NCBI GenBank assembly: GCA_905182865.1
Contig: CAJJCY010000003.1
Span: 586,054 to 650,053, forward strand
DNA length: 64,000 nucleotides
Source of the DNA: an uncultured SAR324 cluster bacterium
GTDB lineage: Bacteria; SAR324; NAC60-12
Direction: 5' to 3'
Shown here: positions 1-64,000 of the stretch, one piece after another
How the letters are laid out: every line of letters begins with the position of its first letter
Position numbering within the stretch: the stretch's first letter is position 1
The notes under the pieces: generated by a model
What the model saw: only the letters and a program-made list of their open reading frames with translations
Told to the model about the DNA's origin: nothing
Databases searched by the model: none
Translations under genes and position numbers: made by a program

Positions 1-665
1 GCATGCGAAACTCCGTATCCAGCCTGCGCGATCAGACTTGATACTTCCTGTATGCCGGTGCCGGACGCACCTATGATTCCAATGGCTCCTTGTGGGATCT
101 GGTTGGCAAAGGCAAGAGGTACACCACCGATGATGGCGGTCCCACAGTCTGGTCCCATGACCAACAACCCAGCCGCAACAGCTTCACGCTTGAGCGAGAC
201 CTCTTCGGAGAGCGAAACGTTATCACTGAACAGCATTACGTTCAGTCCAGCACGAAGGGCCTTGCGCGCCTCGGCTGCAGCAAAGTCCCCCGGAACTGAA
301 ATCAGGGCAAGGTTTGCAGCGGGCAGAATGTCTTGTGCCGAGCGCAATGTTCTGGGACGCAAAGTGGTAGTCCCCGTATGGCCAACCGTAGGCCGTTCCA
401 GCAGGATCTCGGCCTTGGCCAGAGCACTTGCCGCAGCGGTTTCATCCCGTGCCCTGACAGCGAGTATAAGATCTCCCCCAGTGGCTTTGCGGCTAGCTCT
501 TGCCAGAAGTTTGGCGTTATCGAGAAGGTCGAGGTTGGAAGGGGTTCCAATCATGAGGGCGGCATCCTCAACCCCGTCAAGACGAGTGATGGAGCGGGAA
601 ATCTGCATTAGTATCACCGAGTCAAGAAACAGTCCAGCACAGACGCGGTTCACAATTTTACTCAT
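1..665 (-). CDS. fdrA: FdrA/AllF-family protein (succinyl-CoA-ligase-like fold; oxamate carbamoyltransferase subunit family). N-terminal 221 codons only; the 3' end runs off the window.
   Basis: Not in the ORF track because it is truncated by the window edge. My translation of the minus strand from ATG 665-663 gives MSKIVNRVCAGLFLDSVILMQISRSITRLDGVEDAALMIGTPSN...ANLALISVPGDFAAAEARKALRAGLNVMLFSDNVSLSEE...LLVMGPDCGTAIIGGVPLAFAN...GIIGASGTGIQE, open to position 1. These blocks match E. coli FdrA as I remember it (DSVSLM, ANLALISVAGEY, LLVMGPDCGT, GASGTGIQE). ATGA start/stop overlap with the upstream gene. Confidence 0.8.
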   Translation of the reverse strand, partial: MSKIVNRVCAGLFLDSVILMQISRSITRLDGVEDAALMIGTPSNLDLLDNAKLLARASRKATGGDLILAVRARDETAAASALAKAEILLERPTVGHTGTTTLRPRTLRSAQDILPAANLALISVPGDFAAAEARKALRAGLNVMLFSDNVSLSEEVSLKREAVAAGLLVMGPDCGTAIIGGVPLAFANQIPQGAIGIIGASGTGIQEVSSLIAQAGYGVSH

Positions 666-1936
666 CTTACCCCCAGTCGAGTCGCCAGTGCTTTCAGAGC
701 CAGTTCAAAACAAGCCAGAGGTGCTTTTACGACACCTGCTCCGACCTGACCGATTCCCGGTTTGCGGTGAGCAATGCCAGTGTTAATTGTTGGAGTAATA
801 CCCGTTTCCACCACCAGACGTATGTCGATTCCGGTCGGCACCCCCTGATAATCAAGAGCTGGAATTGTCCATTCGGGGTTTTGTGTGAGCGTAATCTCAC
901 CCATGGTGCGGGTAAAATCGGCTGCAATGGACGGTGTTCCCGCACCGACGAAACCAGCAACGGCTGGAGCCGCTGCCATGGCAAACCCTCCAAGCCCGAT
1001 TGTCTCGACAATGGTGGAGTCCCCCATGTCAGGATTGGCATCGTCGGCACTAAATCCAGGAAAATAAAGACCCTCTGGCATTTCCACTGGAGCGGTGAAC
1101 CATTCATCGCCAAGACCACTTACGCGAATACCGAAGTCGGTACCATTACGGGTCATCGCGGTGACAACGCTGGAGCAGTCGATGTCACACACTGGATCCA
1201 TGATCGCCTTACCCAAGGCCATGGCCAAGTTGAGAAAGAACTGGTCATTTGAACCGATGAAGGATAGCATTTCGGCCAATGCGGTGCGATCATCCACGGT
1301 TCGTGCAAGGTCCGGGGCTAACGTCCGTAACAGCAGGCTTGAACAACCAAGGTTACGCTGGTGCATCTCATCACCCATGGTGAGCCCACGGGCGACCAGT
1401 GGTTTGAGCTCGATCCCCTTACCAGCACGAAGGGCGACACCGAGTGCCGGACCCAGTGTATCCCGTAGCCAGCCCAAACGCTTTAGCACAGATGCATCGT
1501 TTCCACCGAAACGCATCACCTTTCCAAGTCCCTCGTTGATGGTGCAGAAAGCATGGTTTCCGCTAGCTCGGTTCTCCACCACCAGCACCGGCTGGCTGAG
1601 TGTGGTCATACCTGTCATAGGGCCAACCGCACCAAAATCATGGTTTGGATTAAGACTAAATGCCCCAGACTCAGCCAATTGTTCTGCCTCGGCAAGGTCT
1701 GTGGCCCAACCCTCAAAGACTGCAATGCCAGTGACAGCTCCACGCATTGGCCCGCACATGTTTCCCCAGTCGATAGGAGGACCGGCATGAAGAATCATGC
1801 CCTCCTGAAGTGCTGGGATCGCCTCGCTTGCCGGGACCACGTCAATCAGTACCGGTTTGGCTTCGAGTATCCGACGGATGGCCTCCGCATTGGCCTTACG
1901 TATGTTCGAACCCACTTTCTCCGATGTAGTCATCAT
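662..1936 (-). CDS. ylbE: DUF1116 (YlbE/AllG-family) protein
   Basis: 424-aa ORF with ILHAGPPIDWGNMCGPMRGAVTGIAVFEGWA and SLNPNHDFGAVGPMTG blocks typical of DUF1116 as I recall the family. It sits directly upstream of fdrA-like with 4-nt ATGA overlaps at both ends, and is linked to carbamate kinase as in E. coli fdrA-ylbE-ylbF-ybcF. Confidence 0.8.
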   Translation of the reverse strand: MMTTSEKVGSNIRKANAEAIRRILEAKPVLIDVVPASEAIPALQEGMILHAGPPIDWGNMCGPMRGAVTGIAVFEGWATDLAEAEQLAESGAFSLNPNHDFGAVGPMTGMTTLSQPVLVVENRASGNHAFCTINEGLGKVMRFGGNDASVLKRLGWLRDTLGPALGVALRAGKGIELKPLVARGLTMGDEMHQRNLGCSSLLLRTLAPDLARTVDDRTALAEMLSFIGSNDQFFLNLAMALGKAIMDPVCDIDCSSVVTAMTRNGTDFGIRVSGLGDEWFTAPVEMPEGLYFPGFSADDANPDMGDSTIVETIGLGGFAMAAAPAVAGFVGAGTPSIAADFTRTMGEITLTQNPEWTIPALDYQGVPTGIDIRLVVETGITPTINTGIAHRKPGIGQVGAGVVKAPLACFELALKALATRLGVR

Positions 1937-2154
1937 TCATTCAGCTTAGAAAGGAGGTTCGCCAGTTCTACATCTCCACGTGCAGGAGGTGACCAGTCCA
2001 CATGCACCACTACTGTTCCCTGTTTCGTAAGTTCATCAGCAAAGGATGCGAGTCCAAGATTTATAACTTGAGGGGGACCATTCAGGAGAGACTGCTGTAC
2101 CGTCTTTTCCTTAATCTGGGCACCACTCTTCTGTTGGTCGGATGCTTTGTTCAT
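1933..2154 (-). CDS. Small protein resembling the C-terminal tail of FdrA-family proteins
   Basis: 73-aa ORF. Both ends overlap neighbouring genes by 4 nt, indicating translational coupling. PQVINLGLASFADELTKQGTVVVHVDWSPPARGDVELANLLSKL resembles the E. coli FdrA C-terminus as I remember it (VAVINIGLRSFALELQSASKPVVHYQWSPVAGGNKKLARLLERL). Confidence 0.5.
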   Translation of the reverse strand: MNKASDQQKSGAQIKEKTVQQSLLNGPPQVINLGLASFADELTKQGTVVVHVDWSPPARGDVELANLLSKLNE

Positions 2155-3386
2155 TGATTGTAGACCTTGTAGGCAGCATCCACCCCGGCACCTGGAGGTG
2201 CGGCGAAACCGTTACGCCGCATCACAATCTCAAGCGCACTGAGACAACGCAGGATGTTGGCCTTGTGACACACATAGCCCATCGTGCCAATTCGCCAGAT
2301 TTTTCCGCGTAAAGGACCGAAAGAAGTCCCGATTTCGAGGCCAAAGTCATCCAGTAACTGTTTCCGTACTTGCTCTCCGTCTCCAAGCGCATTTGGGATA
2401 AAGACTCCAGTCACGTTGTCCATCCGGTAACGTTCGTTTCCAAAGAGTTTTAGATTCATGGCTGTGAGACCTGCGCGAAGGGCTTGACTGGTGATGCGAT
2501 GACGGGCAAAACCCGCTTCTAATCCTTCGCGGAGAACTTCCTGAGCGCATGTATGGGCAGCGTAGAGCATAGAAGTAGCCTCGGTGTGATGATTGAGACG
2601 CTTAGAACTCCAGTAATCCATCAGCATTGCAAGGTCAAAGTAATTCGACTGCACGATCACTCCATCAGCATCGGAGGAATCCTCGGATCGGATACCAGCC
2701 TCGACATGCTTGCGTGCGTTCACGATTTCAGCAACGCGGTCGTTGATCGTGAGTGGTGAGGATCCTGGCGGACCTGAGAGGCATTTCTGTAACCCTGCTG
2801 TGACTGCATCAAGACACCACTTGTCAACCTCGATCGGCATACCTCCTAATGTTGCAGTTGCGTCCACGTAAACGACTGTGCCAGCCTCGCGGCATAAAGG
2901 GCCAATCTCATCTAGCGGCTGTGCCATAGTTGTTGACGTGTCCCCATGGACCAAAGCTACAAAACGCGGCTGGTGTGTGCGGATTGCATCGGCGATCTGC
3001 TCAGGTTCAAACACCGTTCCCCATTCAGTTTCAATGTTGATCACTTCCGCTTGGCAGCGTCTCGCAATTTCTGTCAGGAGGTGGCCAAAACGACCGAAAA
3101 TCGGGACCAACACCCGGTCGCCGGGTGATATCATTGAACTTAGACATGCCTCAATTCCCGCACGGGCTGTGCCATTGACCAGGAATGTCCATTGGTTGCG
3201 AGTTCGGTATACCTGCCGATAGAGCGCCATGACTTCGTCCATATAACCGGTGAACTGGGGGTCGAACTGACCTAGCATCGGCAATGACATGGCTCTCAAT
3301 ACTGCTGGGTATACATTAACCGGTCCAGGGCCCATCAAGAGGCGTTGTTCTGGTTCCAGCGTTTTGAGTTCTAAATGGTTCATCAA
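2151..3386 (-). CDS. Class V aminotransferase (serine/alanine-glyoxylate type). Candidate ureidoglycine-glyoxylate aminotransferase (PucG-like).
   Basis: 411-aa ORF with an AGXT/SPT-like sequence (LLMGPGPVNV..., GDRVLVPIFGRFG, HGDTSTT, VDATATLGG). The operon context is ureide catabolism. Confidence 0.75.
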   Translation of the reverse strand: MMNHLELKTLEPEQRLLMGPGPVNVYPAVLRAMSLPMLGQFDPQFTGYMDEVMALYRQVYRTRNQWTFLVNGTARAGIEACLSSMISPGDRVLVPIFGRFGHLLTEIARRCQAEVINIETEWGTVFEPEQIADAIRTHQPRFVALVHGDTSTTMAQPLDEIGPLCREAGTVVYVDATATLGGMPIEVDKWCLDAVTAGLQKCLSGPPGSSPLTINDRVAEIVNARKHVEAGIRSEDSSDADGVIVQSNYFDLAMLMDYWSSKRLNHHTEATSMLYAAHTCAQEVLREGLEAGFARHRITSQALRAGLTAMNLKLFGNERYRMDNVTGVFIPNALGDGEQVRKQLLDDFGLEIGTSFGPLRGKIWRIGTMGYVCHKANILRCLSALEIVMRRNGFAAPPGAGVDAAYKVYNQ

Positions 3387-3436
3387 CTTGTTCTAATACT
3401 AAGAGATTGGAAATTCAATGTGGCTGTTTTTAGCTT

Positions 3437-4402
3437 CTACTGATCTGGAAAGATATGGGTGCCTGCTTTGCCAAGTAGTGCAGGCATTGCTTCATCAAGA
3501 TGCGCTATGGTCGCACGTTTTCCTCCACCTTCGATAAAACGAATTGCCGCTTCAATTTTAGGTCCCATACTACCCGCAGGGAACTGTCCTTCTTCAAAAT
3601 ATTTTTTTGCTTCTGAAACGGTGATTTGACCCAGTTCCTGTTGTTCCGGTTTTCCGAAGTTTATCGCAACTTGAGAAACAGCTGTCAGGATCATGATATC
3701 CTTGAATCCAAGCACATTTGCCATGTGGGCTGTAGTCAGGTCTTTGTCGATAACTGCTTCAACTCCACTTCGCAAGCCTTGACTGTTGCGGACAACCGGA
3801 ACACCGCCACCTCCGCCTGCAATAACTATAGTACCATTACTTGATAAGGATTCAACAAGAGAAATATCACAAATATGTTTGGGTTTTGGAGAGGCAACTA
3901 CCATGCGCCAACCACGTCCTGAATCTTCTTTCATCGTCCATCCCATTTTTTCTGAAAGATCTTTGGCTTCTTTCTCGTTGTAAAAATAACCCACGGGCTT
4001 GGTTGGATTCTTAAATCCAGGATCATTTGCGTCAACTTCAACCTGTGTCACCAGACCAACGACATGACGCTGGTTTCCGACTTTCCTCAAGGCATTTTCG
4101 AAAGCCTGCACCAGAAGATAAGCCGTCACACCCTGCGTGTTGGCTACGCAAATATCCAAAGACATTGGTGCAACCTGTTTATGGGCTAGGGCTTGACGCA
4201 TCAGGACCTTGCCAACCCCGGGGCCATTACCATGGGTAATTATCAACTCGTTTTCAAGTTCTAACAGCGGTAACAAAACATCTGCCGTTTCTTCAGCAAT
4301 GGCAACCTGTTCTTCAGATGTACCTTTTATTCCGGCCGGGTGAATCGCATTGCCGCCAAGAGCAACAATAATTCGTTTGGGAAATTCTTTGTTTGAATTC
4401 AT
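3437..4402 (-). CDS. arcC: Carbamate kinase
   Basis: 321-aa ORF with IIVALGGNAI, ITHGNGPGVG, IAGGGGGVPV and AVIDKDL, which are canonical carbamate kinase motifs. Confidence 0.9.
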   Translation of the reverse strand: MNSNKEFPKRIIVALGGNAIHPAGIKGTSEEQVAIAEETADVLLPLLELENELIITHGNGPGVGKVLMRQALAHKQVAPMSLDICVANTQGVTAYLLVQAFENALRKVGNQRHVVGLVTQVEVDANDPGFKNPTKPVGYFYNEKEAKDLSEKMGWTMKEDSGRGWRMVVASPKPKHICDISLVESLSSNGTIVIAGGGGGVPVVRNSQGLRSGVEAVIDKDLTTAHMANVLGFKDIMILTAVSQVAINFGKPEQQELGQITVSEAKKYFEEGQFPAGSMGPKIEAAIRFIEGGGKRATIAHLDEAMPALLGKAGTHIFPDQ

Positions 4403-4428
4403 GTAATAACGCCTAAATGGTATTGATT

Positions 4429-5430
4429 TTATTGAATAACAAAAACATTGAACAATTCGGATATTTCCAGTGCATCAAGGTTTGCATCCAGAGCCAAAGA
4501 CAAAAGCAATGCTGATTTTTGCGGATTAAGCAAACCTGACGGAAAAACTTTTTTACTTTTGACAGGAGTCATGGTTTCCGCTAGAACTGTAACCTTTGAC
4601 ACCCGAGAAGAAACGACGACAGTGCATCCAGAATTTGCCGTTTCAGCGACTATTCTATTCAGGTTGTCAGGCATTGTACCACCTCCAAATCCTGCCACCA
4701 CCAATCCTTTACAAGCATTTCCCTCAAAATCGGCAAGTGGCTGATCTCCGCAACCAGCACGAAGTAAAACAATATCTACAAACGGCAACTCGTCATCATT
4801 CCGCAAATGGTTGTGGAATCGTCCCACTAGCGGAGAAAGATTTGGTGATCCGAAAAGCAAAAGGCTTTCACCGACAATCTTTCCTATCGGCCCACCGGGA
4901 TAAGCATGAAAAGAATCTAGTGCCACAGAATCAGTTTTGATGATTTGCCATCCGGGAATCACCAAACCGTTCATTACTACAAGCAATCCATGACTTTGAA
5001 GTTGCGGAGAAGTGGCTGCAAGAACCGCTTGAAATATATTCGCAGGGCCGTCTGCACTAAGTGCGGTGCTGGGACGCATGGCTGCAGTTAAAACTACCGG
5101 TTTTTTTGGTTTGCACACCAAATCAAGAAAAAAAGCTGCTTCTTCAAGTGTGTCGGTTCCGTGGGTAACAACAACGCCGTCAACTTCTGAGTCTGCTGTT
5201 AACTCCTCAATTCTTCGGGCCAGTATTCGCCATTGGTACGGTCCAAGATTTTCAGAACCCGTGGCAAACATGGTTTCTGAATTAACATCAGCCAATCTTT
5301 CCAAACCATCAATTGCTCCGACAAGTTCGGAAGCATCTACGCGCCCGGACTCATAAGCCGCATCTGTTGCCGTAGAACCAGTTCCGGAAATCGTTCCACC
5401 GGTGCCTATAACATGAATTTTCGGTTTGAT
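4429..5430 (-). CDS. L-asparaginase-family amidohydrolase (type I-like), probably with a non-canonical ATC start
   Basis: The track ORF starts at TTG 5304 and contains HGTDTLEE. The same frame stays open upstream to TGA 5448-5446 and encodes (I)KPKIHVIGTGGTISGTGSTATDAAYESG, which carries the catalytic TGGTI motif. There is no ATG/GTG/TTG upstream of that motif. An AGAGG (complement of 5436-5440) lies 5 nt before ATC 5430-5428. Confidence 0.7.
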   Translation of the reverse strand: MKPKIHVIGTGGTISGTGSTATDAAYESGRVDASELVGAIDGLERLADVNSETMFATGSENLGPYQWRILARRIEELTADSEVDGVVVTHGTDTLEEAAFFLDLVCKPKKPVVLTAAMRPSTALSADGPANIFQAVLAATSPQLQSHGLLVVMNGLVIPGWQIIKTDSVALDSFHAYPGGPIGKIVGESLLLFGSPNLSPLVGRFHNHLRNDDELPFVDIVLLRAGCGDQPLADFEGNACKGLVVAGFGGGTMPDNLNRIVAETANSGCTVVVSSRVSKVTVLAETMTPVKSKKVFPSGLLNPQKSALLLSLALDANLDALEISELFNVFVIQ

Positions 5431-5463
5431 AGTAACCTCTTTTCAACTGTCGTTTACCGTGCT

Positions 5464-6483
5464 TCAAACACCGCAGATATTTGCCAATAAGGACATCCGG
5501 AGAGGCACAGAAAATCCTATCTGCTTGAAATAAAGTTCGTGTTCACTGGCATCAATCGCAAAATCAAACTCACCTTCGTTTCGAGGGAGGGAGTGCATCA
5601 GGCCAACAGTCTTGCCGCTTTTTTGTTTTATTTTCTGAAGTCCTTCAAGAGTGAAGTAGAATTCAGCCATTTTTTTCAAGAAATCATCTCGTCCGGGATC
5701 CCCCTTTTTCACAGAACAACCGGGAAGATACAGGAGATCAACTCCTTCATCGGCAAGCATTTCTTCGTGCTGCCCAATAGTCAAATCGTTAACTTCGGTG
5801 AAATTGGCGTTCATTGCTTTCAACTTTTCGCGGATGACTGTAGGTACTCCCAGACCTGTAGTCCCTGAATAAATAAGTTTGGCTCCCATACGTGCCAGTC
5901 CAAGCCCGAAAGACTGGCCGGATCGCGCTCTTGACAAATCAGGTGTAGCGATCATGACGGTCATTTCTTTGAAATCGCCTCCAAGGGCACGATATGCCGT
6001 GTACATGTCCAGTAGCCCCTGAGTCGGGTGGGTTACGTTACCGTAACCTCCACTGATGATTGGCGAAGCATCGCTTCCCAATTGCTCTATGGTGTCAATA
6101 ACGCCTTCATCAGGATGGCGCAAGACGATGACATCTGCGTACTGAGAGGTCACTCTAAGAGAATCATAAAGGGATTCCCCCTTTGCGGCAGCAGAACTGA
6201 CCAAAGGATTGGATTCTGTAATGACATTACCACCCAGCCGAAACATTGCCGTTTCGTGACTGAAACGTGTACGGGTACTTGGTTGAAAAAACTGTGTGCA
6301 GAGTATCTTCCCTTCAAGCAACGGGATACGGTTACGCCAAAATGGTTCAAGCATTTCTGCTGTCTTGAAGATGTTTTCGAGTTCTGTAGACGAATAATCG
6401 TCAATGAAAATTAAATGCTGCCCTTTGATACCGGTTTTCTCAATTTGCTTAAAAGTATCATCCTTAATAAATGTAAGTGTCAT
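5464..6483 (-). CDS. Aspartate/ornithine carbamoyltransferase-superfamily enzyme of unknown second-substrate specificity
   Basis: 339-aa ORF. It has the carbamoyl-phosphate motifs QPSTRTRFSHE and THPTQGLLD, and a C-terminal HSLPR (ATCase has HPLPR). The ATCase aspartate-binding block after D(I/V)LYMTRVQKER reads DLLYLPGCSVKKGD here. Confidence 0.8.
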   Translation of the reverse strand: MTLTFIKDDTFKQIEKTGIKGQHLIFIDDYSSTELENIFKTAEMLEPFWRNRIPLLEGKILCTQFFQPSTRTRFSHETAMFRLGGNVITESNPLVSSAAAKGESLYDSLRVTSQYADVIVLRHPDEGVIDTIEQLGSDASPIISGGYGNVTHPTQGLLDMYTAYRALGGDFKEMTVMIATPDLSRARSGQSFGLGLARMGAKLIYSGTTGLGVPTVIREKLKAMNANFTEVNDLTIGQHEEMLADEGVDLLYLPGCSVKKGDPGRDDFLKKMAEFYFTLEGLQKIKQKSGKTVGLMHSLPRNEGEFDFAIDASEHELYFKQIGFSVPLRMSLLANICGV

Positions 6484-6522
6484 AGTTTTCTATCTTAAAA
6501 AAATTAGAAATAAAGTTATTGG

Positions 6523-7293
6523 TTAGATATCCGCATCACGGTTCATATCTTTGCTGTAGATGTACCATAGCGGTTCACGCCCGGTGGTATAGGCAGCTTG
6601 CTGGGTGAACGGTCCAAACCAGATAAAATCTTCCTTCTGCACCGACAACCATTCATCACCAAGCAAGTAAAGACCTTGTCCGCCAAGCAGATAGGCACCA
6701 TGTTCCTGAACATGAGTTTCCACGAAAGGATGACAGCCGTCAGGCATAAATTTGAGCGTATGCATATTCATGTCGAACTCCAGATCATTGGGCAATAAAT
6801 CACGCAGAAATACATTGTCCATTTCATCATAAATGTTCTCTTCAATCTTGTTGATGTCTCCAAAAACGATCCATGGTTTCAGGTCACCCAAAGGGACATA
6901 ACGTTGTTTGTACAGTAGAACACGAACTGACTCAGAAGACGAGTTTTCAAATTCAATGCCTGTATCCGGTGGTGCAAACGCATAACCTCCGGCCTTTAAT
7001 TTTTCGGTTATGTCTCCGACACGAACCTTAAGTTCACCGTCCCCATCCATTACAAACAGGAAGGTCTCAACTCCTGGAGCCTCAACGAATGGAACTAATG
7101 TTTTTCCTCCTGCTTCAACGCTTCCGACATACTGTACAAAGCTTGCGCCGTGTTTTGGTGAGGCGATAATCGTAAGTTTGCATCCCTCAAAACCGGGGAT
7201 GGAATTAATAACCCTCCCTTCTGGAGGAATGATAGTAAAGATTCCGGGTTTTATAACGGCTCGACTTTCAAGAAATCCTTTTGGGTACGGCAT
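6523..7293 (-). CDS. allE: (S)-ureidoglycine aminohydrolase (bicupin, YlbA/AllE family)
   Basis: The 256-aa ORF has the length and two-cupin layout of AllE/UGlyAH (…FVETHVQEHGAYLLGGQGLYLLGDEW…), in a ureide-operon context. Confidence 0.8.
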   Translation of the reverse strand: MPYPKGFLESRAVIKPGIFTIIPPEGRVINSIPGFEGCKLTIIASPKHGASFVQYVGSVEAGGKTLVPFVEAPGVETFLFVMDGDGELKVRVGDITEKLKAGGYAFAPPDTGIEFENSSSESVRVLLYKQRYVPLGDLKPWIVFGDINKIEENIYDEMDNVFLRDLLPNDLEFDMNMHTLKFMPDGCHPFVETHVQEHGAYLLGGQGLYLLGDEWLSVQKEDFIWFGPFTQQAAYTTGREPLWYIYSKDMNRDADI

Positions 7294-7471
7294 ATTATTT
7301 TATCCTTATATTTGGTTTATGTCCCTCAACAGAAAAAAATATTTAAAGGACTGTGGTTTACTTTATATTAATGATTTGCGCAATTATCATGGTCTAAAAA
7401 GGTAGACTTCACATTCCGAATAATAGGTTCTATTAGCGTGATAACTTGAAATTCAGGTATCAAAAAATCCA

Positions 7472-8110
7472 TTAATTTGGAATAGCATCAAGGAATTCCT
7501 GGTAGTAAGGTCGTCTAAATTCCTTGAGAAGGTGTTCAAGTTCAGAAAGCGGATCTTTGTTGTCATCCACTCTGAGATGGCAAAATGGAAAGGGTTGATT
7601 TTTAATCGTCAATAGTGCAGCCGATTGCCTGCCACGAACATCTCCTCCGACAGCTTCTCCTGCTTTAAGTGCTCGCAACAACCTCTCCTCAATTGGTTCG
7701 TCCTTCTTAGATTTTATTACTTCAAAGCATGCTTCTAGTACTTGTTCCCCCACGAGCATATTTCCCGCCAAGCTGAAATTTTTTCCACATTTATGTCCTG
7801 ACCATTCTACAGTATCTTTGCCTGTCCAGGCCCAAGCATTCCCTGACACGTCTACACCATGCAACTGTCTTGAATCTTTGGCGGGATCTTCTTTTAAAGC
7901 TGCCAAAAGCGAATCCTTCAGGGAATAACCGCTAGCCATTTTTTCCAATCCTTTTAACCCCAGATATGGATTGGTTGCCGCTTGCGTCGCTATTGCCCCT
8001 ATACCTGACTTTAAGTGTGGGACAAGTGCTCCTACAGCAAAATGACATGTAGCCACAGCAACTCCTAGTGTTTTCGACTTTGGATCACACATTACGATAG
8101 AGAAAGTCAT
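7472..8110 (-). CDS. DUF1028-family protein (Ntn-hydrolase-like fold)
   Basis: The 212-aa ORF begins MTFSIVMCDPKSKTLGVAVATCHFAVGALVPH..., the characteristic DUF1028 N-terminus (M-T-F-S-I) as I recall the family. It is the first gene of the minus-strand ureide operon. Confidence 0.7.
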   Translation of the reverse strand: MTFSIVMCDPKSKTLGVAVATCHFAVGALVPHLKSGIGAIATQAATNPYLGLKGLEKMASGYSLKDSLLAALKEDPAKDSRQLHGVDVSGNAWAWTGKDTVEWSGHKCGKNFSLAGNMLVGEQVLEACFEVIKSKKDEPIEERLLRALKAGEAVGGDVRGRQSAALLTIKNQPFPFCHLRVDDNKDPLSELEHLLKEFRRPYYQEFLDAIPN

Positions 8111-8605
8111 TTTTTTTCTAATTGGAATTTAGATATATTATTACCAGTGTCCCAAGGAAAAATTAATTATTCTCAGTAACTATTTGAAAACACAAATTTG
8201 TATGCAGTTTATGTTTAGTCCTTGAGGCTATAGTCAAAAAACGGCTAGAAATAGAGACTTCACCATACAATATTCTCAAGTTATTGAGTCTTCTCAGTAT
8301 TTGAAAAAACATTAATTCAGTTGCTTGATAAATAAATAATAACTTAAGGCAATAACTTAGGGACATTAGAGAGAATTTCAACTTTTTTAAGATGATTCTA
8401 AGCTTTTACAAAATTTTAAGAATCATCATATCATCTATTAATACAAAAATATTTTAAATTAAAAACTTGTAAGGCAATTTAATTTTTATGATAATATGCC
8501 TAAATTTTATTATAACCTTATTACTGGAGCTAAAAGGTAAAATTATATATATTTAATTCAAAATATAGGAATCTCTATTTTTTAACTTTTTTCAGGAGGA
8601 TTAAG

Positions 8606-10152
8606 ATGAAGATAATTAACTTTAAATCAACGCTTATCATGCTATATTATTTGCATGTTTTTGTCATCTTTTGCTCAAGCAAAAGATATTATTTGGGCTC
8701 GTTATGGTGATATTGATACACTTGACCCACATAGAGCCACGAGCACTTTGTCTTTACAGGTGTGGGGCCTTATTTATGATACCTTGCTGGCGACTGACAA
8801 GGATGGGAATGCCGTACCACACTTGGCTAAGTCTTGGGAAGTCTAATTCAGATGGGACTGAATATACTTTTGTCGCTGAATAAAGGGTCTAAGTGTCATG
8901 ACGGGACCGCAATGGATGCAAATGATGTTAAATATACTGTAGAAAAAGCTTTCAGTAAATCTAGTCCAAGTTTGACAAAAGGCAGTTGGGGGCCAATTAC
9001 TAAGGTTGAAGTTCTCAATCCACTAACTGTAAGCTTCCATCTTAAGACACCATTTGTTGCACTTATTTCATTTCTTGCTGACAGTTTTTCGTCAATTATT
9101 TGCGACTCTAATAAAGGTAAATCAGGTTTTGGTACAAGCGCAGCGATTGGATCTGGGCCATGGAAATTTGTCTCATGGACCAAAGGCGACAGGATAGTTT
9201 TAAAGAAAAATCCTAATTTTAAGAATTTTGGTAAATTGCCAAAAAATCCAGGGGCCCCTTATATGGATGGTCTTGTAATAGCGGTAGTTCCTGAACCACA
9301 AGCACGTCTGGCGGCACTCAAAACCGGTGAAGTACATATAGCTGAACCACCATTTGATGATGTCCAGGCCCTTAAGGATTCTGGAGCGCTTAAAATTATG
9401 GTTGCAGAAAATACTGGACAAAATGTTTTTTGGGAATTTGCTGCACACAGGCCACCTTTCAACGATAAACGTGCTCGATTAGCAGTAGGCCATGCCACAG
9501 ATCCAGAAACAGCTATTAATTTGATTTATGGTGATCTTTCTATGACGGAGGCGTGCCCAGTTTCTAGGGGCGTTTTTGGTAATGACCAAGAGTTTTGCTT
9601 AAAGTATAGGCCAAATTACAATCCTGAAAAAGCCAGGGCATTGCTAGCAGAAATTGGATATGGTCCAAGCAATCCACTTGAAACAACAATGATTGTATGG
9701 ACCGGTGGTAATCGCCCAAAACTTGCTGAAGTTTTTCAATCACAACTTGCTGAAGTGAATATAAAAGCAAATATTGAACCATTATTGGTTCTATAATGTA
9801 ATTTTGAAAAATGAAAATAAAACAAGTAAAAATGTTGAGCATGGATATGATGACATGGTCATGGTACGATCCTGATATCCTTTATGCTTTGTGGCATTCT
9901 CCGGGCGCTTATCGGGGATATACTACACCAGGACTTGATGCGATGTTAGAAAAAACTAGAGTCTTAAGCAATAAAGATGAACGAAAAGCGCTTGTTCAAG
10001 ATGTATTCAAGCATCTTCTCGAAAATGGTGTTCACATTCCTCTTTATACTCCTGGGTGGGAATGGGTTTTTGCAGTCCGACCGGAGGTAAAGGGATTCAT
10101 TGTTGCCCCTTTTGTCTATCCAACGTTCAATGATGTTAGGATAGAGAATTAG
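8606..10152 (+). pseudogene. Family-5 (Dpp/Opp/Nik-type) periplasmic substrate-binding protein, disrupted by at least 5 frame changes
   Basis: GGAGGA at 8595-8600 precedes ATG 8606 (MKIINFKSTLIMLYYL...). The coding signal then hops frames: near 8650 (…FLSSFAQAKDIIWARYGDIDTLDPH), near 8844 (…AKSWEV|NSDGTEYTFV), near 8872 (|LNKGSKCHDGT…), near 9785 (…NIKANIEP|…NVEHGYD) and near 9845 (|MDMMTWSWYDPD…). Each hop is +1. Confidence 0.75.
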
Positions 10153-10168
10153 TTTATAAATTATACTT

Positions 10169-10204
10169 GAACGGGGTCTGGAAAACAGCCCCCGTTCATT
10201 TTTC
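10169..10204 (+). terminator. Rho-independent terminator candidate after the binding-protein gene
   Basis: GAACGGGG (10169-10176) pairs with CCCCGTTC (10190-10197), with a 13-nt loop, followed by ATTTTT. Confidence 0.6.
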
Positions 10205-10331
10205 ATCTTCTAAACCCACCTTTACATTTCAATTACAAAGGTTGAATAAATAGCCCTTTTTACCTAATAATTGATGATTAAACATTAATCCTGCATTAAT
10301 TTTATAAAAAATATTTTCAAGACTTGAAATA

Positions 10332-11243
10332 ATGATTCGTTTCCTCTTAGGAAAAATTGTAATGGCTTTTCTCACTGTTTTCATTACAACCATGATTGAA
10401 ACTTCATATCATGGTAATCCAAACCTAAAACCAGTAGGATATCAACACGATTTTACTCCTGAACAAATTGAAGAGGTACGTCGTAATCTTGGACTCGATA
10501 AACCAATTTATGTTCAATATTTCATGTATATTGAAAAGCTATTTCAAGGAGATTTAGGTTATACCATTCGAGGTGGACAACCGGTTATTCAAGTCATTTT
10601 TCAAAGGTTACCAAACACAATTATGCTCGCATGTGCAGCAATGATTATTGCTATTGGTATTGGCTTACCGATTGGTTTTTTTGCCGCATACAAGAAAGGC
10701 ACAATTTGGGATACATTTGTAATGATTATTGCTATTGCAGGTATTTCCATGCCTCATTTCTGGTTAGGATTAATACTTCTTTTCTTCTTTGCAGTGGAGC
10801 TTGGGTGGCTTCCAGTAAGTGGTAGTGGATATATGAATCTTATCCTACCTGCCTTGACTTTGGGCCTATCAAATGCAGCTATTATTGCACGTTTAACTAG
10901 GTCATCCATGATTGATGTAATGCAGCAAGATTTTGTACAGACTGCTTTGGCTAAAGGACTTCCTAAAGGGCTTGTTTTAAGGCGTCATGTTTTAAGAGCT
11001 GGACTAGTACCACTAATCACAATGATGGGTTTGCAATTTGCCTTTATGATGGGAGGTGCAATAGTAGTTGAAAACATTTTTTCGTGGAATGGGGTTGGAA
11101 GAATGGCTGTAGAGGCAATTTTTCAAAGAGATTACCCAATCATACAAGGTTTTATCCTAACTTTCGCAGTGGTTGTAGTAATTGTATCAATATTTTTGGA
11201 TACTATTTATGCTTTTATTGATCCTCGAATTCGAAGGAGCTAA
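10332..11243 (+). CDS. ABC transporter permease (DppB/OppB-like)
   Basis: 303-aa ORF. It is polytopic, with a LGLDKPIYVQY block and the binding-protein-dependent permease layout. Confidence 0.85.
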   Translation: MIRFLLGKIVMAFLTVFITTMIETSYHGNPNLKPVGYQHDFTPEQIEEVRRNLGLDKPIYVQYFMYIEKLFQGDLGYTIRGGQPVIQVIFQRLPNTIMLACAAMIIAIGIGLPIGFFAAYKKGTIWDTFVMIIAIAGISMPHFWLGLILLFFFAVELGWLPVSGSGYMNLILPALTLGLSNAAIIARLTRSSMIDVMQQDFVQTALAKGLPKGLVLRRHVLRAGLVPLITMMGLQFAFMMGGAIVVENIFSWNGVGRMAVEAIFQRDYPIIQGFILTFAVVVVIVSIFLDTIYAFIDPRIRRS

Positions 11244-11257
11244 AGGGAATATCCAAT

Positions 11258-12130
11258 ATGTCTGAAAAATTGAAGAGCGAAGAGTTAAAGACTAAAAACC
11301 AATCATTTTTCATAAGGCTATTGTCTACACCTAATGGTTTCATAGGCTTAACGATTGTCATCATACTTATACTATCTGCAGGATTTGCCGATTTTTTGGC
11401 TCCTTTTTCTCCAACAAAAATGATGGTTGGGAACCGATTCCTTCCTCCGAATTTAGAATTTATTTTGGGTACAGATGAGTTTGGAAGGGATATGGTCTCT
11501 CGTATTTTATTTGGTAGTCGATTGACCTTGATGATTGGCGCCATAGCAGTTGGGATTTCTATGACAACCGGAATAATGATCGGCCTTTTTGCCGCTTATA
11601 AGGGTGGTTGGCTAGAAATTTTACTGATGCGAAGCACAGATATTCTTTTTTCGTTTACAGAAACGCTTATTGCTCTTTCTTGTGTTGCTGTTTTAGGGCC
11701 AAGTTTAACCAATGCTGTTATAGCCGTTGGTATTGCGGGGATCCCATTTTATGCTCGGACCTGCTATTCTGCTGCTTTAGTTGAGAAATCCAAACCTTAT
11801 TTTGAAGCAAGTATCGCATGCGGAGCAAGTCATTCTAGACTTGTTTTCATGCATCTGTTACCAAATGTTTTACCTACAATGATTGTTATTTCAACTTTAG
11901 GTGTATCTACTGCAATTTTGGCAGCAGCAGGCTTAAGTTTTCTTGGACTTGGCGCTCAACCTCCACTTCCTGAATGGGGGTATATGCTTGCAGGTTCAAG
12001 AGATTATATTAACCGTGCACCATGGTTAATGACTATACCAGGTGTTGCAATTGCCTTAACAGTTCTTGGTTTTAATCTTTTAGGTGACGGATTTAGAACA
12101 GTTCTCGACCCTGTAGAAAGGCAGAGATGA
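11258..12130 (+). CDS. ABC transporter permease (DppC/OppC-like)
   Basis: 290-aa ORF with ILGTDEFGRDMVSRILFGSR, typical of DppC/OppC. It overlaps the ATPase start by 4 nt. Confidence 0.85.
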   Translation: MSEKLKSEELKTKNQSFFIRLLSTPNGFIGLTIVIILILSAGFADFLAPFSPTKMMVGNRFLPPNLEFILGTDEFGRDMVSRILFGSRLTLMIGAIAVGISMTTGIMIGLFAAYKGGWLEILLMRSTDILFSFTETLIALSCVAVLGPSLTNAVIAVGIAGIPFYARTCYSAALVEKSKPYFEASIACGASHSRLVFMHLLPNVLPTMIVISTLGVSTAILAAAGLSFLGLGAQPPLPEWGYMLAGSRDYINRAPWLMTIPGVAIALTVLGFNLLGDGFRTVLDPVERQR

Positions 12131-13804
12131 ATGAGTCTATAATTCTTTCAGTTAATAACTTGAATGTTAGCATTAAATCTAAAGGAATCGTATCTCAAAT
12201 TGTACATGATTTGTCGTTTGATGTTAACAGAGGTGAAATTTTATCCATAGTTGGTGAATCTGGTTCAGGAAAAAGTATGACGGCTAAAGCTATTTTGGGA
12301 TTATTACCTGAAAATAGTTCTGTTAGTGGCAAAGTTATGTTTCAGGGTCGCAATCTACGCGACTTGAACGACGAACAAGATGCGCAAGATGTCCGGGGTG
12401 CAAAGATTGGTATGATTTTTCAAGAACCTATGACTTCTTTAAATCCAGTATTTACATGCGGAGATCAAGTAATGGAAGCAATTGTTCTTCATCAAAAATT
12501 AAATACTAAAGATGCTAAATTATGTTGGCATCCGTGAGCCTGAAACTCGGCTTGGGGCCTATCCGCATCAGCTTTCAGGTGGTCAGCGGCAACGCATTAT
12601 GATTGCCATGGCCCTTGCCAACCGCCCGGATGTCTTGATTGCCGATGAGCCGACAACGGCTCTGGATGTGACTATTCAGGCGCAGATTTTAGAATTATTG
12701 GCTGAGTTGAAAGTCTCAGAGGGGATGGGTCTTTTGTTCATCACCCATGATCTGGCGATTGTGCGCCGGATTGCCGATCGGGTCTGTGTGATGAAAGACG
12801 GTGAGATCGTCGAGACTGGCAGCACGGCAGCGATTTTTGCAAATCCGCAACCCTATACAAAATCTTTACTGGCAGCTGTACCGCGTTTAGATGTTAAAAC
12901 ATTTAAAAATGAATCTTTTACGAAAACTTCAACAATTCCATTAGTAACAATAAATCGTGTATCTAAAACGTTTACAAATAATAAATATTTATTCTTTGAT
13001 GGTTGGAAAACTAATGCTCTAAATGAAGTAAGTCTTGAAATTAATTATGGAGAAACAGTTGCTTTAGTTGGGGAAAGTGGCTCTGGGAAATCAACACTTG
13101 GGAGAGCAATAGTTAAACTAGTAAATATAGATTCTGGAAATATTGTAATTGATAGTTCAAATATTAATTCACCAAATTCTAATGATTTACGTAAGCTCCG
13201 ATCAAATGTTCAGATAATTTTTCAAGATCCCTATTCATCGCTTGATCCCAGATTTTCAGTCGGTAGAAGTATTGCAGAACCAATTCTAATTCAAAAAAAA
13301 TGTAGTCGATCAGAAGTAAAAGATAGGGTGTCAATTCTTTTAAAGAGTGTTGGTTTAAATAATGAAATGGCAAGCCGTTATCCACATGAATTTTCTGGAG
13401 GTCAACGTCAACGTGTAGCTATAGCAAGGGCTCTTGCATCTGAACCGAAATTTATCGTAGCTGATGAGCCGACATCGGCTCTAGATGTAACCATACAAGC
13501 ACAAATACTTGAACTATTGATTAACCTTAAAAAAGAGCTTCATAAGACAATTGTTTTTATTACTCATGACCTTGATGAGGCAATCCGGATCGGACACAGG
13601 ATAGCAATAATGAAAGACGGTATAATTGAACAACTAGATACTGTTTTAGGAAATCCTCATAACGCTTATACAAAATCTTTACTTGACGCGGCGCCTTATC
13701 CCGATCCGGAGAAAAGGAAAAAATTAAAAAGAAAAAGTGATTTAAAATCATTTAATACGGGGCCACTAATTGAAATATCACACAATCATTGGGCAGCATC
13801 ATAA
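12127..13804 (+). pseudogene. Fused double-ATPase (DppD+DppF-like) ABC component, split by a +1 frameshift near 12500-12515
   Basis: ORF 12127-12537 carries Walker A (GESGSGKS) and ends …HQKLNTKDAKLCWHP*. ORF 12512-13804 continues in the next frame with (I)LKMLNYVGIREPETRLGAYPHQLSGGQRQR…, then a second full ABC domain (GESGSGKST … FSGGQRQR … ADEPTSALD). Confidence 0.75.
12526..12888. other. GC-rich patch inside an AT-rich ATPase gene (compositionally foreign segment)
   Basis: Hand counts: 12601-12660 = 37/60 GC, against 23/60 at 12241-12300 and 14/60 at 12901-12960. The peptide ALDVTIQAQILELL is encoded twice in the gene with different codon usage: gatgtgactattcaggcgcagatt in the patch, and gatgtaaccatacaagcacaaata in domain 2. 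Confidence 0.7.
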
Positions 13805-13922
13805 AATAGTGATTGATTCCTAATTCTGTCCTTGTTTTAAGAATTATCAAATTTTTTAAAATTGTACAGCAAAAAACAATGTTAAACAGGATCATCCAAG
13901 TATTTATTACTTTCTCCGATAA

Positions 13923-13949
13923 GCCGATGGAGTTTTCAACTCCTTCGGC
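13923..13949. terminator. Hairpin between convergent genes (possible bidirectional terminator)
   Basis: GCCGATGGAGTT-TTC-AACTCCTTCGGC forms a 12-bp stem with one mismatch. There is no clear U-tract on either strand. Confidence 0.35.
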
Positions 13950-13986
13950 AGTTAGATAACGTTGTAAATTATGTATATTAAATTAT

Positions 13987-14895
13987 TTAATTTGTTGAGT
14001 GGTGTTTGTGCCAGTGTCGGGCTATGTCGATGCGGCGGCACAGCCAGACATCAGCATGGCTGCTTACATAATCAATAAATTTTTCCAAAGAGGCGGTGCG
14101 TCCGGGCCGACCGGTCAGTCGGCAGTGCAATCCGATACTTAACATTTTTGGGGAGGCTTCACCCTCGGCATATAGCACATCAAACGCATCCCGAAGATAT
14201 GCAAAAAACTGCTCTCCTGAATTAAAACCCTGTGGGCTGGCAAAGCGCATATCGTTGGTGTCCAGAGTGTAGGGAACCACCAAATGAGGATCTCCTGCAG
14301 GGGTTTCTACCCAGTAAGGCAAATCGTCCGCATAAGAATCGGCATCGTATAAAAACCCTCCGACTTCCTGTACCAAACGCTGAGTGTTGGAACTAGTGCG
14401 CCCGGTGTACCAACCCAAAGGTCTGCTCCCCGTAACACGGGTATGGATATCAATGGCTTTTGCCATATGTTCACGCTCGATGTCTTCGGGTATATTTTTG
14501 TAATCAATCCAGCGATAGCCGTGAGACGCAATTTCCCAATCGGCTTGCAGCATGGCCTCAACAGCTGCCGGATTACGTTCCAGAGCCATAGCGACACCGA
14601 AAATTGTCACTGGAATATTCCGGCTTGTGAAAAGACGATGGAGTCGCCAAAATCCGGCCCTGCTTCCATATTCGTAGATTGATTCCATGCTCATGTGTCG
14701 TGCACCTGTGAAGGGTGGCGCGCCGATGATTTCGGAAAGGAATGTTTCGGATGCAGGGTCTCCGTGGAGGATACAGTTTTCTCCTCCTTCCTCATAATTG
14801 ATGACAAATTGGAGGGCAATCCTGGACTTCTCGGGCCACTCAGGATGTGGAGGTTTTTGGCCGTAGCCAAGCATGTTGCGGGGATAATGTTCCAT
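13987..14895 (-). CDS. puuE: Allantoinase, PuuE type (polysaccharide-deacetylase fold)
   Basis: 302-aa ORF with RNMLGYGQKPPHPEWP…IALQFVINYEEGGE…ASHGYRWIDY…LSIGLHCRLTGRPGR, matching PuuE as I recall it. Confidence 0.85.
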   Translation of the reverse strand: MEHYPRNMLGYGQKPPHPEWPEKSRIALQFVINYEEGGENCILHGDPASETFLSEIIGAPPFTGARHMSMESIYEYGSRAGFWRLHRLFTSRNIPVTIFGVAMALERNPAAVEAMLQADWEIASHGYRWIDYKNIPEDIEREHMAKAIDIHTRVTGSRPLGWYTGRTSSNTQRLVQEVGGFLYDADSYADDLPYWVETPAGDPHLVVPYTLDTNDMRFASPQGFNSGEQFFAYLRDAFDVLYAEGEASPKMLSIGLHCRLTGRPGRTASLEKFIDYVSSHADVWLCRRIDIARHWHKHHSTN

Positions 14896-14992
14896 GTTAT
14901 TTCAAAAAAATAATTAGCTATATTTGGATTCCAAAATACAAAGATAAACTTAAAGTCACTTACAACATAAAATTTAATCTCTTATAAAATTT

Positions 14993-16198
14993 ATGGACTC
15001 CTATATTATCGAATGGTTAAATCTGGTTGTCCGCTGGATTCATGTAATTACAGGAATTGCCTGGATTGGTGCTTCATTTTTTTTCAATTGGCTGGACAGT
15101 CAACTCATTCCGCCGGAAAATCCGCAACCTAAAGTGGAGGGCGAGTTGTGGATGATACACAGTGGGGGTTTTTATCAATTGAAAAAAACGATGATCTCAC
15201 CCTCCGAAATCCCAAGAGTTCTGCATTGGTTTAAATGGGAAGCTTATTCGACTTGGATCAGCGGTATTTTCCTGCTCGGAATTGTGTATTACACTGGTTC
15301 CGGAGTTTATTTGATTGATTCAGAAATCGCAGATTTAAGTTATGGAATGGCGGTTAGTATCAGCTTGGGAACGATTTTGGTGTCTTGGTTAATTTATGAT
15401 TTTATTTGGGCTTCTGCTTTGAGTGAGAAAGGCTGGATTATAGGGATGATTTCCTTTTTGCTTTTGTTTGGAATTATCTGGTGGTTTCATCAATGGTTTG
15501 GCTCACGTGCCGCTTACATTCATGTCGGGGCGGTCATGGGAACCTTAATGGTGGGCAATGTATGGCGGCGTATCATCCCCTCACAAACCAAACTGGTGGA
15601 AGCAGTCAAAGCTGGGAAAACTCCGGAAGCTTCTCTGGGAATAAAAGCAAAACAACGCTCTTTACATAATAATTACATGACCTTGCCTGTCGTGTTCATT
15701 ATGATCAGCAACCATTTCCCAAGCACTTTTGCGCATTATTATAATTGGGCGATTTTGATAGCGATAATAGTGATTGGAGCCACCGTACGCCACTTCTTCA
15801 ATCTCAAAAATAAAGGGCATTTGAATGTTTGGATTTTGCCAGTGGCCATGGCAGCAATTTTTGCACTTATTTATGTGACGAAACCGGATGCCACGATTTC
15901 AAATTCACCGGACACGGTTACATTTGGAACAGAGCATATTCCGTATGCCCTGGTGCGCACCATTTTGGATCAGCGTTGTGTGAGTTGTCATTCTTCAAGG
16001 CCTACCGATGACGTTTTCAGAATTGCTCCCAAAGGCATTATGTTAGATAATAACGAAAGAGTTCATGCACTGGCAACCCTCATTAAAATTCATTCAGTTA
16101 CGACAATTGCTATGCCGCTAGGAAATAAAACCGGAATGACACACGAAGAGAGGGTTATTCTTGGAAGATGGGTTGACGAAGGTGCATCCATCAAGTGA
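14993..16198 (+). CDS. puuD: Membrane urate hydroxylase PuuD (cytochrome c-containing)
   Basis: 401-aa polytopic ORF. N-terminus is WLNLVVRWIHVITGIAWIGASFFFNWLD, and the C-terminal domain has a CVSCH haem-c motif. Confidence 0.8.
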   Translation: MDSYIIEWLNLVVRWIHVITGIAWIGASFFFNWLDSQLIPPENPQPKVEGELWMIHSGGFYQLKKTMISPSEIPRVLHWFKWEAYSTWISGIFLLGIVYYTGSGVYLIDSEIADLSYGMAVSISLGTILVSWLIYDFIWASALSEKGWIIGMISFLLLFGIIWWFHQWFGSRAAYIHVGAVMGTLMVGNVWRRIIPSQTKLVEAVKAGKTPEASLGIKAKQRSLHNNYMTLPVVFIMISNHFPSTFAHYYNWAILIAIIVIGATVRHFFNLKNKGHLNVWILPVAMAAIFALIYVTKPDATISNSPDTVTFGTEHIPYALVRTILDQRCVSCHSSRPTDDVFRIAPKGIMLDNNERVHALATLIKIHSVTTIAMPLGNKTGMTHEERVILGRWVDEGASIK

Positions 16199-16242
16199 AT
16201 TAAAATCTTTATACAATCAAAATAATTTCAAAGGAGTAACTA

Positions 16243-16587
16243 ATGAGTCCTATCACTACCCATGTACTTGATACCTCTCAAGGCTGTCCGGGAGCAAATA
16301 TACGGATACGCTTAGAACAACAACAATCTGACAAAACCTGGCAGGAAATAGCGTCTGGATCGACAAATTCTGACGGGCGGATTGCGAATTTGATTCAGGA
16401 AGATGAGATGATTAATTCGGGAGTTTATCGGATGCTTTTTGAGACAGGTCCCTATTTTGAGCAGCAGGGAACAGCTTATTTTTATCCAGAAATTGAAGTT
16501 CGTTTTTTACTCAATCATACGGAGCAGCATTATCACATTCCGTTGCTGTTGAGTCCGTTTGGTTACAGCACATATCGGGGAAGTTAA
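16243..16587 (+). CDS. uraH: 5-hydroxyisourate hydrolase (transthyretin-like)
   Basis: 114-aa ORF with ITTHVLDTSQGCPG and HYHIPLLLSPFGYSTYRGS. The C-terminal YRGS is the HIUase signature. Confidence 0.9.
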   Translation: MSPITTHVLDTSQGCPGANIRIRLEQQQSDKTWQEIASGSTNSDGRIANLIQEDEMINSGVYRMLFETGPYFEQQGTAYFYPEIEVRFLLNHTEQHYHIPLLLSPFGYSTYRGS

Positions 16588-16623
16588 CAGTAACGCAGAA
16601 ACTGGTATTTCTCACAAAATAAA

Positions 16624-17130
16624 TTATGCGTCTCTCAGCATTTTATTAAGCCGCAAATTTGTAATTTTCATTTGTTCACCAGTTGCAATCTTTAGTTCTG
16701 TTTCCGGAGAATTCTCCAGCCGAGTCCGGAGCAGTTCCAGCATTTCCGATGCGCTTTTTCCCGTGGCGCAGACGATAAATATGTAACCGAATTTTTCTGC
16801 ATATTTTTGATTTTCGGTTTTCAATTTCAATTTTGTCTGCTCATCTGCGGACATCATTCCGGCTTGTTCTTTGCTCGTCCAGCTTTCCGTATTTTTTGCA
16901 TTATCCGGAGGTTTACTGGCACCAATTTTTGGATGAGCAGCAAAAGCCTCCAAATAATCGACTTCTCCCAAATCAGACCAAATTTGACCTGCCAACTCCA
17001 ACAGATGTGATACTGACTTGTAAGGCCGAACTGCTAACATTTTTTCAGTCCATTGGCTGGAACTGCAACATTTAAGCAGTTCAATATGTGCCTGTTTGAT
17101 ATCACAATGGTTCAAATCTTCTAAATTCAC
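16624..17130 (-). CDS. uraD: 2-oxo-4-hydroxy-4-carboxy-5-ureidoimidazoline (OHCU) decarboxylase
   Basis: 168-aa ORF with EAFAAHPKIG…SKEQAG…YAEKFGYIFIVCATGKSASEML, typical of UraD/PucL. Confidence 0.85.
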   Translation of the reverse strand: MNLEDLNHCDIKQAHIELLKCCSSSQWTEKMLAVRPYKSVSHLLELAGQIWSDLGEVDYLEAFAAHPKIGASKPPDNAKNTESWTSKEQAGMMSADEQTKLKLKTENQKYAEKFGYIFIVCATGKSASEMLELLRTRLENSPETELKIATGEQMKITNLRLNKMLRDA

Positions 17131-17188
17131 GAAGTTCCTTTAGATAAAAAATGTGCTGTGCTGTTTTAAATAATTTTTCTGGAAAAGA

Positions 17189-18163
17189 TTAAAAAAAGAA
17201 GGTGGAACTTAGTTCCCAATGGTTTGCAATAGGGGCGTTTTGTCCGTCAAGTGGGCGAGTGTAACCCAGGCGGACTTGCCATGGAGTAGAGAGTGGTTTT
17301 TGCTCAAGGTCACTCAGGTTACCGTAACCGAATTCAAAATTTATTTCTTTAAGAAAAGCAGCATTAGATTTACCTGTTGGCAAACTGCTCTCTGCCTGTT
17401 GGTAATAATGCAGTTCTGTGCCGGCAAATATATTTTGCCTCTCAATACTCCAGTTGTAGAAAAGGTCTGCGCGATTCCCTGCAGAGTAATATACTTTTTC
17501 TCCATCAAGTGTTTCACGTTTGCCAACCAGTTCATTTGTACCTTCTATCCTGAATGCATTCCGAATCCCGTGTGTCAGAGGATACCAATTAAATTGAAAA
17601 TAGGCACCTACTGAGCCATGGCCCTCTCCGGTTGAATTTGTAGAAATACCGCGGGGAGTCCCAGTTGTACCTGTAGGCAGTCGCAAAGTGTAGCCGCCGC
17701 GATTATGCCAGGTCGTAGTCGTAACTATATCTTTGGCAAATATAAGCTTGATATCACCAGGTCCACTTAGATTTTCTGAAGCCAAATTTTCGAGAACTTT
17801 CTGCTGAATAGCTGTAGCAGATTCAATTTTGAGAGTAGAGGTTTGTTTTTTTTGCAGTAAAGGTATAATTGCCTCCAGCATCCACTTTTCAGTAAGACCG
17901 TATGCAATACGGATTTCAAGTCTCTGCTCTTCACGCTGCAACTTACCAACGACCGAATCTCGCCATTCTCTGTCCCAGAGCATGAGTTGCTGCAAAGGTG
18001 CTTCTTCTCCATAACCATTAAAAGCTCGATCGTAAACTGGGGTATGCTGCAAACGCATTTCGACCTCCCAGACTGATTTCGGTAAGCGGCTTTCAAGCTC
18101 AATGGCGTGTGTTGGCGTTGGAATCAGGAATACTGTAACGAGAATTAAAAAATAATACTTCAT
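17189..18163 (-). CDS. Outer-membrane beta-barrel protein of unknown function
   Basis: 324-aa ORF with a signal peptide (MKYYFLILVTVFLIPTPTHA), alternating beta-strand-like pattern and a C-terminal …STFFF. Its start overlaps the maf stop. Confidence 0.6.
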   Translation of the reverse strand: MKYYFLILVTVFLIPTPTHAIELESRLPKSVWEVEMRLQHTPVYDRAFNGYGEEAPLQQLMLWDREWRDSVVGKLQREEQRLEIRIAYGLTEKWMLEAIIPLLQKKQTSTLKIESATAIQQKVLENLASENLSGPGDIKLIFAKDIVTTTTWHNRGGYTLRLPTGTTGTPRGISTNSTGEGHGSVGAYFQFNWYPLTHGIRNAFRIEGTNELVGKRETLDGEKVYYSAGNRADLFYNWSIERQNIFAGTELHYYQQAESSLPTGKSNAAFLKEINFEFGYGNLSDLEQKPLSTPWQVRLGYTRPLDGQNAPIANHWELSSTFFF

Positions 18164-18795
18164 GTGTACACCTCATGTTGAGTATTTTCTGCAAAGGAAA
18201 TCCAGCCATTTGCTGTCAAGTTTGGAATTATGCATTCAATGGGAAATCCTACAACATTGCTGTATGACCCGGAGATTGATTCAACTAAAATTGCACCTAA
18301 ACCTTGGATTGAATATGCACCAGCTTTATCAAAAGGTTCTTTGGAGTTAAGATACCACTCAAGCAGGTCGGCATCTAATTTTAAAAAACGGACTTCCGTA
18401 CAAACAAGATCTGTTATTTGATTTCCGGAAGAGGAATCTAAGATTGAATATCCGGAAAAAACCTGATGTGTCTTTCCACTAAATTGAGTCAGCATTGTCC
18501 TAGCATCCTGAATTGATTGCGGTTTACCCAGTATTTTACCATCAAAATAAACAATAGTATCTCCTGCGAGGATTATGACATCTTCTGCCAGTTTTGAGTA
18601 TGTCCTTTGTACCTGCAGGGCTTTTTCATTGGCCATTCGTTTGACAAAACTTTTTGCAGACTCACTTTTCTCTGGTGTTTCATTAATTTTTGGAGTGTGA
18701 CAGTCAAATTGGAGGCCATATTTTTTCAAAAACATCTTGCGACGAGGTGAAGAAGAGGCCAGACACAAAGGGCGATGCTGTAAGAATTGAGACAT
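18160..18795 (-). CDS. maf: Maf-family nucleoside triphosphate pyrophosphatase
   Basis: 211-aa ORF with LASSSPRR, LAGDTIV and KAGAYSIQG motifs. Confidence 0.85.
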   Translation of the reverse strand: MSQFLQHRPLCLASSSPRRKMFLKKYGLQFDCHTPKINETPEKSESAKSFVKRMANEKALQVQRTYSKLAEDVIILAGDTIVYFDGKILGKPQSIQDARTMLTQFSGKTHQVFSGYSILDSSSGNQITDLVCTEVRFLKLDADLLEWYLNSKEPFDKAGAYSIQGLGAILVESISGSYSNVVGFPIECIIPNLTANGWISFAENTQHEVYT

Positions 18796-18877
18796 TTTAT
18801 GAGAGTTTAAAGCAGATTGTTTATAAAGTTGCAGACGATGCAGGTAATTGCATTCATTCCTGTCTGGAATCAGGATT

Positions 18878-20764
18878 TCAGTTGAAGGCCATTTGAAGAC
18901 GTGTACGGAAATTTAAATTTTTTGACTGGAAGTTAGTTTGCACTGTGTTTTTAGATTTTGGTTTGTAAATATTGTCGATGTAGTAGCTAAGTATTTTTCG
19001 AACAACTGGAGCAGCAACTCTTGAACCGCCACCACCGTGTTCAACCAGTGCTATCACTGAAATTTCCGGATCTTCCGCTGGCCCAAAAGCTACAAACCAG
19101 GCATGGTTCTGAAATTCTTTTTTTAGCTTTGCTTCATCGTCAAGTGTCTCCATGGTTTTGTGACTGATAACCTGTGAGGTTGCAGTTTTTCCAGCAACAG
19201 TAAATTCTTCAAACTGAACTTTACGGGCAGTTCCACCAGCTTCATTTACCACTGCAACCATTCCCTTGCGGATTAAGCTCAAATATTCTTTGTTTAAAGG
19301 TATTTGTTGAGGTGCCGTTCCTTCATCTTCCAAAAAAATCCTGGGTGGGATCCATATTCCGTCATTTGCAAGAATATTAATCATATTAATTACCTGAAGT
19401 GGCGTAACAATAATAAAACCCTGCCCGATTGACATGGAAGGGGTTTCACCACCATACCATGGTTCGTTTAAAACTCTTTTTTTCCAACTGCTGCTGGGAA
19501 TTAATCCGGCTTTTTCATTCAAGAGCCCAACTCCGGTTAATTTTCCCAGGCGGAACAGACTTGCGTATTTATGCAACTCATCAACTCCTGCTCCCATTCC
19601 AGTATTATAGAAGAAGACGTTGCATGAACCTTTAATTGCGTCATGCAGTGTAACTCTTCCATGGCCCGTTTCCTTCCAGCATTTAAATGGATCACTGCGT
19701 CCTTTAATATGAAAAAACCCATTACAGACATATTCTGTTTCAGGAGTAATAGCACCCTTTTCAAGTCCTGCATAAGCTGTGACTACTTTAAAAATTGATC
19801 CGGGAGCATAAAGACCTTGAATAGCTTTGTTTTCCATAGGATGTTGCGGATTTTCCAAGAGACGTTTCCAATTTTCTGGATCTATTCCTCCTGAAAACAA
19901 ATTTGGATCAAAATCAGGAAAACTTGCCAGGGCAAGAATTCCGCCGGTTTTTGGATTCATGACAATTACCGCACCGCTTTCACCTTTCATGGCATCAGTT
20001 GCAACTTTCTGGAGACGGACATCCAGGCTCAAAGTGATATTTCTCCCAGGTACAGAGGGAACAGGTTCTCCTAAAACCCGCAGTTCCCTCCCCATATGAT
20101 CAACTTCAGCCTGTCGGCCGCCATCGAGTCCAATCATGTGATCGTTCTCAAGAAGTTCTACTCCTGAGTGACCAACAATCTGGCTGGAACTCCGTTTCTC
20201 TGCCGGCAATTCTGACCAATCTTCCTGGACAATTCCGACATAGCCGATAAGATGAGATGCCAATTCTTTTTGTGGATAAAACCTGCTTGGACGGACCACA
20301 ACAGAAACACCTGGAAAATCATCCTGAAATGTTTCCAGATGCATGGCTTTTTCATATTCCAAGTCTTCTACAAGTATAATCGGCCTAAACTGAGCCAAAT
20401 CCTGATTGGCATCAATTTTTTCCTTTAGTGCAGAATAGGAGATATTGAGAGATCCTGAAACTTTGTGCAAAGTTGTTTCCAGATTTGGTGTGTCTTCTCT
20501 TATCAGGAGCAGTTGGTAAGCAGGACGGTTTTCGGCCAGTAAAACTCCATTCCTGTCATAAATATTTCCACGCAAAGCAGGTTCCGGAACCAGACGAATG
20601 CGGTTGCCCTGAGAAAATTCGAGATATTTTTCGCCCTGAGAAATTTGCAGATACCAAAGACGCGAAGCCAGCATGGAGAAAATCAAAATTACGACTCCAC
20701 CTAAAATAATTATGCGAATCCTAATCTGATCCAACTCTTCAAAATTAGGAGGATTCAGTTTCAT
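18878..20764 (-). CDS. mrdA: Penicillin-binding protein 2 (elongasome transpeptidase)
   Basis: 628-aa ORF with an N-terminal TM segment, SxxK (GSIFK), SxN (SCN) and KTG-like (GKTATS) motifs. It follows mreC-mreD. Confidence 0.9.
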   Translation of the reverse strand: MKLNPPNFEELDQIRIRIIILGGVVILIFSMLASRLWYLQISQGEKYLEFSQGNRIRLVPEPALRGNIYDRNGVLLAENRPAYQLLLIREDTPNLETTLHKVSGSLNISYSALKEKIDANQDLAQFRPIILVEDLEYEKAMHLETFQDDFPGVSVVVRPSRFYPQKELASHLIGYVGIVQEDWSELPAEKRSSSQIVGHSGVELLENDHMIGLDGGRQAEVDHMGRELRVLGEPVPSVPGRNITLSLDVRLQKVATDAMKGESGAVIVMNPKTGGILALASFPDFDPNLFSGGIDPENWKRLLENPQHPMENKAIQGLYAPGSIFKVVTAYAGLEKGAITPETEYVCNGFFHIKGRSDPFKCWKETGHGRVTLHDAIKGSCNVFFYNTGMGAGVDELHKYASLFRLGKLTGVGLLNEKAGLIPSSSWKKRVLNEPWYGGETPSMSIGQGFIIVTPLQVINMINILANDGIWIPPRIFLEDEGTAPQQIPLNKEYLSLIRKGMVAVVNEAGGTARKVQFEEFTVAGKTATSQVISHKTMETLDDEAKLKKEFQNHAWFVAFGPAEDPEISVIALVEHGGGGSRVAAPVVRKILSYYIDNIYKPKSKNTVQTNFQSKNLNFRTRLQMAFN

Positions 20765-21261
20765 GCTGTATCACCTATGAAATGTTTTTCTCCCCAAATT
20801 ACACTTTGAAGAATAAATGGGGTTACCAGTCCATGTAAAACGGCAAGTGGAAGAGTTGAGGTCAACATTAGAGAAGACTGGTTAAGCTCAGTTTCTAGCA
20901 TGCTCAGAATGGATAGAGATATCCAACCCTCCAGGATTGTCATAACTGAGACAGCAAGGCTGAGTGCAAAAAAAGTATTTGCGTAAAATAATTTAATTAA
21001 CTGACGGGCAAGTAACAGGGTTACAAAAAAAGAAATTCCATAAAGCCCTATGTAACCATGCGAAAGTGCATCTAAGATAATTCCCGCAAATACACCGAGA
21101 AATGACAGTGAAATTGAAGAATGACGGAATGTCAGCAAAAGCATGAAAATAAGCATCCAGTTTATTTTTAAACCGACTGGTTGAAAATAGTGGTTGAAAA
21201 CGATGTTCATCAAGACACCGATTAACAAAATTCCTAAAGAAAGTGAGAATAATCGCATCAT
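20761..21261 (-). CDS. mreD: Rod shape-determining protein MreD
   Basis: 166-aa polytopic ORF between mreC and mrdA, with 4-nt overlaps on both sides. Confidence 0.75.
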   Translation of the reverse strand: MMRLFSLSLGILLIGVLMNIVFNHYFQPVGLKINWMLIFMLLLTFRHSSISLSFLGVFAGIILDALSHGYIGLYGISFFVTLLLARQLIKLFYANTFFALSLAVSVMTILEGWISLSILSMLETELNQSSLMLTSTLPLAVLHGLVTPFILQSVIWGEKHFIGDTA

Positions 21262-22112
21262 TCAACCATGGATTCAAATTCGTCAGACAAATTAGAATCA
21301 GTTATGGAAGGCAAAATAGCAAATACCTCTTCTATTTGATTAAAGTCAACAGCACTATCCAATCTTGCAGTTTTGAATAGTTCATGGGATTTGTGTTGTA
21401 TTCCACTAACCCAGCCAATTAGAATTCCTTTAGGATACAGATTCCCAAGACCACTGGAAATAACGCGATCTCCAATTTTAATTTTGGCATGCTGATTAAT
21501 CTGCCGCATTTCTATTCCATCGTGAGTTCCATATATCAAACCTTTAACACGATTACGTTGGATCAAAGCAGGTACACGGCTGCGGTGGTCAATAATCAGT
21601 TGTACTGATGACTGATAAGGTGATACAGACTGGATACGGCCAACCAGTCCCTCTTTGCGGATAACAATGAAGTTGCGCTGAAGCAATTGGTTACTGCCGC
21701 GGTTTATCAAGCGAATTTGATGATTGTTGTCGGCAGACTCTCCAATAATCTCTGAAAATATTTCCTTTCTGGCTTTATTTTGTGCAAAGAGCAGTTGAGA
21801 CCTCAATCTGAAAAACTGAACAGAATTCTCAATGTGCTGATTCAGTCTCCCTTCCATATTCAGCAACTCCTCTTTGAGCATATTATTCTCTTCATTAACC
21901 TCTATAAGATTTATGTAAGAATTCCAGATATTTTTTATAGTTGATACGACTGACTGCACTGAGGTCTGCACGGGGTATGTTATGGTTTGTACAGCTATTT
22001 GAAACCTGGATGTACCGGGCTTGTTAAATGTCTGATACATTAGGAAAAATAGAACGATGAAAGTAGCAATGATGAAAATATAAAGACGAAATGAACTGAT
22101 AAACTTGAACAT
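21258..22112 (-). CDS. mreC: Rod shape-determining protein MreC
   Basis: 284-aa ORF with an N-terminal TM segment, a coiled-coil, and MreC blocks (VIRKEGLVGRI…, GLGNLYPKGILIG). Confidence 0.85.
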   Translation of the reverse strand: MFKFISSFRLYIFIIATFIVLFFLMYQTFNKPGTSRFQIAVQTITYPVQTSVQSVVSTIKNIWNSYINLIEVNEENNMLKEELLNMEGRLNQHIENSVQFFRLRSQLLFAQNKARKEIFSEIIGESADNNHQIRLINRGSNQLLQRNFIVIRKEGLVGRIQSVSPYQSSVQLIIDHRSRVPALIQRNRVKGLIYGTHDGIEMRQINQHAKIKIGDRVISSGLGNLYPKGILIGWVSGIQHKSHELFKTARLDSAVDFNQIEEVFAILPSITDSNLSDEFESMVE

Positions 22113-22171
22113 ATTTTTATTAACGAGTGCTTTTTGTCAGTCTGTGACTGTGGAATAGTATTCTTAAAACT

Positions 22172-23461
22172 TCAGACAATTTCCCTTAGGAGTACTACGG
22201 GTTTCAGCATGTAGTCTGCCTGATTTATTTCCTCTAGAGCTTTGAGAATCAAACCTTCAGTACAGTTCTGGAGTGTCAATGTGAAAATCACGATTTCTTC
22301 CCCTTCTTTACCAATACGGTGGTACTGCGGCAACTGCTCTAAAGCATATATGTTAATTGAATGCCGTTCAAAGATACTACCGTAGTGACCGAATATTCCC
22401 GGGTGGTCCCGAACTTCAAAGCGTAATGTGTGGCGAAATTGTATGTTGTCCATCGATTCAATCTCTAACTTTCTGGAACCTGTGGGTTGAGGAAATGGTT
22501 CGGGGTGACTTTGAACTTTGTTCAAATCCGAAACAATCGCTGAGGCTGTCGGAAGGCTTCCTGCGCCTTTTCCAATGAGGGTGATGTCTTCTGTATACTT
22601 TCCTGTGAAAGTTACTGCATTTGTTGATCCGGATATTTTAGCCAGAATATCATCTTTTTTAATCATGAGAGGCAAAACATAAACTTGAACTCCTTGATCA
22701 CTGAGGCGAAGATTTGCGATCAATTTAATGCTCCGACCCATTCGTTCAGCATATTCAAAATCAGCCAGTTCCAAGTGATCAATTCCCTCCAAATTTATTT
22801 GCTCAGGCGCAAACCACTGACCAGTAATTAAATAAGTCAGAATTACGAGTTTGTAACGGGCATCAATTCCCTTGATATCGTTTGTCGGATCCTGTTCTGC
22901 AAATCCTAATTCCTGAGCCTGTGAAAGTGCAGTCTCAAAAGAAAGGTTATTGCATTCCATTTCACTTAGAATGTAGTTTGTTGTACCGTTCAGAATTGCC
23001 CGGATACTCTGAATATCCTGTACTTGCAGATAATCTTTAAGTAACCGCAAAACTGGAATTGCTCCAGCCACAGCCGCTTCAAAAAGCAAATGACGTCCGT
23101 TTTCTCTCGCGACTGTCATCAGTTCAGCACCGTGAACTGCAATCAAATCCTTATTTGCAGTAACGACATGTTTCCCGTTCTTTAAGGCCTTTGTGATCAG
23201 TTCACGGGAAAATCCGCTTCCTCCTATGGTCTCAACAATTACATTAACCTGTGAATCAGCAAGTAGTTTTTCCGGGTTATCATAAAACAATTCCGGTCTT
23301 TTTTCGAACCATGGCCGGGCAAATTTTCCCTTAGTATCACTTTCCAGAATTCCCACGAGATTAATGGTTGCATCAGGTTCTTTGCTATGTTGTTCTAAAA
23401 CGTGTGCGACACCACTGCCAATTGTACCGAACCCGGCAATTGCTATATTTAATGCTGACAT
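22172..23461 (-). CDS. hom: Homoserine dehydrogenase with C-terminal ACT domain
   Basis: 429-aa ORF with IAGFGTIGSGV, VVTANKDL and ILNGTTNYILSEM. Confidence 0.9.
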   Translation of the reverse strand: MSALNIAIAGFGTIGSGVAHVLEQHSKEPDATINLVGILESDTKGKFARPWFEKRPELFYDNPEKLLADSQVNVIVETIGGSGFSRELITKALKNGKHVVTANKDLIAVHGAELMTVARENGRHLLFEAAVAGAIPVLRLLKDYLQVQDIQSIRAILNGTTNYILSEMECNNLSFETALSQAQELGFAEQDPTNDIKGIDARYKLVILTYLITGQWFAPEQINLEGIDHLELADFEYAERMGRSIKLIANLRLSDQGVQVYVLPLMIKKDDILAKISGSTNAVTFTGKYTEDITLIGKGAGSLPTASAIVSDLNKVQSHPEPFPQPTGSRKLEIESMDNIQFRHTLRFEVRDHPGIFGHYGSIFERHSINIYALEQLPQYHRIGKEGEEIVIFTLTLQNCTEGLILKALEEINQADYMLKPVVLLREIV

Positions 23462-23490
23462 CAGTTTGATTCTTTTATTGTTGAATATTA

Positions 23491-24906
23491 TTAGTTAACA
23501 GAAGAGATTTCTGCAATTGCATCCATTTCAACATCTGCTCCTTTTGGCAAATTACTTACTTCTACACATACCCGTGCGGGTTTAGAATCATCAAAATATT
23601 CTGAGTATATTTCATTTAACTCACCAAATTGAGCCAGATTTTTCATGTAAATTGTTACTTTCAGTACATGTTTCAATCCCGAACCTCCTGCTTCCAGAAT
23701 TATTTTAAGATTTAAAAGTACCCGGTGACATTGTTCTGCAAACGAATTGCCAACCATTTCTCCACTCTCAGGATCAACGTCCTTAAATATGAAAAAATTA
23801 CCTTCTTCGTCTTTACCTAACTTCATACGGGTGCAGGCGCCTTTGATGTTTTGATAATTGAACGTGACATTATTTGGTTTACTCAGAAAATTATTTATCA
23901 ATTTTTCAATATCACTACCAAGATCAGTTTTAGATTTAACTTCATCTCTCAAATAAATTTCGTTATATTGATTTATATTACCAAAAAATAAAGTTTTGTT
24001 GCCATTAATTATCATTGGCTTGTCAGTATACTTTGCTGACCACTGGCACAAAGGTTCTTTGTTTTCAAAACACTTATTCATTGCATGGATTGCGAGTGGA
24101 TGGAAAATATCTACACCTGCATTATCCAGTAATGTCAACATTTTATTAAGATCTTTGGGCTTGAATCCATCATCAATTTTATCAAAGATGGAAAAGTAAT
24201 AACTAAGTGGAATTTTGATAGAATCACGGTTCTTGATAGAGTTAACTACATCCAGTGCCAGTTGCACACGATTCTCAATTTTTGCTGAACCATATTCGTC
24301 ATCACGATTGTTAAGTTTTTTACTACAACATTGATCCAGCAATTGTTGTTCAGTTCCATTTATTTCAATAAAATCCATACCGGCTTCTTCTGCCCGTTCA
24401 GCAGCATGCACAAAATTGAGTACAATTTCTTCAACATCACCTTGATCGAATTCACGGCTGATGTCAAAATCTCGACCAAAATTCATCATAGAAGGCCCCA
24501 CAGGCTGTTCGTCACAAGTACTTTCAGAAGTCTGTGCACCTGCATGACTGAGACGGATTCCGATAGTGGCACCCTCTTTTTTTACACCCTGGGCTAATTT
24601 TTCCAAACCCTCAAGATGCTCTTCATTTGAAATTCCCAGCTGGTTGACGTGACTTCGCCCCTGCTTTGTCACATAGGCAGACTCCACAATTATCGTACCT
24701 GCACCTTGCCGTGCTAAAGAACGGTAGTGTTTGATTATTGCCAGTGTTACTTTGCCATGTACATCCGCGTGATCGTCCACTGTTGGCGGTGCAAGGATAC
24801 GATTCGGGGACTGAATTCCTTTAACTTTAAAGGGCTGAAAAACGGAAGCGATTTTTGACTGAGCATTTTTTTCTGAAATTGAACTAGATTTTGATACGGA
24901 AGGCAT
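23491..24906 (-). CDS. Fusion protein: degenerate Old-Yellow-Enzyme-like TIM-barrel domain plus C-terminal RidA/YjgF domain
   Basis: 471-aa ORF. The N-terminal ~300 aa are OYE-like (FQPFKVKGIQSPNRILAPP…, IGIRLSHAGAQ, …RDDEYGSAKIENR). The C-terminal ~120 aa are RidA-like (…VLKVTIYMKNLAQFGELNEIYSEYF…PARVCVEVSNLPKGADVEMDAIA). Confidence 0.7.
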   Translation of the reverse strand: MPSVSKSSSISEKNAQSKIASVFQPFKVKGIQSPNRILAPPTVDDHADVHGKVTLAIIKHYRSLARQGAGTIIVESAYVTKQGRSHVNQLGISNEEHLEGLEKLAQGVKKEGATIGIRLSHAGAQTSESTCDEQPVGPSMMNFGRDFDISREFDQGDVEEIVLNFVHAAERAEEAGMDFIEINGTEQQLLDQCCSKKLNNRDDEYGSAKIENRVQLALDVVNSIKNRDSIKIPLSYYFSIFDKIDDGFKPKDLNKMLTLLDNAGVDIFHPLAIHAMNKCFENKEPLCQWSAKYTDKPMIINGNKTLFFGNINQYNEIYLRDEVKSKTDLGSDIEKLINNFLSKPNNVTFNYQNIKGACTRMKLGKDEEGNFFIFKDVDPESGEMVGNSFAEQCHRVLLNLKIILEAGGSGLKHVLKVTIYMKNLAQFGELNEIYSEYFDDSKPARVCVEVSNLPKGADVEMDAIAEISSVN

Positions 24907-24936
24907 TGCTGTTTCTATGTGTTGATTGTTAAATGA

Positions 24937-25263
24937 TTAACGCTGTGCTTTTTCTTCTAAGCCAGATTGACCGAACCGTTTTTTCAGTTCTTGTGAAATA
25001 TCTTCTATTGTAATCCCCTGATATCCCATCAGGATTAGCAAGTGAAACCAGAGATCGGTAATTTCGTGTATTTGATCTTTCCTGTTCTCGTTTTTTGTGG
25101 CCAGAATTACTTCGGCAGATTCCTCACCGATTTTTTTTAAAATGGAATCTATACCTTTGTCCATCAAGGAAGATACATATGAATTATCCGGAGAGCAATT
25201 TTTTCGGTCCAGGATAACATCATAAACCCTTTGAAACATTGTTGCGGATGTTCCTGTTTTCAT
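24937..25263 (-). CDS. hisE: Phosphoribosyl-ATP pyrophosphatase (monofunctional HisE)
   Basis: 108-aa ORF with KKIGEESAEVILA…EITDLWFHLLILM. ATGA overlap with the upstream regulator gene. Confidence 0.85.
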   Translation of the reverse strand: MKTGTSATMFQRVYDVILDRKNCSPDNSYVSSLMDKGIDSILKKIGEESAEVILATKNENRKDQIHEITDLWFHLLILMGYQGITIEDISQELKKRFGQSGLEEKAQR

Positions 25264-26723
25264 TTTTCAATATCTCTTTGATTCCTGAGACCCAGCGTTT
25301 CGATTTTTTTACGTAATGTGTTTCTGTTTATTCCCAAAATTCTGGCTGATTTTTGCTGGTTCCAGTTAGTTTGTTCAAGGAGTAATTTCAGCAGGGGTCG
25401 TTCTACCTGAGGTAGTACTTCCGCCAATAGTGAATCTTTGTCGAATTCAACTGCATCCCGAACCAGTCCTTCCAGTTTTAAAGATGCAACCTCTTCAAGA
25501 CTCTCTCCATAATCTGTTACAGGCTGAGGCCTGAACAAATTTTTTGGCAAAGAATCCAACATTATTGTGCCAGTGACATTGATTATCATCAAGCTCTTGA
25601 CAGTATTTTCCAATTCACGGATGTTTCCCGGCCAGTTATAAAGAGCAAACACACGCATCACTTCGGGTTCTACTGTTTTGCTTCCGACAGCCATTTCTTT
25701 GCTTCCCTTCTCCAGAAAATGTTCAGTTAAAACTGGAATATCTTCCCGTCGTTCACGCAAGGGAGCAATATTAAGCGGGAAAACATTCAGCCGATAATAC
25801 AGGTCAGTCCGGAAGTTTGAATTTTTAATCAAATTTTCCAGGTTCTGGTGGGTGGCAGTAATCACTCTCATATTTGTCGTGATTAGCTCTTGCCCCCCAA
25901 CTCGTTCAAATTGTTTTTCCTGCAAGACCCTCAAGAGTTTACTCTGGAGCCTCATCGGCATGTCTCCAATCTCGTCCAGAAACAACGTTCCCTGACTGGC
26001 AAGTTCCAGTTTACCACGCTTGCGTTCGGTTGCACCAGTAAAAGCACCTTTTTCGTGACCAAATAATTCTGATTCCATCAACTCAGAAGGAATCGCAGCA
26101 CAGTTAATTGCAACAAATGGTTGACTGGAGCGTAAAGAATGCTGGTGAATGGATCGTGCAATCAGTTCCTTCCCTGTTCCGCTTTCGCCTTGAATGAGTA
26201 CTGTCAAATCTGTAGCTGCGACTCGACCGATTGCCTTATATAGGTCACGCATCACTTTGCTTTGACCGGCCAGTAAATCGTCTGCTTTTTTTCCAGATTT
26301 TATTCTTTTAGTTTCCGGAGTACTCAGCGGAACTCGAAGTGCACGTTTTACCAGTTCTTCAATTTCATCAATGTTAAAAGGCTTGGCCACATAATCAAAA
26401 GCACCGGCTTTCATTGCTTCAACTGTGTTATACATCGTACTCTGACCGGTCATTACAATAGTCAACAGAGACGGAAATTCTTTTAAAATTTCCCGGGTGA
26501 ATGAAAGACCGTCTTTTCCGGGCAGGTTAATGTCAACAAAAGCGAGACGGATCGGATGTTTCTGAAGGAGTGGTCTTGCTTCCAAAACGTCTGCAGCCAG
26601 ATGAGGAATATAGCCGGCTTGTGATAAAGTGCGTTCCAGAACCCAGCGGATACTATGTTCATCATCTAAGACCAATATTTGAGATGATTCTTTGCTTTGT
26701 TCAATTATCTCCTGTTTGGACAT
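25260..26723 (-). CDS. Sigma-54-dependent response regulator (REC + AAA+ + Fis-type HTH; NtrC family)
   Basis: 487-aa ORF with a receiver domain (VLDDE…FVDINLPGKDG…KPF), GESGTGKE, GAFTGA and a C-terminal HTH (ARILGINRNTLRKK). Confidence 0.9.
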   Translation of the reverse strand: MSKQEIIEQSKESSQILVLDDEHSIRWVLERTLSQAGYIPHLAADVLEARPLLQKHPIRLAFVDINLPGKDGLSFTREILKEFPSLLTIVMTGQSTMYNTVEAMKAGAFDYVAKPFNIDEIEELVKRALRVPLSTPETKRIKSGKKADDLLAGQSKVMRDLYKAIGRVAATDLTVLIQGESGTGKELIARSIHQHSLRSSQPFVAINCAAIPSELMESELFGHEKGAFTGATERKRGKLELASQGTLFLDEIGDMPMRLQSKLLRVLQEKQFERVGGQELITTNMRVITATHQNLENLIKNSNFRTDLYYRLNVFPLNIAPLRERREDIPVLTEHFLEKGSKEMAVGSKTVEPEVMRVFALYNWPGNIRELENTVKSLMIINVTGTIMLDSLPKNLFRPQPVTDYGESLEEVASLKLEGLVRDAVEFDKDSLLAEVLPQVERPLLKLLLEQTNWNQQKSARILGINRNTLRKKIETLGLRNQRDIEK

Positions 26724-26790
26724 AGTTTATATTTTTGTTTTTTGAATCCAAGCACGGATAACAATTTGTCATGCCGTCGGAAAAAGTCCT

Positions 26791-27720
26791 TCAGGAATTT
26801 TGTATGCTCTTGGAGACGGTATTCAGGAAACCATCTGGCAGTAAATCCTCTTTTGCTAGGAACTTAAACAGGCTCAACAATGATTCCCGCATACTCACTA
26901 AATCTTCTTCCAGAGGGTTAGCGTTTTCCAGGAACCATTTTCCCAGGAAATTTTTGATCAACTCCGAGTCCCATTCTGAAATGGGTGGTGGCTCAAAATC
27001 AACCAGGAAAACCTCCAAATCCTCTTCCACTTGCTCTTGTTTCTCAGGAGGCACTAGTTTCATAAATTTTTTATAAACATCTGTTTCGATTGCTGGTGTC
27101 CGTTCTTCCGGTTTTTCTTCATCCAACAGTTCTCCATCTTCTTCTAAAATAGAATCGTCTTTTTCTGAACCTTCCATTTGTTTGGTAAGCTCCTGAATAA
27201 AATCATGATTGCGTTTTTCAAACTCTTCCATTGCTGCAGGCAAACTGTTTAGATCCAGTTTTTCTCCTTCTACTGCTGAACGTGTTTTCAGGAAAAGTGC
27301 AATTAGTACTGGGTTAGAAAGGTGTGGAATTTTGTCACTGTTCTCAATTTGATGACGGGTTGCTTTTGCCAAAACAGATTTAATTGATTTTTCAGAATGT
27401 GCTGATTCCAACTGTTCAAGTCTCTGGTCAAGATCTGCAATAAACTCTTCAGTCAGAAGTTCCAATATTATTTCTATTTCTGTTTTTTCACTTTCCAGCA
27501 ATGTACGGAGTTTCTCCTCACCCATATTTAAATCGGTCAGTTCCGGTTCAAATGCCAGCGTGGGTAAAGTATTCAGGAGTTGTTCAAGTTGTTGTGGAGA
27601 GCCTCCTTGTTGAGAGTTTTTCTTGGGCATTGCTTTGCGGCGCCGGATCATTTTCTTTTGACGCTTTTCCTTTTGACGCTTTAGCATCCCTGTTTTTTTT
27701 TGTTTTCTTTTTTTAGCCAT
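26791..27720 (-). CDS. Hypothetical protein: Lys/Arg-rich N-terminus, strongly acidic remainder
   Basis: Long ORF with no family I recognise. I prefer ATG 27720 (MAKKRKQKKTGMLKRQKEKRQKKMIRRRKAMPKK…) over the track's TTG 27741. It lies directly upstream of the NtrC-type gene. Confidence 0.55.
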   Translation of the reverse strand: MAKKRKQKKTGMLKRQKEKRQKKMIRRRKAMPKKNSQQGGSPQQLEQLLNTLPTLAFEPELTDLNMGEEKLRTLLESEKTEIEIILELLTEEFIADLDQRLEQLESAHSEKSIKSVLAKATRHQIENSDKIPHLSNPVLIALFLKTRSAVEGEKLDLNSLPAAMEEFEKRNHDFIQELTKQMEGSEKDDSILEEDGELLDEEKPEERTPAIETDVYKKFMKLVPPEKQEQVEEDLEVFLVDFEPPPISEWDSELIKNFLGKWFLENANPLEEDLVSMRESLLSLFKFLAKEDLLPDGFLNTVSKSIQNS

Positions 27721-27743
27721 TTTAAATAGACAAGTTTTCAAGT

Positions 27744-27759
27744 TGTGAAATCAATCACA
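27744..27759. promoter_or_regulatory. Perfect palindrome TGTGA-N6-TCACA (also reads as TGT-N10-ACA); candidate activator binding site
   Basis: tgtgaaatcaatcaca, in the divergent intergenic region. It is centred ~50 nt upstream of the -24 element at 27800. Confidence 0.5.
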
Positions 27760-27799
27760 CATTATTGCAGAATTATCAAATAAAATCACGTCAAATTAG

Positions 27800-27815
27800 T
27801 GGCTTGTTATTTGCT
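27800..27815 (+). promoter_or_regulatory. Sigma-54 (-24/-12) promoter candidate
   Basis: TGGCttgttatTTGCt has GG and GC separated by exactly 10 nt and matches TGGC-N7-TTGC(T/A). It lies ~90 nt upstream of ATG 27906. Confidence 0.65.
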
Positions 27816-27905
27816 CGCTTCTTGTTTAGTTTGACAGGATCAAAAAACAATACATTTACTTTCAACAGAGAAGTCCAAAATTCTTTCTAATTGCAGGTTA
27901 GTTTA

Positions 27906-29486
27906 ATGAATCAGATTCGAAAATATTGGCTGGGACTAATAATGATTGGTGGATTAGCAGTAATTGCCGTTGCAGGTGGTGACGTTGGAAGTTCACCAAT
28001 ATTCCCCATTCCACTCGATTCTTATGGAGATGCAGACCTGATTAAAAGTGGAGATATTTTCGCTGTTCTGGGGAACCGTATTACACATACACCGTTTAAT
28101 CTGTTTGCATCACTTATTTTTTTGTTTGCTATTATGCATACATTTGCTGCAGTAAAAATCACCGGCATTGCAAAAAAAATGGAACTTACTCATGCTGAAC
28201 AAATGAGAAAGTCGGGTAAATCTGAGGAAGAAATAGAACATAATCCACCAGTTCTAGCTGAAATGCTGCATTTTTTTGGTGAAGTAGAAGCAATTTTCGG
28301 AATTTGGGTTATCGTTTTGGCAACAGTAATGATTTCTTTTTATGATTGGTCCACTTTCAAAATTTATATAGCACAAACAGTAAATTACACTGAACCAATG
28401 TTTGTAGTGGTCATTATGGCCTTGGCTGCAACACGTCCGGTAATGCAGTTGGCTAAACAAATCTTGGGTAAATTTGCCGCTATCGGCAAGAATTCTCCAG
28501 GTGCGTGGTGGTTGTCTATTTTAACTTTAGCTCCAATATTGGGCTCATTCATTACAGAGCCGGCGGCAATGACAATAGCTGCTATGCTTTTGGCTGAACA
28601 GTTTTACCGACTTAAACCTTCCAGTAAACTTGCCTACGCTACAATCGGGCTGCTCTTTGTAAACATTTCGGTTGGTGGTACTCTTACCAATTTTGCCGCC
28701 CCTCCTGTACTGATGGTGAAAACACCCTGGGACTGGACCTCTTCATTTATGGCACTCAACTTTGGCTGGAAAGCAATATTGGGAATTCTCATTTCAAACT
28801 TAATTTATTATTATGCGTTTAAAAAAGAGTTTTCCAAGTTTGCATCCGCATTTGAAGCAGAAGCAGAAATGGAAAAAGATTCAGAGCGTCATGAAGATTC
28901 TATCCCAATATGGATCACTGCAGTACATCTTCTTTTCATGGGCTGGACTGTGTTCAATGCACACTATCCACCACTTTTCATAGGGGGATTTTTGTTCTTC
29001 CTTGGTTTTGCAATGTCAACCAAAGCACATCAAAGCCATATCAATTTGAAACCACCCCTACTGGTAGGATTTTTCCTGGCGGGTTTGGTAACACACGGTG
29101 GAGTTCAGGCTTGGTGGATTGCTCCTGTTTTGGGTTCCCTGGGTGACTTGCCGCTAATGGTGATGGCTACTGTGCTGACAGCATTCAATGATAATGCGGC
29201 AATTACATACTTGAGCACTTTGGTCCCGGACTTTGCTATTTCAGCAAAATATGCGGTGGTTGCCGGAGCTGTGACTGGAGGGGGATTAACGGTGATTGCA
29301 AACGCTCCTAATCCTGCAGGCCAATCCATTTTGTCAAAATTTTTCCCCGGTGGAGTGAATCCTGCCAAGCTTGCTTTGGGAGCAATCATTCCCACGATCA
29401 TTATGGGATTGGCCTTTATGGCTATTCCGCAAGATGTCAAGGACCCACAACAAGGTGGAAGTCTCAAAGTAGAAGCCACTCACTGA
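27906..29486 (+). CDS. Polytopic membrane transporter, paralog 1. Ion-transporter-superfamily-like; possibly the DUF1504 'putative Na+/H+ antiporter' family.
   Basis: Long hydrophobic ORF. I prefer ATG 27906 over the track's TTG 27891. Conserved blocks are shared with paralog 2: SFITEPAAMTIAA, AYATIGLLFVNISVGGTLT, FAAPPVLMV, FNDNAAITYL, VIANAPNPAGQSIL. The family call is from memory only. Confidence 0.55.
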   Translation: MNQIRKYWLGLIMIGGLAVIAVAGGDVGSSPIFPIPLDSYGDADLIKSGDIFAVLGNRITHTPFNLFASLIFLFAIMHTFAAVKITGIAKKMELTHAEQMRKSGKSEEEIEHNPPVLAEMLHFFGEVEAIFGIWVIVLATVMISFYDWSTFKIYIAQTVNYTEPMFVVVIMALAATRPVMQLAKQILGKFAAIGKNSPGAWWLSILTLAPILGSFITEPAAMTIAAMLLAEQFYRLKPSSKLAYATIGLLFVNISVGGTLTNFAAPPVLMVKTPWDWTSSFMALNFGWKAILGILISNLIYYYAFKKEFSKFASAFEAEAEMEKDSERHEDSIPIWITAVHLLFMGWTVFNAHYPPLFIGGFLFFLGFAMSTKAHQSHINLKPPLLVGFFLAGLVTHGGVQAWWIAPVLGSLGDLPLMVMATVLTAFNDNAAITYLSTLVPDFAISAKYAVVAGAVTGGGLTVIANAPNPAGQSILSKFFPGGVNPAKLALGAIIPTIIMGLAFMAIPQDVKDPQQGGSLKVEATH

Positions 29487-29744
29487 TTATAGTATTGTTT
29501 CAGTGAAGTGCAGAAATTCTGAAAAACACTTACCTTTTTGTTAAATCCCGATTTAAATGTTAAATTTTTATTGAACATGCATGAAAATAATTGATAGGAT
29601 CACTTTGTCGTAGTCTGACTGTTTGAGTTTTATAACTTAAGAATTACCAAGAAAATAATTTCACTAGGTGGTAGAAATTAAATCTGAATAAATTTTGTTA
29701 AGTATGCAATTTATCGTTTAATAAACCTCTCACGAAGGAGATCT

Positions 29745-31388
29745 ATGAAAAAATTTATAAAAGGACTCTTAACTGCCGGAATTTTGGTCCTAATTAGTAC
29801 AGGTGTAAATGCTTCTAAAGGAGAGGATTCAACTCCCTTTCCTGTACCTCTGAGCTGCTACTCTGAAGATTATGGTTCCCCTAATTTTTTAGCGGAGAGG
29901 TGTGATCAGGTTCACGGATCTGAAGGCTTCCGGGATCCGGAAGGAGCAAGTATTGTTGAGATACTATCCCATCGCATTAGTGCAAATCCGTTCAATTTAG
30001 TTGTATCATTGATTTTTCTGATTGCCATTCTGCACACATTCATGGCCAACAAGTTGACGGCCAAAGCACACCAGATTCATGAAGAGCATGATGAGCGGAT
30101 GAAAGCGGCTGGTGCTTCTGGAGAAGAAATCAAGCATGACGTTCCTTTCAAAGCAGAGCTTTTTCACTTTCTGGGAGAAGTTGAAGTTGTGTTTGGAATG
30201 TGGGTCATTGCCGTGTTGTTTGTCACAATCGGATTTTTTGATTGGGCGACATTTAAGAATTACATGGTCTACGACCGAGTTTTCATTGAGCCAATGTTTG
30301 TGGTTGTAATCATGGCAATTGCTTCCACGAGACCGGTTGTCAAGGTTTCAGAACAGTTACTGGGTCTTGCAGCCGGTTTAGGAGGTCACAGTAAAGCAGC
30401 CTGGTGGTTCTCAATCCTGCTGATTGCTCCCCTGCTTGGTTCTTTTATCACCGAACCTGCTGCAATGACGATTGCCGCTCTTTTATTGGCCAACCAATTT
30501 TACAAGTATAAGCCGTCTTCCGGATTTGCCTATGCCACGATTGGTCTGCTCTTCGTCAATATCTCAGTTGGTGGTACACTGACCCATTTTGCTGCTCCGC
30601 CGGTACTGATGGTTGCCGCACCCTGGAACTGGGACATGAGTTTTATGGCCAGTAATTTTGGCTGGAAGGCAGCTTTGGGTATCCTCATTTCCAATGTGAT
30701 TTACTTCATTATCTTTCGTAGTCAGTTTGCTAAAATGGGTAAGCAGGATGAGGTAGAAGCAAGCACTAATTTTCATACACCGGAAGTGCAGACACTAAAA
30801 CCTGGTCAGATCAGTCACGAAGAATTCGAAGCCAGGTGGTCTGAAAGAGAAGTTCCAATTCCGTGGTGGGTCACTCTGGTTCATATATTTTTTCTAGCTT
30901 GGACAGTATATACTGCACATTATCCGGCATTGTTTATTCCAGGCTTGCTATTTTTTCTGGGATTTTTGTCGCTCACTGCAACGCATCAGAACAAGATGGA
31001 ACTCAAGGGACCGATCATGGTTGGTTTTTTCCTTGGAGGCTTGATCATTCACGGCGGCCTGCAGGCCTGGTGGATTGCTCCAGTATTGGGCTCGCTGGCG
31101 GAACTGCCTTTGATGTTGACTGCAACTGTTTTGACTGCTGTCAATGACAATGCGGCAATTACTTATCTTGCGACTTTAGTACCGAACATGGCCGAAGCTT
31201 CGAAATATGCGGTTGTAGCTGGGGCAGTCACCGGTGGAGGATTGACGGTGATTGCGAACGCCCCTAACCCGGCGGGACAGTCTATACTTGGACGCTTTTT
31301 TGAAAATGGCGTAAATCCTTTAAAATTGTTGATTGCTGCTCTAATTCCTACGATTATTATGGGAATTTGTTTCATGGTACTTCCATAA
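29745..31388 (+). CDS. Polytopic membrane transporter, paralog 2 of the upstream gene
   Basis: 547-aa ORF, colinear with 27906-29486 along the whole membrane domain. GGAG RBS at 29737-29740. It has a signal-peptide-like N-terminus and a longer, Cys-containing extracytoplasmic segment. Confidence 0.55.
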   Translation: MKKFIKGLLTAGILVLISTGVNASKGEDSTPFPVPLSCYSEDYGSPNFLAERCDQVHGSEGFRDPEGASIVEILSHRISANPFNLVVSLIFLIAILHTFMANKLTAKAHQIHEEHDERMKAAGASGEEIKHDVPFKAELFHFLGEVEVVFGMWVIAVLFVTIGFFDWATFKNYMVYDRVFIEPMFVVVIMAIASTRPVVKVSEQLLGLAAGLGGHSKAAWWFSILLIAPLLGSFITEPAAMTIAALLLANQFYKYKPSSGFAYATIGLLFVNISVGGTLTHFAAPPVLMVAAPWNWDMSFMASNFGWKAALGILISNVIYFIIFRSQFAKMGKQDEVEASTNFHTPEVQTLKPGQISHEEFEARWSEREVPIPWWVTLVHIFFLAWTVYTAHYPALFIPGLLFFLGFLSLTATHQNKMELKGPIMVGFFLGGLIIHGGLQAWWIAPVLGSLAELPLMLTATVLTAVNDNAAITYLATLVPNMAEASKYAVVAGAVTGGGLTVIANAPNPAGQSILGRFFENGVNPLKLLIAALIPTIIMGICFMVLP

Positions 31389-31403
31389 AAAGGATTTTCA
31401 TGC

Positions 31404-31438
31404 ACAGCGGTGCGGGATTAATTCCCGCACCGCTGTTT
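31404..31438. terminator. Strong GC-rich hairpin between convergent genes (bidirectional terminator candidate)
   Basis: ACAGCGGTGCGGGA (31404-31417) pairs with TCCCGCACCGCTGT (31423-31436), with loop TTAAT, followed by TTT on the plus strand. Confidence 0.7.
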
Positions 31439-31467
31439 AGAGAATCATCTGATTATTTTTACTTAGC

Positions 31468-32034
31468 TTAAAGGTGCTTGTAAAAGTGCAGGCCTATAGA
31501 CGGACTGGAGGTCTTAATGAATAAATTATTTTCCAGGCTGATTTGTCTTTGAGCAATCTCAAAAGCCAGCCCCAGAATTTCAAAAGGAAACTCCCAGCCG
31601 ATCCCTAAATATCCTCCATTTCCTTTTAACTCACCAAGAGATCCCTGGGTTTTCAGTTGGTTTTTTGAAATACCCCAGCGCAAAAAAAGCCCCCCATCTC
31701 CCTGGAGTGGATCATGTTTGCCCTCCAGTCCCAGCTTCCAGAGTTCCATACGTTGTCCTCTGCCGATGCTTTCTGATTCTCTCGCAAAATCAATATACAT
31801 CAAACCAAGTGCCAAACCAAACGCGTTTTCATAGGGCTCTTCCAGCCAAAAATTAATTGTCGGTCCAATTCCGGAAGTTGTTTCATTTTCAATCTGGTTA
31901 CCGTATTTTAGCGTTACAGTATCAAAATGCTCACGGGCTCTTAGTTTCCACTTTTGTGCACTGACTGTTTCAGTCATGCAGAAATAAATAAATAACAGCC
32001 AAAAAATAAATTTATAGTTATTTTTGATAATCAT
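31468..32034 (-). CDS. Small outer-membrane beta-barrel-like protein (hypothetical)
   Basis: 188-aa ORF with a signal peptide ending …ETVSAQK, amphipathic strand pattern and aromatic-rich ends. Confidence 0.5.
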   Translation of the reverse strand: MIIKNNYKFIFWLLFIYFCMTETVSAQKWKLRAREHFDTVTLKYGNQIENETTSGIGPTINFWLEEPYENAFGLALGLMYIDFARESESIGRGQRMELWKLGLEGKHDPLQGDGGLFLRWGISKNQLKTQGSLGELKGNGGYLGIGWEFPFEILGLAFEIAQRQISLENNLFIKTSSPSIGLHFYKHL

Positions 32035-32431
32035 GATTTTGCATCTTATCTGTCAATAAACCATTTCAACTATTTTCAAGTGTTGTCAATCCAATCTCAC
32101 ACCATTTGTGCGACTTCAGAAGTCTGGAAGAATATTTATAAATTTCAAGGACAGCACTGACGATGCCGGATCCCATTTATTTTCAGGGTCTTCACATTTA
32201 CTTCATTATTATGAAGAAAGAATTATCAATAATTATAACAACGGCTGAACTTTAAAACGAGCTCTGCTATTCAATTAAAGCTCCTGACGTTTCAGCTCTC
32301 CGGAGAGTATGGTTAAGTCTGTCGAAGCAAGGACCAACGGTAAAAATGGCAAAAATATTTTGCGCCTTTTTTAGATTTCAATTAAAATTAGGGGTTAAAA
32401 TATTTTTTTGAACCTTATTCTTGAATCATAA

Positions 32432-33592
32432 ATGAACTACTCCGGTAATGTACATGAGATTAGCTTTGATGAAAAGCAAATCCTGCTCATCGGTACCGCA
32501 CACATTTCACAATCAAGTGTAGATGAAGTGAACTCTGTCATTGATCAGGAAAAGCCGGACACAGTTTGTATTGAACTCTGTTCTTCCCGACATCAGGCGA
32601 TGCTGGATAAAGATCAATGGAAAAACATGGACATTTATAAGGTTGTTCGTGAAGGTAAATCCTTTTTACTATTTGCAAATTTGATCATGACTGCCTTCCA
32701 AAAACGCTTGGGTTCTCAGCTAGGAGTAAAACCTGGTGCAGAAATGCTTGAAGCAGTAAATGCTGCAGAACGGGTCGGAGCGGAACTGATTTTGGTAGAC
32801 AGGGATGTTAAAATAACACTGCAGCGTACCTGGCGGGGGATGACATTTTGGGGCAGAATGAAAGTCTTGAGTCAACTTCTTGCCAGTTTGTTTGTACGTG
32901 AAGAAATCAGCAAGGAAGAAATAGAAAAACTCAAGGAAAGCGATGCACTTTCTGAAGCAATGCAGATGCTGGCAGAACAGTCTCCTGAAATGAAACGTAT
33001 TCTGATTGATGAAAGAGATCAGTTTATGGCAGAAAAAATAAAACTGGCTCAAGGTAAAAGGATTGTGGCAGTAGTTGGGGCCGGACATGTAAAAGGACTG
33101 ACGGCAGAACTGGAGCGGGAACATAATTTAGCTGAATTAGAGACAGTGCCTCCTCCTGGAAAAATTGGCACCTGGCTCAAATGGGGTATTCCAGCCTTGA
33201 TTATGGGGTTGGTTGCTTACGGATTTTTTACTGTTGAAACGGACGTTAGCATTGAAATGATTCAGCGCTGGTTTTTGATCAACGGCTCACTTTCAGCACT
33301 AGGGACTGCGCTTGCATTTGGTCATCCAATAACAATTGTAACTGCATTCGTGGCAGCACCCTTTACTTCTCTCAATCCTGCTGTTGCTGCAGGTTGGGTG
33401 GCAGGATTAGTTGAAGCATTTATACGTAAACCTCAGGTACGGGATTTTGAAAGCCTTGCAGATGATATCACACATTTGAGAGGTTTTTGGCAAAATAAGA
33501 TCACCAGAATTTTACTCGTAGTCATGTTCGCAAATTTAGGCAGTGCAATCGGCACATTTGTGGGAGGATTTGCCATTGCGTCTCTCCTTTAA
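32432..33592 (+). CDS. TraB/GumN-family protein with C-terminal membrane domain
   Basis: 386-aa ORF with ILLIGTAHISQSSVDEV and VVGAGHVKGL blocks typical of the TraB family. The C-terminal segments are hydrophobic. Confidence 0.75.
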   Translation: MNYSGNVHEISFDEKQILLIGTAHISQSSVDEVNSVIDQEKPDTVCIELCSSRHQAMLDKDQWKNMDIYKVVREGKSFLLFANLIMTAFQKRLGSQLGVKPGAEMLEAVNAAERVGAELILVDRDVKITLQRTWRGMTFWGRMKVLSQLLASLFVREEISKEEIEKLKESDALSEAMQMLAEQSPEMKRILIDERDQFMAEKIKLAQGKRIVAVVGAGHVKGLTAELEREHNLAELETVPPPGKIGTWLKWGIPALIMGLVAYGFFTVETDVSIEMIQRWFLINGSLSALGTALAFGHPITIVTAFVAAPFTSLNPAVAAGWVAGLVEAFIRKPQVRDFESLADDITHLRGFWQNKITRILLVVMFANLGSAIGTFVGGFAIASLL

Positions 33593-33624
33593 TCCGGAAG
33601 CAGAGATATTTCATGTGCAGACAC

Positions 33625-35142
33625 TCATGTAACAATTGGGTGAAAAATGCCTTCGGGAGTTGCCTCAAAGCACAATTCTCTTTGCAGGCAGTTTAAATGA
33701 TCATCTGCGGAGTGTGTTACGTAAAGTATTTGTGTTGTTGTGTTTTTTCCAACCAGGTCAACTAGTTCTAAAACGCGGTTCCGGTTTGTACGATCCAATC
33801 CCTGGCAGGGCTCATCAAGAATGAGTAAAGGTGGAGATTTTATCATTGCTCTTGCAATTAAGATAAGTCGTTGCTGTCCATACGAAAGACGCGTGAAGTC
33901 AAGATCAGTAAGATTTGTAATTTCCAGCAGTTCCATCAAACTGAGTGCCCTTTCTGTTTGTGTTACAGATGCTGGCTGATAATAACCGATTGAATCAAAA
34001 AATCCTGAAAGTACCACTTTCAACGCATTAACAGGTTGCCGATAACGTACCTGAAACTCAGAGGAGACAAATCCTATTTTCTGCTTGATGTCCCAAATGC
34101 TTTCACCTGTACCACGACGACGCCCAAAAAGATAAATTTCATTTGCATAAGCCTGTAGATTGTCTCCGCAAATTAAACTGAGCAAGGTTGATTTTCCGGA
34201 TCCATTTGGACCCACAATTTTCCAGTTTTCCCCCTGCTCTACTGACCAGTAAAAATTTTTCAGCACCACTTTTTCACCATAGTGAACATTAACGTTTCTC
34301 ATCCGGATAAGACTGTGCTTTCTATCTTTTTCAGTTACTGATTCAAAGAAGTCAGTTGAAATTGGGTTTCCATTTATTTCTGTAGAATTTTCGTTCGTTT
34401 TTAAGTTAGTTTTTAAGTTAGTTTCTTTGTGATCAGCTTTCTCATAAAGGCCCTCCATCACTTCCGTAATCAAAACTTGCGAGCGCAAACCTTGAGCAAA
34501 AATTTCTCCATATTTCAAACAAAGAACATGTGTGATTTCCGGAACTAATTCCTCAAAACGGTGACTGACTAACCAGACTGCTAATCCGTTTTTAATAAGA
34601 TCTGAAAGTGCTCCTTTAAGCCACAGAACCGATTCTGTGTCCAAACCTTCAAAAGGCTCATCAAGAATCAACAATTTTGGTTCAGAAAGCAGGGCTTTCC
34701 CAATCAAAGTTTTACGAGTTTCACCATTTGAAAAGGAGCGCAAAGGGTTCCCCAGTAAGGACGAAAGTCCAAGTTGTTTTGCAATCTTGAGAAGTGATTC
34801 CGGATGCTTCCCTTCCGGATCCATGACTTCTTGTCCGGTTAAAAAATGTTCTTCATTTCCGCTGTATTCTTCGTAGCGGTCTTTTTTTTCCTCTTGGGCA
34901 ACCAAGAGTTTTTGCTGCTCAAGTGAAACATGTGCGATTTTACCAAAATCCTCAATTTCCTGGTGACGTTTGATGGTACCACAATATGGAATTTGCCCCA
35001 GTACAACTTTTATCAGAGTTGATTTACCAGCGCCGTTTGGACCTAGAATCGCCCAGCTTTGTCCGAATTCTGTGGACCAGAAAATGTCTTTGAGAATTTG
35101 CTTATCCCAGAGTCGGTTGGAAACGTTTTTGAGAGAGAGCAA
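33625..35142 (-). CDS. Double ABC ATPase without a membrane domain (ModF-like)
   Basis: 505-aa ORF with two Walker A sites (GPNGAGKST, GPNGSGKST), signatures FSNGETRK and LSYGQQRL, and two Walker B sites (ILDEP). Confidence 0.75.
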   Translation of the reverse strand: MLSLKNVSNRLWDKQILKDIFWSTEFGQSWAILGPNGAGKSTLIKVVLGQIPYCGTIKRHQEIEDFGKIAHVSLEQQKLLVAQEEKKDRYEEYSGNEEHFLTGQEVMDPEGKHPESLLKIAKQLGLSSLLGNPLRSFSNGETRKTLIGKALLSEPKLLILDEPFEGLDTESVLWLKGALSDLIKNGLAVWLVSHRFEELVPEITHVLCLKYGEIFAQGLRSQVLITEVMEGLYEKADHKETNLKTNLKTNENSTEINGNPISTDFFESVTEKDRKHSLIRMRNVNVHYGEKVVLKNFYWSVEQGENWKIVGPNGSGKSTLLSLICGDNLQAYANEIYLFGRRRGTGESIWDIKQKIGFVSSEFQVRYRQPVNALKVVLSGFFDSIGYYQPASVTQTERALSLMELLEITNLTDLDFTRLSYGQQRLILIARAMIKSPPLLILDEPCQGLDRTNRNRVLELVDLVGKNTTTQILYVTHSADDHLNCLQRELCFEATPEGIFHPIVT

Positions 35143-35207
35143 AGGAAATTACCGAGTTTTGAGAGTTGGATGTTGGGTTTCGAAATGAGATGGATTCTCA
35201 ATACTGT

Positions 35208-37061
35208 TCAGGAATTGTGGTCGTTTTGCAGTGCCCACATTTGTTGATAATAACCTGGACGTTTAATCAGGTCAGCATGCTGTCCCTGATCCACTATTTG
35301 TCCTTCATCAAGAACCAGAATCAAATCTGCATGTTCCATTGATGTAACACGATGGGAAACGATAAGCAGGCTTCCTGCCAGGGCTTGTTGATTATTAATC
35401 GGTTTGAGGAGTTTGTGGATTTCTCTCAGCAGATGACGTTCTGTTTCATAGTCAACTGCAGAAAGCACATTGTCTAATATCAGCAGGTTACAAGGTTCCA
35501 TCATTGCCCTTGCCAGGCTGATTCTTTGTTTCTGTCCACCGGAAAGCATGATTCCTTTTTCGCCGACCACAGTTTTTTCCTGTTTTGGAAAACGTGCAAC
35601 TTCCTTGTCAAGAGCTGCTGAGTACAAAATTTTCTGAAACAATTCCCTGTCATCGGAAACCTCATTTTCCAGAGCAAAGTTGATATTATTTTCTGCAGTA
35701 TCTGAAAATAAAAATGGTAACTGAGTGACAGTTCTGATACAGGTACGGACATCTTTGTCGCTGAGAGTTGCGAGGTCCTGGTCTCCTAAATAGATGGAGC
35801 CCTTGCCCATGTCCAAATAACGATTCAAGCCGTTGACAAGGGTCGATTTTCCAGAACCAATTCTTCCGAGTACGCCAATTACCTGGCCTGGCTGGATGGA
35901 AAAATTTATGTGCCTTAGTACATCTTTCTTGCTCTCAGGGTAGTGGTAACTTAAATTATTTACTTTCAGTCCTCCTTCTGCAAAAAGAGATTTAAGTTTT
36001 TTCTCCGGAAGTGAAATAAGGTTTGCACGAGGCAGGTCCTGTTGCAGAACAGTCTGGATGCTGGTCAGTCCAACGAGACCCTGCTGAAACATTGTTGTTA
36101 CCCAGCCCAACCCCATCAAAGGAAATGTCAATAATGCAGAATATGCAATAAAAGCAGTTAACTGACCAATGGTGAAGCCTTCTTCGATTACCATGATTCC
36201 ACCAACAAGTAATACCAGAAGTTTTAAAAAATGCTCTAAATTACTTAACATCGGCATCACAAAAGAGCGGGTCCAGGCAATTTTCATTGAACGTCGAAGC
36301 ATGTCCTGATTTTCTTTCTCAAAACGCCTCGTGCTCCATTCACGCATTGTCTGGGTTTTAATCAAGTCTATTGCCGAGAGAGATGAAACAGTAAAACCTG
36401 AGAGACGCTGTAAGCTTTCCATACGGGCCCTCATATTACGCACCAGCACATTCATACCAAGACGCACTACTGTAAAAACAATGATAATTGGAATAATGCA
36501 GTAAAGTGTGAGATTTGGTGAGAGTTGCCACATTTTAAAAGGTGTCATTGAAAGTGCTGTTATGATATTGAAAGCCTGCATGAGGCCGAATCCGCAAATC
36601 ATACGGACTCCAGTGATATCATTATTGATGCGGGAAATTATATTTCCTGAAGGATTTTTATCATAATAATTTTTTTGCAGGGCCATTAATTTTCTGAACA
36701 TGTCATTTTTTATCTGACACTCTATGGCACGTCCGGGATTAAAAAAAAGAATCCTGGAAAGTGTCCGCACCACCACCATTACAAGTGCTAATCCAAGCAT
36801 GATAAACATATATTCCCACAATAAATCCTGCCTTGACTTGAGATCATTATTTAACAAATCAATACTTAAACGCACATATTCAGGTATACTGACAGCAATC
36901 CAGTTGGTACCTAAAATAGCAACCACTCCCAGAGAATAAGAAAACAAATGCTGCCGGATATAGTAACCAAGCAGGGTAAATTTGCTGCTGGTTTTAGGCG
37001 GCATTTTCAATAACGGAATGAATGAGGATTCACCAAGTTGAATTGACTGGGCTGAGGACAT
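35208..37061 (-). CDS. ABC exporter, fused permease-ATPase (MsbA/multidrug type)
   Basis: I prefer ATG 37061 (MSSAQSIQLGE…), 4 nt after the mltG stop. The track's longer ORF overlaps mltG. It has a six-TM domain followed by GRIGSGKST, LSGGQKQR and ILDNV. Confidence 0.85.
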   Translation of the reverse strand: MSSAQSIQLGESSFIPLLKMPPKTSSKFTLLGYYIRQHLFSYSLGVVAILGTNWIAVSIPEYVRLSIDLLNNDLKSRQDLLWEYMFIMLGLALVMVVVRTLSRILFFNPGRAIECQIKNDMFRKLMALQKNYYDKNPSGNIISRINNDITGVRMICGFGLMQAFNIITALSMTPFKMWQLSPNLTLYCIIPIIIVFTVVRLGMNVLVRNMRARMESLQRLSGFTVSSLSAIDLIKTQTMREWSTRRFEKENQDMLRRSMKIAWTRSFVMPMLSNLEHFLKLLVLLVGGIMVIEEGFTIGQLTAFIAYSALLTFPLMGLGWVTTMFQQGLVGLTSIQTVLQQDLPRANLISLPEKKLKSLFAEGGLKVNNLSYHYPESKKDVLRHINFSIQPGQVIGVLGRIGSGKSTLVNGLNRYLDMGKGSIYLGDQDLATLSDKDVRTCIRTVTQLPFLFSDTAENNINFALENEVSDDRELFQKILYSAALDKEVARFPKQEKTVVGEKGIMLSGGQKQRISLARAMMEPCNLLILDNVLSAVDYETERHLLREIHKLLKPINNQQALAGSLLIVSHRVTSMEHADLILVLDEGQIVDQGQHADLIKRPGYYQQMWALQNDHNS

Positions 37062-37065
37062 GGGG

Positions 37066-38148
37066 CTATAATTTCTTTGAGGAAGCTTTTTTAGCTTTGC
37101 GACGCATTGCCTGACGGTTCTTACGGTTTTTCTGAAAATACGAAACTGCCTTATTGTGTTCCCGCAGTGTTTTTGAAAATTTGCTGCTTCCATCCCCGCG
37201 TCCGACAAAATAAAGGAACTTTTCGTCTGCCGGATAAAGCACACTTTGCAGTGATGCTCGACCGGGATTCGAAATTGGAGTAGGCGGCAATCCCTTTTTG
37301 GTGTAAGTGTTATACGGAGTTGGTTTTCGTAAATGCTTTCGAGTCAAATTTCCATTAAAATCACTCAGTCCGTAAATTACTGTTGGATCACTGTAGAGAC
37401 GCATTCTGCGTTTGAGTCGATTATGAAAAACTGAAGCAATCTTTGGTCGATCTGAATCAACTCCAGTTTCCTTTTCCACAATAGAAGCCAAGGTGAGAAC
37501 TTTATACTCGCTCATTCCAATTTCTTTGGCACGCCTCTGAAAATCAGCATTAAAAACCCGCCTGTATTGTGTAATCATTGCTGATAAAATTTGTCGCTCC
37601 GTATCTACCCGCGAAAAAAAATAAGTTTCTGGAAACAAGAATCCTTCCAGAGTGGTCATGTCCGGAATTCCAGTTTTTGCTAATAAATCCGGATCATCTT
37701 TCAGCGACAGGATCACGTCTTTATCTGCAATTTCTGCAAGCTGCAGACGCTCTGCAATTTGTCGATAATTTTCACCTTCAGGAATGGTAATGCGATGCCG
37801 GATGCTTTTCCCGTAAATAAGATACTGCAGCAACTCAGAGGTATTCCAATTGTGTTGAATTTTAAATTCTCCAGCCTGGATTCTGGAATGAACTTTTAAT
37901 TTTTCCGCCAAATAGTCGTAAAGTCTGGGGTAGGGCAGGAGTCCCTTTTTTCTGATATGTGCCGTAACGCTGTCAAAGGTGGAACCTCGAGGGATCAAGA
38001 TAACCGAATTGCCATCTGGAGCACTGCTCATGATGGGGCTATAGTAAATTTGATAAATATATCCTACAACACCAATCAGGCACGAGAACCCTATAATAAA
38101 AAGTCCGGCAAGCAGTAGTTTCTGTTTGTTGGTGATGAACAACTTCAT
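37066..38148 (-). CDS. mltG: Endolytic murein transglycosylase MltG (YceG family) with a Lys/Arg-rich C-terminal tail
   Basis: 360-aa ORF with an N-terminal TM segment and YceG blocks (IPEGENYRQIAERL, LEGFLFPETY, LASIVEKE, YNTYTKKGLPPTPISNPG). Confidence 0.85.
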   Translation of the reverse strand: MKLFITNKQKLLLAGLFIIGFSCLIGVVGYIYQIYYSPIMSSAPDGNSVILIPRGSTFDSVTAHIRKKGLLPYPRLYDYLAEKLKVHSRIQAGEFKIQHNWNTSELLQYLIYGKSIRHRITIPEGENYRQIAERLQLAEIADKDVILSLKDDPDLLAKTGIPDMTTLEGFLFPETYFFSRVDTERQILSAMITQYRRVFNADFQRRAKEIGMSEYKVLTLASIVEKETGVDSDRPKIASVFHNRLKRRMRLYSDPTVIYGLSDFNGNLTRKHLRKPTPYNTYTKKGLPPTPISNPGRASLQSVLYPADEKFLYFVGRGDGSSKFSKTLREHNKAVSYFQKNRKNRQAMRRKAKKASSKKL

Positions 38149-38453
38149 TGAGTTGAAAAATACATATAAATGTGAGTATTGTTAATATTACAATCAATTA
38201 TATCGACAGACAGAACAGAACGCAATACGTTGAAAGCTGGGACTTGACTTTCTGTTATATTGTGAATTCGTGAAATGTTCATTATTACTGCATTTTTGAA
38301 ACAGGCACTGGATGAATGGATTATGTATGCTTCATAAAATTAAACTTGTATTCCATTCGCAATTCATTTAGTATCGTATATTAACTAATTAGAAAGTGCT
38401 CCGAATATGCATGAGCGTTTAAAAAATTTAATAATTTTAAGATTGAGGACTCC

Positions 38454-39074
38454 ATGTTGAATGGACTATTAGCACGCAAGATTGGCATGACCCAGGTTTT
38501 TGAAGAAGACGGAACTGCACTTCCAGTGACCGTTTTGCAATCCGGACCTATGACAGTTGTCCAAAAAAAGATCCTGGAAAAAGACGGTTGCAACCATGTA
38601 CAAATCGGTTTTGAAGAAATACCGGAGCGAAAAGTAAATAAACCAATCAAAGGGCATTTTAAGTCACTGGCTCCAACTCGCATCCTTCGCGAATTTGAAG
38701 TAGAGAATATTGATGAAGTAGAAGTTGGACAGGTATTTGATGTAAGTTTATTTTCTGAAGGAGAAAGTATCACTGTTTCCGGCAACTCAAAAGGTAAAGG
38801 ATTCACAGGAGTTATGAAGCGTCATGGATTTCATGGTCAACCTGCCAGTCATGGACACCGTGGGCACCGAGGTACAGGAAGTATTGGACAGTGTGCAACC
38901 CCTTCCCGTGTATTCAAAGGCAAGAAAATGCATGGTCGCCACGGCAACAGTAAAGTAACTCAACTCGGCTTAAAGATTGTTAAAATTCTTGCAGATGAAG
39001 CAATTGTACTTGTCAAAGGTGCAGTTCCTGGTCCCAACGGCGGACTGGTAACAATTCTCAAGAGCAACCGCTAA
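38454..39074 (+). CDS. rplC: 50S ribosomal protein L3, encoded away from any S10-operon neighbours
   Basis: 206-aa ORF with LLARKIGMTQVFEEDG, SKGKGFTGVMKRHGF, GSIGQCATPSRVFKGKKMHGRHG and LVKGAVPG. AGGA RBS at 38444-38447. Confidence 0.9.
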   Translation: MLNGLLARKIGMTQVFEEDGTALPVTVLQSGPMTVVQKKILEKDGCNHVQIGFEEIPERKVNKPIKGHFKSLAPTRILREFEVENIDEVEVGQVFDVSLFSEGESITVSGNSKGKGFTGVMKRHGFHGQPASHGHRGHRGTGSIGQCATPSRVFKGKKMHGRHGNSKVTQLGLKIVKILADEAIVLVKGAVPGPNGGLVTILKSNR

Positions 39075-39511
39075 TTTATTAGCAGCAAAATGTGGGCGGC
39101 GCTTTCTGTGTCGCCTATCTTATTATAATTCCCCATATTAATTTTAAAGTTTCCGGCTGTTCTGTCGATAACCAACTATGAGGTTTGGATTGCTTTTCCG
39201 TTGGAATGGCAGGGAGAGTTCTGTCTGGAATTCCGTCTGCTTAACTCTATGGGGCGTGGTGTGTCTACAGGGTGGTCCTGATTTATGTTCTTGTAAATAA
39301 TAGATGAATTGTTGTCATAACAAATACAGCGAATTGTTCCAGTTTTGTGAACAATCGCCTGTGAAGAACTGCGTATTGCATGGTGTGGTTTCGCAGTTTG
39401 TGATGGCTTAGTTTATCGAAATGACAGGTTGAAGGGCGGAATTTCCCATTATTATGTGTGGGAAAATATCCATTCTTTGAAGCAGTAAATAGTAATAGAA
39501 AAAAGGGAAAA

Positions 39512-39919
39512 ATGGCATTCAAAACCAAGGTGGTTCTGGTAGTCTTACTTGCAGCTTTGTTGATTGGAGTACCTCCGGGACTTGGTCAGCAGCCTCCTGC
39601 AGACAACAGGGGGAACCTGTATTCCATCTGGTTGAAGCTCTCAATGATGGGACACAACCAGTCTGAGATTGAGGGTATCCTTACCGGAATAACGGAGCAG
39701 CAACTCCAGCGTCTCAAAAATCGCTTACGGCGGGATGTGCTGGAAACTTTGATGCATCACAATCTGCATAATGAAATTGAGTTGAGCAGGACCGAACAGG
39801 ATCTGGGGATGATTCGTGACATAATCAGAACCGAAATACGTTTTGCAGGATTGGAAAACGACCGCCTGCTGCTGCGCATGATCCGTCATAAATTTGGGAT
39901 TGCACTGCAGAATATTTAA
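39512..39919 (+). CDS. Hypothetical secreted helical protein
   Basis: ATG 39512 is preceded by AAGGGA. Signal peptide MAFKTKVVLVVLLAALLIGVPPGLGQQ. There is one LTxxQ-like motif (ITEQQ), which is too weak for a family call. Confidence 0.5.
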   Translation: MAFKTKVVLVVLLAALLIGVPPGLGQQPPADNRGNLYSIWLKLSMMGHNQSEIEGILTGITEQQLQRLKNRLRRDVLETLMHHNLHNEIELSRTEQDLGMIRDIIRTEIRFAGLENDRLLLRMIRHKFGIALQNI

Positions 39920-39948
39920 AGCAAATGACATATTGTATGAGTGTTGAA

Positions 39949-40469
39949 TTATAGTGTGCTCTCTAAAGAATTGGTTAGTATCTTTAATGGAAGTACTTCA
40001 ACATAAGGAATGATCCAGTTCGGAAAGTTGTGGTAACTGAAAAATATTCCGGAAAGGATGAACATTGGCAGGGTCACGTTGTTAATCAAGCCGTTGCCGC
40101 TTTGCGTATTTTCTGCTCGGGATGAAATGAGAACGGCAATTCCGGCAAAAGTTCTGTATCCACTCACAAAAATTAAAGACAACGCCAGCAGACTCCCCTG
40201 AATTGTAATATCAAAAAAAAGTGTACAAAAACGTAAAGCAAAAGCAGTTCTGCGGCACTGATAAACATGCGGTTCAAACCGTGTGAGAGTAGTAGAACTG
40301 ACTTCTTTAGTTGAGTGGCAACCATCCGGCGTAGCAAATTTTTGATACGTAACTCAATTAAATTCCATCCGATTCCCCACAAACATGCATTCATGATGGA
40401 AATGGCCGAAATTCGATTATCTTTGTCTTCGGCTGTCATAACGTAAAGTCCATAAGGAATCATCCGCAA
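39949..40469 (-). pseudogene. ABC-2-type permease relic (C-terminal two-thirds, frameshifted; no partner ATPase)
   Basis: ORF 40173-40469 has …LWGIGWNLIELRIKNLLRRMVATQLKKSVLLLSH…. ORF 39949-40182, in another frame, has …SRAENTQSGNGLINNVTLPMFILSGIFFSYHNFPNWIIPYVEVLPL…. Together they are colinear with YadH-like ABC-2 permeases. Frames upstream to ~40660 are broken. Confidence 0.6.
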
Positions 40470-40658
40470 TGCGGTTTTTTAGCAGTCTCATCCATAAAGT
40501 CTCCTTTTGAGGAAAAAAGAAAAAAGTTGAAACTGAAGTGTTTCTGATAGGAATTAAATTTGTCAAGTAAAGTTGGCGAGACACTTGGGATTTTAACATA
40601 TTGACTTCGGCAGTTTAGCAGAAAACATTCCGCAGCGAACAATACTTTTTGATCGGCG

Positions 40659-41663
40659 TCAATCAGCAGGCTTAAGTAAAATTTTTCCAATGTGGGCACT
40701 GCTTTCCATCAGGCGATGTGCTTCTGACGCATGTTTGAGTGGAAATGTTTGATGGATGATCGGTCGGACAGCTCCGGATTCCAGCAATGGCCAAACGTTT
40801 TTTTGCAGGGCCTGAGCGATTTTAGTTTTTTCTTCAACGCTGCGGGGGCGCAAGGTGGAGCCGGTCAAGGTTACACGTTTGAGCAGTAAGGAGCGAAAAT
40901 CAACTTCTGCTTTGCTGCCCTGCATCAGAGCGATTTGCACTAACCGACCTTCGTCGGCCAGCAACCGGATGTTTTTTGGAAAGTATGGGCCGCCAACCAT
41001 GTCAAGGATCACATTTACGCCTTTTCCTTCAGTCAAGCGTTTGATTTCTTCGGAGAAATCCTGTTCTCTGTAATTAATAGAAACATCGGCACCAAGATTT
41101 TCACAAAACTCACATTTTTCCGAAGTTCCTGCAGTAGTGTAAACAGTCGCCCCAAAGGCTTTGCCGAGTTGAATGGCAGTTGTTCCTATTCCACTGCTGC
41201 CACCATGTACCAACAGACTTTCTCTGGCTTTGAGTTGCCCTCGCTCAAAGACATTCGTCCAGACAGTGAAAAAGGTTTCCGGAATTCCCGCGGCATTTAC
41301 TAGCGAAATTTTTTCCGGTACCGGCAAGCAAATCGAGGCTGCCGCCAGACAATATTCCGCATAACCGCCGCAGGTCACGAGGGCACAAACTTCAGAATTG
41401 ATGGGGGGCTCGTTGACGTTTTGACCCACACTAACTACAGTTCCGGAAACCTCCAGTCCGGGAACATCGGTTGCGCCGGGAGGGGGGGGATAAAGCCCTT
41501 TGCGTTGCATCATGTCCGGACGGTTGACTCCCGCCGCTGCGACCTTAATCAGTACCTCACCGGGGCCTGGTTCCGGAACCGGCATCGAATGCAGTTTTAA
41601 TACTTCAGGATCTCCATGTTTTTCGATCTGAATGTAGTTCATTGATTGTGGTATGTTATTCAT
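40659..41663 (-). CDS. qor: NAD(P)H:quinone oxidoreductase (zeta-crystallin/PIG3-type MDR)
   Basis: 334-aa ORF with VLIKVAAAGVNRPD, GLEVSGTVV and LVHGGSSGIGTTAIQL. Confidence 0.85.
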   Translation of the reverse strand: MNNIPQSMNYIQIEKHGDPEVLKLHSMPVPEPGPGEVLIKVAAAGVNRPDMMQRKGLYPPPPGATDVPGLEVSGTVVSVGQNVNEPPINSEVCALVTCGGYAEYCLAAASICLPVPEKISLVNAAGIPETFFTVWTNVFERGQLKARESLLVHGGSSGIGTTAIQLGKAFGATVYTTAGTSEKCEFCENLGADVSINYREQDFSEEIKRLTEGKGVNVILDMVGGPYFPKNIRLLADEGRLVQIALMQGSKAEVDFRSLLLKRVTLTGSTLRPRSVEEKTKIAQALQKNVWPLLESGAVRPIIHQTFPLKHASEAHRLMESSAHIGKILLKPAD

Positions 41664-41727
41664 GAAAACTCCGAAAATAAAGTAAACTTAGTTAACTGTA
41701 TCAATATGACCCTATTTCTTTTTAAAA

Positions 41728-42270
41728 TTATTTAGTTCCAGATTGAGTTGTGATTTGCTCCAACTTTAACAATTGTTTTTTAATCGGTAACCCGCCGGCA
41801 TATCCTACAAGCTTTCCATTACTTCCAATTATACGATGACAGGGAATTATGATTGACATCGAGTTTGCTCCATTTGCAGAGGCAACTGCTCTGACCGCTT
41901 TTTCATTCTTTATATTTTTGGCCAACTGCAAATAAGTTGACGTAGTTCCAAAAGGGACTCTCAGTAAAGCTTCCCAGACTCTTTTTTGGAAATCCGTTCC
42001 TACCATTTTTAGTGGGACATCAAACTCTTTTCTGTTGCCATGAAAATATTCATCAAGCTCTGCCAGTGTTTTTTCTATAATTTCCGTGTTATTTTCTGCA
42101 AATTTGGCATTTAGTCCTTTTTTAATTCTTTCATCAACGGTTTTTCTCATTTTTCTGTATCTAAAATCAAGCAGACAAAGTTTGCCTTCGAAGGAACCTA
42201 AAATCAGTTCACCAATTTTTGTTTTACAATATTGTATGTTGATAAATTTCATAGTATCAGAAGAGTCCAA
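41728..42270 (-). CDS. ogt: Methylated-DNA--protein-cysteine methyltransferase
   Basis: 180-aa ORF with the IIPCHRII active-site motif and FQKRVWEALLRVPFGTTSTY. Confidence 0.9.
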   Translation of the reverse strand: MDSSDTMKFINIQYCKTKIGELILGSFEGKLCLLDFRYRKMRKTVDERIKKGLNAKFAENNTEIIEKTLAELDEYFHGNRKEFDVPLKMVGTDFQKRVWEALLRVPFGTTSTYLQLAKNIKNEKAVRAVASANGANSMSIIIPCHRIIGSNGKLVGYAGGLPIKKQLLKLEQITTQSGTK

Positions 42271-42288
42271 ACTTTTGAGAGTTTTCAG

Positions 42289-43455
42289 TCAATCCAATGT
42301 ATATTCACCGGAAAGACTATTCGAAATGATAAAAACCAATAACAGTAGTGCTAGTATACTCAACAAATAAAGTGGGATTACTTCAAGTCCAAAGTTTCTT
42401 GCCAGCACACCTGCAATTGAAGGTACCACAGCCACCCCCAAGCCTGCTGCGGCAATCTGCATTCCAATTGTATTGGCCTGATGCCGGAACCCTACACGAC
42501 TTGTTGTACTTGAAACTAGTCCGGGAAATATTGGTGCGATCGCAAAACCGGCCAAAGTGACTCCAAGAATTGTTATTATTTGACTGGAATCTGCCAGCAG
42601 CAGAGCTACTCCGAAAAGTGCGAGAGAGATACTCAGATAAATTAGTTTGCGAACGTCGATCTTTTTAGCGTACCATCCAGCAAAAATACGTCCGACTGTA
42701 AACATTCCCCAATAACTTCCGGTTACAAATCCCGCAACTTCCGGAGCAACTCCACGGGATTCTGTCAAAAGTGAGTAAATCCAAAGCCCTAAACCCAATT
42801 CTACACCTGTATAAAGAAAAAACAATGCCACACTTAAGAGTACCTGAATTGATTTTATAGTTTCACTGAGGGAGGCATTATTCTCATCGTGATCTTCTTC
42901 TCTACTACTGGCTGAAATACCTTCCCACATGTCTTTAGTAAAAAGAAAAATTACGGAAAGAATTACCATTGCCACTGAAACAACAAAATATCCGCTTTGC
43001 CAATGGGATGTTGCGTTTATTCCCATTGTCATTATGAATGGACCGGAGGTAATTCCCACACCAAAACTTGCGTGTAACCACTGCATCATTCTGGTACTGT
43101 GGTATTTGGCGATATAGGTATTTATTCCAGCATCAATTGCACCTGCACCAAGTCCTCCAACTGCAGAAAAAATAACGAAAACCCACCAGAGAGGAGTAAC
43201 TGCATAAACTAGTAATGTACCAGCCATGGCAGCACAACTCAGACTCAGCAGCCCACCTATTCCTAAATGTCGAATCAGTAGTCCACTCAAAAAGCTTGAA
43301 AGCATGTATCCTGCAGTTCCGCAGACAAGAATAATTCCTAAAGCATCAACTGGCAGTTGGAATTGGTGACGAATCCCAGGCCATGCCACGCCCATGAGTC
43401 CGTCTGGTAAGCCCAGGGAAACAAAGGCAAAAAAAGAGATAATAATTAATCCCAT
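42289..43455 (-). CDS. MFS transporter
   Basis: 388-aa ORF with ~12 predicted TM segments in a two-halves layout. Confidence 0.7.
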   Translation of the reverse strand: MGLIIISFFAFVSLGLPDGLMGVAWPGIRHQFQLPVDALGIILVCGTAGYMLSSFLSGLLIRHLGIGGLLSLSCAAMAGTLLVYAVTPLWWVFVIFSAVGGLGAGAIDAGINTYIAKYHSTRMMQWLHASFGVGITSGPFIMTMGINATSHWQSGYFVVSVAMVILSVIFLFTKDMWEGISASSREEDHDENNASLSETIKSIQVLLSVALFFLYTGVELGLGLWIYSLLTESRGVAPEVAGFVTGSYWGMFTVGRIFAGWYAKKIDVRKLIYLSISLALFGVALLLADSSQIITILGVTLAGFAIAPIFPGLVSSTTSRVGFRHQANTIGMQIAAAGLGVAVVPSIAGVLARNFGLEVIPLYLLSILALLLLVFIISNSLSGEYTLD

Positions 43456-43604
43456 AGTTTTTAGTGAGAGTTTGTCTGTGTTTTAATTAACAATTCTGGT
43501 CAGGATATTGAGTGAAATTTGGAGGAGTTGTTCAACGAAAGTGTAGAGAGTTTCCCTGAGACATTTGCCAGAGGAACGATATTTAGGTGCCTGCTGTTTT
43601 GCTT

Positions 43605-44912
43605 TCAATGACTAAATATCCTTTCTTTCATTTTTTGAATTTGGTGCAGGTTCAAGCCTATCAGTATCATGAGCATAGCCTGGACTTCACCGTCCCTGAA
43701 ATTGTTTTCAAAAAAACCGGCAACCATGAATCCGCTTACACCTGCAATTCCAGCCCAGAGCATTGAGTTTTCAAAGCTGTAGGGAGTGGTTCGGTAGAGT
43801 GTTAAGATGCTTTGCCAGAGAAATATAATCAAGATACTAAGGTGTCCCAAAAAACCAAAAATGCCGTAGTTAATCCAAGTTTGCAGATAGATGTTATGGA
43901 TCCCTGTACCGGCGCTGTTGTGGAATCGATGACCTGTACGCTCTGAAATCTTTTCCCTGTAAACGGGCATGATATCTGAGTCATTTCCATATCCTATTCC
44001 CAGCCAGAAATGATCCTGTATCGCAGATATTCCTGCTTCCCACATCAATATTCGATCCTGGTTAGATTGGGGCATAAAGCCACTGATGAAGCGCTGTTGC
44101 AGGGCTTCGATACGATTTGTTGGTGTGCGGTTTTGAAAAGAAGGTTCACTAAATTGTGAGTAAAAATAAGTGCCACCTGCGATAACCAGAATGATGAAGG
44201 CCAGCATAAGTTTAGGTGAAAGTCGAAAAAGTAGAATAGTGATTGCGACAGCCGTTCCCAGCCAAATGCTCCGACCAAGTGAGGCTCCTATACCAAGCAG
44301 TACCACAACTGCAATAATGGCCGTTACAAGTCGGGCAAATGGACTCCAGCCTTTACAAAAAATGAATGAACAAACCAAAGGAAAACAAAGTAGTAAAAAA
44401 CCGCCATACGTCAGGTGGTGCGAGAAATTTCCTTTACCGTGAAAAACGGGACTTTCTGTCGAAGTTCCTGACGAAAAAGGAGTAGTTAATTGTTGCCCTT
44501 CAGGACGCAGCCAGTCTGCACCGGTAAAATACTGAATGATACCGTAAATTGAGATTAACATTACAAATCCAAAGAAAACCGACAGTAACTGTTCTTCATC
44601 AATATCAGCCAATATTACCGCAAGCAATAAGGGCAGCAGCAAGCGCCAATTTGTTCGTAGAGCCATCAGGTGCTCTGTTTCGTATGCATTCAGCAATCCA
44701 GAAAGTACTGCGGCAGCAATGAAAAATAAAATTGACCATAACAGTGGATTCCTGAGTTGTGACATTTGGCGGTACCAGATCCAGCTTATCAGGGTTATTA
44801 AATACAGAGTTGTGATTGAGGCATCAGTAGCGGCAATGCTGAAAGTGCTACAAATGAATAAGAGATAGAGGAAGAATTTATTCCAGTTTTTAGTAGAAAA
44901 AAAACTGTTCAT
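43605..44912 (-). CDS. O-antigen ligase/polymerase-like (Wzy_C-type) membrane protein
   Basis: 435-aa polytopic ORF with a large loop containing …HNIYLQTWINYGIFG…, typical of O-antigen-ligase-domain proteins. Confidence 0.6.
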   Translation of the reverse strand: MNSFFSTKNWNKFFLYLLFICSTFSIAATDASITTLYLITLISWIWYRQMSQLRNPLLWSILFFIAAAVLSGLLNAYETEHLMALRTNWRLLLPLLLAVILADIDEEQLLSVFFGFVMLISIYGIIQYFTGADWLRPEGQQLTTPFSSGTSTESPVFHGKGNFSHHLTYGGFLLLCFPLVCSFIFCKGWSPFARLVTAIIAVVVLLGIGASLGRSIWLGTAVAITILLFRLSPKLMLAFIILVIAGGTYFYSQFSEPSFQNRTPTNRIEALQQRFISGFMPQSNQDRILMWEAGISAIQDHFWLGIGYGNDSDIMPVYREKISERTGHRFHNSAGTGIHNIYLQTWINYGIFGFLGHLSILIIFLWQSILTLYRTTPYSFENSMLWAGIAGVSGFMVAGFFENNFRDGEVQAMLMILIGLNLHQIQKMKERIFSH

Positions 44913-44974
44913 GGCTTTATAAAAATTAACAAATTAGGATACTGTCTTAACAATCTAACTTTCAAACTTGTTTG

Positions 44975-46015
44975 TCAATCTGGCATTGTAGCTAAATCCG
45001 GGACATACATTTCTTCATCCGGACGATCACGTTCCAGAAGTTTTTGCAAGGCCTGAGTACAGGATACTCCTTGATGCAATACTTGATAAACTGCATTACA
45101 GATTGGCATTTCAATTTTGTGGCGCTCTGCCAATTCTTGAATCGAAACCGCGTTACGTACCCCTTCTGCCACCGCACCGCCTGATGGGAAACAGTCTTCC
45201 AGCGAAAAACCTTGGCCCAGTTTTTCTCCAAGATTATGGTTCCTTGAAAGATTCCCGGTTGCAGTCAAAACCAAATCTCCAATTCCGGACATACCCATAA
45301 ATGTTTCTACAGAGCCTCCCATTGCAGTTCCGAGCCGGGACATTTCTGCAACGCCTCTGCAGATTAAGGCTGCCCTTGCATTCAGTCCCAGTTGCATTCC
45401 ATCTGCAATTCCGGAAGCAATCGCAATCACATTTTTAATGGAACCACCCAGTTGTACGCCAACAAGATCAGTACTGCGGTAAATACGGAAGCGATCTGAA
45501 TGAAAGCACTTTTGAAGCAGACTGCCTGCGGTTTCGTCTGCACAGGCCAGCACTGCGGCAGATGGCAAATCTAAAGCAACTTCACGTGCAAACGTCGGGC
45601 CGGAAAGAACTGCTAATTTTGGCAGGTTATCGAGTTCTTCCGCAAATATTTCACTCATCAATGCCAGGGAATGTTGTTCTATACCTTTACTGAGAATGAC
45701 GATGATATGTTCGTCAGTAATTTCTGGGCGCATTTTTTTAGCAATTTCGCGGGTGAAGTGTGAAGGTACAGAAGCAACGAGGATTCTGCAATTCCGCACA
45801 ACTTCGGCCAAATCGGTCGAGGCTCCAAGTGATTCCGGAAGTGGAATGTCCGCTAAAAAAGAGGAATTGAGGTGATTTGTGAGAATATCTTTTCTGGTTT
45901 CTGCTTCACGGCACCAGAGTTGAACGGAGTTGCCGTTGCGGGCAAGCAGTCGCGCCAGGGCTGTCCCCCATGCCCCAGCACCAATTACGCCAATTTTTAA
46001 ACCATCAGACCCCAT
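44975..46015 (-). CDS. gpsA: NAD(P)H-dependent glycerol-3-phosphate dehydrogenase
   Basis: I prefer ATG 46015 (MGSDGLKIGVIGAGAWGTALA…). Blocks include GPTFAREV and GSIKNVIAIA. It overlaps the argH 3' end by 11 nt. Confidence 0.9.
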   Translation of the reverse strand: MGSDGLKIGVIGAGAWGTALARLLARNGNSVQLWCREAETRKDILTNHLNSSFLADIPLPESLGASTDLAEVVRNCRILVASVPSHFTREIAKKMRPEITDEHIIVILSKGIEQHSLALMSEIFAEELDNLPKLAVLSGPTFAREVALDLPSAAVLACADETAGSLLQKCFHSDRFRIYRSTDLVGVQLGGSIKNVIAIASGIADGMQLGLNARAALICRGVAEMSRLGTAMGGSVETFMGMSGIGDLVLTATGNLSRNHNLGEKLGQGFSLEDCFPSGGAVAEGVRNAVSIQELAERHKIEMPICNAVYQVLHQGVSCTQALQKLLERDRPDEEMYVPDLATMPD

Positions 46016-47498
46016 AATTTTGGCAGTTCTCCTGTGCAGCAATTATATTGTTTTGGAGATCAACTAGCGGAGCAGATAGTGAATTAAGTTCTGCAGAAAG
46101 TTCTTCAATATGCAGGCTGGTTTGTTCCGGGGACGGACTACCCTGGTGCTGTCTGAGTTTCAGAATTTTTTGAGGATCATGTAATTCTGCCAAATCTTCT
46201 GCAATTTCTGTTGGATGATTGGATTCTGCCAATGCTTTCATCAATGCAGCAGTTGTGATTTTTGTTTCCGGCGAAGAAAGTTTTACTGCCCTCGCCAGTA
46301 GGTGGTAGCACTCTCGAAAAGACAGGTTTTGAGTCCGTGCTAAATGATCTGCAATATCCACAGAATTAATAAAGTCGGTTTCACACAGTTCCCGCATTTT
46401 TTTGGTATTGATTGTCAAACCTTCGAAGACACCCTGCAGAATGATTGGTGCAGCTTCACACTCCCGTACAAGGTCCATTAATAAATATTTAGTGGCCTGC
46501 GTGTCACGGTTATAGCCGCTCAATCCACCTTTTTGAATTCCAAGCAAGCTTGATAAAAATCCGTGGGCTAGAGTTGCTTTTGATTTAATGACTTCGGCGA
46601 AATCCGGGTTCTTCTTTTGCGGCATGATCGAAGAACCGGTCACATAGTCATCATCAATCTGAAGCAATCCTGAATATGGATGACTTAAAAACATGAGATC
46701 CTGAGACATAATACTGAGGTGATTCATCAGCATTGATCCTGCATGGGCCAGTTGGGCTTCATTTTCCCAACGTGAAACTATGCAGTCCAGAGTGTTGGTA
46801 TCAATCTTTTCAAAAGCCAGCAGTTCAGTTGTGAGTTGTCTGTCAATGGGCCATGATGTACCAAAAGCTGCTGCTGCTCCCAAAGGATTCCGATTAACTA
46901 GTGAGATAGCAAATGCCAACCGTTCCAGGTCACGGCAAAGTCCCTGAACATATGCACACAGCCAGTGACCCCATGTTGTGACCATCGCAGGTTGGTAATG
47001 AGTAAATCCTGGCATTACACTTTCTGTATATTTTTCTGCCTGTACCAACAATGAGGCTGCTAAATTTTTCACAGAATCAAACAAGCTTAAGCCCACATCG
47101 CGTAAATACAGCCGCATGTCACATGCCGACTGATCATTGCGGCTGCGACCGATGTGCATCCGCCCGCCTGCTTCAGTCCCTTGATTTTCTGTTACAAAGG
47201 CTTCAACGTTGATGTGAACATCTTCTTTGGCTGGATCAAGTGAAAAATTACCTGCCGCAACCAGTGTTTCCAGTTTGTAAAGTCCTTCCAAAATACTGCT
47301 TAAGCTTGCTGATGGTATTAGTCCCTGCTTGTGAAGCATTATGCAATGTGCGCGGTTGGTCCAGATATCGTAGGGCAGCAGCAACTCATCTGCCATTGGT
47401 AATGGCTGCACATCCCGTCCTGCGCAGAAAAGGATGTTTTGCTCGTTGGGTGGTTTTTTAAGGTTACTTCCCCAAACTTGTGCTCGTTTTTTATCCAT
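46005..47498 (-). CDS. argH: Argininosuccinate lyase
   Basis: 497-aa ORF with the fumarate-lyase signature GSSIMPQKKNPD, plus TNRAHCIMLHKQGLI and MPGFTHYQPA. Confidence 0.9.
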   Translation of the reverse strand: MDKKRAQVWGSNLKKPPNEQNILFCAGRDVQPLPMADELLLPYDIWTNRAHCIMLHKQGLIPSASLSSILEGLYKLETLVAAGNFSLDPAKEDVHINVEAFVTENQGTEAGGRMHIGRSRNDQSACDMRLYLRDVGLSLFDSVKNLAASLLVQAEKYTESVMPGFTHYQPAMVTTWGHWLCAYVQGLCRDLERLAFAISLVNRNPLGAAAAFGTSWPIDRQLTTELLAFEKIDTNTLDCIVSRWENEAQLAHAGSMLMNHLSIMSQDLMFLSHPYSGLLQIDDDYVTGSSIMPQKKNPDFAEVIKSKATLAHGFLSSLLGIQKGGLSGYNRDTQATKYLLMDLVRECEAAPIILQGVFEGLTINTKKMRELCETDFINSVDIADHLARTQNLSFRECYHLLARAVKLSSPETKITTAALMKALAESNHPTEIAEDLAELHDPQKILKLRQHQGSPSPEQTSLHIEELSAELNSLSAPLVDLQNNIIAAQENCQNYGV

Positions 47499-47597
47499 CT
47501 TTCCTCATGATTAAAACTTTGTTTGTCTATCTTAAGCCGAATCAGAAAAAATGCAAGCAGATCACGCTTGCTATAACAATCAAATACATTCTAAAAG

Positions 47598-47613
47598 TGG
47601 CCCTGAGATTGCA
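47598..47613 (+). promoter_or_regulatory. Sigma-54 (-24/-12) promoter candidate upstream of flgB
   Basis: TGGCcctgagaTTGCa has GG-N10-GC spacing and matches TGGC-N7-TTGCA exactly. It lies 52 nt upstream of ATG 47665. Confidence 0.7.
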
Positions 47614-47664
47614 TCTTCTTCACAAACATTATTAGTTGAATACTATCCAAAAATAAGTAGTTTC

Positions 47665-48081
47665 ATGTCAGGTATGTTTGAAAATAATCTGTTTACATTG
47701 ATTCAGAAGACACTGGACTTTCGTACACAGCGACAGGATTTGCTGACTTCGAACATTGCCAACAAGGACACTCCCGGCTACAAAGCCGAGGATATGGTAT
47801 TTGAGAAAAGTCTTGAAAAGGCACTGCATGCCGAAGAACCAGGTTTGCTCAAAACCACAAATTCCAGGCATTTTGATGGACGTAACACGTCGCCGCTAAA
47901 ACTAGTTCAGGCACAGCGAATTCACAGCGCTTCTCCTTTTCCTGATTTTGACGGAAACACGGTAGATTTGGATCGTGAAATGGCTAAAATGGCTGAAAAC
48001 CAATTGATGTACAATGCCAGTATACGGATGCTGACTCACCAGTTCCGGATGCTCAAAACCGCAATTACACAAGGTCGATAA
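47665..48081 (+). CDS. flgB: Flagellar basal-body rod protein FlgB
   Basis: I prefer ATG 47665 (MSGMFENNLF…), because the track's longer ORF would contain the promoter. Motif: LLTSNIANKDTPGYKA. Confidence 0.85.
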   Translation: MSGMFENNLFTLIQKTLDFRTQRQDLLTSNIANKDTPGYKAEDMVFEKSLEKALHAEEPGLLKTTNSRHFDGRNTSPLKLVQAQRIHSASPFPDFDGNTVDLDREMAKMAENQLMYNASIRMLTHQFRMLKTAITQGR

Positions 48082-48530
48082 TGAGTTTTCAATCCTCTCT
48101 TAACGTGAGTGTTTCCGGAATGGCAGCGCAGCGTCAGCGAGTCAATACTATTTCCGAAAACATTGCTAACGCCAATACTACACGGACTCCGCAAGGTGGG
48201 CCGTATCGTCGTCGTATAGTTACGCTTGCAGCAGTTTCAAATGACAGGACATTTGAACAAGAACTGCGTTCACAGCAACGTTCTCTGGACACTGCTACCG
48301 AGGTAAAGGTGGTGGGGATTTCACAAGACAACAGAGCACCAATTTTACGTTATGAACCGGGACATCCGGATGCAAATGAAGAAGGATATGTGGCCATGCC
48401 TAACGTAAATATAATGGAAGAAATGGTGAGCCTGATGCAGGCTTCGCGTTCCTATGAAGCAAATACCGCTGCTTTTAAGGCCACAAAAAATATGGCACAA
48501 TCAGCCCTTGATTTGGGCCGAAACATTTAG
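48081..48530 (+). CDS. flgC: Flagellar basal-body rod protein FlgC
   Basis: 149-aa ORF with ISENIANANTTRTPQGGPYRR and VNIMEEMVSLMQASRSYEAN. TAATG overlap with flgB. Confidence 0.9.
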   Translation: MSFQSSLNVSVSGMAAQRQRVNTISENIANANTTRTPQGGPYRRRIVTLAAVSNDRTFEQELRSQQRSLDTATEVKVVGISQDNRAPILRYEPGHPDANEEGYVAMPNVNIMEEMVSLMQASRSYEANTAAFKATKNMAQSALDLGRNI

Positions 48531-48598
48531 AGTAGATCGTCGTAGTAATAATAAATAATTACTCAATTTAATTTATTAGATGTTAGATTAGAGGCTTT

Positions 48599-48898
48599 AT
48601 GAATATCAATTTACCATCAGTTGGACCAGCTTTACAGGGGCTGAAGACTGAAGCAGAAAGTCAAAAGCAGTCTGTTGAAAGCGGTTTCAGCCGGACGTTT
48701 GAGAAACTGCTGCAGGATGTTAATCAGCAGCAATTGAACGCGGAAGCAAAACAAGTTGAGTTTCTGGTCACAGACAACAAAGATATTCATGGGACCATGC
48801 TTGCCCTGGAAAAAGCGGACCTTTCTATGCGCCTCATGCTGCAAATTCGTAACAAACTGGTAAGTGCATATGAAGAAGTGATGCGAATGCAAGTCTGA
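48599..48898 (+). CDS. fliE: Flagellar hook-basal body complex protein FliE
   Basis: 99-aa ORF whose C-terminus, …ADLSMRLMLQIRNKLVSAYEEVMRMQV, is typical of FliE. Confidence 0.85.
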   Translation: MNINLPSVGPALQGLKTEAESQKQSVESGFSRTFEKLLQDVNQQQLNAEAKQVEFLVTDNKDIHGTMLALEKADLSMRLMLQIRNKLVSAYEEVMRMQV

Positions 48899-49319
48899 TC
48901 ACTTTACTCCTGTTTTGAATTAAGGCGACACAAAACTTAATACAAAAAAGACAATCCCTCTCTTCCTATAATTTCTATTTTTATTTCCCCCGTTTTTAAT
49001 CTTAAAGAAGCACTTTAGCTCCGGAATTCAAGGGTGTTATTCAAATCTGATCTTAAAGTAGATTCGTCAGTTGACTTAGGTATTAAGTCCGAGATATTTA
49101 AAGATTAACTTTTTTTAGCCAAGTTAAAATATTTACCTGAATCTGCTCTGAGCCTGCTATTATAGTATATTGTAAATAAAAAAAATCTGTTGATTGAAAT
49201 ACAATTATGCTACAATTCAACGGTTAGCAGCTATTAATAATTATTTATGAAAAGGGTTTTTGATGAACTATCTATCTATCAAATTCTCAGAAAAACTGAA
49301 ATTAATTTTCTAAAATAAA

Positions 49320-51138
49320 ATGAATAAAATAATGGAGTGGACAAGGACGCATTATTGTGGTGATTTGAGGACAGAGAATGTTGACCAGGAGGTCGTATTA
49401 ATGGGCTGGTGTCAAACCCGGCGCGATCATGGAGGAGTGATTTTTGTGGATTTACGGGATTACACTGGTATCAGCCAAATTGTCTTCAAAATGGAAATCA
49501 GTGAAACCTCACATGTTTTAGCAGATTCAATTCGTGGTGAGTTTGTTTTGGCAGTAAAAGGAAAGGTTGCACACCGTATAGAAGGCAACGTAAATCCAAA
49601 ATTGCCAACCGGCGAAATTGAAATTATGGTGGAGACTTTGGAAATTCTCAACAAATCTGAAACACCACCCTATGTTTTGGAGAATCGTGAAAATGTGGAT
49701 GAAAAATTAAGGCTCACTTACAGATTTCTTGATTTGCGTGATTCCACTTTGCAGAATAATTTAATGCTGCGTTCGAAGTCCTTGCAAATTGTCCGGAATT
49801 ACTTCATAAGTCAGCGCTTTTTTGAGATTGAAACTCCGATACTGACAAAATCTACTCCTGAAGGCGCACGTGATTATCTGGTGCCTTCAAGAGTCAATCC
49901 CGGACTTTTTTTCGCATTGCCCCAATCACCGCAACTTTTCAAGCAGTTACTGATGATCAGCGGTTATGACCGCTACATGCAGCTTGCCCGTTGTTTTCGT
50001 GACGAAGATTTGCGTGGAAACCGTCAACCGGAATTCACTCAAATTGATTTGGAATTGAGTTTTACTGAACCGGAAGAGATATATAAGCTGACAGAAGGTT
50101 TGATGGTTAAGCTGTTTGAAGAAACCATAAGTGTAAAAGTCGAAACGCCTTTCCAGCGCATGACGTATCAGGAGTCGATGGAAAACTATGGTTCCGATGC
50201 TCCTGATATCCGTTTTGATTTAAAGCTCAAAGATATTTCTGACATTGCCTCTGAATGTGAATTACGTGTTTTCAAACAGGTGGTGGACAAGGGCGGGATA
50301 GTAAAAGCTATTTGTGTACCTGGCGGAGCAGATTTTTCGCGTAAAGATCTCGATGACCTGACAGAATTCGCTCAAATTTATGGGGCAAAAGGTATGGCTT
50401 GGATCAAACGTAACCAGGACGGTTGGCAGTCGCCTATCGGTAAGTTTTTCACTTCCGAACAAAAAGATGCACTGGAAGAGAGAGTCGGTTTAAATGTAGG
50501 AGATCTAGTGTTGTTCTGTGCTGACAATACAAAAGTTGTTCATGATGCACTCGGTAATTTGCGAAAAGAAATTGCGCTACGTCGAGGTTTGATAAACAAC
50601 AGCGAATATCGTTTTGTCTGGGTTACAGATTTTCCTCTCTTTGAGTATAGTGAAACTGAAAAAAGTTTTTCCTCCAGCCACCATCCTTTCACCATGCCGG
50701 ATATAGATGATTTGGAAAAATACGGAGAGCAGTATCCTGAAAAAATCCGCTCAAGGGCCTATGATGTAGTATTGAACGGAGTTGAAATTGGTGGTGGATC
50801 AATTCGTATTCACAACCCAGAGATCCAACAAAAAGCATTCAAGGCTCTTGGCCTGAGTGAAGAGGAAGTTGAACAATAAATTTGGTTTTCTGATGAAAGC
50901 ACTTTCTTATGGTGCTCCGCCCCATGGTGGTATTGCTCTGGGCTTTGATCGTATAATGATGTTTTTGCTAAAAACAGATTCGATACGTGACGTGATTGCA
51001 TTTCCTAAAACTCAAAAAGCCGGCTGCTTAATGACTGATGCACCCTCTGAAGTTGAAACAGAGCAACTTGATGAACTCCATATCAGGGTCAAGGCTTTGG
51101 CTCAGCAGACTGAGAAGTTAGAACTTGCTGAAAAATAA
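49320..51138 (+). CDS. aspS: Aspartate--tRNA ligase (bacterial type), reading frame interrupted by one extra base at 50877
   Basis: ORF 49320-50879 ends …[13 protein letters not shown] 50857-51138, in the next frame, continues …[30 protein letters not shown]… (class II motif 3). Deleting T50877 restores …EEVEQKFGFL…. Confidence 0.85.
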
Positions 51139-51295
51139 TATTTTTCAATTCCAATTCATTGTCATTCTGTGAGAAGCGGAGTGAAGACCAGTAATCCAAA
51201 TTAGATACTTTAAATACTTTGATCAATTTGATCATTGATTTGGATCCAGAATCTAAACAGGGGTGACAAAAACACTTTTTGAGTGAACCATAGTT

Positions 51296-52360
51296 ATGTC
51301 AAAAAAACTAACAATCGGCCTAATTTGTGGAGGTACCAGTGGTGAACATGAAGTATCATTAATTTCTGCCTATAACATTCAAGCTGCTCTTGACCGCGAC
51401 AAATATGATGTACTCTTAATTGGAATCGATAAAAGTGGTGCCTGGTTTTTGGGAAAAACTCCGGAATTTTTGGACAATGTCGATGATGTTCGTCAAGTTA
51501 AGTTCAGAAAAAATTTACCGATCCTCCTTCCTCAAACCGGAAATTACGCAGGCGAAAACCTGACATCAACTGAACAGTCCGGAAACGAGCTAGCTAATGT
51601 TGATGTGTTTTTTCCAATCACTCACGGTAAACTTGGTGAAGACGGTGCATTGCAGGGCTTTCTGGAATTGCTTGGTAAGCCATATGTTGGTGCGGATGTT
51701 TATGGTTCAGCAATTTGCATGGACAAGGATGTGTCAAAACGTTTGCTGTTGCAGCGTGGAATCCCTGTTGCGCGCTACAAACTTATTCGGAATCCGGATG
51801 AGCTGTCATTTGAAGACGCAGTAAGCGAATTGGGAAACACATTATTTGTTAAACCCTGCCGTGAAGGCTCATCGCTAGGTGTTTCAAAGGTCAGAAGCGC
51901 GGAGGAATATCAGGTAGCACTACAGAAAGCATTTTCCGCAGACCGTAAGGTTTTGGTTGAAGAAGCAATTTCTGGACGTGAGTTAGAGTGTTCCGTGCTT
52001 GGCAATGATTCACCTGAAGCAGCACATGTTTTAGGTGAAATTGTGCCTTTGCGTGAGTTCTATTCTTATGAAGCGAAGTATGTGGACGATGATGGGGCGG
52101 AACTAAAAATTCCCGCGGAAATTGATTCGCAAGTTTCACTCAAAATCCGCAAAGCTGCGGTGGAAGCTTTTCTGATTACTGAATGCCGTAGCATGGCCAG
52201 AGTTGATTTCTTCCTGCGTGATGACAATACTTTCATTCTTAACGAAATCAATACCCTGCCCGGATTCAATAATATTAGCATGTACCCGAAACTATGGGAT
52301 GCATCCGGATTAGCTTACCCTGAACTGTTGGACAGGCTTATTGAACTAGCATTGGAATAA
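51296..52360 (+). CDS. ddl: D-alanine--D-alanine ligase
   Basis: 354-aa ORF with GGTSGEHEVSL, HGKLGEDGALQG, LFVKPCREGSSLGV and NEINTLPGF. Confidence 0.9.
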   Translation: MSKKLTIGLICGGTSGEHEVSLISAYNIQAALDRDKYDVLLIGIDKSGAWFLGKTPEFLDNVDDVRQVKFRKNLPILLPQTGNYAGENLTSTEQSGNELANVDVFFPITHGKLGEDGALQGFLELLGKPYVGADVYGSAICMDKDVSKRLLLQRGIPVARYKLIRNPDELSFEDAVSELGNTLFVKPCREGSSLGVSKVRSAEEYQVALQKAFSADRKVLVEEAISGRELECSVLGNDSPEAAHVLGEIVPLREFYSYEAKYVDDDGAELKIPAEIDSQVSLKIRKAAVEAFLITECRSMARVDFFLRDDNTFILNEINTLPGFNNISMYPKLWDASGLAYPELLDRLIELALE

Positions 52361-52414
52361 ACAGTAAAAAGCAGTTCAGAATGCGGTTTTTTTGCTTCAT
52401 CCCATAAAAGTCTG

Positions 52415-52891
52415 ATGCGCCTTCACAAAAATCCACCTCTTAATATTGTTCTCTACGAACCTCAAATTCCGCCCAACACAGGCAATATTGCGCGGCTGTG
52501 CGCAGCCACAAAATGTCATTTGATTTTGCTGGGAAAACTTGGTTTTGATTTAAGCGACAAACAGCTTAAACGTGCCGGACTGGATTATTGGCAATGGGTG
52601 AGTTGGGAGCATTATCCTGATGCAGAAGCTTTTTTTACGACTCTTTCTCCGGAAAATTTTCATTTCCTTTCTGTGCATAACGAAAGACCCTACACACAAA
52701 TTAATCCGCAGGAGGGTGACTATTTGTTTTTTGGTAAAGAAACATCAGGACTGCCGAACGAATGGATGGAACGTTTTTCGGAGCGTTGTTTTACTTTGCC
52801 GATGATGGAAAAAGGTGTCCGCAGTTTAAATCTAGGTTCTTCTGTGGCAGTTGTGGTTTATGATGGATTACGACAATTGGGTAAATTTTAA
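52415..52891 (+). CDS. trmL: tRNA (cytidine/uridine-2'-O-)-methyltransferase TrmL (SpoU/YibK family)
   Basis: 158-aa ORF with VLYEPQIPPNTGNIARLCAAT, FFGKETSGLP and SLNLGSSVAVVVYD. Confidence 0.85.
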   Translation: MRLHKNPPLNIVLYEPQIPPNTGNIARLCAATKCHLILLGKLGFDLSDKQLKRAGLDYWQWVSWEHYPDAEAFFTTLSPENFHFLSVHNERPYTQINPQEGDYLFFGKETSGLPNEWMERFSERCFTLPMMEKGVRSLNLGSSVAVVVYDGLRQLGKF

Positions 52892-53025
52892 ACCATGAGA
52901 GTTGCTGTGTTTTTTTAATAATGTAGAGCAAGAAAAATTTAAATAATTGAACAAATTTCACTCATACAGTTATAATCCTGTTAAAATAAACCATAAAAAG
53001 ATTAACCTTAAATTTGGCAGACAAA

Positions 53026-54099
53026 ATGGAAGAGCAATTTGGTGTAATGGTTTGTGGACACGGAAGCCGTGACGAAGAGGCCGTAAATGAATTTCAGTCG
53101 GTTGCGCGTGGAATAAAGGAGCGTCTTCCGCAATATGAAACAGATTGGGGATTTTTAGAATTTGCGACGCCGGTGATTCGTAACGGACTCGACGCATTGC
53201 GTGAGAAGGGCATTCGGAAAGTACTCGCCGTTCCCGGAATGCTGTTCGCGGCAGGTCATGCAAAAAACGATATTCCTTCCGTACTCAATGCTTATCAGGC
53301 GCAAAATCCTGGGATGTCTATTTCTTATGGACGTGAACTCGGAATTGATCTAAAACTAATTCGGGCAGCAGGTGATCGGGTCGAAGAAGCTCTGCAAAAA
53401 GTAGGGGACCGGATTCCGCGTGAAAAGACCTTGCTGATGGTTATCGGACGTGGTGCTTCTGATCCGGATGCAAATTCAAATGTTGCTAAAGTAACCAGAA
53501 TGCTTTGGGAAGGCCTTGGACTCGGATGGGCGGAAACGGCTTATTCTGGAGTGACTTTCCCGTTGGTAGAGCCTGGGCTTGAGCATGCGGCAAGACTCGG
53601 ATACAAGAGAATAATTGTGTTTCCGTATTTTTTATTCACCGGTGTGCTAATCAAAAGGATTTATCACTATACAGATATAGTTGCAGCCAAACATCCGGAA
53701 ATTGAATTCGTCAAAGCCTCTTATCTAAACGATCACCCTTTAGTTTTGGATGCCTTTGCGGAACGTGTGGAAGAAATTAGAAATGGTGTAAACAACATGA
53801 ACTGTCAGTTGTGTAAATACCGCGAGCAGTTTTTAGGATTTGAAAATGAAGTTGGCCTGCGTCAAGAAAGTCACCACCACCACGTTGAAGGTATTGGAAC
53901 TGGGTTGGCTGGGCCCACAGAAAATCCAGATGTCTCCGCGGATGCTGCTGAACATGAACATTCCCACGAACACGAACACGAACATAACCACGATAATAAT
54001 CACGGGCACGAACACGAACACCATCCCTACCCACACGCCGATCATCCTTTGGGACCGAATACTTTGGAAGAAAATTCTGGAAAATCTGGTGCCGAATGA
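53026..54099 (+). CDS. cbiX: Sirohydrochlorin cobaltochelatase, long form (CbiX-L) with Cys motif and His-rich C-terminal tail
   Basis: GVMVCGHGSRD, LAVPGMLFAAGHAKNDIP and IVFPYFLFTGVL show a duplicated CbiX fold. These are followed by MNCQLCKYREQ and HEHSHEHEHEHNHDNNHGHEHEHHPYPHADH. I prefer ATG 53026 over the track's TTG 53014. Confidence 0.8.
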   Translation: MEEQFGVMVCGHGSRDEEAVNEFQSVARGIKERLPQYETDWGFLEFATPVIRNGLDALREKGIRKVLAVPGMLFAAGHAKNDIPSVLNAYQAQNPGMSISYGRELGIDLKLIRAAGDRVEEALQKVGDRIPREKTLLMVIGRGASDPDANSNVAKVTRMLWEGLGLGWAETAYSGVTFPLVEPGLEHAARLGYKRIIVFPYFLFTGVLIKRIYHYTDIVAAKHPEIEFVKASYLNDHPLVLDAFAERVEEIRNGVNNMNCQLCKYREQFLGFENEVGLRQESHHHHVEGIGTGLAGPTENPDVSADAAEHEHSHEHEHEHNHDNNHGHEHEHHPYPHADHPLGPNTLEENSGKSGAE

Positions 54100-54731
54100 C
54101 AGGCGATTATCTTAGAGATCCGAAAGAAATTTATCGTCAATCTTTTTCAACCATCCGCAGGGAAGCTGATTTATCAAATTTTACGGAAGACATTGCTAAC
54201 ATAGCAGTGCGCTTGATCCATGCTTGTGGGATGACGGATATAGTCAATGATATTATTTATTCTCCGGATGCGGCCAGTTCCGCTCGTGAAGCCTTAAAGC
54301 AGGGAGCTCCTGTTTTGTGCGATGCAAGAATGGTGGCTGAAGGAATTATCAGCTCCCGCCTGCCTGCAAACAACGAAGTACTATGTTGGAATAAGCATCC
54401 GGAGTGTGCTCCGCTCGCCAATAAAATGGGAACTACACTTTCAGCGGCAGCAGTCGAATTTTGGCGTCCACAACTCGCTGGAGCAATAGTAGTGGTCGGT
54501 AATGCACCCACGACATTATTTCGGTTACTGGAAGTACTCGCGGAAGGAGTGGAACCACCAGCCGTTATTTTTGGTTTCCCAGTTGGCTTTGTCGGTGCAG
54601 CTGAATCTAAAGAATTGCTCGTAAATCAATGCAGGGAAAGTATCCCTTTTATGACACTTTCCGGAAGACGTGGTGGCAGTGCAATAGCTGCAGCTGCTGT
54701 TAATGCTGTGGCAAAACATACTGAAATTTGA
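54096..54731 (+). CDS. cbiC: Cobalt-precorrin-8 methylmutase
   Basis: 211-aa ORF with VRLIHACGM, VLCDARMV and VVVGNAPTTLFRLLE. Confidence 0.85.
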   Translation: MTGDYLRDPKEIYRQSFSTIRREADLSNFTEDIANIAVRLIHACGMTDIVNDIIYSPDAASSAREALKQGAPVLCDARMVAEGIISSRLPANNEVLCWNKHPECAPLANKMGTTLSAAAVEFWRPQLAGAIVVVGNAPTTLFRLLEVLAEGVEPPAVIFGFPVGFVGAAESKELLVNQCRESIPFMTLSGRRGGSAIAAAAVNAVAKHTEI

Positions 54732-54805
54732 GGGGGCTCAGTTTAGTCCAAATGTTTTGAGCCGTTTTTATCCGTGGCAAAAAATAATCAATATTCAAAG
54801 ATAAA

Positions 54806-56065
54806 ATGCCTGATATAACTAAAAAATGGCTTCGAATAATTGGGATTGGTGAGGACGGTTGGGATGATTTAGCAGCCGACTCCAAAGAGTTGCTTTATGA
54901 AGCAGAAATCGTGTTTGGCGGTGAGCGGCACCTGAAAATGATTCCTGAAGACTGGGAAGGGGAACGCATCGTTTGGCCTTCACCGATTCGGGATGCAGTT
55001 ACAAAAATCGTGAGTTGGCGTCCTGCTGAATCCGGGAGTGGAAAAATAGTTGCGGTAATGGCGAGTGGAGATCCGTTGTGTTACGGAATCGCGGCTAAGT
55101 TGCTGCGGCATTTGCCGATTGAGGAAATCTGGATCAAACCCGCCTTGACCACATTTTCGCTTATCTGTTCCCGGGTAGGCTGGTCACTTCCGGATGTTGA
55201 GACGCTGACGATTCACGGTCGTCCGGTGGAAATGCTGCATCCGTTTGTGCAGCCCGGCGCAAAATTACTTGTGCTGAACAAAGATGAGGGGAGTCCAAAA
55301 CAAACAGCAAAACTACTTACTGCAAGAGGTTTTGGCAAAAGCCGGATCACGGTTCTGGAACATCTGGGTGGCAGTAAAGAAAGGCAATTTTCCGGAAAAG
55401 CTGATTCCTGGACTCATCCGGAAGGTGCCACGCTTAATGCTATGGCGCTTGAGTGTATTCCAGAAAGTAACGCAACCATTCTCAGTAGAATTCCGGGACT
55501 TCCAGACGAAGCATTTTTTCACGACGGACAACTGACAAAGCGTGAAATTAGGGCTGTTTCACTATCACGTTTGATGCCGGTAGTCGACCAAGTTTTGTGG
55601 GACGTTGGCGCAGGCTGTGGTTCGGTAGCAATTGAATGGATGCGTACAAGCCCTCGCTGTCGGGCAGTGGCTATTGAAAAATCGAAGTCTCGTTTGAAAC
55701 TGATTAAACAAAATTCTCAAGAGTTGGGGGTGCCAATGCTGCAGATAATTTCCGGAAGTGCACCGGAAGTTTTGGGGGATTTACCGGCGCCGGACGCGGT
55801 TTTCATTGGAGGAGGTCTTTCTTCTGGGAATTTGCTGGAAACCTGCTGGAATGCTCTCAAACCTGGTGGCCGCTTAGTCGCCAATGCGGTTACGCTTGAA
55901 GGCGAACAAAAATTGTTACAGTGGCAAAATGAAAATACCGGAAAGTCCGGTGCTAGTGGTGATTTAACACGACTTAGTATTTCTCGTGCTGAAAAAATTG
56001 GGAAATTCCAGGGCTGGAAAGAGATGCGTTCAGTGGTTCAACTTACTATTATTAAAGGTTATTAA
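54806..56065 (+). CDS. cbiET: Fused CbiE/CbiT (cobalt-precorrin-6/7 C5,C15-methyltransferase, decarboxylating; CobL-like)
   Basis: 419-aa ORF. The N-terminal tetrapyrrole-methylase domain has LRIIGIGEDG and ASGDPLCYG. The C-terminal SAM-MTase domain has LWDVGAGCGSVAIEW. Confidence 0.85.
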   Translation: MPDITKKWLRIIGIGEDGWDDLAADSKELLYEAEIVFGGERHLKMIPEDWEGERIVWPSPIRDAVTKIVSWRPAESGSGKIVAVMASGDPLCYGIAAKLLRHLPIEEIWIKPALTTFSLICSRVGWSLPDVETLTIHGRPVEMLHPFVQPGAKLLVLNKDEGSPKQTAKLLTARGFGKSRITVLEHLGGSKERQFSGKADSWTHPEGATLNAMALECIPESNATILSRIPGLPDEAFFHDGQLTKREIRAVSLSRLMPVVDQVLWDVGAGCGSVAIEWMRTSPRCRAVAIEKSKSRLKLIKQNSQELGVPMLQIISGSAPEVLGDLPAPDAVFIGGGLSSGNLLETCWNALKPGGRLVANAVTLEGEQKLLQWQNENTGKSGASGDLTRLSISRAEKIGKFQGWKEMRSVVQLTIIKGY

Positions 56066-56069
56066 TTTA

Positions 56070-56445
56070 AATCCGTCACAGAGTCACAGAGGACACAGAT
56101 TGGGATTAAATAAAATATCAGAACAAATATTTCGGTTCAGCGATAGAAGTTAATAAAATACTTGGTCCCGGACTGCTGGAATCTGCATATGTAGAATGTT
56201 AGTGTAGAGAGTTGGAGACAAGGAATGTCTCATTTGAAAGACAATTACCACTACCTCTGGAATGCAAGGGGAAGCCACTGGATTGTGGGTATAGGCTAAA
56301 CCTTTTGGTTTTAAATACGATTGTAGTTGAGCTTAAAGCTGTCTCATTAATCGAGCCTATCCATGAAGCGCAATTACTCATTTATATGAAATTAGGAGGA
56401 TGGAAGTTGGGATTGCGGATCAATTTCAATGACCCTCTTTTGTAA
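56070..56445 (+). pseudogene. GxxExxY-family (PD-(D/E)XK-like) protein relic inserted between cbiET and cbiL
   Basis: No start codon. Frame A reads NPSQSHRGHRLGLNKISEQIF…. After a +1 shift the next frame reads …YFGSAIEVNKILGPGLLESAYVEC*CRELETRNVSFERQLPLPLECKGKPLDCGYRLNLLVLNTIVVELKAVSLIEPIHEAQLLIYMKLGGWKLGLRINFNDPLL*. There is an in-frame TAG at 56200-56202. Confidence 0.7.
56076..56099 (+). repeat. 8-bp tandem repeat, about 3 copies (TCACAGAG TCACAGAG GACACAGA)
   Basis: Read directly from the sequence. It forms the HRGHR-type leader of the GxxExxY relic. Confidence 0.8.
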
Positions 56446-56482
56446 AATGTAATTATAAGAAGAATTCTTTAAATACTTTATT

Positions 56483-57205
56483 GTGAAAAATAAATCAGGA
56501 ACCCTTTACGGAATCGGTGTGGGGCCAGGAGACCCGGAACTGCTAACCCTCAAAGCTTACCGCCTGATCAACGAATGCGATGTTTTGGCTTATCCGGCTC
56601 CAGAAGTTGGTGAAGGGCTGGCTTTGCAAATTGTAAGTCCGTTGTTGACCAATGATCCAGATTTGTTTCCACTTCGGTTGCCGATTGCAGTCTCTCCTTT
56701 TCCGGCACAACAAGCTTACGATCAAGCAGCAAAAATATTGGAAATTCCGCTGGAATCAGGAAAATCAGTAGCCGTGATTTGCGAAGGCGACCCATTTTTT
56801 TATGGTTCGTTTATGTATTTGTTTGAGAGGCTTGCAAAAAGATTCAAGACTGAAATTGTTCCCGGCGTTTCTTCACCGATGGCTTGTGCGGCTGTATTAA
56901 AAACACCACTTGTTTCACGCAACGAAATTTTAACAATATTGCCTGGTCCTCTTGAAGAAAAAGAACTTGAGCAGCGTTTGTTAGACACCGACTCAGCAGC
57001 AATTATGAAAGTTGGAAGACACCTGCCTAAAATTCGGAGAGTCCTTCGACACTTGAGACTCGAGCATTGTGCGCAATATGTGGAACATGCTACCATGCAT
57101 AATCAGAAAATCATTCCAATTGAAAATCTAGAAGCACAAAAAGTCCCCTATTTCTCAATGATTCTCGTTCACAAAAATACGGGTTACTCAAGCAATGGTG
57201 TTTAA
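56483..57205 (+). CDS. cbiL: Cobalt-precorrin-2 C20-methyltransferase
   Basis: 240-aa ORF with a GTG start. Blocks: GTLYGIGVGPGDPELLTLKA and CEGDPFFYGSF. Confidence 0.85.
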   Translation: MKNKSGTLYGIGVGPGDPELLTLKAYRLINECDVLAYPAPEVGEGLALQIVSPLLTNDPDLFPLRLPIAVSPFPAQQAYDQAAKILEIPLESGKSVAVICEGDPFFYGSFMYLFERLAKRFKTEIVPGVSSPMACAAVLKTPLVSRNEILTILPGPLEEKELEQRLLDTDSAAIMKVGRHLPKIRRVLRHLRLEHCAQYVEHATMHNQKIIPIENLEAQKVPYFSMILVHKNTGYSSNGV

Positions 57206-59161
57206 TGAGTCAGCAAATTGCAGTATTTTTATTGGGAATCAGTGCTTTTCCGGTTGCAAAAAAAATAGCTGAAGAGCTTGGTGCAGAACTCCATGGAAAG
57301 GCAGATCGTATTTCACAGGTAAGTCCTGAACCAGAAGCTGATGTTTTTTTTACTGATGCTATGGAGCATCTGTCGACTTTGTTTAGCGAAGGTGTAGCAA
57401 TTGTCGGTGTTTGTGCTTCAGCAGTTTTGATTCGCGGAGTGGCAGGATGTTTACAAAACAAACTTAACGAGCCCCCTTTGATAGCAGTGGCAGAGGACGG
57501 AAGTGCTGTTGTACCTTTGCTGGGAGGACATCACGGAGCAAATGATTTAGCACATCAAATAGCGAGATATTTTGGGAATATCTCCGGCCGTCACTACTGC
57601 CGGAGATTTACGTTTTGGAATAGCACTGGACGAACCTCCGGAAGGTTTTGTGTTGAGCAATCCGGAAGACGTGAAGCATTTCACTGCCGAGCTGTTGTCA
57701 GGGGAATACGTTTCGTTGACTTCAGGATTCAAACCGGAAACACCTGATTACATGCAGTGTTTTTACAAATGGTTGCAGGAAAGCCGCCTGCCTTTTTCAG
57801 AAAAGGGACCACTCCAGATTTCGCTGAACACCGAGCCAATTTCCGGAAATGCCGAACATTTGGTTTTTTATCCGGCAACTGAACTGTGTGCAAAAAATAT
57901 TGTTGTTGGTGTGGGTTGTGAGCGCAGGACAGAGCCCGAAGAGCTAATTTCACTTGTCCGGAAAACATTGTTGGAAAATGAGATTGCCTCGGAAAGAGTT
58001 GCCCTGGTGGTTTCGCTTGATCTCAAATCAGATGAACCGGCGGTTCATGCTTTAGCTGAATATTTGTCCGAAATATCGGGAGAAGAATGTCCAGCGAGAT
58101 TTTTTGACGCGGTGACTCTGGAAGCACAAACTCCACATCTACAAAATCCTTCAGAAATTGTTTTTAAGGAAGTCGGTTGTCACGGAGTTGCGGAAGGAGC
58201 GGCTCTGGCAGCAGTTGCGGCTTCCGGAAGTCCCTCTTTTACCGGGAAATTGCTGGTGACAAAAAAAAAGTCTGCCAGAGCAACTTGTGCCGTTGCAGAA
58301 TTAGAGGATTTATCTGATACGCAAAAAATAGGACGTGCAAGGGGCACATTATTTATTGTTGGTACAGGCCCTGGAACTCCTGAATGGCGGCTTCCGGAAG
58401 CTGAAAAAATGCTCCGGAAAGCCACCGACTGGGTGGGTTACGGACTTTATCTGGACTTGATTTCAGATTTGCATAACGGTCAGGAATTGCACTATTTTGA
58501 TTTAGGTCAGGAGGAAGTGCGGGTGCGGCATGCCCTGAATTTGGCTGCTCAAGGAAAAACTGTCGCCCTAGTTTCATCTGGGGATCCTGGCATTTATGCG
58601 ATGGCGACGCTGGTTTTTGAGCTGCTTGAAACTGGAAGATCCAGAAATACTGTAAATTCAAATGAGATTGGAACGTCCGTTTCTGGAGAAAATTCTACTG
58701 CGCAATGGCAACGGATTCACGTTGAGGCAACTCCGGGAATTTCTGCTTTGCAGGCAGCAAGCGCTCGGATTGGTGCTCCGCTCGGACATGATTTCTGCAC
58801 AATTTCGCTCTCAGATTTACTTACGCCGTGGGAAACGATTGTACGCCGAATTCGCGCAGCTGCAGAAGGAGATTTTGTGATTGCCTTTTATAATCCGGTT
58901 TCGCAGCGGCGTACAACTCAACTGTCTCAGGCAAAGGAAATTTTACTGAAACACCGACCTGCGGAAACGCCTGTTGTTTTGGCAAGGAATCTTGGACGCA
59001 AAGAGGAACAGTTGAAAGTAGTTTCGCTGGAGAAACTGGATCCTACACAAGTTGATATGCTGACGGTTGTTCTGGTTGGATCAAGTCAAACCCGTTGGCT
59101 GCATCTGCCAAACGGTGAGGTTAGGGTTTATACACCACGGGGTTATGATCAGAAAAAATAA
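57205..59161 (+). CDS. cbiGH: CbiG-CbiH fusion (cobalt-precorrin-5A hydrolase plus cobalt-precorrin-3 C17-methyltransferase), frame interrupted by one extra base near 57577
   Basis: ORF 57205-57747 reads …PLLGGHHGANDLAHQIARYFG, then out-of-frame sequence. ORF 57572-59161 reads GISPAVTTAGDLRFGIALDEPPEG… and later LFIVGTGPGTPEWR…SSGDPGIYAM (CbiH/CobJ). Deleting one A of GGGAATA (57574-57580) gives …IARYFGISPAVTTAGD…. Confidence 0.8.
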
Positions 59162-59200
59162 GTTTCAGGATGAAAAAGTTAAAATAAAAAAATTCACTGC

Positions 59201-59236
59201 ACTAAGAACACTAAGAACACTAAGAACACCAAGGAT
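59201..59236 (+). repeat. 9-bp tandem repeat ACTAAGAAC x3 plus a degenerate fourth unit (ACCAAGGAT)
   Basis: Read directly from the 136-nt cbiGH-cbiF spacer. It creates the artefactual track ORF 59067-59270 (…LRTLRTLRT…). Confidence 0.8.
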
Positions 59237-59297
59237 TATCCTTTGCGGTCTTCTTGTACTTAGCGGCTAAAATCACAAATCAAGAATCATAAATCTA

Positions 59298-60071
59298 ATG
59301 ACAGTGCACTTTATAGGAGCAGGGCCGGGGGCGCCTGATTTGATCACAATTCGTGGACGCAACTTAATCGCAAAATGCGAGGTTTGCCTTTACGCTGGTT
59401 CTTTGGTCCCACAGGAAGTGGTGGCTTTTGCACCGCAGGGAGCGTTGGTGCGTGACACGGCGCCACTGAATTTGGAAGAAATAATCGTGGAAATTAAAAC
59501 TGCGGATGACGCGGGTAAAAATGTAGCGCGTGTGCATTCCGGAGATCCTTCAATTTACGGTGCGACTGCCGAACAAATGCGGCGGCTGGATGAGCTTAAA
59601 ATTCCTTATGACGTTACTCCCGGAGTTTCGGCATACGCGGCGGCAGCGGCGGAATTAAAACAGGAATTGACTTTGCCTGAAATCAGCCAGACGGTCATTG
59701 CCACTCGCACCACCATGCACGCTTCCGCCATGCCGGAAGGTGAGGAACTCTCAAAACTGGGAGCGATTGGAGCAACTTTGGCCATTCATTTATCTGTGCG
59801 AAACCTCAAATTTGTGCAGGATGAACTGATTCCGCATTATGGTGAGGATTGTCCAGTCGTGGTGGCTTATCGGGTGACTTGGCCGGATCAACAGTTCATT
59901 CACGGAACACTGGCTGACATACGTGAAAAAATGCGAAAATCAAAAATCAGCCGCACTGCTCTAATTTTGGTCGGTAGAGTTTTTGATGAACATAATTTCC
60001 GTGACAGTGCTCTCTATGATCCGCAGCATGTTCATGTCTTAAGACCAAAGAAGAAATCAATAAAAAAATAA
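59298..60071 (+). CDS. cbiF: Cobalt-precorrin-4 C11-methyltransferase
   Basis: 257-aa ORF with VHFIGAGPGAPDLITIRG, HSGDPSIYGA and VTPGVSAYAAAAA. Confidence 0.9.
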   Translation: MTVHFIGAGPGAPDLITIRGRNLIAKCEVCLYAGSLVPQEVVAFAPQGALVRDTAPLNLEEIIVEIKTADDAGKNVARVHSGDPSIYGATAEQMRRLDELKIPYDVTPGVSAYAAAAAELKQELTLPEISQTVIATRTTMHASAMPEGEELSKLGAIGATLAIHLSVRNLKFVQDELIPHYGEDCPVVVAYRVTWPDQQFIHGTLADIREKMRKSKISRTALILVGRVFDEHNFRDSALYDPQHVHVLRPKKKSIKK

Positions 60072-60197
60072 ACGTAAATTCTGGAATTTACATTGAGTTG
60101 TTTTGGCTTTTCCATTCGATCAACTCAAATTTTTGTGCATAATTTCCAGCGACAAACCCGTTGTCATCCCAACCTCAAACCTTGAAGCATCAGATCC

Positions 60198-62663
60198 ATG
60201 ATACAACGCCTAAATCTTTTCTTTGAAGTTCTACCGGAAAAGTTGATTCCCTGGCGCTGGTGGGTGTTGCTGTTGTACGTTATTCTTATGTCTTTTCTGG
60301 CGGCAGGGATTCCACGATTCGCCTTCACATGGGCGAATGATGATATGTTCGGCAAAGATGATCCTGTTCAAATTTCTTTGGACAGGATCAAGGACCTCTT
60401 CGGAGGCACGGTGACACTCGGCATGGTTTACAGGCCAGTCGACGGCGATCTTTTTTCAGCTAGAAGTCTGGGGGCTTTGAAGAACATTCATAAGGAATTT
60501 GATGAAAAATCCTCACTTGGTGCAAATGATCCGGAAAATTCTCTGCAGCATCTGTCTAAAGTTGAATCCCTGATCAATACCAGCTTTACTGAAGTAGATG
60601 GAGACAGCATCCGGTTTCGCGACTTCATCGGTGAGGAACTACCTTCAAGTCCGGAACAGAGTGAGTTGCTGTGGGAACAGGCACTCAACGAACCGGAGTA
60701 TCCGCGTGTTATGCTTTCGGACAACATGGAGTATGGAATGCTCGTGTTGAGAACAAACCTCGATGCCGTTCCGCTCCTGGAGGATGAGTTCGATGCACTA
60801 GAAGGTTTTGAGGAAAACGAACTTGAAGGACAGGACGAACAGGAGCAGCAATTTGTCCAGCATGGTCTCAAAGATTATGCAGATTTTGAAAAGCAAGTCT
60901 GGAACCTGCTGAGTGAAGAACGGTTTAACAAGGATCTTGTTTTTATGCATCCCAGTTGGGGTGCATTCTATGAGAACGATGTCTGGGCAGTGGAATATCT
61001 TCGGGCTCTTGTCATTTCGCTCATCATCAGTCTAATGCTGACCTTCCTGCTATTGGGTTCATTACGTGCGGTGATCTGGCCGATCCTGATATTTCTTTCA
61101 AGTATTGTAGGTGTTCTCGGTCTGGCAGGCTGGACGGGTTGGCCCATCGATCTTTCGCTCTACATTGCTTTCGCACTGGTCAGCGTCGCCGCGATTGCCG
61201 ACGTAGTGCACGTAATGTCAGGATACCTATTTTTTCATCATCAGGGACAGCATCACAGAGAAGTGCTGCGCTCTGTCTTCAGTAAAACTGCGCTGGCCTG
61301 TCTACTTACCAGCATAACCACTGCCATCGGTATTTTTTCTCTTTATTTCATCAAATTGCGTGTAATACAGACGATGGGGCTATTAGGCGGTATCGGAGTG
61401 TTGTTTGCTTTTGTGCTGACCGTCTTTTTGCTGCCGGTTCTGTTGAACGGGTTCCCACCGCATCCTCCAAAAAGCAATCATAAGCCCGAAGTCACTTTGC
61501 TTTTGCGGATAGTTAAGCATTTGCTTAATGTGATAGAAAGGATTGTTACGGATTATCCTAAGAGTGTAATTGTCTTTTTTGCTGCTGCAGGACTACTGCT
61601 GATTCTTGGCATAGCCAGAATTGAAATCGACACGGTCTATTCTGAGTATTATCCGCCTGATTCCCCAGTGCGTCGCTCGATAATTCTGATAGACGAGCAG
61701 TTCCTCGGCACTGGAAATATGGAAATCCTGCTCGAAACTGAATCCGAAGGTGTATTTAGAGATCCGGAGGTGCTTCTTGCACTGGAAGAAGTAAAGCAAT
61801 GGATTGAGAAAAGATATCCAGAACTGGTTACTCATAACTGGACGCTGAATAATCAACTAAAACAGACTCACCGCAAACTGAAGGGGAACCACGAAGAATA
61901 TTATACTGTGCCTGACAGTCCTGATCTGGTGTCTCAGTTGCTGGTATTAATTGAAGGAGGAGATTACGAAAACCTTGAACGATTGGTTTCGCTGGATTAT
62001 GCAAATGCGCGGATGAGTATCTCTTTAAAAACGATCGGCTCAAAAAAATCGGTGGAATTGCTCAAGGTTATACAACCTGGAGTTGAAAAAATTCTCTCAC
62101 CACTGAAGGTGCGTTACCCCGAATTCAGGTTTACATTAACTGGTGGAGTTGGAACATGGGCAAGGGTGTTTGACGCGATCAGCTGGTCCCAGATCTACAG
62201 TTTCGGACTGGCATTTATTATTATTTCACTTATTATGTTTGGTATTTTTGGATCACTGAAACTAGGTCTGGTTGCAATTCTGCCGAATACTTTCCCGATG
62301 CTGACTGTGTTTGGGCTGATGGGCTGGCTTGAATTTAATCTTGATATTACCACGCTGATGACAGCACCGATCATCATCGGAATTGCAGTGGACGATACTA
62401 TCCATTTTATCACGCACTATCGATTGTCACTGCTCAAAGGAGCAAGCATTTCCGAGGCGATCCATGCCACTCTCCATGAAGTAGGTCAGGCAATAATTTT
62501 TACAACATTGATCCTGATGTCGGTTTTTCTCTTCTTTATACCGGTGAGTCACGTTGGTGTTTCAAACTTCAGCATTCTCGCTGTGATCGCTGTTTTTTCT
62601 GCTCTTCTCGGAGACCTTTTTTTGCTTCCGGCACTTTGCCGTGTATTGCAGATACGAGTTTAG
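60198..62663 (+). CDS. RND-superfamily exporter (MMPL/COG1033-like, two 6-TM bundles with large periplasmic loops)
   Basis: 821-aa ORF with two hydrophobic blocks (about aa 270-420 and 660-815) in an SSD/MMPL-like pattern (…PIIIGIAVDDTIHF…) and acidic periplasmic loops. Confidence 0.7.
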   Translation: MIQRLNLFFEVLPEKLIPWRWWVLLLYVILMSFLAAGIPRFAFTWANDDMFGKDDPVQISLDRIKDLFGGTVTLGMVYRPVDGDLFSARSLGALKNIHKEFDEKSSLGANDPENSLQHLSKVESLINTSFTEVDGDSIRFRDFIGEELPSSPEQSELLWEQALNEPEYPRVMLSDNMEYGMLVLRTNLDAVPLLEDEFDALEGFEENELEGQDEQEQQFVQHGLKDYADFEKQVWNLLSEERFNKDLVFMHPSWGAFYENDVWAVEYLRALVISLIISLMLTFLLLGSLRAVIWPILIFLSSIVGVLGLAGWTGWPIDLSLYIAFALVSVAAIADVVHVMSGYLFFHHQGQHHREVLRSVFSKTALACLLTSITTAIGIFSLYFIKLRVIQTMGLLGGIGVLFAFVLTVFLLPVLLNGFPPHPPKSNHKPEVTLLLRIVKHLLNVIERIVTDYPKSVIVFFAAAGLLLILGIARIEIDTVYSEYYPPDSPVRRSIILIDEQFLGTGNMEILLETESEGVFRDPEVLLALEEVKQWIEKRYPELVTHNWTLNNQLKQTHRKLKGNHEEYYTVPDSPDLVSQLLVLIEGGDYENLERLVSLDYANARMSISLKTIGSKKSVELLKVIQPGVEKILSPLKVRYPEFRFTLTGGVGTWARVFDAISWSQIYSFGLAFIIISLIMFGIFGSLKLGLVAILPNTFPMLTVFGLMGWLEFNLDITTLMTAPIIIGIAVDDTIHFITHYRLSLLKGASISEAIHATLHEVGQAIIFTTLILMSVFLFFIPVSHVGVSNFSILAVIAVFSALLGDLFLLPALCRVLQIRV

Positions 62664-62682
62664 TAAAGGAAATAATCAGTAT

Positions 62683-63522
62683 TCACGCCGATTTGTTTTG
62701 AACTATCCAGTCTATTACTTGATTCACTTTCCAGCATTGATCAGCGGAATTAATTTCCGGTCTGGCTACCATCAGCACCGGAATTTTAAATTTACGGGCC
62801 GCCTCAATCTTTGCGTAGGTAGAATCACCGCCACTGTTTTTTGTGATAAGTAAATTTATCCCATGCTGCTGGAACAAGCTAAGTTCATTTCCCACTGAGA
62901 AAGGTCCTCGAGCCTGTAAAAAAACTACATTCTTCCAGGAGTTAGGGCTGTTTCCAGACTCAACACTTTCCGGAAGCTCCACAGTACGCACCACAAAATG
63001 ATATTTCCAGCATTGCTGAAAAAGCTCTATGTCTCGATTCCCCGTTGTTAGAAAAATGTTTTGCTTTGATAGTCCGGAGCTCGTTTTTAGGAACTCGGAA
63101 TTCAGATAATCAACCGCGGCTGCCAAATTCGGAACTTCAATCCATTGATCTCCGATATGTTTTACCCATGGCGGACGAGTCAAACGAAAATACGGCAAAC
63201 CAAGTTCCGTTGAGACTGCATGTGCGTTTTCGCTGATTTGTGTCGCATAGGGATGGGTGGCGTTTACCAGGAGTGAAATTTTTTCCTGCAGCAGATATTT
63301 CTGCAATCCCAATTTACTGTTTCGATCGGACTTGTCGCCACTACTGTAAGTGTTCGCAAATCCGCCGATCCGGACTTCACCTGCCGGGAGTTTCGGGTTC
63401 GCCGTGGCTCCCGCCAGTGAGCTGGTGACTGTCAACTGTTCCGGAGAATACTGCTCTACCAGACATTCCGCAAGTTCGTAGGCTTCGCTGGTTCCACCCA
63501 GGATTAAAAGTTTTTCAGGCAT
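62683..63522 (-). CDS. cbiJ: Cobalt-precorrin-6A reductase
   Basis: 279-aa ORF with LLILGGTSEAYELA, LVNATHPYA, LLITKNSGG and KIEAARKFKIPVLMV. Confidence 0.85.
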   Translation of the reverse strand: MPEKLLILGGTSEAYELAECLVEQYSPEQLTVTSSLAGATANPKLPAGEVRIGGFANTYSSGDKSDRNSKLGLQKYLLQEKISLLVNATHPYATQISENAHAVSTELGLPYFRLTRPPWVKHIGDQWIEVPNLAAAVDYLNSEFLKTSSGLSKQNIFLTTGNRDIELFQQCWKYHFVVRTVELPESVESGNSPNSWKNVVFLQARGPFSVGNELSLFQQHGINLLITKNSGGDSTYAKIEAARKFKIPVLMVARPEINSADQCWKVNQVIDWIVQNKSA

Positions 63523-63607
63523 ATAATAGAATTATTCTTGCCACTGATTAAAGCAGAAGATCAAGGATGAAAATTGACTGGGGAGATCAGTATCATCGAT
63601 GGCCTTT

Positions 63608-64000
63608 TTAGTATTTGGTTTCAGCTTCTCCAACGAGTTCACCTTGACGATCCACACCGGACGTTCCGGAAATTACCATGATATTTAATTCAGTTTCTGT
63701 ATTACGCAACGCTTTTCGCACAACAAGTCCGGCTTGTTGTGCGATAACGTCCGCCAACGGGAGTCCGGCTTGTTGCGCCAGTTTAAGTACTTCGTTGGCA
63801 GTATTGGCCGATTTGACCTGTTCATATAATTTATGACTTGCGCCGAGTTTTTTTAGTTGCTCTGCCAACTGTTTAAAATCGACCTGGCTGCGTCCAGAAT
63901 GTAAATCGAGATGCCCCTGTGCCAACTTGGTGAGTTTCCCGAATCCTCCACCGATCGTTATTTTAGGCAAAGGGTTTTTTCGAAAATATTTAAGCAGCCC
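63608..64000 (-). CDS. cbiD: Cobalt-precorrin-5B C1-methyltransferase, C-terminal part (5' end off-window)
   Basis: The frame is open to position 64000 (…GLLKYFRKNPLPKITIGGGFGKLTKLAQGHLDLHSGRSQVD…), giving a CbiD-like C-terminus. Confidence 0.8.
   Translation of the reverse strand, partial: GLLKYFRKNPLPKITIGGGFGKLTKLAQGHLDLHSGRSQVDFKQLAEQLKKLGASHKLYEQVKSANTANEVLKLAQQAGLPLADVIAQQAGLVVRKALRNTETELNIMVISGTSGVDRQGELVGEAETKY

Follow-up and report, generated by a model that had tools for sequence, protein, structure and literature searches.

How could a marine bacterium take urate beyond allantoate with a gene set that lacks AllC, allantoicase, AllA, AllD and a GGT-type oxamate amidase (HpxW)? None of these enzymes was found in the window, by which we mean the whole 64,000-nucleotide stretch of DNA analysed, when nearly all open reading frames of at least 150 aa were inspected and tblastn was run over these 64 kb of the genome, in agreement with the first-pass annotation. 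We propose that the window holds a complete urate-to-oxamate/glyoxylate catabolic island, and give this reading of the whole pathway a probability of roughly 0.7. It rests on the following features.

8110..7472, minus strand: DUF1028 protein, 212 aa (Pfam PF06267)
7294..7471, minus strand: spacer between DUF1028 and allE, 178 nt, AT-rich
7293..6523, minus strand: AllE, (S)-ureidoglycine aminohydrolase, a bicupin (NCBIfam TIGR03214)
6483..5464, minus strand: ATCase-like protein, putative UGTCase (by identity to the characterised Rxyl_2847/Q1AS69)
5430..4429, minus strand: asparaginase-like protein, AsnL, 333 aa (Pfam Asparaginase and Asparaginase_C)
4402..3437, minus strand: carbamate kinase, catabolic (NCBIfam NF009007)
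3386..2151, minus strand: class V aminotransferase, HpxJ/PucG orthologue (phmmer against 3NNK and 3ISL)
2154..1933, minus strand: 73-aa ORF, AllF/FdrA C-terminal tail, immediately upstream of allG (NCBIfam FdrA profile)
1936..662, minus strand: AllG, DUF1116 (Pfam PF06545)
665..1, minus strand: N-terminal part of AllF/FdrA, 221 codons, the gene leaving the window (NCBIfam NF004760)
8619..13804, plus strand: divergent peptide/opine-type ABC importer with SBP_bac_5, two permeases and a fused double ATPase (Pfam)
13987..14895, minus strand: PuuE allantoinase (NCBIfam TIGR03212)
14993..16198, plus strand: PuuD-type membrane urate oxidase (Pfam Urate_ox_N)
16243..16587, plus strand: 5-hydroxyisourate hydrolase, transthyretin-like (ORF and translation)
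16624..17130, minus strand: OHCU decarboxylase (Pfam OHCU_decarbox)

An ORF check of the window found all nine minus-strand genes. Re-measurement gave gaps of 178, 39, 33, 26 and 50 nt in order, followed by three 4-nt ATGA overlaps that join the last four genes (aminotransferase, 73-aa ORF, AllG and AllF), exactly the layout first described. This spacing suggests a single transcript of nine genes, although DUF1028, set off by its 178-nt spacer, may be a separate transcription unit. Profile searches of the nine proteins against Pfam and NCBIfam returned the families already assigned, and sequence establishes the family memberships of the island genes. Every gene compared is under purifying selection (dN/dS 0.02-0.25, one comparison excepted).

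The chemistry, taken over from characterised homologues, would start from urate, which PuuD (391.9 bits to Pfam Urate_ox_N), the 5-hydroxyisourate hydrolase (C-terminus YRGS; 69% identity to a gene with a Pfam Transthyretin domain in the sister lineage L033), the OHCU decarboxylase (143.2 bits to Pfam OHCU_decarbox) and PuuE (542.8 bits to TIGR03212, cut-off 424.6) would convert to allantoate. Ureidoglycine carbamoyltransferase (UGTCase) turns allantoate and Pi into ureidoglycine and carbamoyl phosphate, and would here release (S)-ureidoglycine with no AllC hydrolase. The ATCase-like gene, previously left without a role, can be placed in the UGTCase family, for which allantoate phosphorolysis has been characterised experimentally (Barba et al. 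2013, PMC4016543). Its product is 45% identical (252 bits) to Rxyl_2847/Q1AS69, the best solved ATCase scoring 162 bits. All four diagnostic motifs are found in the window protein (STRT, HPTQ, HSLP, and GCS in place of the ATCase RxQ). Of five residues proposed to bind ureidoglycine, R189, S258, K261 and L299 are conserved, and T298 is replaced by Ser in HSLP. The Rubrobacter enzyme catalysed both phosphorolysis and arsenolysis of allantoate (PMC4016543); at 45% identity, the specificity of the window protein could differ from it. AllC would be dispensable because UGTCase phosphorolyses allantoate.

It is very improbable that the ATCase-like enzyme is instead an oxamate (oxalurate) transcarbamylase of the classical kind or some other ureido-acid transcarbamylase, with allantoate cleaved by an unlinked AllC. 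Such a view can draw on the fact that specificity is known for one member of the UGTCase family only, 45% identical, and that our view of the genome is limited to the window. However, the operon already has a dedicated oxamate carbamoyltransferase (AllFGH), UGTCase, AllE and carbamate kinase stay together in numerous AllA-type clusters that lack any route to oxalurate (L003-L015), and an AllC-like M20 protein adjoins UGTCase in none of 31 related loci.

Under the UGTCase reading, ureidoglycine would be a branch point, with AllE (325.8 bits to the TIGR03214 equivalog, cut-off 200; 45% identity to E. coli AllE) leading by deamination to ureidoglycolate and the aminotransferase to oxalurate. The latter had been called PucG-type, and phmmer bears this out (519.6 bits to 3NNK, HpxJ; 448.7 to 3ISL, PucG; next AGXT, 280), marking it as a true ureidoglycine-glyoxylate aminotransferase orthologue. 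Oxamate carbamoyltransferase (OXTCase) would then convert oxalurate to oxamate, a product that E. coli excretes, and a second carbamoyl phosphate. OXTCase activity has been demonstrated for E. coli AllFGH, and DUF1116 has been named AllG since 2024 (PMC11326118). The window's AllG, an OXTCase subunit (288.9 bits to Pfam PF06545), shares 55.5% identity with E. coli YlbE across 416 residues. The AllF part inside the window scores 236 bits to NF004760 (profile positions 8-222) and is 49% identical to residues 9-222 of E. coli FdrA, and AllF too is an OXTCase subunit. A ylbF/DUF2877 gene had been thought to lie perhaps just outside, where the operon leaves the window; AllH/DUF2877 does come after AllF in L017, L054 and the near-identical locus L052, and the remainder of allF with allH is expected beyond position 1.

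The 73-aa ORF, initially anonymous, is the C-terminal domain of AllF/FdrA, split off as a separate tail protein. It aligns to positions 500-555 of the NCBIfam FdrA profile (E 7e-12), about the last 55 residues of FdrA, is 55% identical to residues 513-554 of E. coli FdrA and matches residues 430-473 of 3DMY. The AllF of L017 spans profile positions 6-491 only. The tail protein is conserved in 10 loci, and among the best 150 representative clusters 114 are free-standing proteins of at most 110 aa. Rosetta-stone fusions of tail to AllG (P0371 and others) and of AllF to AllG (L021) also occur. The OXTCase would here be assembled from a free tail, AllG, a tail-less AllF and AllH.

Carbamate kinase forms ATP, NH3 and CO2 from carbamoyl phosphate and ADP, and the single enzyme of the operon (336.8 bits to NF009007, cut-off 266; 356.2 bits to TIGR00746, below its cut-off of 358.25; 39% identity to E. 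coli AllK/YbcF) would serve both carbamoyl phosphates. The early description of an ATP-yielding ureide operon is supported.

Among 31 related loci, the most widely kept module is AllE-UGTCase-carbamate kinase. UGTCase adjoins carbamate kinase in 28, AllE is found in 20, and an allantoinase (PuuE or DHO-type) in at least 14. These loci come from SAR324, Desulfobulbales, Gamma- and Alphaproteobacteria, one cyanobacterium and Firmicutes; those nearest to the window bear the label SAR324 or uncultured delta-/proteobacterium. The GC-rich HpxJ-tail-AllG-AllF(-AllH) module is an addition to this core. In L033 its place is taken by a malate-synthase-like gene, DUF6986, which follows AsnL.

Since AllE would produce ureidoglycolate while AllA and AllD are absent from the window, either AsnL also takes ureidoglycolate or an unlinked gene does so. 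AsnL, with Pfam Asparaginase and Asparaginase_C domains, is a cytoplasmic type-II-asparaginase-like amidohydrolase of a UGTCase-linked subfamily. Its frame offers no ATG, GTG or TTG before codon 43; the conserved N-terminus with the catalytic TGGT motif begins at ATC, apparently the start codon, 5 nt past GAGG. AsnL has evolved two to four times as fast as its neighbours.

It is doubtful that AsnL is an ordinary L-asparaginase/glutaminase, or a phosphate-independent bypass hydrolysing allantoate or ureidoglycolate, co-located merely for nitrogen scavenging. The full catalytic set is kept (T12/Y25/S58/T89/D90/K162), the match to E. coli AnsB reaches 195 bits, the substrate-binding residues of AsnL resemble those of Erwinia-type asparaginase, and AllA and AllE beside it in some operons imply redundancy. 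On the other hand, the subfamily lies directly downstream of UGTCase, fixed between it and carbamate kinase, in 19 of 19 loci from several bacterial classes, whereas none of 77 control loci of ordinary asparaginases (33-39% identity) has UGTCase, carbamate kinase or AllE nearby. AsnL also falls below the NCBIfam type II cut-off (273.6 against 314.3 bits). An AsnL-type gene beside UGTCase in Rubrobacter was already remarked in 2013, and a second pseudo-ATCase group also has an asparaginase as its partner (PMC4016543), a pairing that hints at a reaction module running from transcarbamylase to asparaginase. The distinctive residues 59E and 248T, present in the Erwinia enzyme as well (E63/S254), do not prove a non-asparagine substrate.

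The first-pass annotation had also suggested that a hydrolase fills the oxamate-amidase slot. For AsnL to be the missing oxamate amidohydrolase, an analogue of Klebsiella HpxW turning AllFGH-derived oxamate into oxalate and NH3, seems quite unlikely. Oxamate is a small primary amide, GGT-type HpxW is absent from the window, and in 10 of the 19 AsnL loci the operon also includes the HpxJ-tail-AllG-AllF(-AllH) module. However, AsnL stands beside UGTCase without oxalurate or OXTCase genes within 8-10 kb in at least five loci, namely L033/L034 (DUF6986 in place of the oxalurate branch), L009 and L049/L050 (order AllA-AllE-UGTC-AsnL-CK-TRAP), and in Rubrobacter. Conversely, clostridial loci with AllD and AllF::AllG are without AsnL, and AsnL keeps D90 and E59, which hold an alpha-amino group that oxamate lacks. 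An oxamate amidase is thus unlikely, since the oxamate branch, AllE and AllA are each present at some loci of the subfamily and missing from others. Nor is AsnL a simple substitute for AllE or AllA, because it co-occurs with both in Rhodospirillales-type operons (L009, L048-L050).

Ureidoglycine is an aza-analogue of asparagine, and we tentatively favour, at somewhat less than even odds, hydrolysis by AsnL of its terminal carbamoyl amide, possibly of that of ureidoglycolate too. Acting on ureidoglycine, AsnL would yield glyoxylate, CO2 and NH3 without urea, supply the aminotransferase with its acceptor and draw the unfavourable UGTCase reaction forward. In favour of this, AsnL is found in clusters that have neither AllE nor AllA and need removal of glyoxylate or ureidoglycine (L002, L016-18, L025, L054, Rubrobacter), and in L033 the malate-synthase-like DUF6986 comes after it.

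DUF1028 had likewise been assigned to a vacant ureide step; a part in the ureide pathway is improbable. The protein (226 bits to Pfam PF06267; PDB 2IMH at E 1.6e-20) is modelled by AF2 (pLDDT 90.9) as a proteasome-fold Ntn hydrolase, Foldseek returning 2IMH (TM 0.90) and then Anbu, HslV and 20S beta subunits (TM 0.38-0.55); the N-terminal nucleophile is likely Thr2. It is absent from all 32 genome-scan loci, the AsnL look-up loci and three AsnL-subfamily metagenome loci. Homologues (56-61% identity) point away from neighbouring SBP_bac_5 ABC operons, accompanied by M42 (NAGGN-type) and M20 peptidases; AllE, UGTC, carbamate kinase and other ureide genes are absent there. The window's importer is broken by at least three frame breaks: tblastn with intact L033 orthologues found the SBP in 3 frames and the ATPase in 2, with stop codons at 9778-9820. 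Most likely, DUF1028 is an Ntn peptidase or amidase of this decayed module.

That it is a ureide hydrolase here (e.g. ureidoglycolate or oxamate amidohydrolase) and first gene of a nine-gene operon is unlikely, even though it adjoins allE in two SAR324 sub-lineages with differing downstream modules (window and L033-L037), remains intact under purifying selection (dN/dS 0.145) beside a decayed transporter, shares the Ntn amidohydrolase class with HpxW and has a carbamoylase-family M20 amidase as operon partner in other genomes. Besides the missing ureide context, the fold is nearest to proteasome-beta/HslV peptidases, not GGT, and the spacer is not conserved (393 nt in L033 against 178 nt, the RBS alone being kept). 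The 178-nt spacer could serve the allE operon as promoter or regulatory region; it had no match in Rfam and no promoter signal above background, promoter and terminator scans being uninformative.

Most of the supposed mystery genes therefore fall into families already described: the claim of unassigned roles no longer applies to the ATCase-like gene, DUF1116 and the 73-aa ORF, and can be kept for AsnL. If our reading is true, two phosphate-dependent decarbamoylases and one carbamate kinase would yield ATP twice per allantoate molecule. Compared with E. coli, where FdrA itself carries the C-terminal tail (residues 513-554), the window has this tail as a 73-aa gene of its own.

The first-pass annotation had described nine co-directional minus-strand genes, and open reading frame (ORF) listing and translation confirmed them between positions 8110 and 1. 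The spacing it gave was borne out as well: the gaps measure 178, 39, 33, 26 and 50 nt, and the last four genes overlap at ATGA in three places (aminotransferase/73-aa ORF, 73-aa ORF/allG and allG/allF). The finding is real and coherent. In the direction of transcription, the operon and its surroundings comprise:

3437-8110, minus strand: DUF1028 gene, allE, ATCase-like gene (5464-6483), asparaginase-like gene (4429-5430, here asnL) and carbamate kinase gene
1-3386, minus strand: class V aminotransferase gene, 73-aa ORF, allG and allF
8619-13804, plus strand: peptide/opine-type ABC importer, divergent from the DUF1028 gene
beyond the importer: PuuE allantoinase (TIGR03212, 543 bits)
beyond the importer: PuuD urate oxidase
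beyond the importer: HIU hydrolase ending in YRGS
beyond the importer: OHCU decarboxylase

Since these upper-pathway genes lie beside the operon, the island spans urate to allantoate and onward. The description of several families as being of unassigned role does not hold, most of that content having already been assigned. AllE scored above its equivalog cut-off (NCBIfam TIGR03214, 325.8 bits vs 200), and the carbamate kinase passed NF009007 (336.8 bits, cut-off 266) and fell slightly under TIGR00746 (356.2 bits, cut-off 358.25). Pfam models matched DUF1028 (226 bits), AllG (PF06545, 289 bits) and the aminotransferase (Aminotran_5), and Pfam/NCBIfam recognized the N-terminus of FdrA/AllF. The ATCase-like protein has OTCace_N and OTCace domains and lies below all curated NCBIfam ATCase and OTCase cut-offs. 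Ratios of dN/dS against related loci were 0.02-0.25 in every gene compared (DUF1028, 0.145; AsnL, 0.17-0.25; 73-aa ORF, 0.21 against locus L001), except for one short comparison of the 73-aa ORF with locus L030 (0.62, at a dS of 0.07). Such low ratios indicate real, maintained genes. The steps reported as missing are truly absent from the window: across the other ~47 kb, 40 ORFs were scanned without a match to AllC, allantoicase, AllA, AllD or GGT, and tblastn of the window with E. coli AllC, E. coli AllD and carbamoylase-family M20 gave no match.

The pseudo-ATCase Rxyl_2847 of Rubrobacter xylanophilus converts allantoate and Pi to ureidoglycine and carbamoyl phosphate; its gene has carbamate kinase and asparaginase genes as neighbors, and AllC is missing from the genome (Barba et al., 2013, PMC4016543). 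Against its sequence (Q1AS69, taken from the supplementary alignment of that paper) the window protein aligns over its full length at 45% identity (252 bits, E 4e-87), compared to 162 bits for the best solved ATCase. By score it appears closer to the characterized UGTCase (ureidoglycine carbamoyltransferase) than to ATCases, OTCases or YgeW. Both carbamoyl-phosphate-binding motifs, STRT (QPSTRTR) and HPTQ (THPTQ), are present. The UGTCase family has H[ST]LP for the HP[LG]P of ATCases, and G-x-[SC] for their aspartate-binding R-x-Q (PMC4016543, Table 1). Set against M. jannaschii ATCase, the window protein has MHSLPR opposite MHPLPR and LPGCS opposite VTRIQ; Rxyl_2847 carries HTLP and LPGCS. 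Ureidoglycine is proposed to be bound by R189, S258, K261, T298 and L299 (PMC4581275), four of which are kept in pairwise alignment, while T298 is a Ser inside the H[ST]LP motif. The genomic context is a carbamate kinase and allantoin/allantoate genes, without AllC. On these grounds we assign the ATCase-like gene as UGTCase, predicted to interconvert allantoate plus Pi and ureidoglycine plus carbamoyl phosphate. With this assignment AllC is not needed, and a first ATP-yielding step would be gained.

The aminotransferase was matched at 519.6 bits by HpxJ of Klebsiella (3NNK, "ureidoglycine-glyoxylate aminotransferase") and at 448.7 bits by B. subtilis PucG (3ISL), well ahead of the next AGXT enzyme at 280 bits, which places it in the HpxJ/PucG family. 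AllFGH was identified in 2024 as oxamic transcarbamylase (oxamate carbamoyltransferase, OXTCase; PMC11326118), with the subunits AllF (FdrA), AllG (DUF1116) and AllH (DUF2877). The window contains the whole of AllG, 55.5% identical to YlbE of E. coli, as well as an N-terminal stretch of AllF (49% to FdrA), and AllH is expected beyond the window. AllH follows AllF in the near-identical locus L052, whose genes are 94-96% identical to those of the window, and in L017 (Pfam AllH), L018, L025 and L054. The AllF-then-AllH order in L017 and L052 makes it very probable that the earlier guess of a ylbF gene just outside the window was right.

The 73-aa ORF has no Pfam match. In the FdrA profile, which has 555 positions, it matches 500-555 (E 7e-12); its core (VINLGLASFADELTKQGTVVVHVDWSPPARGDVELANLLSKL) is 55% identical to residues 513-554 of E. 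coli FdrA, and in 3DMY, a crystal construct of FdrA, it aligns with residues 430-473. Instead of a single ~555-aa AllF chain with its C-terminal tail, the tail is thus a separate gene upstream of allG; the tail-less AllF of L017 covers profile positions 6-491 of 555. This split AllF is a variant architecture and no ground for exclusion from OXTCase. An exhaustive tail search of 1.8 billion representatives gave 569 clusters. Among the best 150 of these 569, which were classified, 114 were free-standing proteins of at most 110 aa (105 beginning with Met), nine were full-length FdrA with the motif at the C-terminus, and several had the tail fused to the AllG N-terminus (e.g., clusters P0371, P0394 and P0440; also P0399). 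In the clostridial locus L021 (5258-8287), AllF and AllG form one fusion protein of 1009 aa. The AllF::AllG and tail-AllG fusions are Rosetta-stone evidence suggestive of a tail-AllG contact in OXTCase. Because the tail is always encoded or fused directly before AllG, in the L021 fusion too, we infer an AllG-docking element, which may act in the OXTCase complex; to our knowledge, the structure of that complex is still unsolved. The gene order appears to have been permuted from allF-allG to tail-allG-allF, a split architecture that is common and for which no description was found in the literature.

A scan of 185,579 species genomes gave 32 loci, and in 31 there is a UGTCase relative with at least 45% identity; neighbors were scored by tblastn with our own query set. 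Carbamate kinase (CK) adjoins UGTCase (UGTC) in 28 of the 31 and AllE is present in 20, several other contigs beginning at UGTCase. Four layouts recur:

(a) Desulfobulbales-type: transporter, allantoin racemase, AllE, UGTC, CK, AllA, PuuE
(b) clostridial: allantoinase, AllE, AllD, AllF::AllG fusion, permease, UGTC, CK
(c) SAR324 and marine Gammaproteobacteria: UGTC, AsnL, CK, HpxJ, tail, AllG, AllF, AllH
(d) Rhodospirillales-type: AllA, AllE, UGTC, AsnL, CK, TRAP transporter

Two loci of a sister SAR324 lineage, L033 and L034, run DUF1028-AllE-UGTC-AsnL-CK as in the window; where the oxalurate module would follow, they have a DUF6986 gene (malate-synthase/HpcH-like) together with a xanthine permease; in L033 (14944-17765) the exchange falls precisely at the CK/aminotransferase junction. 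In the window, GC3 rises from 0.34-0.44 (DUF1028 to CK, 3437-8110) to 0.52-0.54 (aminotransferase, AllG and AllF, 1-3386). The GC3 break and the DUF6986 swap together point to a conserved AllE-UGTC-(AsnL)-CK core with an exchangeable downstream module, and the oxalurate module was probably acquired horizontally. PuuE is likewise GC-rich (GC3 0.49). In a Red Sea SAR324 MAG (L002, 12054-12314), CK is missing between AsnL and the aminotransferase, only 260 nt being found there, and UGTCase, AllG and AllF are present; the kinase gene may lie elsewhere, or else this organism would run the pathway without ATP coupling.

The AsnL subfamily (at least 42% identity) was found at 19 loci, one a truncated remnant, and in 19 of 19 it directly follows UGTCase. 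The control came from a metagenome scan with the AsnL alignment, which gave mostly ordinary asparaginases (33-39% identity); UGTCase, CK or AllE was a neighbor in 0 of these 77 loci. The oxalurate module accompanies AsnL in 10 loci and is missing from at least five. AllE accompanies it in eight and is missing from eight others for which 5 kb or more of sequence is available upstream, and AllA accompanies it in four. This distribution ties AsnL to the UGTCase node, not to oxamate, and argues against a simple replacement of AllE or AllA. In the genome scan AllA was present in 14 loci and AsnL in 10, with both in L009 only; the idea that AsnL is a non-orthologous replacement of AllA was rejected as a simple substitution on finding AllA-AllE-UGTC-AsnL-CK operons in two further lineages. 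An asparaginase also lies beside a second, marine pseudo-ATCase group (Barba et al., PMC4016543), which hints at a general transcarbamylase-to-asparaginase module.

The AsnL sequence keeps all catalytic residues of E. coli AnsB (T12, Y25, S58, T89, D90 and K162), as do 15 subfamily members, and scores below the type II cut-offs (TIGR00520, 273.6 bits vs 314.3; NF008304, 246 vs 506). As it begins seven residues before the TGGT motif, it lacks the periplasmic signal peptide typical of AnsB. Subfamily members have 59E, 248T and usually 283M. Erwinia asparaginase carries E63 and S254 at the positions matching 59E and 248T, so these residues prove little, and the Q59E/N248T/E283M signature was downgraded as proof of a new substrate. 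Genomic context argues for a ureide substrate, but 59E and 248T are compatible with an asparaginase. Divergence is much faster in AsnL than in its neighbors: identity to L001 and L002 is 63-70%, against 84-91% for UGTCase, aminotransferase and AllG, and to gammaproteobacterial loci 47%, against 74-81%. It also has no canonical start. At 5418-5445 (minus strand), an in-frame TGA is followed by AAA GAG GTY ACT ATC AAA CCR AAA ATT CAT, with GAGG 5 nt before the ATC (5430), an arrangement common to the window, L030, L033 and L034, four independent assemblies that differ synonymously further downstream. In other lineages an ATG stands where this ATC does, and many database homologues are mis-called at 280-291 aa and lose the catalytic Thr. 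A conserved AUC initiation codon is the probable reading of this alignment.

Ureidoglycine is an exact aza-analogue of asparagine, with a side chain of NH-CO-NH2 vs CH2-CO-NH2. The reading of AsnL that we favor is that it might deamidate ureidoglycine, and perhaps ureidoglycolate, the product going to glyoxylate, CO2 and NH3; we hold this a serious possibility, still short of a probable one. Deamidation of ureidoglycine would pull the thermodynamically uphill UGTCase phosphorolysis forward and would avoid urea, and its glyoxylate could pass to the aminotransferase in the window, to DUF6986 in L033 and to glyoxylate assimilation in Rubrobacter. The most far-reaching reading, which we put at a probability of about one in three, is that the UGTCase-linked AsnL is a new (S)-ureidoglycine and/or ureidoglycolate carbamoyl-amide hydrolase that would release glyoxylate and CO2, with the rest of the nitrogen leaving as ammonia. 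Combined with UGTCase and the split OXTCase, this enzyme would define an AllC-free, urea-free route yielding up to 2 ATP per allantoate, and abundant marine lineages (SAR324, uncultured Gamma- and Alphaproteobacteria) would carry the route widely. Beyond Barba 2013 (PMC4016543), the literature searched gave nothing linking asparaginase to ureidoglycine or SAR324 to ureides.

DUF1028 is assigned to the Ntn hydrolase superfamily by its Pfam model, an N-terminal Thr (Thr2, after Met1, invariant in 30 homologues) and the predicted fold, the AF2 model (pLDDT 90.9) matching 2IMH at TM 0.90 in Foldseek. Ranked after it are proteasome-beta-like proteins (Anbu, HslV and 20S subunits; TM 0.38-0.55), and an HpxW-like, GGT-type amidase was rejected on this grouping. 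DUF1028 was in 0 of the 32 genome-scan loci and accompanies ureide genes only in a SAR324 sub-clade. Its homologues (56-61% identity) are divergent to an SBP_bac_5 ABC operon where AllE, UGTC and CK are absent. In six loci (L038 and L041-L045) they belong to a module with a GntR regulator, an M42 peptidase (NAGGN-system type, TIGR03106), the SBP_bac_5 importer and an M20 amidase of the hydantoinase/carbamoylase family, at the threshold of the 'allantoate amidohydrolase' subfamily; a pyrimidine nucleoside hydrolase lies beside it in L041-L044. This module may serve uptake and hydrolysis of an N-acyl or N-carbamoyl dipeptide-like compound. A cyanobacterial homologue adjoins an Asn-synthase-like gene and the same transporter type. 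Since its neighborhoods indicate that DUF1028 travels with the transporter, we regard it as a candidate amidase/peptidase for an imported compound. Compared with intact L033 orthologues, the window importer looks pseudogenized, the SBP running across three frames (stops at ~9778-9820) and the fused ATPase across two, while the flanking ureide genes are intact; sequencing error is an alternative. A ureide role for DUF1028 is unlikely; it is kept alive by a DUF1028 gene left intact though the transporter has decayed, and by the carbamoylase-family partner elsewhere. Literature searches gave no link of DUF1028 to allantoin beyond Barba 2013 (PMC4016543).

In the DUF1028-allE spacer, only the RBS is conserved with the sister lineage. 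Promoter and terminator scans of 1-9000 were uninformative (18 promoter-like sites vs 12.6 +/- 3.7 expected; fewer terminators than expected), and an Rfam search of 1-20000 at E <= 0.1 found neither riboswitch nor leader RNA. A 324-aa ORF at 17189-18163 (minus strand), without Pfam/NCBIfam match, overlaps the maf stop by 4 nt just upstream of the OHCU decarboxylase gene, and L033 has a 324-aa gene in the equivalent position; it may be an uncharacterized urate-cluster member. Further along, a 471-aa protein (23491-24906, minus strand) joins an Old-Yellow-Enzyme-type flavin oxidoreductase to a RidA/L-PSP domain, and two tandem Na_H_antiport_3 paralogues of 531 and 547 aa (27891-31388, plus strand) lie downstream of a gene for a sigma-54-dependent response regulator.

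Characterized precedents exist for all core steps, and what is new is the combination: UGTCase and AllFGH, phosphorolytic decarbamoylases that are mechanistically unrelated, would both feed one carbamate kinase, linked by an aminotransferase and not a dehydrogenase. This combination was not found in the literature searched. Also new are the wide spread of the UGTCase core over phyla, an asparaginase subfamily tied strictly to UGTCase, and the split, permuted OXTCase. UGTCase would no longer be a Rubrobacter curiosity: no other gene is as conserved in the ureide clusters, which come from at least five bacterial classes. For widespread marine bacteria, allantoate would turn into a fermentable-like substrate giving up to 2 ATP by substrate-level phosphorylation and, if the AsnL/UGTCase/OXTCase route is true, dissolved purine-derived ureides would be a source of energy and nitrogen in the ocean interior. 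Among the annotation labels that these genes now carry, aspartate carbamoyltransferase and acyl-CoA synthetase FdrA are wrong, and asparaginase is doubtful.

Partly from PDB molecule names, we take the Klebsiella hpx pathway to comprise the aminotransferase HpxJ (PDB 3NNK) and the oxamate amidohydrolase HpxW. The window resembles Klebsiella pneumoniae hpx (HpxJ) and Bacillus subtilis PucG in the aminotransferase step from ureidoglycine to oxalurate but, unlike hpx, has neither a HpxK/AllC-type amidohydrolase nor a GGT-type HpxW. In the anaerobic allantoin pathway of E. coli (allECD/allFGHK), OXTCase AllFGH works with the carbamate kinase AllK (Kim and Kim, 2022, 2024; PMC9843812, PMC11326118). 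AllE, AllG (55%), AllF (49%) and carbamate kinase (39%) are orthologous, and the chemistry from oxalurate and Pi to oxamate and carbamoyl phosphate, and on to ATP, is predicted to be common to both. However, E. coli reaches oxalurate through the hydrolytic AllC and the dehydrogenase AllD, whereas the window would use the phosphorolytic UGTCase, with its extra ATP, and an aminotransferase; gene order is allF-allG-allH in E. coli and tail-allG-allF-allH here, the AllF tail being the separate 73-aa gene. Arginine and agmatine deiminase pathways obtain substrate-level ATP from catabolic OTCase or PTCase and carbamate kinase (PMC4581275). They share the logic of phosphorolysis of a ureido compound by an ATCase/OTCase-fold enzyme coupled to carbamate kinase, and differ in that the substrate here is allantoate and a second, unrelated transcarbamylase (AllFGH) would also feed that kinase, so that each substrate molecule would yield two carbamoyl phosphates. 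In the Rubrobacter xylanophilus purine cluster (Rxyl_2840-2850), UGTCase, carbamate kinase and asparaginase are Rxyl_2847, Rxyl_2848 and Rxyl_2849 (PMC4016543). The window has the same trio with urate-to-allantoate genes alongside and no AllC, and its UGTCase is like Rxyl_2847 in identity (45%) and in the H[ST]LP and G-x-[SC] motifs. It differs in having AllE, which Barba et al. (PMC4016543) did not detect in Rubrobacter, a PuuD/PuuE-type upper pathway, the order UGTC-AsnL-CK instead of UGTC-CK-AsnL, and an extra, second ATP-yielding branch through HpxJ and AllFGH.

Follow-up and report, generated by a model that had tools for sequence, protein, structure and literature searches.

The only assayed enzyme of the ureidoglycine carbamoyltransferase (UGTCase) family is Rxyl_2847 (Q1AS69) from the thermophilic actinobacterium Rubrobacter xylanophilus. 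According to the available text of Barba et al. (2013; PMC4016543), it catalyzes the reversible conversion of allantoate and Pi to ureidoglycine and carbamoyl phosphate. The purified enzyme formed ureidoglycine from allantoate in the presence of arsenate; with phosphate, it released carbamoyl phosphate from allantoate, which was trapped in the form of citrulline. Its activity was low at 37°C (0.05 μmol/min/mg) and reached 5.9 μmol/min/mg at 60°C, and none was detectable without arsenate or phosphate. The same text reports no alternative ureido substrates and states that the transcarbamylase equilibrium favors carbamoylation. The second-substrate residues predicted for UGTCase are R189, S258, K261, T298, and L299 (Shi et al., 2015, review).

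Like UGTCase, the AllFGH enzyme of E. coli supplies a catabolic carbamate kinase with carbamoyl phosphate, which it splits off a ureido compound formed during the degradation of allantoin. However, it shows no relationship to UGTCase in either sequence or fold, consists of three subunits and acts on oxalurate instead of allantoate (Kim and Kim, 2024; PMC11326118). In the arginine and agmatine deiminase pathways, reviews describe that carbamate kinase likewise pulls ureido phosphorolysis to ATP, but the catabolic ornithine and putrescine transcarbamylases of these pathways use other substrates and belong to the ornithine carbamoyltransferase (OTCase) branch. The branch of the aspartate carbamoyltransferases (ATCases) also contains paralogs without the RxQ motif that are annotated as ATCases, namely the HPLA pseudo-ATCases (Rhodopirellula Q7UHC6, Nitrosococcus Q3JD05, and Idiomarina Q5QU49) and Nocardioides A1SH59. 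In the tree of Barba et al. (2013), as far as its labels go, Q1AS69 is marked ATC_III_HTLP, D8GTE4 ATC_III_HSLP and the marine group ATC_III_HPLA. By these labels, the row "H[ST]LP + GX[SC]" in Table 1 of that paper is tied to Q1AS69 and D8GTE4 and represents the UGTCase group.

Sequence and Fold of the Gene Product

The gene at 5464..6483 (minus strand) of the window, i.e., of the whole 64-kb stretch of DNA that was analyzed, is a full-length open reading frame with an ATG start encoding a UGTCase-family protein of 339 aa. The carbamoyl-phosphate motifs, described as intact in the earlier note, were located by motif positions and alignments on the minus strand at aa 69–73 (STRTR, 6265..6279, inside the clade-specific FFQPSTRTR), aa 152–155 (HPTQ, 6019..6030) and aa 297–301 (HSLPR, 5581..5595). 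The last one carries the H(S/T)LP signature assigned to the UGTCase clade by Table 1 and the tree labels of Barba et al. (2013), where ATCases have HPLP. The whole carbamoyl-phosphate site is preserved: residues S69, R71, T72, R73, S97, K101, R122, H152, and Q155 are invariant both in alignment A1, which includes the Rubrobacter reference, and in alignment A2 of 34 metagenome homologs, and T70 shows no variation in A1 and at least 90% conservation in A2.

The site of the second substrate is different. The segment DLLYLPGCSVKKGD (aa 249–262; 5698–5739, minus strand) spans the positions of the ATCase aspartate site. In HMMER and MAFFT alignments with solved and reference ATCases, the R-(V/I)-Q of ATCases (R229 and Q231 in E. 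coli) corresponds to G255-C256-S257, and GCSVKK occupies the place of RVQKER in the 240s loop, so that the RxQxER motif expected of PyrB is lacking. Both ligands of the aspartate beta-carboxylate are thus absent owing to the replacement of R229 and Q231 by G255 and S257, in agreement with what had been read from the sequence before. The replacement is part of YLPGCS (aa 252–257; 5713..5730, minus strand), the 240s-loop motif that marks the UGTCase clade in the alignments and whose residues Y252, L253, P254, G255, C256, and S257 are invariant across the 34 homologs of A2 and likewise in A1. In contrast, R187, the predicted alpha-carboxylate ligand equivalent to R167 of ATCase and R189 of the Rubrobacter enzyme, is kept within the motif DLSRAR (aa 182–187; 5923..5940, minus strand; alignments and residue list of Shi et al., 2015). 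Altogether, R187, S257, K260, S298, and L299 match the second-substrate residues predicted in that review. S298 is invariant in A2 and nearly so in A1, whose Rubrobacter reference reads HTLP.

The AF2 model of the protein (pLDDT 87.1, pTM 0.88) has an ATCase fold with an ATCase catalytic chain as its top structural match (TM 0.77/0.85 against 1ml4). In the comparison with PyrB catalytic chains (P. abyssi 1ml4, M. jannaschii 2rgw, and E. coli) the folds are alike (TM 0.77–0.85). STRT, R105, HPTQ and the equivalents of S80, K84, and R167 are shared as well, whereas the protein differs from ATCase by R229 to G, Q231 to S and HPLP to HSLP, by the lack of a regulatory-chain gene and by its catabolic context. 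No UGTCase structure was found in the copy of the PDB that was searched.

Family Membership

The protein shares 45–46% identity with the assayed Rxyl_2847 (BLASTP: 45% over 317 aa, E = 4e-87) and 58.5% with the clade member from Clostridium ljungdahlii, but only 28–36% with ATCases and 22–24% with the OTCases compared. Its closest relatives are a protein at 89% from an uncultured proteobacterium and one at 84% from a SAR324 MAG. In the alignment comparison, FFQPSTRTR, TPDLxxARSGQS, YLPGCS, and H(S/T)LPR were common only to the protein and the UGTCase references, with Q1AS69 and D8GTE4 both showing YLPGCS unchanged. The Rubrobacter enzyme and the window protein have QPSTRTR, HPTQ, YLPGCS and H(S/T)LPR in common and their predicted ligand residues correspond, the HTLP of the former being HSLP here.

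In a neighbor-joining tree (Kimura distances, 299 columns, 300 bootstraps; a distance method only, with Nocardioides A1SH59 left out), the window protein, 14 homologs, Q1AS69, and D8GTE4 formed one clade with 100% bootstrap support, to which ATCases, OTCases and the other pseudo-ATCases did not belong. Clustering within bona fide PyrB, which the earlier note had named as speaking against its reading, was not seen; the tree places the protein with Q1AS69 and D8GTE4. The same note had regarded the phosphorolytic activity as not yet assigned to this clade, and this must be corrected because the clade already holds the assayed Rxyl_2847. Its question whether the protein belongs with the ureidoglycine carbamoyltransferase proposed for another organism can be answered clearly: the protein and Rxyl_2847 fall into the same clade and have YLPGCS and H(S/T)LPR in common. 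Judged by its sequence, the protein is a member of the ureidoglycine carbamoyltransferase family, an enzyme type known since 2013.

Several other transcarbamylase groups were considered and rejected. YgeW was ruled out by its score (24.7 bits against a cutoff of 500), and OTCase and putrescine carbamoyltransferase (PTCase) were rejected too. The HPLA pseudo-ATCases and the Nocardioides group are, like the window protein, annotated as ATCases, but they carry either HPLA together with A/S-I-A/S or HSLP together with VxP, and they also differ from it by their identity of 28–31%, by the tree position of the HPLA group and by their genomic neighbors, which are a Na+ symporter and HyuC-like genes.

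Following the annotation of the relatives in public databases, the gene would encode a genuine but divergent PyrB for pyrimidine synthesis. The top family and structure matches of the protein are indeed ATCases, and the named relatives found by protein search are all called "aspartate carbamoyltransferase," "aspartate/ornithine carbamoyltransferase family protein" or "hypothetical." However, every curated ATCase cutoff was missed: the NCBIfam ATCase models (TIGR00670/NF002032) gave 174.6 against a cutoff of 236.95 at best and 159.9 against 263, the C-terminal Pfam domain stayed under its gathering score (26.7 versus 29.4 bits), and the protein passed no model of NCBIfam release 20, missing all curated OTCase cutoffs as well. 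Moreover, the exchanges at R229 and Q231 are invariant, a long branch with 100% support separates the protein from the ATCases, neither pyrI nor pyrC lies near the gene, and the surroundings are purine-catabolic in the 78 related loci described below. Pseudo-ATCases of such kind are also found alongside authentic PyrB, as stated in the available text of Barba et al. (2013). A role as PyrB is therefore extremely improbable, and, on these sequence criteria, the gene does not encode an aspartate carbamoyltransferase despite the annotation of its relatives.

Gene Neighborhood in the Window

The gene lies in a minus-strand cluster whose first gene encodes a DUF1028 protein (7472..8110; PF06267, 226 bits). 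It is followed by the cupin-type (S)-ureidoglycine aminohydrolase (6523..7293, minus strand; TIGR03214, 325.8 bits against a cutoff of 200) and then by the UGTCase gene, an asparaginase-like gene, carbamate kinase, ureidoglycine-glyoxylate aminotransferase, AllG and AllF. The asparaginase-like gene (4429..5430, minus strand, the position 5430 being approximate) encodes a cytoplasmic type II asparaginase-like protein that has both the N- and the C-terminal Pfam asparaginase domains and matches E. coli AnsB structures with 195 bits. Start-codon analysis found no ATG, GTG or TTG start for it, and ATC is the probable start codon. Carbamate kinase (3437..4402, minus strand), which turns carbamoyl phosphate and ADP into ATP and carbamate, scored 336.8 bits with NF009007 (cutoff 266), and the aminotransferase of HpxJ/PucG type (2151..3386, minus strand) matched PDB 3nnk with 519.6 bits (E = 5e-155) and PucG 3isl with 448.7 bits. 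The oxamate carbamoyltransferase subunit AllG (DUF1116; 662..1936, minus strand; PF06545, 288.9 bits; function according to Kim and Kim, 2024) is complete. The second subunit AllF (FdrA; 1..665, minus strand; NF004760, 236 bits) is represented by its N-terminal 221 aa alone, since the gene runs off the window. The third subunit AllH (DUF2877) was not found in the window, whose left edge cuts AllF. An ABC transporter near the operon looks broken.

The operon described in the earlier note was thus largely recovered, including FdrA and DUF1116. Ureidoglycine aminohydrolase and carbamate kinase do flank the gene, but the asparaginase-like gene lies between UGTCase and the kinase; it was probably overlooked for want of a usual start codon. 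The co-occurrence of two carbamoyl-phosphate-forming systems, UGTCase and AllF/AllG, with one carbamate kinase in a single operon was confirmed and recurs in about 14 related genomes. No description of UGTCase paired with a second carbamoyl-phosphate-forming enzyme was found in the literature searched.

Farther along the window, genes for the conversion of urate to allantoin and of allantoin to allantoate were detected. These encode a membrane urate hydroxylase of PuuD type (14993..16198, plus strand; Pfam Urate_ox_N, 391.9 bits), 5-hydroxyisourate (HIU) hydrolase (16243..16587, plus strand; TIGR02962, 148.8 bits against 87.45), OHCU decarboxylase (16624..17130, minus strand; TIGR03180, 174.1 bits against 139.4) and the allantoinase PuuE, which converts allantoin to allantoate (13987..14895, minus strand; TIGR03212, 542.8 bits against 424.6). 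Searches of the 64-kb window with AllC and ureidoglycolate lyase as queries gave no match; the rest of the genome could hold AllC or allantoicase. With PuuE and the urate-to-allantoin enzymes present and AllC missing in the 64 kb, the gap before the ureidoglycine enzymes corresponds to the UGTCase reaction.

The neighborhood of Rxyl_2847 is similar in that it contains carbamate kinase, an asparaginase-like gene, allantoinase and urate-to-allantoin genes. It differs in gene order (UGTCase, carbamate kinase, asparaginase in Rubrobacter versus UGTCase, asparaginase, carbamate kinase here) and in its host, a thermophilic actinobacterium as opposed to a mesophilic, probably marine proteobacterium-like organism. 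In addition, the Rubrobacter operon table lists no ureidoglycine aminohydrolase, HpxJ/PucG aminotransferase or AllF/AllG, whereas the window operon has all of them.

Related Loci in Other Genomes

A two-motif scan of species-representative genomes yielded relatives that were confirmed at 299 places. Culturable carriers include Pseudomonas delhiensis, Crenobacter, Kistimonas and Bilophila wadsworthia. In 78 related loci, all from other genomes, the neighboring genes were mapped by tblastn with reference proteins. Ureidoglycine aminohydrolase was found immediately upstream of UGTCase in 53 of the 78 loci, carbamate kinase in 62, allantoinase in 47 (38 of 48 when only well-flanked loci are counted) and the asparaginase-like gene in 32; the latter also occurs in the Rxyl_2847 neighborhood of Rubrobacter. 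The DUF1028 gene was absent from all 78 loci. The gene order of the window was found again in about 14 marine genomes (SAR324, Acidiferrobacteraceae, Arenicellales, and SUP05 MAGs), and in 10 related loci AllH follows AllF.

A convincing allantoate amidohydrolase was almost never observed near UGTCase among the 78 loci. An AllC-like M20 hydrolase lies beside UGTCase in only nine related loci, in which carbamate kinase is absent nearby, and the representative of these AllC-like proteins scored under the AllC equivalog cutoffs.

Proposed Function of the UGTCase and Its Operon

The data show the family to which the protein belongs, its fold, and the conservation of its signatures and gene context. 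From these data we infer its substrate, the direction of the reaction and a two-step harvest of carbamoyl phosphate in the organism. It is likely that the gene encodes a UGTCase, a catabolic transcarbamylase with ATCase fold, which phosphorolyzes allantoate in the cell. The carbamoyl-phosphate half-site is unchanged, and the second-substrate site is altered in the 240s loop (YLPGCSVKK) and the HSLP motif. With Gly and Ser in place of the Arg and Gln that bind the aspartate beta-carboxylate, the pocket should accommodate ureidoglycine's neutral ureido side chain. The enzyme would most likely work in the phosphorolytic direction, splitting allantoate with Pi into (S)-ureidoglycine and carbamoyl phosphate, and would stand in for allantoate amidohydrolase or allantoicase. 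Allantoate would be supplied by the neighboring urate hydroxylase, HIU hydrolase, OHCU decarboxylase and PuuE allantoinase. Carbamate kinase, encoded two genes downstream, would pull the unfavorable reaction by converting carbamoyl phosphate and ADP to ATP, NH3 and CO2. The phosphorolytic cleavage of a ureido compound from purine breakdown, suggested before from the sequence, thus appears most likely from family and context, and of the three candidate substrates then named, allantoate is favored by family precedent and gene context, while oxalurate and ureidoglycine are not.

It seems unlikely that the enzyme belongs to this clade but acts on another ureido substrate. Such a substrate could be oxalurate, which would make the enzyme a classical oxamate transcarbamylase, or else ureidoglycolate, ureidoglycine itself or some N-carbamoyl amino acid. 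The substrate range of the family is unexplored in the available text of Barba et al. (2013) and the identity to the assayed enzyme is only 45%, but the predicted second-substrate residues are conserved between the two proteins. Next to AllG/AllF of the established oxamate transcarbamylase, which are present in the operon and in about 14 related loci, a further enzyme for oxalurate would be superfluous. In the nine loci with an AllC-like gene it is an allantoate-cleaving transcarbamylase that would be redundant; the AllC-like representative, however, misses the AllC equivalog cutoffs, and in most loci the conversion of allantoate to ureidoglycine is the sole unfilled step between allantoinase and ureidoglycine aminohydrolase. 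Given these nine loci without carbamate kinase, UGTCase may not replace AllC and feed carbamate kinase in every lineage.

Likewise, the reverse, carbamoylating direction is favored by the transcarbamylase equilibrium, and the asparaginase-like neighbor without canonical start together with the broken-looking ABC transporter could hint at gene decay or assembly errors. Nevertheless, the tight and widespread linkage to carbamate kinase, found in 62 of the 78 loci, is a hallmark of catabolic transcarbamylase pathways, the catalytic residues are all intact and invariant across 34 homologs, and the reading frame has its full length. Both a carbamoylating enzyme and a non-catalytic or decaying paralog are therefore very improbable, and phosphorolysis of allantoate by UGTCase is the preferred reading.

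The ureidoglycine formed by UGTCase could be used in two ways. The adjacent aminohydrolase would deaminate it to ureidoglycolate, or the HpxJ/PucG-type aminotransferase would convert ureidoglycine and glyoxylate to oxalurate and glycine. In the latter case, AllFGH would phosphorolyze oxalurate to oxamate and a second carbamoyl phosphate for the same carbamate kinase. We tentatively propose that the window operon and the about 14 syntenic marine loci could encode such a "double-phosphorolytic" ureide route, in which UGTCase, aminotransferase, AllFGH and one carbamate kinase would provide 2 ATP per allantoin without hydrolytic loss, and in which the asparaginase-like protein would be a new pathway amidase acting on oxamate or ureidoglycine. 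Ureidoglycine is an aza-analog of asparagine. That UGTCase is linked to an HpxJ-type aminotransferase and to AllFGH, an enzyme identified only recently, suggests a route by which both ureido groups would be harvested as carbamoyl phosphate, and it points to the conserved asparaginase-like enzyme as an operon partner of UGTCase.

Phosphorolytic instead of hydrolytic cleavage of allantoate would conserve energy, so that purines could serve as a source of ATP as well as of nitrogen. The signature FFQPSTRTR, YLPGCS and H[ST]LP would allow the widespread misannotation as ATCase to be corrected. Among the relatives detected in the scan are bacteria of the gut and the mouth (Sutterella, Bilophila, Neisseria, and Cardiobacterium) as well as abundant marine lineages.

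An ATCase fold with an altered second-substrate site

The ORF at 6483-5464 (minus strand) starts with ATG and encodes a protein of 339 aa. The earlier note had described it as an ATCase-like carbamoyltransferase with intact carbamoyl-phosphate motifs and without the Arg and Gln ligands for aspartate, and both points held. STRTR (aa 69-73), HPTQ (aa 152-155) and HSLPR (aa 297-301) were all located. Within aa 249-262 (DLLYLPGCSVKKGD), the HMMER alignment to the ATCase structures of M. jannaschii and P. abyssi placed "ylpgcs" opposite "yvtriq", and a MAFFT alignment of 20 reference transcarbamylases agreed on the placement of YLPGCS. In these alignments Gly255 and Ser257 stand in for R229 and Q231, the aspartate beta-carboxylate ligands of E. 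coli ATCase, and R187 (equivalent to R167) as well as every carbamoyl-phosphate ligand is retained. Since Y252 to S257 are invariant in 34 homologues (59-93% identical), the substitution is no accident of a single sequence. The C-terminal Pfam domain scored 26.7 bits, below its gathering threshold of 29.4, and the best NCBIfam ATCase model, at 174.6 bits, fell short of its cutoff (236.95). The AlphaFold2 model (pLDDT 87.1, pTM 0.88), a prediction that the earlier note had proposed, matched the catalytic chains of ATCase best (1ml4, TM 0.77/0.85); the sequence and structure searches brought up no solved structure nearer to it.

Assignment to the ureidoglycine carbamoyltransferase family

The "pseudo-ATCases" of Barba et al. 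(2013; PMC4016543) retain STRT and HPTQ and have lost RxQ; one of them, Rxyl_2847 of Rubrobacter xylanophilus, was shown there to be a ureidoglycine carbamoyltransferase (UGTCase; allantoate + Pi <=> ureidoglycine + carbamoyl phosphate). With the purified enzyme, formation of ureidoglycine required arsenate, and carbamoyl phosphate, detected by trapping as citrulline, appeared only when phosphate was supplied; the rate was 0.05 µmol/min/mg at 37 °C and rose to 5.9 at 60 °C (PMC4016543). Two later reviews accepted UGTCase as a third catabolic transcarbamylase. The tree labels of PMC4016543 assign the combination of H(S/T)LP and G-x-(S/C) to the group of Rubrobacter and C. ljungdahlii.

With the supplementary alignment of Barba et al. 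(2013; PMC4016543) as the source of references, the window protein was 45% identical to Rxyl_2847 (BLASTP, 317 aa, E 4e-87), 58.5% to D8GTE4 of C. ljungdahlii, 28-35% to ATCases and 22-24% to OTCases. Among the 20 aligned references, FFQPSTRTR, TPD(L/M)xxAR(S/T)G(Q/H)S, YLPGCS and H(S/T)LPR were shared by the window protein and both UGTCase references and by nothing else. In the phylogenetic placement, neighbor joining with 300 bootstrap replicates grouped the window protein with both UGTCase references and 14 metagenome homologues in one clade (100%) on a long branch, apart from the ATCases, the HPLA pseudo-ATCases, Acidovorax A1TLR3 and the OTCases. The second-substrate residues predicted for UGTCase (R189, S258, K261, T298, and L299; Shi et al., 2015) correspond to R187, S257, K260, S298, and L299, which are invariant or nearly so. 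The window protein has the ATCase fold and an intact carbamoyl-phosphate site, and its 240s loop and HxLP motif are altered as in the assayed UGTCase. The feature that had seemed to call for an activity not yet assigned to this clade is accounted for by an existing, if obscure, family: because the UGTCase family has been known since 2013, the window protein is, judged by its sequence, a new member of a known family.

Operon and nearby genes

In transcription order, the minus-strand cluster comprises DUF1028 (8110-7472), the cupin ureidoglycine aminohydrolase (UGlyAH, 7293-6523; TIGR03214, 325.8 bits), UGTCase, an asparaginase-like gene (about 5430-4429), carbamate kinase (4402-3437), a class V aminotransferase matching ureidoglycine-glyoxylate aminotransferase (3386-2151; 3nnk 519.6 bits, PucG 3isl 448.7 bits), AllG (1936-662; PF06545, 288.9 bits) and AllF/FdrA (from 665, running off the window). 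Intergenic distances are 26-214 bases, except for a 4-base overlap of AllG and AllF. UGTCase had been placed between UGlyAH and carbamate kinase; both are in the cluster, but the asparaginase-like gene intervenes on the kinase side. The window also encodes, a few kb from the cluster, PuuE allantoinase (13987-14895), PuuD-type urate hydroxylase (14993-16198), HIU hydrolase (16243-16587) and OHCU decarboxylase (16624-17130). Queries for AllC, AllB, ureidoglycolate lyase, AllH and xanthine dehydrogenase gave no detectable match in the 64-kb window. A genuine PyrB was ruled out by the score cutoffs, the motifs, the tree position and this context.

The sole solved relative of the DUF1028 protein heading the cluster is the hypothetical protein 2imh. 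DUF1028 was found in none of the 78 related UGTCase loci and is therefore specific to the window operon.

Related loci in other genomes

A scan of one genome per species used FFQPSTRTR and D[LF][VLI]YLPGCS, two peptides specific to the clade, and hit 316 stretches, 299 of which encode a relative. Of the 78 loci retained, the closest come from an uncultured marine proteobacterium (89%) and a SAR324 MAG (84%); neighbor genes were assigned by tblastn of reference proteins. Linkage of UGTCase to allantoinase, ureidoglycine enzymes and carbamate kinase was conserved: UGlyAH lies directly upstream in 53/78 loci, carbamate kinase is present in 62 and allantoinase (PuuE or AllB) in 47. Where both flanks extend at least 5 kb (48 loci), 38 have an allantoinase. 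In most loci the sole unfilled step from allantoinase to the ureidoglycine-consuming enzyme is allantoate to ureidoglycine, which is the UGTCase reaction. A biosynthetic role or an inactive protein is unlikely, since the catalytic residues do not vary and the gene is linked to that of carbamate kinase.

The marine layout (PuuE, UGTCase, asparaginase-like, carbamate kinase, aminotransferase, AllG, AllF, AllH; about 14 loci) occurs in loci labelled Acidiferrobacteraceae, Arenicellales, SUP05 and SAR324. A second layout (racemase, UGlyAH, UGTCase, carbamate kinase, ureidoglycolate lyase, GntR) was seen in MAGs labelled Desulfocapsaceae, Desulfobulbaceae and "delta proteobacterium"; two of the latter (L011, L017) carry two more UGTCase-/ATCase-like tblastn matches downstream of the GntR gene, which could be tandem paralogues. 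The gut/oral layout (UGlyAH, UGTCase, YfcC-like transporter, AllB, carbamate kinase, AraC, NCS1 permease) is carried by Sutterella, Neisseria, Cardiobacterium, Bilophila and Pseudomonas delhiensis. The window was the sole locus with aminotransferase, AllG and UGlyAH together (UGlyAH in 0/14 others; comparison with loci L001, L002, and L021-L036), and its sequence appears to code two rival fates of ureidoglycine side by side (UGlyAH at 6523-7293 and the aminotransferase).

An AllC-like M20 hydrolase is present in nine of the 78 loci (L039-L042, L044, L046-L048, and L076), all without carbamate kinase within 10 kb; among the 48 well-flanked loci, one or the other occurs in 46 and both together in none. 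A representative passed only the generic carbamoylase-family model and failed the AllC equivalog (TIGR03176, 235 vs 598 bits), and the hydrolase may be a ureidoglycolate or carbamoyl-amino-acid amidohydrolase. It is conceivable that the window protein acts on a ureido substrate other than allantoate, and the AllC-like gene beside UGTCase in Kistimonas and Crenobacter is the main caveat to allantoate; oxalurate is an unlikely candidate because AllF and AllG share the operon with UGTCase.

The asparaginase-like gene is a conserved partner of UGTCase (32/78 loci, and Rxyl_2849 in Rubrobacter). In the window (4429-5445, minus) no ATG, GTG or TTG precedes the catalytic TGGT motif, and an ATC at 5430-5428, 5 nt past AAGAGG, coincides exactly with the ATG of relatives, which points to either a rare use of ATC as start or a mutated start codon. 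Unlike the periplasmic AnsB, the protein has no signal peptide. Ureidoglycine is the aza-analogue of asparagine; oxamate is another candidate amide substrate.

Proposed pathway

We propose that UGTCase converts allantoate and Pi to ureidoglycine and carbamoyl phosphate, and that carbamate kinase would draw this reaction forward against equilibrium, in the way that phosphorolysis by catabolic OTCase and PTCase is pulled by the kinase. Loss of the Arg and Gln would remove the positive, polar clamp on the beta-carboxylate; Ser257, Lys260 and Ser298 are the proposed ligands of the neutral ureido side chain, and R187 would go on holding the alpha-carboxylate. The cupin would deaminate ureidoglycine to ureidoglycolate. 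Gene content points to an alternative branch, in which ureidoglycine would be transaminated with glyoxylate to oxalurate and AllFGH, the oxamate carbamoyltransferase, would phosphorolyse the latter (Kim and Kim, 2024) to oxamate and a second carbamoyl phosphate.

In the searchable literature UGTCase is mentioned in just two papers, and the papers retrieved on ureidoglycine, carbamate kinase, oxamate and allantoate yielded no description of UGTCase paired with AllFGH. How widespread the family is and how systematically it is misannotated as ATCase, the conserved asparaginase-like partner, and the conserved operon in which one carbamate kinase accompanies UGTCase, the HpxJ/PucG aminotransferase and AllFGH likewise appear undescribed there. 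The operon-level pathway is a testable extension of the known family.

Other observations in the window

GC content is 55% over AllG/AllF (window 1-2000), compared with about 41% for the greater part of the window; values across the purine operon range from 43-55%. This uneven composition of the purine cluster may reflect a mosaic origin. A peptide-type ABC transporter (8834-13804, plus; GC 36-37%) looks broken: its family-5 binding protein is in two pieces (8834-9796 and 9811-10152) without the N-terminus, and a frame change divides the double ATPase (12127-12537 and 12512-13804). These genes are either pseudogenes or assembly errors. A 471-aa ORF at 23491-24906 (minus) joins an N-terminal portion resembling Old Yellow Enzyme (NamA-like, residues 21-269) to a C-terminal Rid/RutC-type domain (residues 377-466), an unusual fusion.

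Follow-up and report, generated by a model that had tools for sequence, protein, structure and literature searches.

Background

HpxW, the oxamate amidohydrolase of Klebsiella pneumoniae, was reportedly described by Hicks and Ealick in 2016 as an Ntn-type amidohydrolase that uses a Thr nucleophile and takes part in purine catabolism. The enzyme is activated by autoproteolysis and has a large and a small subunit. DUF1028 (PF06267) is a large family of bacteria and archaea (more than 7,000 homologous clusters, a lower bound from one word-limited search) with a solved structure and no known reaction. This structure, SPO2555 of Ruegeria (Silicibacter) pomeroyi (PDB 2IMH; SCOPe d.153.1.7), is a structural-genomics entry without assigned function or peer-reviewed paper (PMC9140057) and, in agreement with an earlier note on the DNA studied here, we found no functional study in the literature under DUF1028, COG3342, PF06267, IPR010430, SPO2555 or 2IMH. 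One tested pseudo-ATCase is a ureidoglycine carbamoyltransferase (UGTCase) (PMC4016543). There is also a precedent for an SBP_bac_5 importer annotated as peptide-binding and genetically coupled to a cytoplasmic amidase: the binding protein of the MeAmi-type operons binds L-amino acid amides and not peptides (bioRxiv 10.1101/2024.02.22.581678). Here we analysed a stretch of 64,000 nucleotides from an uncultured SAR324 cluster bacterium (the window), in which the earlier note had placed a DUF1028 gene at the head of a ureide operon and had proposed that its product hydrolyses oxamate or another ureide amide, as a candidate for a missing amidohydrolase step.

Results

The 212-aa protein beginning with MTFSIV that had been noticed in this DNA is encoded by a real gene. 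Its ORF (7472..8110, minus strand) is intact, starts with ATG, predicts the N-terminus MTFSIVMCDP and is the only DUF1028 copy in the genome. PF06267 was the sole Pfam match and covered the whole profile (residues 2-191 aligned with positions 1-193 of 193; E 4.3e-67; 226.1 bits, cut-off 26.2). Profile searches gave no NCBIfam match and none to PF01019, the GGT family that includes HpxW (PDB 5HFT), so that HpxW does belong to a different family, as had been stated; GGT-like proteins are also larger (~520-600 aa). The AlphaFold2 model (pLDDT 89.3) matched 2IMH in Foldseek with TM 0.90/0.88 and an rmsd of 1.8 A over 212 columns, the two proteins share the TFSI N-terminus and are related by sequence (E 1.6e-20, 31% identity), and the order of secondary-structure elements fits the four-layer alpha-beta-beta-alpha Ntn core. 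At E<=1e-3 there were 31 PDB matches, and those listed beyond 2IMH were proteasome alpha/beta, HslV and Anbu. Of the folds outside the family, those of proteasome beta and HslV come closest (Foldseek E 5e-5 to 1e-3, TM 0.4-0.5), and in HslV the nucleophilic Thr also stands directly after the initiator Met. However, their identity to the window protein is ~10-15%, DUF1028 is not a member of that group, no sign of a ring assembly or of an ATPase partner was seen, and a 15-sequence DUF1028 alignment displayed no invariant Lys matching proteasome Lys33. In the same alignment (50-84% identity range) Thr2 was invariant (15/15), and T-[FYW]-S directly followed the start codon in 71 of 80 diverse DUF1028 loci. 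The window protein, a member of a SAR324/cyanobacterial subgroup with ~50% identity within it, keeps every family-invariant residue, including Thr2 and the GGDxRGRQSA motif. On the basis of the invariant Met-Thr start, the 2IMH-type fold and the proteasome beta/HslV proteins as next structural neighbours, DUF1028 is plausibly an N-terminal-Thr amidohydrolase, and the earlier proposal of Thr2 as the Ntn nucleophile is kept as a prediction. Compared with its 84%-identical orthologue in L002, the gene has a dN/dS of 0.145, which indicates purifying selection; the value equals that of PuuE and is above those of AllE, the pseudo-ATCase and carbamate kinase (0.04-0.08).

DUF1028 is the first gene of a co-directional run on the minus strand. 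After a spacer of 178 nt (7294..7471), the run continues with the (S)-ureidoglycine aminohydrolase AllE (6523..7293; TIGR03214, 325.8 bits against a cut-off of 200), a pseudo-ATCase (5464..6483), a type II asparaginase-like gene (4429..5430; Pfam, NCBIfam), carbamate kinase (3437..4402; NF009007, 336.8 bits against 266), a class V aminotransferase (2151..3386; PF00266), AllG (662-1936) and the N-terminal part of AllF/FdrA (3-665), the AllG-AllF stretch (3..1936) matching PF06545 and NF004760. AllH (PF11392) and DUF6986 are found shortly beyond the left end of the window (C3:582.5-585.2 kb). The frame of the asparaginase-like gene is open upstream of its first canonical start, and the 333-aa L002 protein gave a full-length tblastn match at 5430-4441. 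The aminotransferase, which occupies the same position in the L142, L155 and L156 cassettes, we infer to be a PucG-type ureidoglycine-glyoxylate aminotransferase. Further along, the allantoinase gene puuE (13987..14895, minus strand; TIGR03212, 542.8 bits against 424.6) is followed by PuuD, HIU hydrolase and OHCU decarboxylase up to 17130 (phmmer). The statement that DUF1028 heads the operon holds as far as its first place in the run is concerned, but the spacer to allE (178 nt here, 393 nt in L002) is wide against the 26-50 nt of the other gaps, and in L151 allE is not downstream of DUF1028 at all. A simple scan of the spacer found no terminator and one weak promoter-like site directly upstream of allE (7325-7297, minus strand), and alignment with three relatives disclosed nothing conserved beyond the ribosome-binding site.

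This genome yielded no true ureidoglycolate lyase (AllA), AllC or allantoicase; genome-wide, the AllC profile TIGR03176 reached at most 249 bits (cut-off 597.75), in a match on another contig. Judging from the sequences, the AllC gap is likely filled by the adjacent pseudo-ATCase and carbamate kinase. The former scored below all ATCase and OTCase cut-offs with its OTCace_N and OTCace domains, and carries the invariant STRT, HPTQ, HSLP and G-C-S motifs when compared with Table 1 of PMC4016543. In other taxa, too, pseudo-ATCases have PuuE and carbamate kinase in their surroundings. A metagenome scan with the pseudo-ATCase alignment recovered mostly ordinary ATCases and only ~14 loci with true family members. 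With a UGTCase route in the island no new enzyme would be needed for the AllC step, and the missing amidohydrolase step that had been suggested would be accounted for. We rejected DUF1028 as an AllC replacement, since a UGTCase-type enzyme is present and there are related clusters without both AllC and DUF1028; indeed, DUF1028 occurred in 0 of 17 pseudo-ATCase (ureide) clusters of other lineages. An asparaginase-like gene, on the other hand, travels with pseudo-ATCases across phyla, which makes it the better candidate for any residual amide hydrolysis. The second M20 gene of the genome (C1:186 kb) lies in an amino-acid transporter/oxidase cluster and showed no link to the DUF1028 locus.

On its upstream side, DUF1028 is separated by an AT-rich intergenic region of 496 nt (8111..8606), of equal length in the 96% relative L153, from the divergent genes of an ABC importer on the plus strand. 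The first of these, encoding an SBP_bac_5 (Dpp/Gsi-type) substrate-binding protein (8607..10152; tblastn, Pfam, NCBIfam), is split over three or more frames. A tblastn search with the L002 protein, which is intact (517 aa), gave pieces at 8619-8840, 8839-8871, 8855-9778 and 9820-10149 in frames 3, 1, 2 and 1, respectively, and there are several frame-breaking indels with respect to L153, whose copy is intact. The breaks lie at about 8647, 8836, 8874 and 9780-9836. The two permease genes (10332..11243 and 11258..12130) are intact and their products 88% identical to those of L002 (over the full length for the first one), with dN/dS values of 0.08 and 0.095, respectively. The fused double ABC ATPase gene (12127..13804) has one frame break near 12512, seen in tblastn as a change from frame 1 (residues 1-129) to frame 2 (residues 136-569). 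The importer is present in the window, but frame-broken: from its sequence it looks decayed in this genome while DUF1028 is intact, although the breaks might be assembly errors. No GntR gene was found in the window by tblastn, and the 18-bp twin palindrome AATTTATCATGATAAATT of sister-clade promoters was absent from the window spacer even with 3 mismatches allowed, so that the shared regulation by a GntR/FCD gene and twin palindromic operators is missing here.

The neighbourhoods of 80 diverse DUF1028 loci were compared. The co-occurrence with allE, puuE and carbamate kinase expected from the earlier note was not borne out, as within 5 kb of these loci there was neither allE nor carbamate kinase nor allG, and a PuuE-like gene was near one of them. 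Family-wide, the neighbourhoods are thus unrelated to purine catabolism (0/80 loci), and no ureide family was among the 25 commonest of the 55 neighbour families matched. On the contrary, a Dpp/Gsi-type (PepT-type) ABC importer lay within 5 kb of 36 of the 80 loci, often in the same operon, against 0/66 for pyrB loci used as a control. A GGT-like hydrolase was equally close in 23/80 and was the immediate upstream neighbour in 17/72, in many cases with a 4-nt gap; these GGT-like proteins resemble PDB 6J3A far more than 5HFT, and in Alphaproteobacteria the most frequent architecture combines a GGT-like gene, DUF1028 and a Dpp-type importer. Cyanobacterial DUF1028 genes pair with AsnB-type amidotransferases and, in marine Synechococcus, form the operon SSF symporter-pseudoATCase-AsnB-M20-DUF1028, which adjoins urease. 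Gene neighbourhood cannot by itself name a substrate.

Within the order of the window, DUF1028 is carried by 21 of 64 genomes and allE by this one only (1/64), that is, 20 of the 21 DUF1028-bearing genomes are without allE. PuuE was found in 10 of the 11 genomes that bear an orthologue against 12 of the 53 others, a co-occurrence at the genome level that comes from three genera only and has PuuE on other contigs. The divergent DUF1028/importer pair, however, is kept in 9 of the 10 other orthologue-bearing genomes and also in the metagenomic contexts that reach upstream of DUF1028; in the exception, G030, the orthologue follows flgE with no importer nearby. The genes around the pair vary between SAR324-type contexts. 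One context has an M42 peptidase, an AllC-family M20 enzyme and GntR, with the twin 18-bp palindromes in the shared promoter (both L008 and L012 have these operators), and in the sister genomes that M20 gene, located in the DUF1028/importer module, is the only one of the AllC family. L151 (71% identical) carries allE-pseudoATCase-asparaginase behind the importer and Maf/PBP2 behind DUF1028, which is not co-directional with the ureide genes. L002 displays a window-like arrangement in which DUF1028 is kept without the aminotransferase and AllFGH genes. Since L002 thus lacks the genes that would make oxamate, we rejected an oxamate amidase specifically, and the proposed hydrolysis of oxamate or of another ureide intermediate is unsupported as a specific assignment. 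Genus g10 has DUF1028 and a true AllA beside PuuE but no AllE, whereas the window has AllE and no AllA; no single step is consistently missing, and DUF1028 as the filler of one fixed ureide gap was also rejected.

Discussion

The constant partner of DUF1028 across genomes is the importer and not the purine-breakdown genes, and we therefore consider it unlikely that DUF1028 is a missing step of purine breakdown. We would give an even chance to the explanation that it is a cytoplasmic Thr-Ntn amidohydrolase forming a two-part module with the divergent Dpp/Gsi-type (SBP_bac_5) importer and acting on the cargo of the latter. Methionine aminopeptidase would expose Thr2, which would attack an amide or peptide carbonyl of a small nitrogen-rich compound brought in by the importer, and ammonia or an amine would be released via an acyl-enzyme intermediate. 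DUF1028 would then stand upstream of or beside the route from allantoate to glyoxylate or oxamate rather than at a canonical step, the classical AllC step being taken in this island by the ATCase-like carbamoyltransferase and carbamate kinase. More tentatively, SAR324-type bacteria may use the importer to take up a ureido (N-carbamoyl) compound of amide or peptide-like nature. This is suggested by the repeated position of SAR324-type and marine Synechococcus DUF1028 genes beside carbamoyl-cleaving enzymes, which is also what survives of the ureide connection drawn in the earlier note. The product would pass to the decarbamoylating enzyme encoded in the respective importer operon, that is, the AllC-family M20 in sister genera and the pseudo-ATCase with carbamate kinase here. 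Against this coupling, DUF1028 is intact and constrained while the importer is broken and GntR and its operator are missing, which suggests that DUF1028 can function independently of the importer and depends now on the allE operon that it precedes.

The same facts feed the reading, doubtful in our opinion, that DUF1028 works in the ureide pathway itself, hydrolysing ureidoglycolate, oxamate (formed in the aminotransferase/AllFGH branch) or allantoate. Its place immediately before allE, in the same orientation, the lack of true AllA, AllC and allantoicase genes, its integrity as the importer decays and the AllC-family enzyme that sister-clade modules hold as the only one of their genome are all in its favour, and the PuuE co-occurrence (10/11) fits a direct ureide role equally well. 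Nevertheless, DUF1028 is linked to allE, carbamate kinase or allG neither in the 80 family loci nor in the 17 pseudo-ATCase clusters, and it is found in 21 genomes of the order against one for allE. Moreover, allantoate cleavage seems covered by the UGTCase-type enzyme and residual amide hydrolysis is better assigned to the asparaginase-like gene, while L002 (no oxamate-forming genes), g10 (a true AllA) and L151 (opposite orientation) each break the association.

A broader role in marine ureido-compound catabolism, in which cargo is imported, its amide nitrogen removed and its ureido group phosphorolysed, seems to us improbable to a similar degree. A ureido compound, for instance allantoate or a carbamoylated amino-acid amide, would enter through the Dpp-type importer. 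DUF1028 would take an amide nitrogen off this compound, or off ureidoglycolate, and the pseudo-ATCase with carbamate kinase would cleave the ureido group that remains by phosphorolysis, with a gain of ATP.

Nor do we regard as probable that DUF1028 and the importer serve generic scavenging of peptides or gamma-glutamyl peptides with no tie to purines, the position in the island being a by-product of rearrangement. DUF1028 might, for example, hydrolyse the dipeptide that remains after the action of a GGT-like enzyme, as the commonest alphaproteobacterial architecture would allow; the glutathione-binding protein GsiB gives the best score, below the cut-off, for both binding proteins, peptidases (proteasome beta, HslV) come closest in structure among proteins of other families, and the module is decaying in this genome. 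However, three SAR324-type arrangements and the Synechococcus operon each adjoin a carbamoyl-cleaving enzyme, which is hard to credit to chance, and no invariant equivalent of proteasome Lys33 was seen in the alignment. Finally, that DUF1028 is a functionless remnant decaying along with the importer is very improbable, because in spite of the frame breaks next to it, the lost regulator and a dN/dS above those of three ureide genes, its ORF and all family-invariant residues of the alignment are kept under clear purifying selection, equal to that on PuuE.

We believe that these results guard against annotating DUF1028 as an oxamate or ureide amidase from position alone, its substrate being most likely the cargo of Dpp/Gsi-type importers and not a canonical purine-catabolic intermediate, and they identify tractable test systems in R. 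pomeroyi SPO2555 and in the alphaproteobacterial GGT-like/DUF1028 operons. If the idea of a ureido amide is true, one family would link the use of marine dissolved organic nitrogen by SAR324-type bacteria and picocyanobacteria, and the reading as ureido-compound catabolism would give a first function to a family with thousands of members.

Compared with described systems, the uptake-plus-hydrolysis logic proposed for DUF1028 and its importer is that of the MeAmi-type operons, which differ in having an FmdA_AmdA-family amidase and ANTAR regulation in place of DUF1028 and, in sister clades, a GntR/FCD regulator. With the NAGGN osmoprotectant trio (AsnO-type amidotransferase, Ngg and M42 peptidase; TIGR03104/03106), the sister-clade modules share the M42 peptidase, which at 468.7 bits lies above the cut-off of the TIGR03106 equivalog model (397.75 bits); the AsnB-like neighbours of DUF1028 stay below that of TIGR03104 (316 against 570 bits), and the window has neither M42 nor AsnB. 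The island itself probably uses the little-known UGTCase route: the module Rxyl_2847-2849 of Rubrobacter xylanophilus (UGTCase-carbamate kinase-asparaginase; PMC4016543) is repeated downstream of the window DUF1028, and both adjoin allantoin-forming genes. The table of the Rubrobacter cluster in PMC4016543 names no DUF1028 and lists one gene as unknown. The assayed subgroup 1 of that work has HPLA and AIA/AIS/SIA motifs, unlike the window enzyme, which with HSLP and G-C-S resembles subgroup 2.

The DUF1028 protein

The gene at 7472..8110 (minus strand) opens with ATG and encodes a 212-aa protein with the N-terminus MTFSIVMCDP, which matched Pfam DUF1028 (PF06267) over the full length of the profile (E 4.3e-67, 226 bits; cut-off 26.2) and received no name in the NCBIfam search. 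Among its relatives, only SPO2555 of Silicibacter pomeroyi has a solved structure (PDB 2IMH; E 1.6e-20). An AlphaFold2 model (pLDDT 89.3) superposed on 2IMH with a TM of 0.90, and the next fold matches listed were proteasome alpha/beta subunits, HslV and Anbu (TM 0.4-0.5). Thr2 and the motif GGDxRGRQSAA were both invariant in an alignment spanning 50-84% identity, and T-[FYW]-S directly followed the start codon in 71 of 80 diverse DUF1028 loci. The ORF translation, Pfam match and alignment confirm the sequence facts of an earlier note (212 aa, MTFSIV start, Thr2), whose observation was essentially right; it had also described DUF1028 as lacking an assigned function, and our literature search found no functional study. 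Together, the invariant Thr2, the Pfam match and the 2IMH-type fold make an N-terminal-Thr hydrolase sound as a structural reading of the modelled protein.

In three other loci (L075, L083 and L092, two of them Pyrinomonadaceae), the DUF1028 frame opens with a hydrophobic, signal-peptide-like stretch and has no Met-Thr start, which implies exported forms whose nucleophile would be exposed by proteolysis.

Gene context in the window

Directly downstream of DUF1028 on the minus strand is AllE (TIGR03214, 325.8 bits; cut-off 200), followed, as identified by profile matches, by an ATCase-like carbamoyltransferase (pseudo-ATCase, 5464-6483), a type II asparaginase-like gene (4429-5430), carbamate kinase, a class V aminotransferase, AllG and AllF. 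Immediately to the left of the window come AllH, a DUF6986 malate-synthase-like gene and a xanthine/uracil permease. A Dpp/Gsi-type ABC importer runs divergently on the plus strand, and PuuE, PuuD, HIU hydrolase and OHCU decarboxylase lie beyond it. The DUF1028-allE gap is 178 nt (393 nt in L002, the locus of an 84%-identical relative), the other gaps in the run being 26-50 nt; scanning the spacer picked up no more than a weak promoter-like site, and no terminator.

Positions 1-3400 (aminotransferase, small ORF, AllG and AllF) have a GC of 52-56% versus about 40% elsewhere. This gene order recurs in unrelated marine contigs (L142, L155 and L156) and is missing from L002, and the block resembles a mobile "oxalurate branch" cassette that entered between carbamate kinase and DUF6986. 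In the asparaginase-like gene, the frame stays open for 42 codons upstream of its first ATG/GTG/TTG and aligns with the whole 333-aa L002 protein. The called start of that protein translates as Ile; a non-canonical start codon is probable for the gene in the window. In several SAR324-type genomes (L146 and L149, in G047 and G027; in the window's own genome, contig C3, 582.5-584 kb), PuuE-PuuD are accompanied by the xanthine/uracil permease and by DUF6986, a candidate for the glyoxylate-consuming end of the pathway; some of these genomes lack DUF1028.

Co-occurrence with ureide genes

The earlier note proposed that DUF1028 may supply a missing ureide or oxamate amidohydrolase. We inspected neighbours within 5 kb of DUF1028 at 80 diverse loci; the species-representative genomes that carry them span cyanobacteria, Alpha- and Betaproteobacteria, Bacillota, Chloroflexota, Acidobacteriota and archaea. 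AllE, carbamate kinase, AllG, asparaginase and DUF6986 were each found in 0/80, and a PuuE-like deacetylase (1), an OHCU-like gene (1) and a carbamoyltransferase (2) were rare. Ureide families were likewise absent from the 25 commonest of the 55 Pfam families matched by 72 immediate upstream neighbours. Conversely, none of 17 pseudo-ATCase loci from other lineages (43-83% identity) contained DUF1028; they adjoin carbamate kinase, AllE, PuuE, the asparaginase-like gene or AT5-AllG-AllF-AllH.

Among 64 species genomes of the window's order, DUF1028 occurred in 21 and AllE in the window's own genome only. Eleven of the 21 carry close orthologues (260-300 bits to the window protein) and 10 a distant paralogue (59-70 bits). 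PuuE exceeded its cut-off in 22/64, namely 10 of the 11 orthologue genomes versus 12/53 others, an association resting on three genera, and lay on a different contig from DUF1028 in every genome except the window's own. The predicted link to allE, puuE and carbamate kinase was therefore not borne out, and DUF1028 neighbourhoods proved largely unrelated to purine catabolism: the enzyme class remains plausible from fold and Thr2, while the specific ureide/oxamate role is not supported by co-occurrence.

The distant paralogue (L128-L137, in G020-G022, G026, G028, G031, G032, G059, G062 and G063) has none of the query genes in its contexts and is absent from the window's genome, where DUF1028 is single-copy.

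The proposed missing amidohydrolase step

AllC was absent above cut-off from the window's genome (the best match, within an unrelated amino-acid transporter cluster, scored 249 versus 597.75 bits). The allantoicase profile found no match there either, but absence is not established because it matched none of 14 control genomes. In Rubrobacter xylanophilus, the pseudo-ATCase Rxyl_2847, encoded upstream of carbamate kinase and an asparaginase-like gene, phosphorolyses allantoate to ureidoglycine and carbamoyl phosphate (Barba et al., PMC4016543). The window enzyme retains STRT and HPTQ, two transcarbamylase motifs, with HSLP and G-C-S in place of the HP[LG]P and RxQ of ATCases. By family and context it would be a UGTCase-type enzyme; its substrate is inferred, because by Table 1 of PMC4016543 these motifs are those of subgroup 2, not of the assayed subgroup 1. 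HSLP and L-P-G-C-S are invariant in this enzyme, subgroup 1 having HPLA and AIA. AllFGH, a second system forming carbamoyl phosphate, is present alongside it.

Given this precedent, and since the related clusters L141 and L142 also lack AllC, the AllC gap needs no new hydrolase. The ureidoglycolate-lyase profile gave only a weak partial match in the window's genome; for ureidoglycolate cleavage, and possibly oxamate hydrolysis, DUF1028 is no better a candidate than the asparaginase-like gene, because the latter accompanies pseudo-ATCases across phyla. L002 keeps DUF1028 without any oxamate-forming genes. Nor would DUF1028 fill one fixed gap, as no single step is consistently absent: genus g10 has DUF1028 and a true AllA beside PuuE without AllE, whereas the window has AllE without AllA. 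An amidase acting directly on a ureide intermediate, which the position of DUF1028 ahead of AllE would suit, is thus unlikely.

A conserved DUF1028/importer module

The divergent DUF1028/importer pair was kept in every orthologue context but one (G030, where DUF1028 follows flgE) while the other genes varied. What stays together is therefore DUF1028 and the importer, rather than DUF1028 and allE. Nine genomes from two genera, plus metagenome contigs, show type i (57-62% identity). Here the importer genes are followed in their operon by an M42 peptidase passing the NAGGN-system equivalog TIGR03106, then by an M20 enzyme assigned to the hydantoinase/carbamoylase-allantoate amidohydrolase family (NF006769, 469 versus 452 bits; TIGR01879) and lastly by a GntR/FCD regulator. 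Two copies of an 18-bp palindrome, AATTTATCATGATAAATT, occur in the shared promoter. In type ii (71%; L151/L152), SBP, two permeases, ATPase, AllE, pseudo-ATCase, asparaginase and DUF6986 run in one direction with DUF1028 divergent, the latter followed by an unknown ORF, Maf and PBP2. In type iii (80-98%; the window, L002-L007 and L153), ureide genes stand behind DUF1028. The palindromes lie 13 nt apart in the sister-clade loci L008 (9926-9972) and L012 (9926-9974); the window lacks both them and the GntR/FCD regulator.

Our best explanation, to which we give about an even chance, is that DUF1028 is a Thr-Ntn amidase coupled to the importer and acting on its cargo. Across the 80 loci, a PepT-type ABC importer (36) and a GGT-like hydrolase (23) were common neighbours within 5 kb, followed by an M20 enzyme (8) and an AsnB-like amidotransferase (7); as a rough control with a different taxon mix and shorter flanks, the importer was found in 0/66 pyrB loci. 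G_glu_transpept led the upstream tally (17 of 72), ahead of ABC components and Asn_synthase, and the GGT-like gene ends 4 nt before DUF1028 in many loci. Such neighbours would also suit a generic peptide or gamma-glutamyl-peptide module without purine link, a reading that sits less well with the carbamoyl-cleaving enzymes that recur beside the module and that we consider unlikely.

In Alphaproteobacteria (L025, 8137-9945, and 16 other loci), the GGT-like protein ending 4 nt before DUF1028 is cytoplasmic, of about 600 aa and very close to PDB 6J3A/6J3I (E 1.8e-199), and these pairs sit within a Dpp-type importer operon.

The importer is damaged in the window's genome: the binding-protein gene (8607-10152, plus strand) is spread over three or more frames, and the fused ATPase (12127-13804, plus strand) has one frame break, both permeases being intact. 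In the 96%-identical L153 the binding protein is intact (517 aa); compared with it, the window has gained one base each at about 8647, 8836 and 8874, and its sequence is scrambled at 9780-9836; assembly error is possible. The GntR gene that L002 has between ATPase and PuuE is also absent here. An intact DUF1028 beside a broken importer is the main fact least well explained by the importer-coupled reading. That DUF1028 is itself a decaying remnant, as the damage next to it might suggest, is very improbable: the gene is under constraint (dN/dS 0.145 against L002), although less tightly than AllE, carbamoyltransferase and carbamate kinase (0.04-0.08).

The binding-protein gene is also split or mostly missing in L152 (8667-9672) and L013/L014 (8548-9873) and intact in L153 and L002, which could reflect recurrent decay of one gene or a recurrent assembly problem.

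A possible ureido link and known systems

In the type i genomes checked, the M20 gene of the module is the sole AllC-family gene above the family cut-off, one of them having a second, weaker match. These genomes make allantoate, with PuuE, PuuD and DUF6986 encoded elsewhere. In marine Synechococcus (L049, 3726-10675), DUF1028 is the last gene of an operon with an SSF symporter (Na+/solute), a pseudo-ATCase, an AsnB-like gene and a carbamoylase-type M20 enzyme, whose gene overlaps DUF1028; the operon adjoins a class I glutamine amidotransferase and the urease genes ureC and ureD. A carbamoylase-type M20 gene also stands beside DUF1028 and importer in two Rhodospirillales-type loci. These recurrences suggest that the module, at least in the SAR324/Synechococcus-type subgroup, handles a compound that combines a ureido group with an amide or peptide bond. 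More tentatively, the cargo may be a ureido amide feeding a decarbamoylating step.

The Synechococcus operon seems to match the gene context of "subgroup 3" in PMC4016543, where the neighbour that is AsnB-like in L049 is called a putative asparaginase. For the importer-coupled reading, the logic of uptake plus amidase has a precedent in a published amidase-coupled SBP_bac_5 importer that is specific for amino-acid amides (bioRxiv 10.1101/2024.02.22.581678).

Follow-up and report, generated by a model that had tools for sequence, protein, structure and literature searches.

A GC-rich patch in the peptide-importer ATPase gene of a SAR324 genome and its probable origin as an in-silico chimera with a rhodobacterial yejF

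In the genome assembly of an uncultured SAR324 cluster bacterium (GCA_905182865.1), the ATPase gene of a peptide-type ABC importer is frameshifted and contains, next to the frame break, a patch that is much richer in GC than the remainder of the gene. Such a patch raises the question whether it reflects recombination with a gene from another organism, gene conversion within the genome or an error in the assembly. The window, that is, the whole stretch of DNA analysed here, comprises 64,000 nt (G000:C3:586054-650053). The assembly G000 measures 3.23 Mb in 5 contigs, has 41% GC and is about 86% complete. No Rfam match to an RNA gene or structured element was found anywhere in the window.

Composition and reading frame of the ATPase gene

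The affected gene is the last one of an AT-rich operon for a peptide-type ABC importer, which further consists of genes for a binding protein and two permeases (Table 1). It is split into two overlapping ORFs of 136 and 430 aa, as compared to 569 aa in the intact native allele, and relative to this allele it has a net deficit of 23 nt between 12340 and 12858. The frame is broken at about 12495-12523, just 5' of the GC-rich patch, where a first-pass annotation made from the sequence had also placed it. This position corresponds to the 3' end of a distinct segment, referred to as segment A.

The step in composition on which that annotation was built is real. When calculated over intervals of 120 nt, the GC content is 0.52-0.56 across 12520-12880 and 0.23-0.37 on either side, a discontinuous profile. 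The reported count of 37 G or C residues among the 60 nt at 12601-12660 was reproduced, and the flanks, given as 23/60 and 14/60, contain 22/60 (12421-12480) and 14/60 (12901-12960). For the block 12524-12859 as a whole, GC is 0.536 (0.54 for 12524-12851) and GC3 is 0.55, against 0.31 and 0.21 in the N-terminal part of the gene and 0.33 and 0.13 at 12860-13516. The z-score of the block, taken against the composition of the ATPase gene itself, is about 7.6. Genome-wide, GC is 0.41, with a 99th percentile of 0.53 for intervals of 360 nt, and the native allele has a GC of 0.40 and a GC3 of 0.31 over the same stretch as the block. The peptide ALDVTIQAQILELL is indeed present in both ABC domains and is encoded by different codons in each.

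The earlier description needs to be corrected in two respects. A GC-rich patch does lie within the proposed extent of 12490-12888, but the exact foreign block covers 12524-12851 only and is preceded by an aberrant stretch that begins at about 12340. Furthermore, another block, which the annotation had missed, is found in domain 2 of the same gene (~13534-13640), and the patch is one of many in the window.

Table 1. Positions in the window of the ATPase gene, of the aberrant blocks and of the landmarks at the joins
Feature	Position	Strand	Basis or remark
Binding-protein (SBP) gene, aberrant block (-4, -7, +1 nt) that splits the gene	9784..9836	+	comparison with L024 and L121
Permease 1 gene, in-frame block (-12 nt) replacing native LIHLVPGDP	10377..10484	+	comparison with L024 and L121
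Fused double-ABC ATPase gene (Dpp/Opp/GsiA type)	12127..13804	+	split into ORFs 12127-12537 and 12512-13804
Segment A, OppD/DppD-like coding sequence, neither native nor from the yejF donor	12340..12523	+	alignments to L024 and L121
GC-rich patch, verbatim 328-nt yejF block, domain 1 Q-loop to H-loop	12524..12851	+	100% identity to L122-L126
23-nt exact identity of native and donor genes, TTGATTGCCGATGAGCCGACAAC, Walker B LIADEPTT	12635..12657	+	only identity of at least 20 nt between the two genes
Right junction, 4-nt microhomology CAAC	12848..12851	+	donor ends ...CCGCAAC, native resumes CCTATAC
ABC domain 2 block, glycine betaine/proline ProV/OpuAA type, encodes ELHKTIVFITHDLDEAIRIGHRIAIMKDG	13534..13640	+	alignment to L024
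Two assembly-specific blocks, OYE/RidA	23760-23840 and 23905-24000	-	L107, L108, L109 and L111 agree against the window
Assembly-specific aspS block, +1 nt	50799..50878	+	window discordant with six independent scaffolds that concur

The native allele, the donor and the joins between them

Within the genus, only genome G008 has an orthologue of the ATPase gene. It is intact, encodes 569 aa and has 74% identity. Compared to the window, this orthologue is about 88% identical over most of its length and looks unrelated at three stretches; thus a mosaic pattern is apparent, but G008 is too distant to set exact borders for the blocks. Much closer references exist among metagenome contigs. An ENA contig of 6.1 kb (L024) carries the whole operon in an intact state, with a binding protein (SBP) of 517 aa, permeases of 307 and 290 aa and an ATPase of 569 aa, and the same 569-aa protein is encoded by a Logan contig (L025). 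Aligned with 8076-14305 of the window, L024 has 99.8-100% identity over hundreds of bases, broken by sharply bounded blocks at 9784-9836, 10377-10484, ~12340-12858 and ~13534-13640 and in the intergenic region 5' of the operon. A JGI contig of 10.3 kb (L121), corresponding to 7212-17667, also has the native sequence and the same synteny; it is 98.7% identical outside the blocks and picks out the same ones.

Outside the aberrant stretches, the gene in the window has ~99-100% identity to the intact native allele. This 569-aa allele is common worldwide. Its cluster (P0121) numbers 54 members, which were found on dozens of JGI, Tara, ENA and Logan contigs, and all of the related full-length proteins, at least 20 in number, have the native sequence in the region of the block. 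The 430-aa ORF that includes the patch occurs once, in this record. A 31-mer specific for the chimera does not occur among 241 million JGI metagenome records, in which the native junction is present, and neither the chimeric ORF nor its junction was found in any other assembly searched.

In independent samples, too, the AT-rich operon is flanked by the ureide operon and puuE (L121, L024). Therefore, it is native and conserved in the population rather than a recent insertion. In comparison to both native references, the spacer that separates the DUF1028 and SBP genes contains about 170 nt of additional AT-rich DNA in the window (8196-8340). The intergenic region 8170-8590 was considered as a block and rejected, since the two references also differ mutually (8440-8590) and the difference is at least in part natural variation.

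As to the patch itself, all of its 328 nt are identical to a yejF gene that is present on five independent contigs (L122-L126) from JGI (3300045300, 3300009505) and ENA samples (ERZ27250700, ERZ23498653, ERZ1896707). These contigs have 53% GC and contain a yejABEF-like operon, encoding an SBP_bac_5 protein, two BPD_transp_1 permeases and the ATPase. Apart from one codon gap, the peptide encoded by the block matches P0362, P0366 and P0367 in 112/112 aa. These proteins are members of one 90%-identity cluster, which is named in its source as microcin C transport system ATP-binding protein of Rhodobacteraceae or Paracoccaceae, with a sister cluster from Marinovum sp. The early protein matches, Rhodobacteraceae ATPases of the YejF type, were 82-91% identical. 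In a scan of genome contigs with the block peptide, the exact donor is not among the matches listed, which include relatives of 60-85% from Tropicimonas, Ruegeria and Sulfitobacter. The YejF-type identity of the block follows both from the protein identity and from the yejABEF-like operon. Judged by its sequence, the block is a fragment of yejF, a microcin-C-type ABC ATPase gene, from marine pelagic Rhodobacteraceae/Paracoccaceae unrelated to the host. The suggestion that the patch derived from a homologue in a GC-richer genome is thereby borne out, with a donor genome of about 53% GC. The 7.6-kb donor locus is represented in G000 by the homologous 328 nt only and is otherwise absent.

Donor and recipient proteins are built alike. 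YejF, which belongs to the YejABEF microcin C/peptide importer, and the GsiA/DppDF-type proteins are both fused double ABC_tran plus oligo_HPY ATPases of peptide-type importers, and the part of domain 1 that the block replaces comprises the Q-loop, signature motif, Walker B and H-loop. However, the donor YejF has 534 aa and is encoded in a 53%-GC Rhodobacteraceae operon, whereas the recipient, which comes from an unrelated lineage, has 569 aa and is encoded in an operon of 35% GC. Over the replaced stretch, the donor and native genes are about 63% identical and the proteins about 62%.

Other sources of the block were considered as well. Contamination with E. coli or other laboratory DNA was rejected, as E. 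coli genes of the gsiA/yejF type reach no more than 67-70% identity to the block. A consensus of a mixed population had been proposed on the basis of DNA matches of 85-90% and was dropped for this block after the donors with 100% identity had been found. Gene conversion within the genome, with a paralogous gene for an ABC ATPase as the source, could have drawn on the many such paralogues in this genome, which have conserved motifs in common. However, the best match to the patch in its own genome is 74% over 132 nt, and no donor for any of the other blocks was found in the assembly, which covers about 86% of the genome. Moreover, the exact donor was found in another organism, and G008 and the native alleles of the population do not have the block. 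The probability of such a conversion is therefore close to nil.

The joins are informative with respect to mechanism. In homologous recombination, crossovers fall in identical stretches. The only identity of at least 20 nt between the native gene and the donor is the 23-mer in the Walker B region, and this lies inside the block, 111 nt from its left border and 194 nt from its right border. The junctions themselves have 0-4 nt of homology. At the right junction one donor codon is lost (NPQHPYT becomes NPQPYT), while on the left side the block abuts segment A, which is another non-native piece. Crossovers in donor/recipient identity, as a mosaic made by homologous recombination or gene conversion needs, were thus not found. 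With the identity internal and the borders devoid of homology, the arrangement is the opposite of that produced by homologous recombination, and it is what would be expected from foreign reads that are seeded on a conserved word and extended outward.

It could still be imagined that a Roseobacter yejF fragment of 328 nt was really, and very recently, integrated at the homologous position by horizontal replacement, through illegitimate or microhomology-mediated recombination in a strain in which the operon is decaying. The donor is real, marine and co-occurring, and the ENA assemblies behind the donor and native contigs have similar accession ranges (ERZ272xxxxx/ERZ273xxxxx). Furthermore, other lesions in the operon, such as 1-nt insertions in the SBP gene, would fit a pseudogenised locus that is free of selection. 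Against this speak the junctions without homology, with the sole identical stretch internal, the zero divergence in the block and the flanks alike and the absence of the allele from every other sample. Natural mosaic genes that arose through interspecies homologous recombination are, for example, penA of Neisseria and pbp2x and pbp2b of Streptococcus. In these mosaics the frame is kept, the crossovers lie in regions of identity, the donors are typically about 5-25% divergent and the alleles are common to related isolates. The ATPase gene resembles them in having a block of foreign composition, derived from another species, in an otherwise native gene. Unlike in these mosaics, its frame is broken, its junctions are without homology, donor and native genes are only about 63% identical and the allele is private. 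There is no donor above 74% in the same cell, the allele is not found among relatives in common and the product is not in frame.

Further blocks in the operon and elsewhere in the window

Segment A, which abuts the yejF block, shows a net loss of 20 nt against the native sequence (+3, -12, -11). No donor for it was found in the genome itself, and none that is close among the representatives of 50%-identity clusters, a coarse library in which the best match was 82% at the amino acid level. In ABC domain 2, the block has 9 nt less than the native sequence and keeps the frame. Among 5.8 billion proteins, the best relatives of the peptide that it encodes are all ProV/OpuAA ATPases, which form a different ABC family. 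It is identical over 29 aa to the JGI protein P0240, while the DNA is 80% identical and all 19 differences are synonymous. The block is, therefore, genuine coding sequence that stems from a further organism. This block contains a 21-mer that is common to the native gene. The ATPase gene alone thus harbours three or more blocks of different origin, including this non-orthologous piece of ProV type.

The blocks in the SBP and permease 1 genes look garbled rather than foreign, and no recognisable homologue was found for the sequence that replaces the native one in permease 1. The SBP gene also has single-base insertions at 8645, 8841 and 8872, none of them in a homopolymer, which add further breaks with respect to two intact 517-aa references. 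These insertions and the garbled block, set against intact references, indicate that much of the apparent decay of the operon is private to this assembly.

The phenomenon is not confined to the operon. A comparison of about 48 kb of the window with 13 independent contigs revealed eight or more private blocks, and every block in a coding region occurs in this assembly alone. Between 19.8 and 55 kb, the window has 99.0-99.8% identity to eleven independent scaffolds, which derive from seven sample sets, and all of these scaffolds together are discordant with it at 23760-23840, 23905-24000 and 50799-50878. Through the second of these blocks, the OYE gene loses its stop codon and becomes fused to the RidA gene. 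In all four references the two are separate genes, encoding 344 aa (OYE) and 130 aa (RidA). On these alignments, the 471-aa OYE-RidA fusion ORF (23491-24906) is evidently an artefact. The third block is a GC-richer, consensus-like fragment of an AspRS gene, and it truncates aspS to 519 aa as compared to 578 aa in the references. As aspS is present in a single copy in G000 (an assembly that is about 86% complete), a cell in which it is broken in this manner should not be viable.

These findings also bear on the idea of a horizontal replacement. It would need several independent imports within 5.5 kb, from different donors and including the non-orthologous ProV piece, and the disruption of the only aspS by an equivalent block would be incompatible with viability. 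Altogether, a genuine replacement of the yejF stretch must be regarded as quite improbable. Slightly less probable still is the more general proposal that all of this is physically real, with recent and repeated replacements of 50-330 nt from unrelated co-occurring bacteria (Roseobacter yejF, ProV type) that are independent of homology yet keep the register. If it were true, this would amount to a form of short-patch homeologous replacement that is so far undescribed.

Origin of the blocks and consequences for the use of the genome

A chimera could also have arisen physically in vitro, by template switching with contaminating Roseobacter DNA during whole-genome amplification or library PCR, and then have been assembled faithfully. 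The right junction, with microhomology only (CAAC), is reminiscent of template-switch chimeras, and donor and recipient occur in the same kind of sample. However, a random switch would not lead back, 328 nt later, to the homologous codon of the native gene, and such switches would have to be repeated at homologous positions in several genes. This keeping of the register points to an alignment-guided computational step rather than to template switching, which has only a slim chance of being the cause.

On the strength of the sequence comparisons, the patch is very probably an inter-species chimera generated in silico, that is, an assembly error and not biology. The block is identical to a Rhodobacteraceae yejF gene and its flanks are 99.8-100% identical to the native L024, and the join is confined to one assembly that has other defects, including one in the indispensable aspS. 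Direct observation covers the two parent sequences, the fact that the chimera is unique, the anatomy of the junctions and the multiplicity of the blocks; the responsible software step is what we infer. Parents without divergence, register-keeping joins without homology, several donors within 5.5 kb, a broken essential gene and a private allele argue together for a computational step that is guided by alignment. Some points stand against this. Classical de Bruijn chimeras have a single switch at a shared k-mer and do not return in register to the native gene, which makes it necessary to assume a step guided by alignment. Some of the small blocks (9784-9836, 10377-10484) look garbled rather than foreign, and with an assembly that is about 86% complete, there is a small chance that a second aspS or a donor within the genome escaped detection. 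Among the possibilities that the first-pass annotation had left side by side, the chimeric join or artefactual splice is thus favoured over natural gene conversion, given the private allele, the junctions without homology, the further blocks and the broken single-copy aspS.

In detail, at the stage of assembly, gap filling or consensus polishing, 328 nt of the native gene would have been overwritten with yejF sequence from an abundant co-occurring member of the Rhodobacteraceae. This sequence would have been recruited to the native gene by means of the shared Walker B 23-mer. At the end of the foreign alignment, the consensus would have returned to native sequence with its register slightly off, by which a codon was lost at the right junction. 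This lost codon, combined with the second aberrant piece upstream, would account for the deficit of 23 nt and for the frameshift. The same process would have produced the other foreign or garbled blocks in the operon and those in the aspS, OYE and RidA genes. In general terms, sequences of abundant community members would overwrite conserved stretches of a rarer genome in an alignment-guided computational step, for which polishing, local reassembly, gap filling and a consensus drawn from mis-recruited reads are candidates.

Interspecies chimeric contigs and misassemblies have been described in metagenome-assembled genomes (MAGs), with metaMIC and DeepMM among the tools that address them, and conserved regions are a known cause of such joins (bioRxiv 10.64898/2026.10.15.759294). 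Like these chimeras, the present one joins sequence of a co-occurring organism inside a contig at a conserved region, is missed by marker-based quality scores and yields genes that are discordant with references. It differs from them in being a short internal block of 328 nt that returns to the native sequence at the homologous position. Whereas the classical case consists of one junction followed by kilobases of foreign sequence, several blocks are found here in a single assembly.

The native gene is that of an ordinary, intact peptide-importer ATPase, and the patch would be without biological importance. The blocks do matter for the use of the genome. The assembly represents its species in a one-genome-per-species collection, and the blocks escape standard quality scores. 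They lead to false pseudogenes, such as a "decaying" ABC operon and a broken aspS, to false gene fusions, such as OYE-RidA, and to false signals of horizontal transfer. Unusual features of this genome should therefore first be checked against near-identical metagenome contigs, which are plentiful.

Finally, small insertions are present in the window at 40373 (T) and 54778 (CA) in comparison to most of the scaffolds that cover these positions; they may be further consensus errors.
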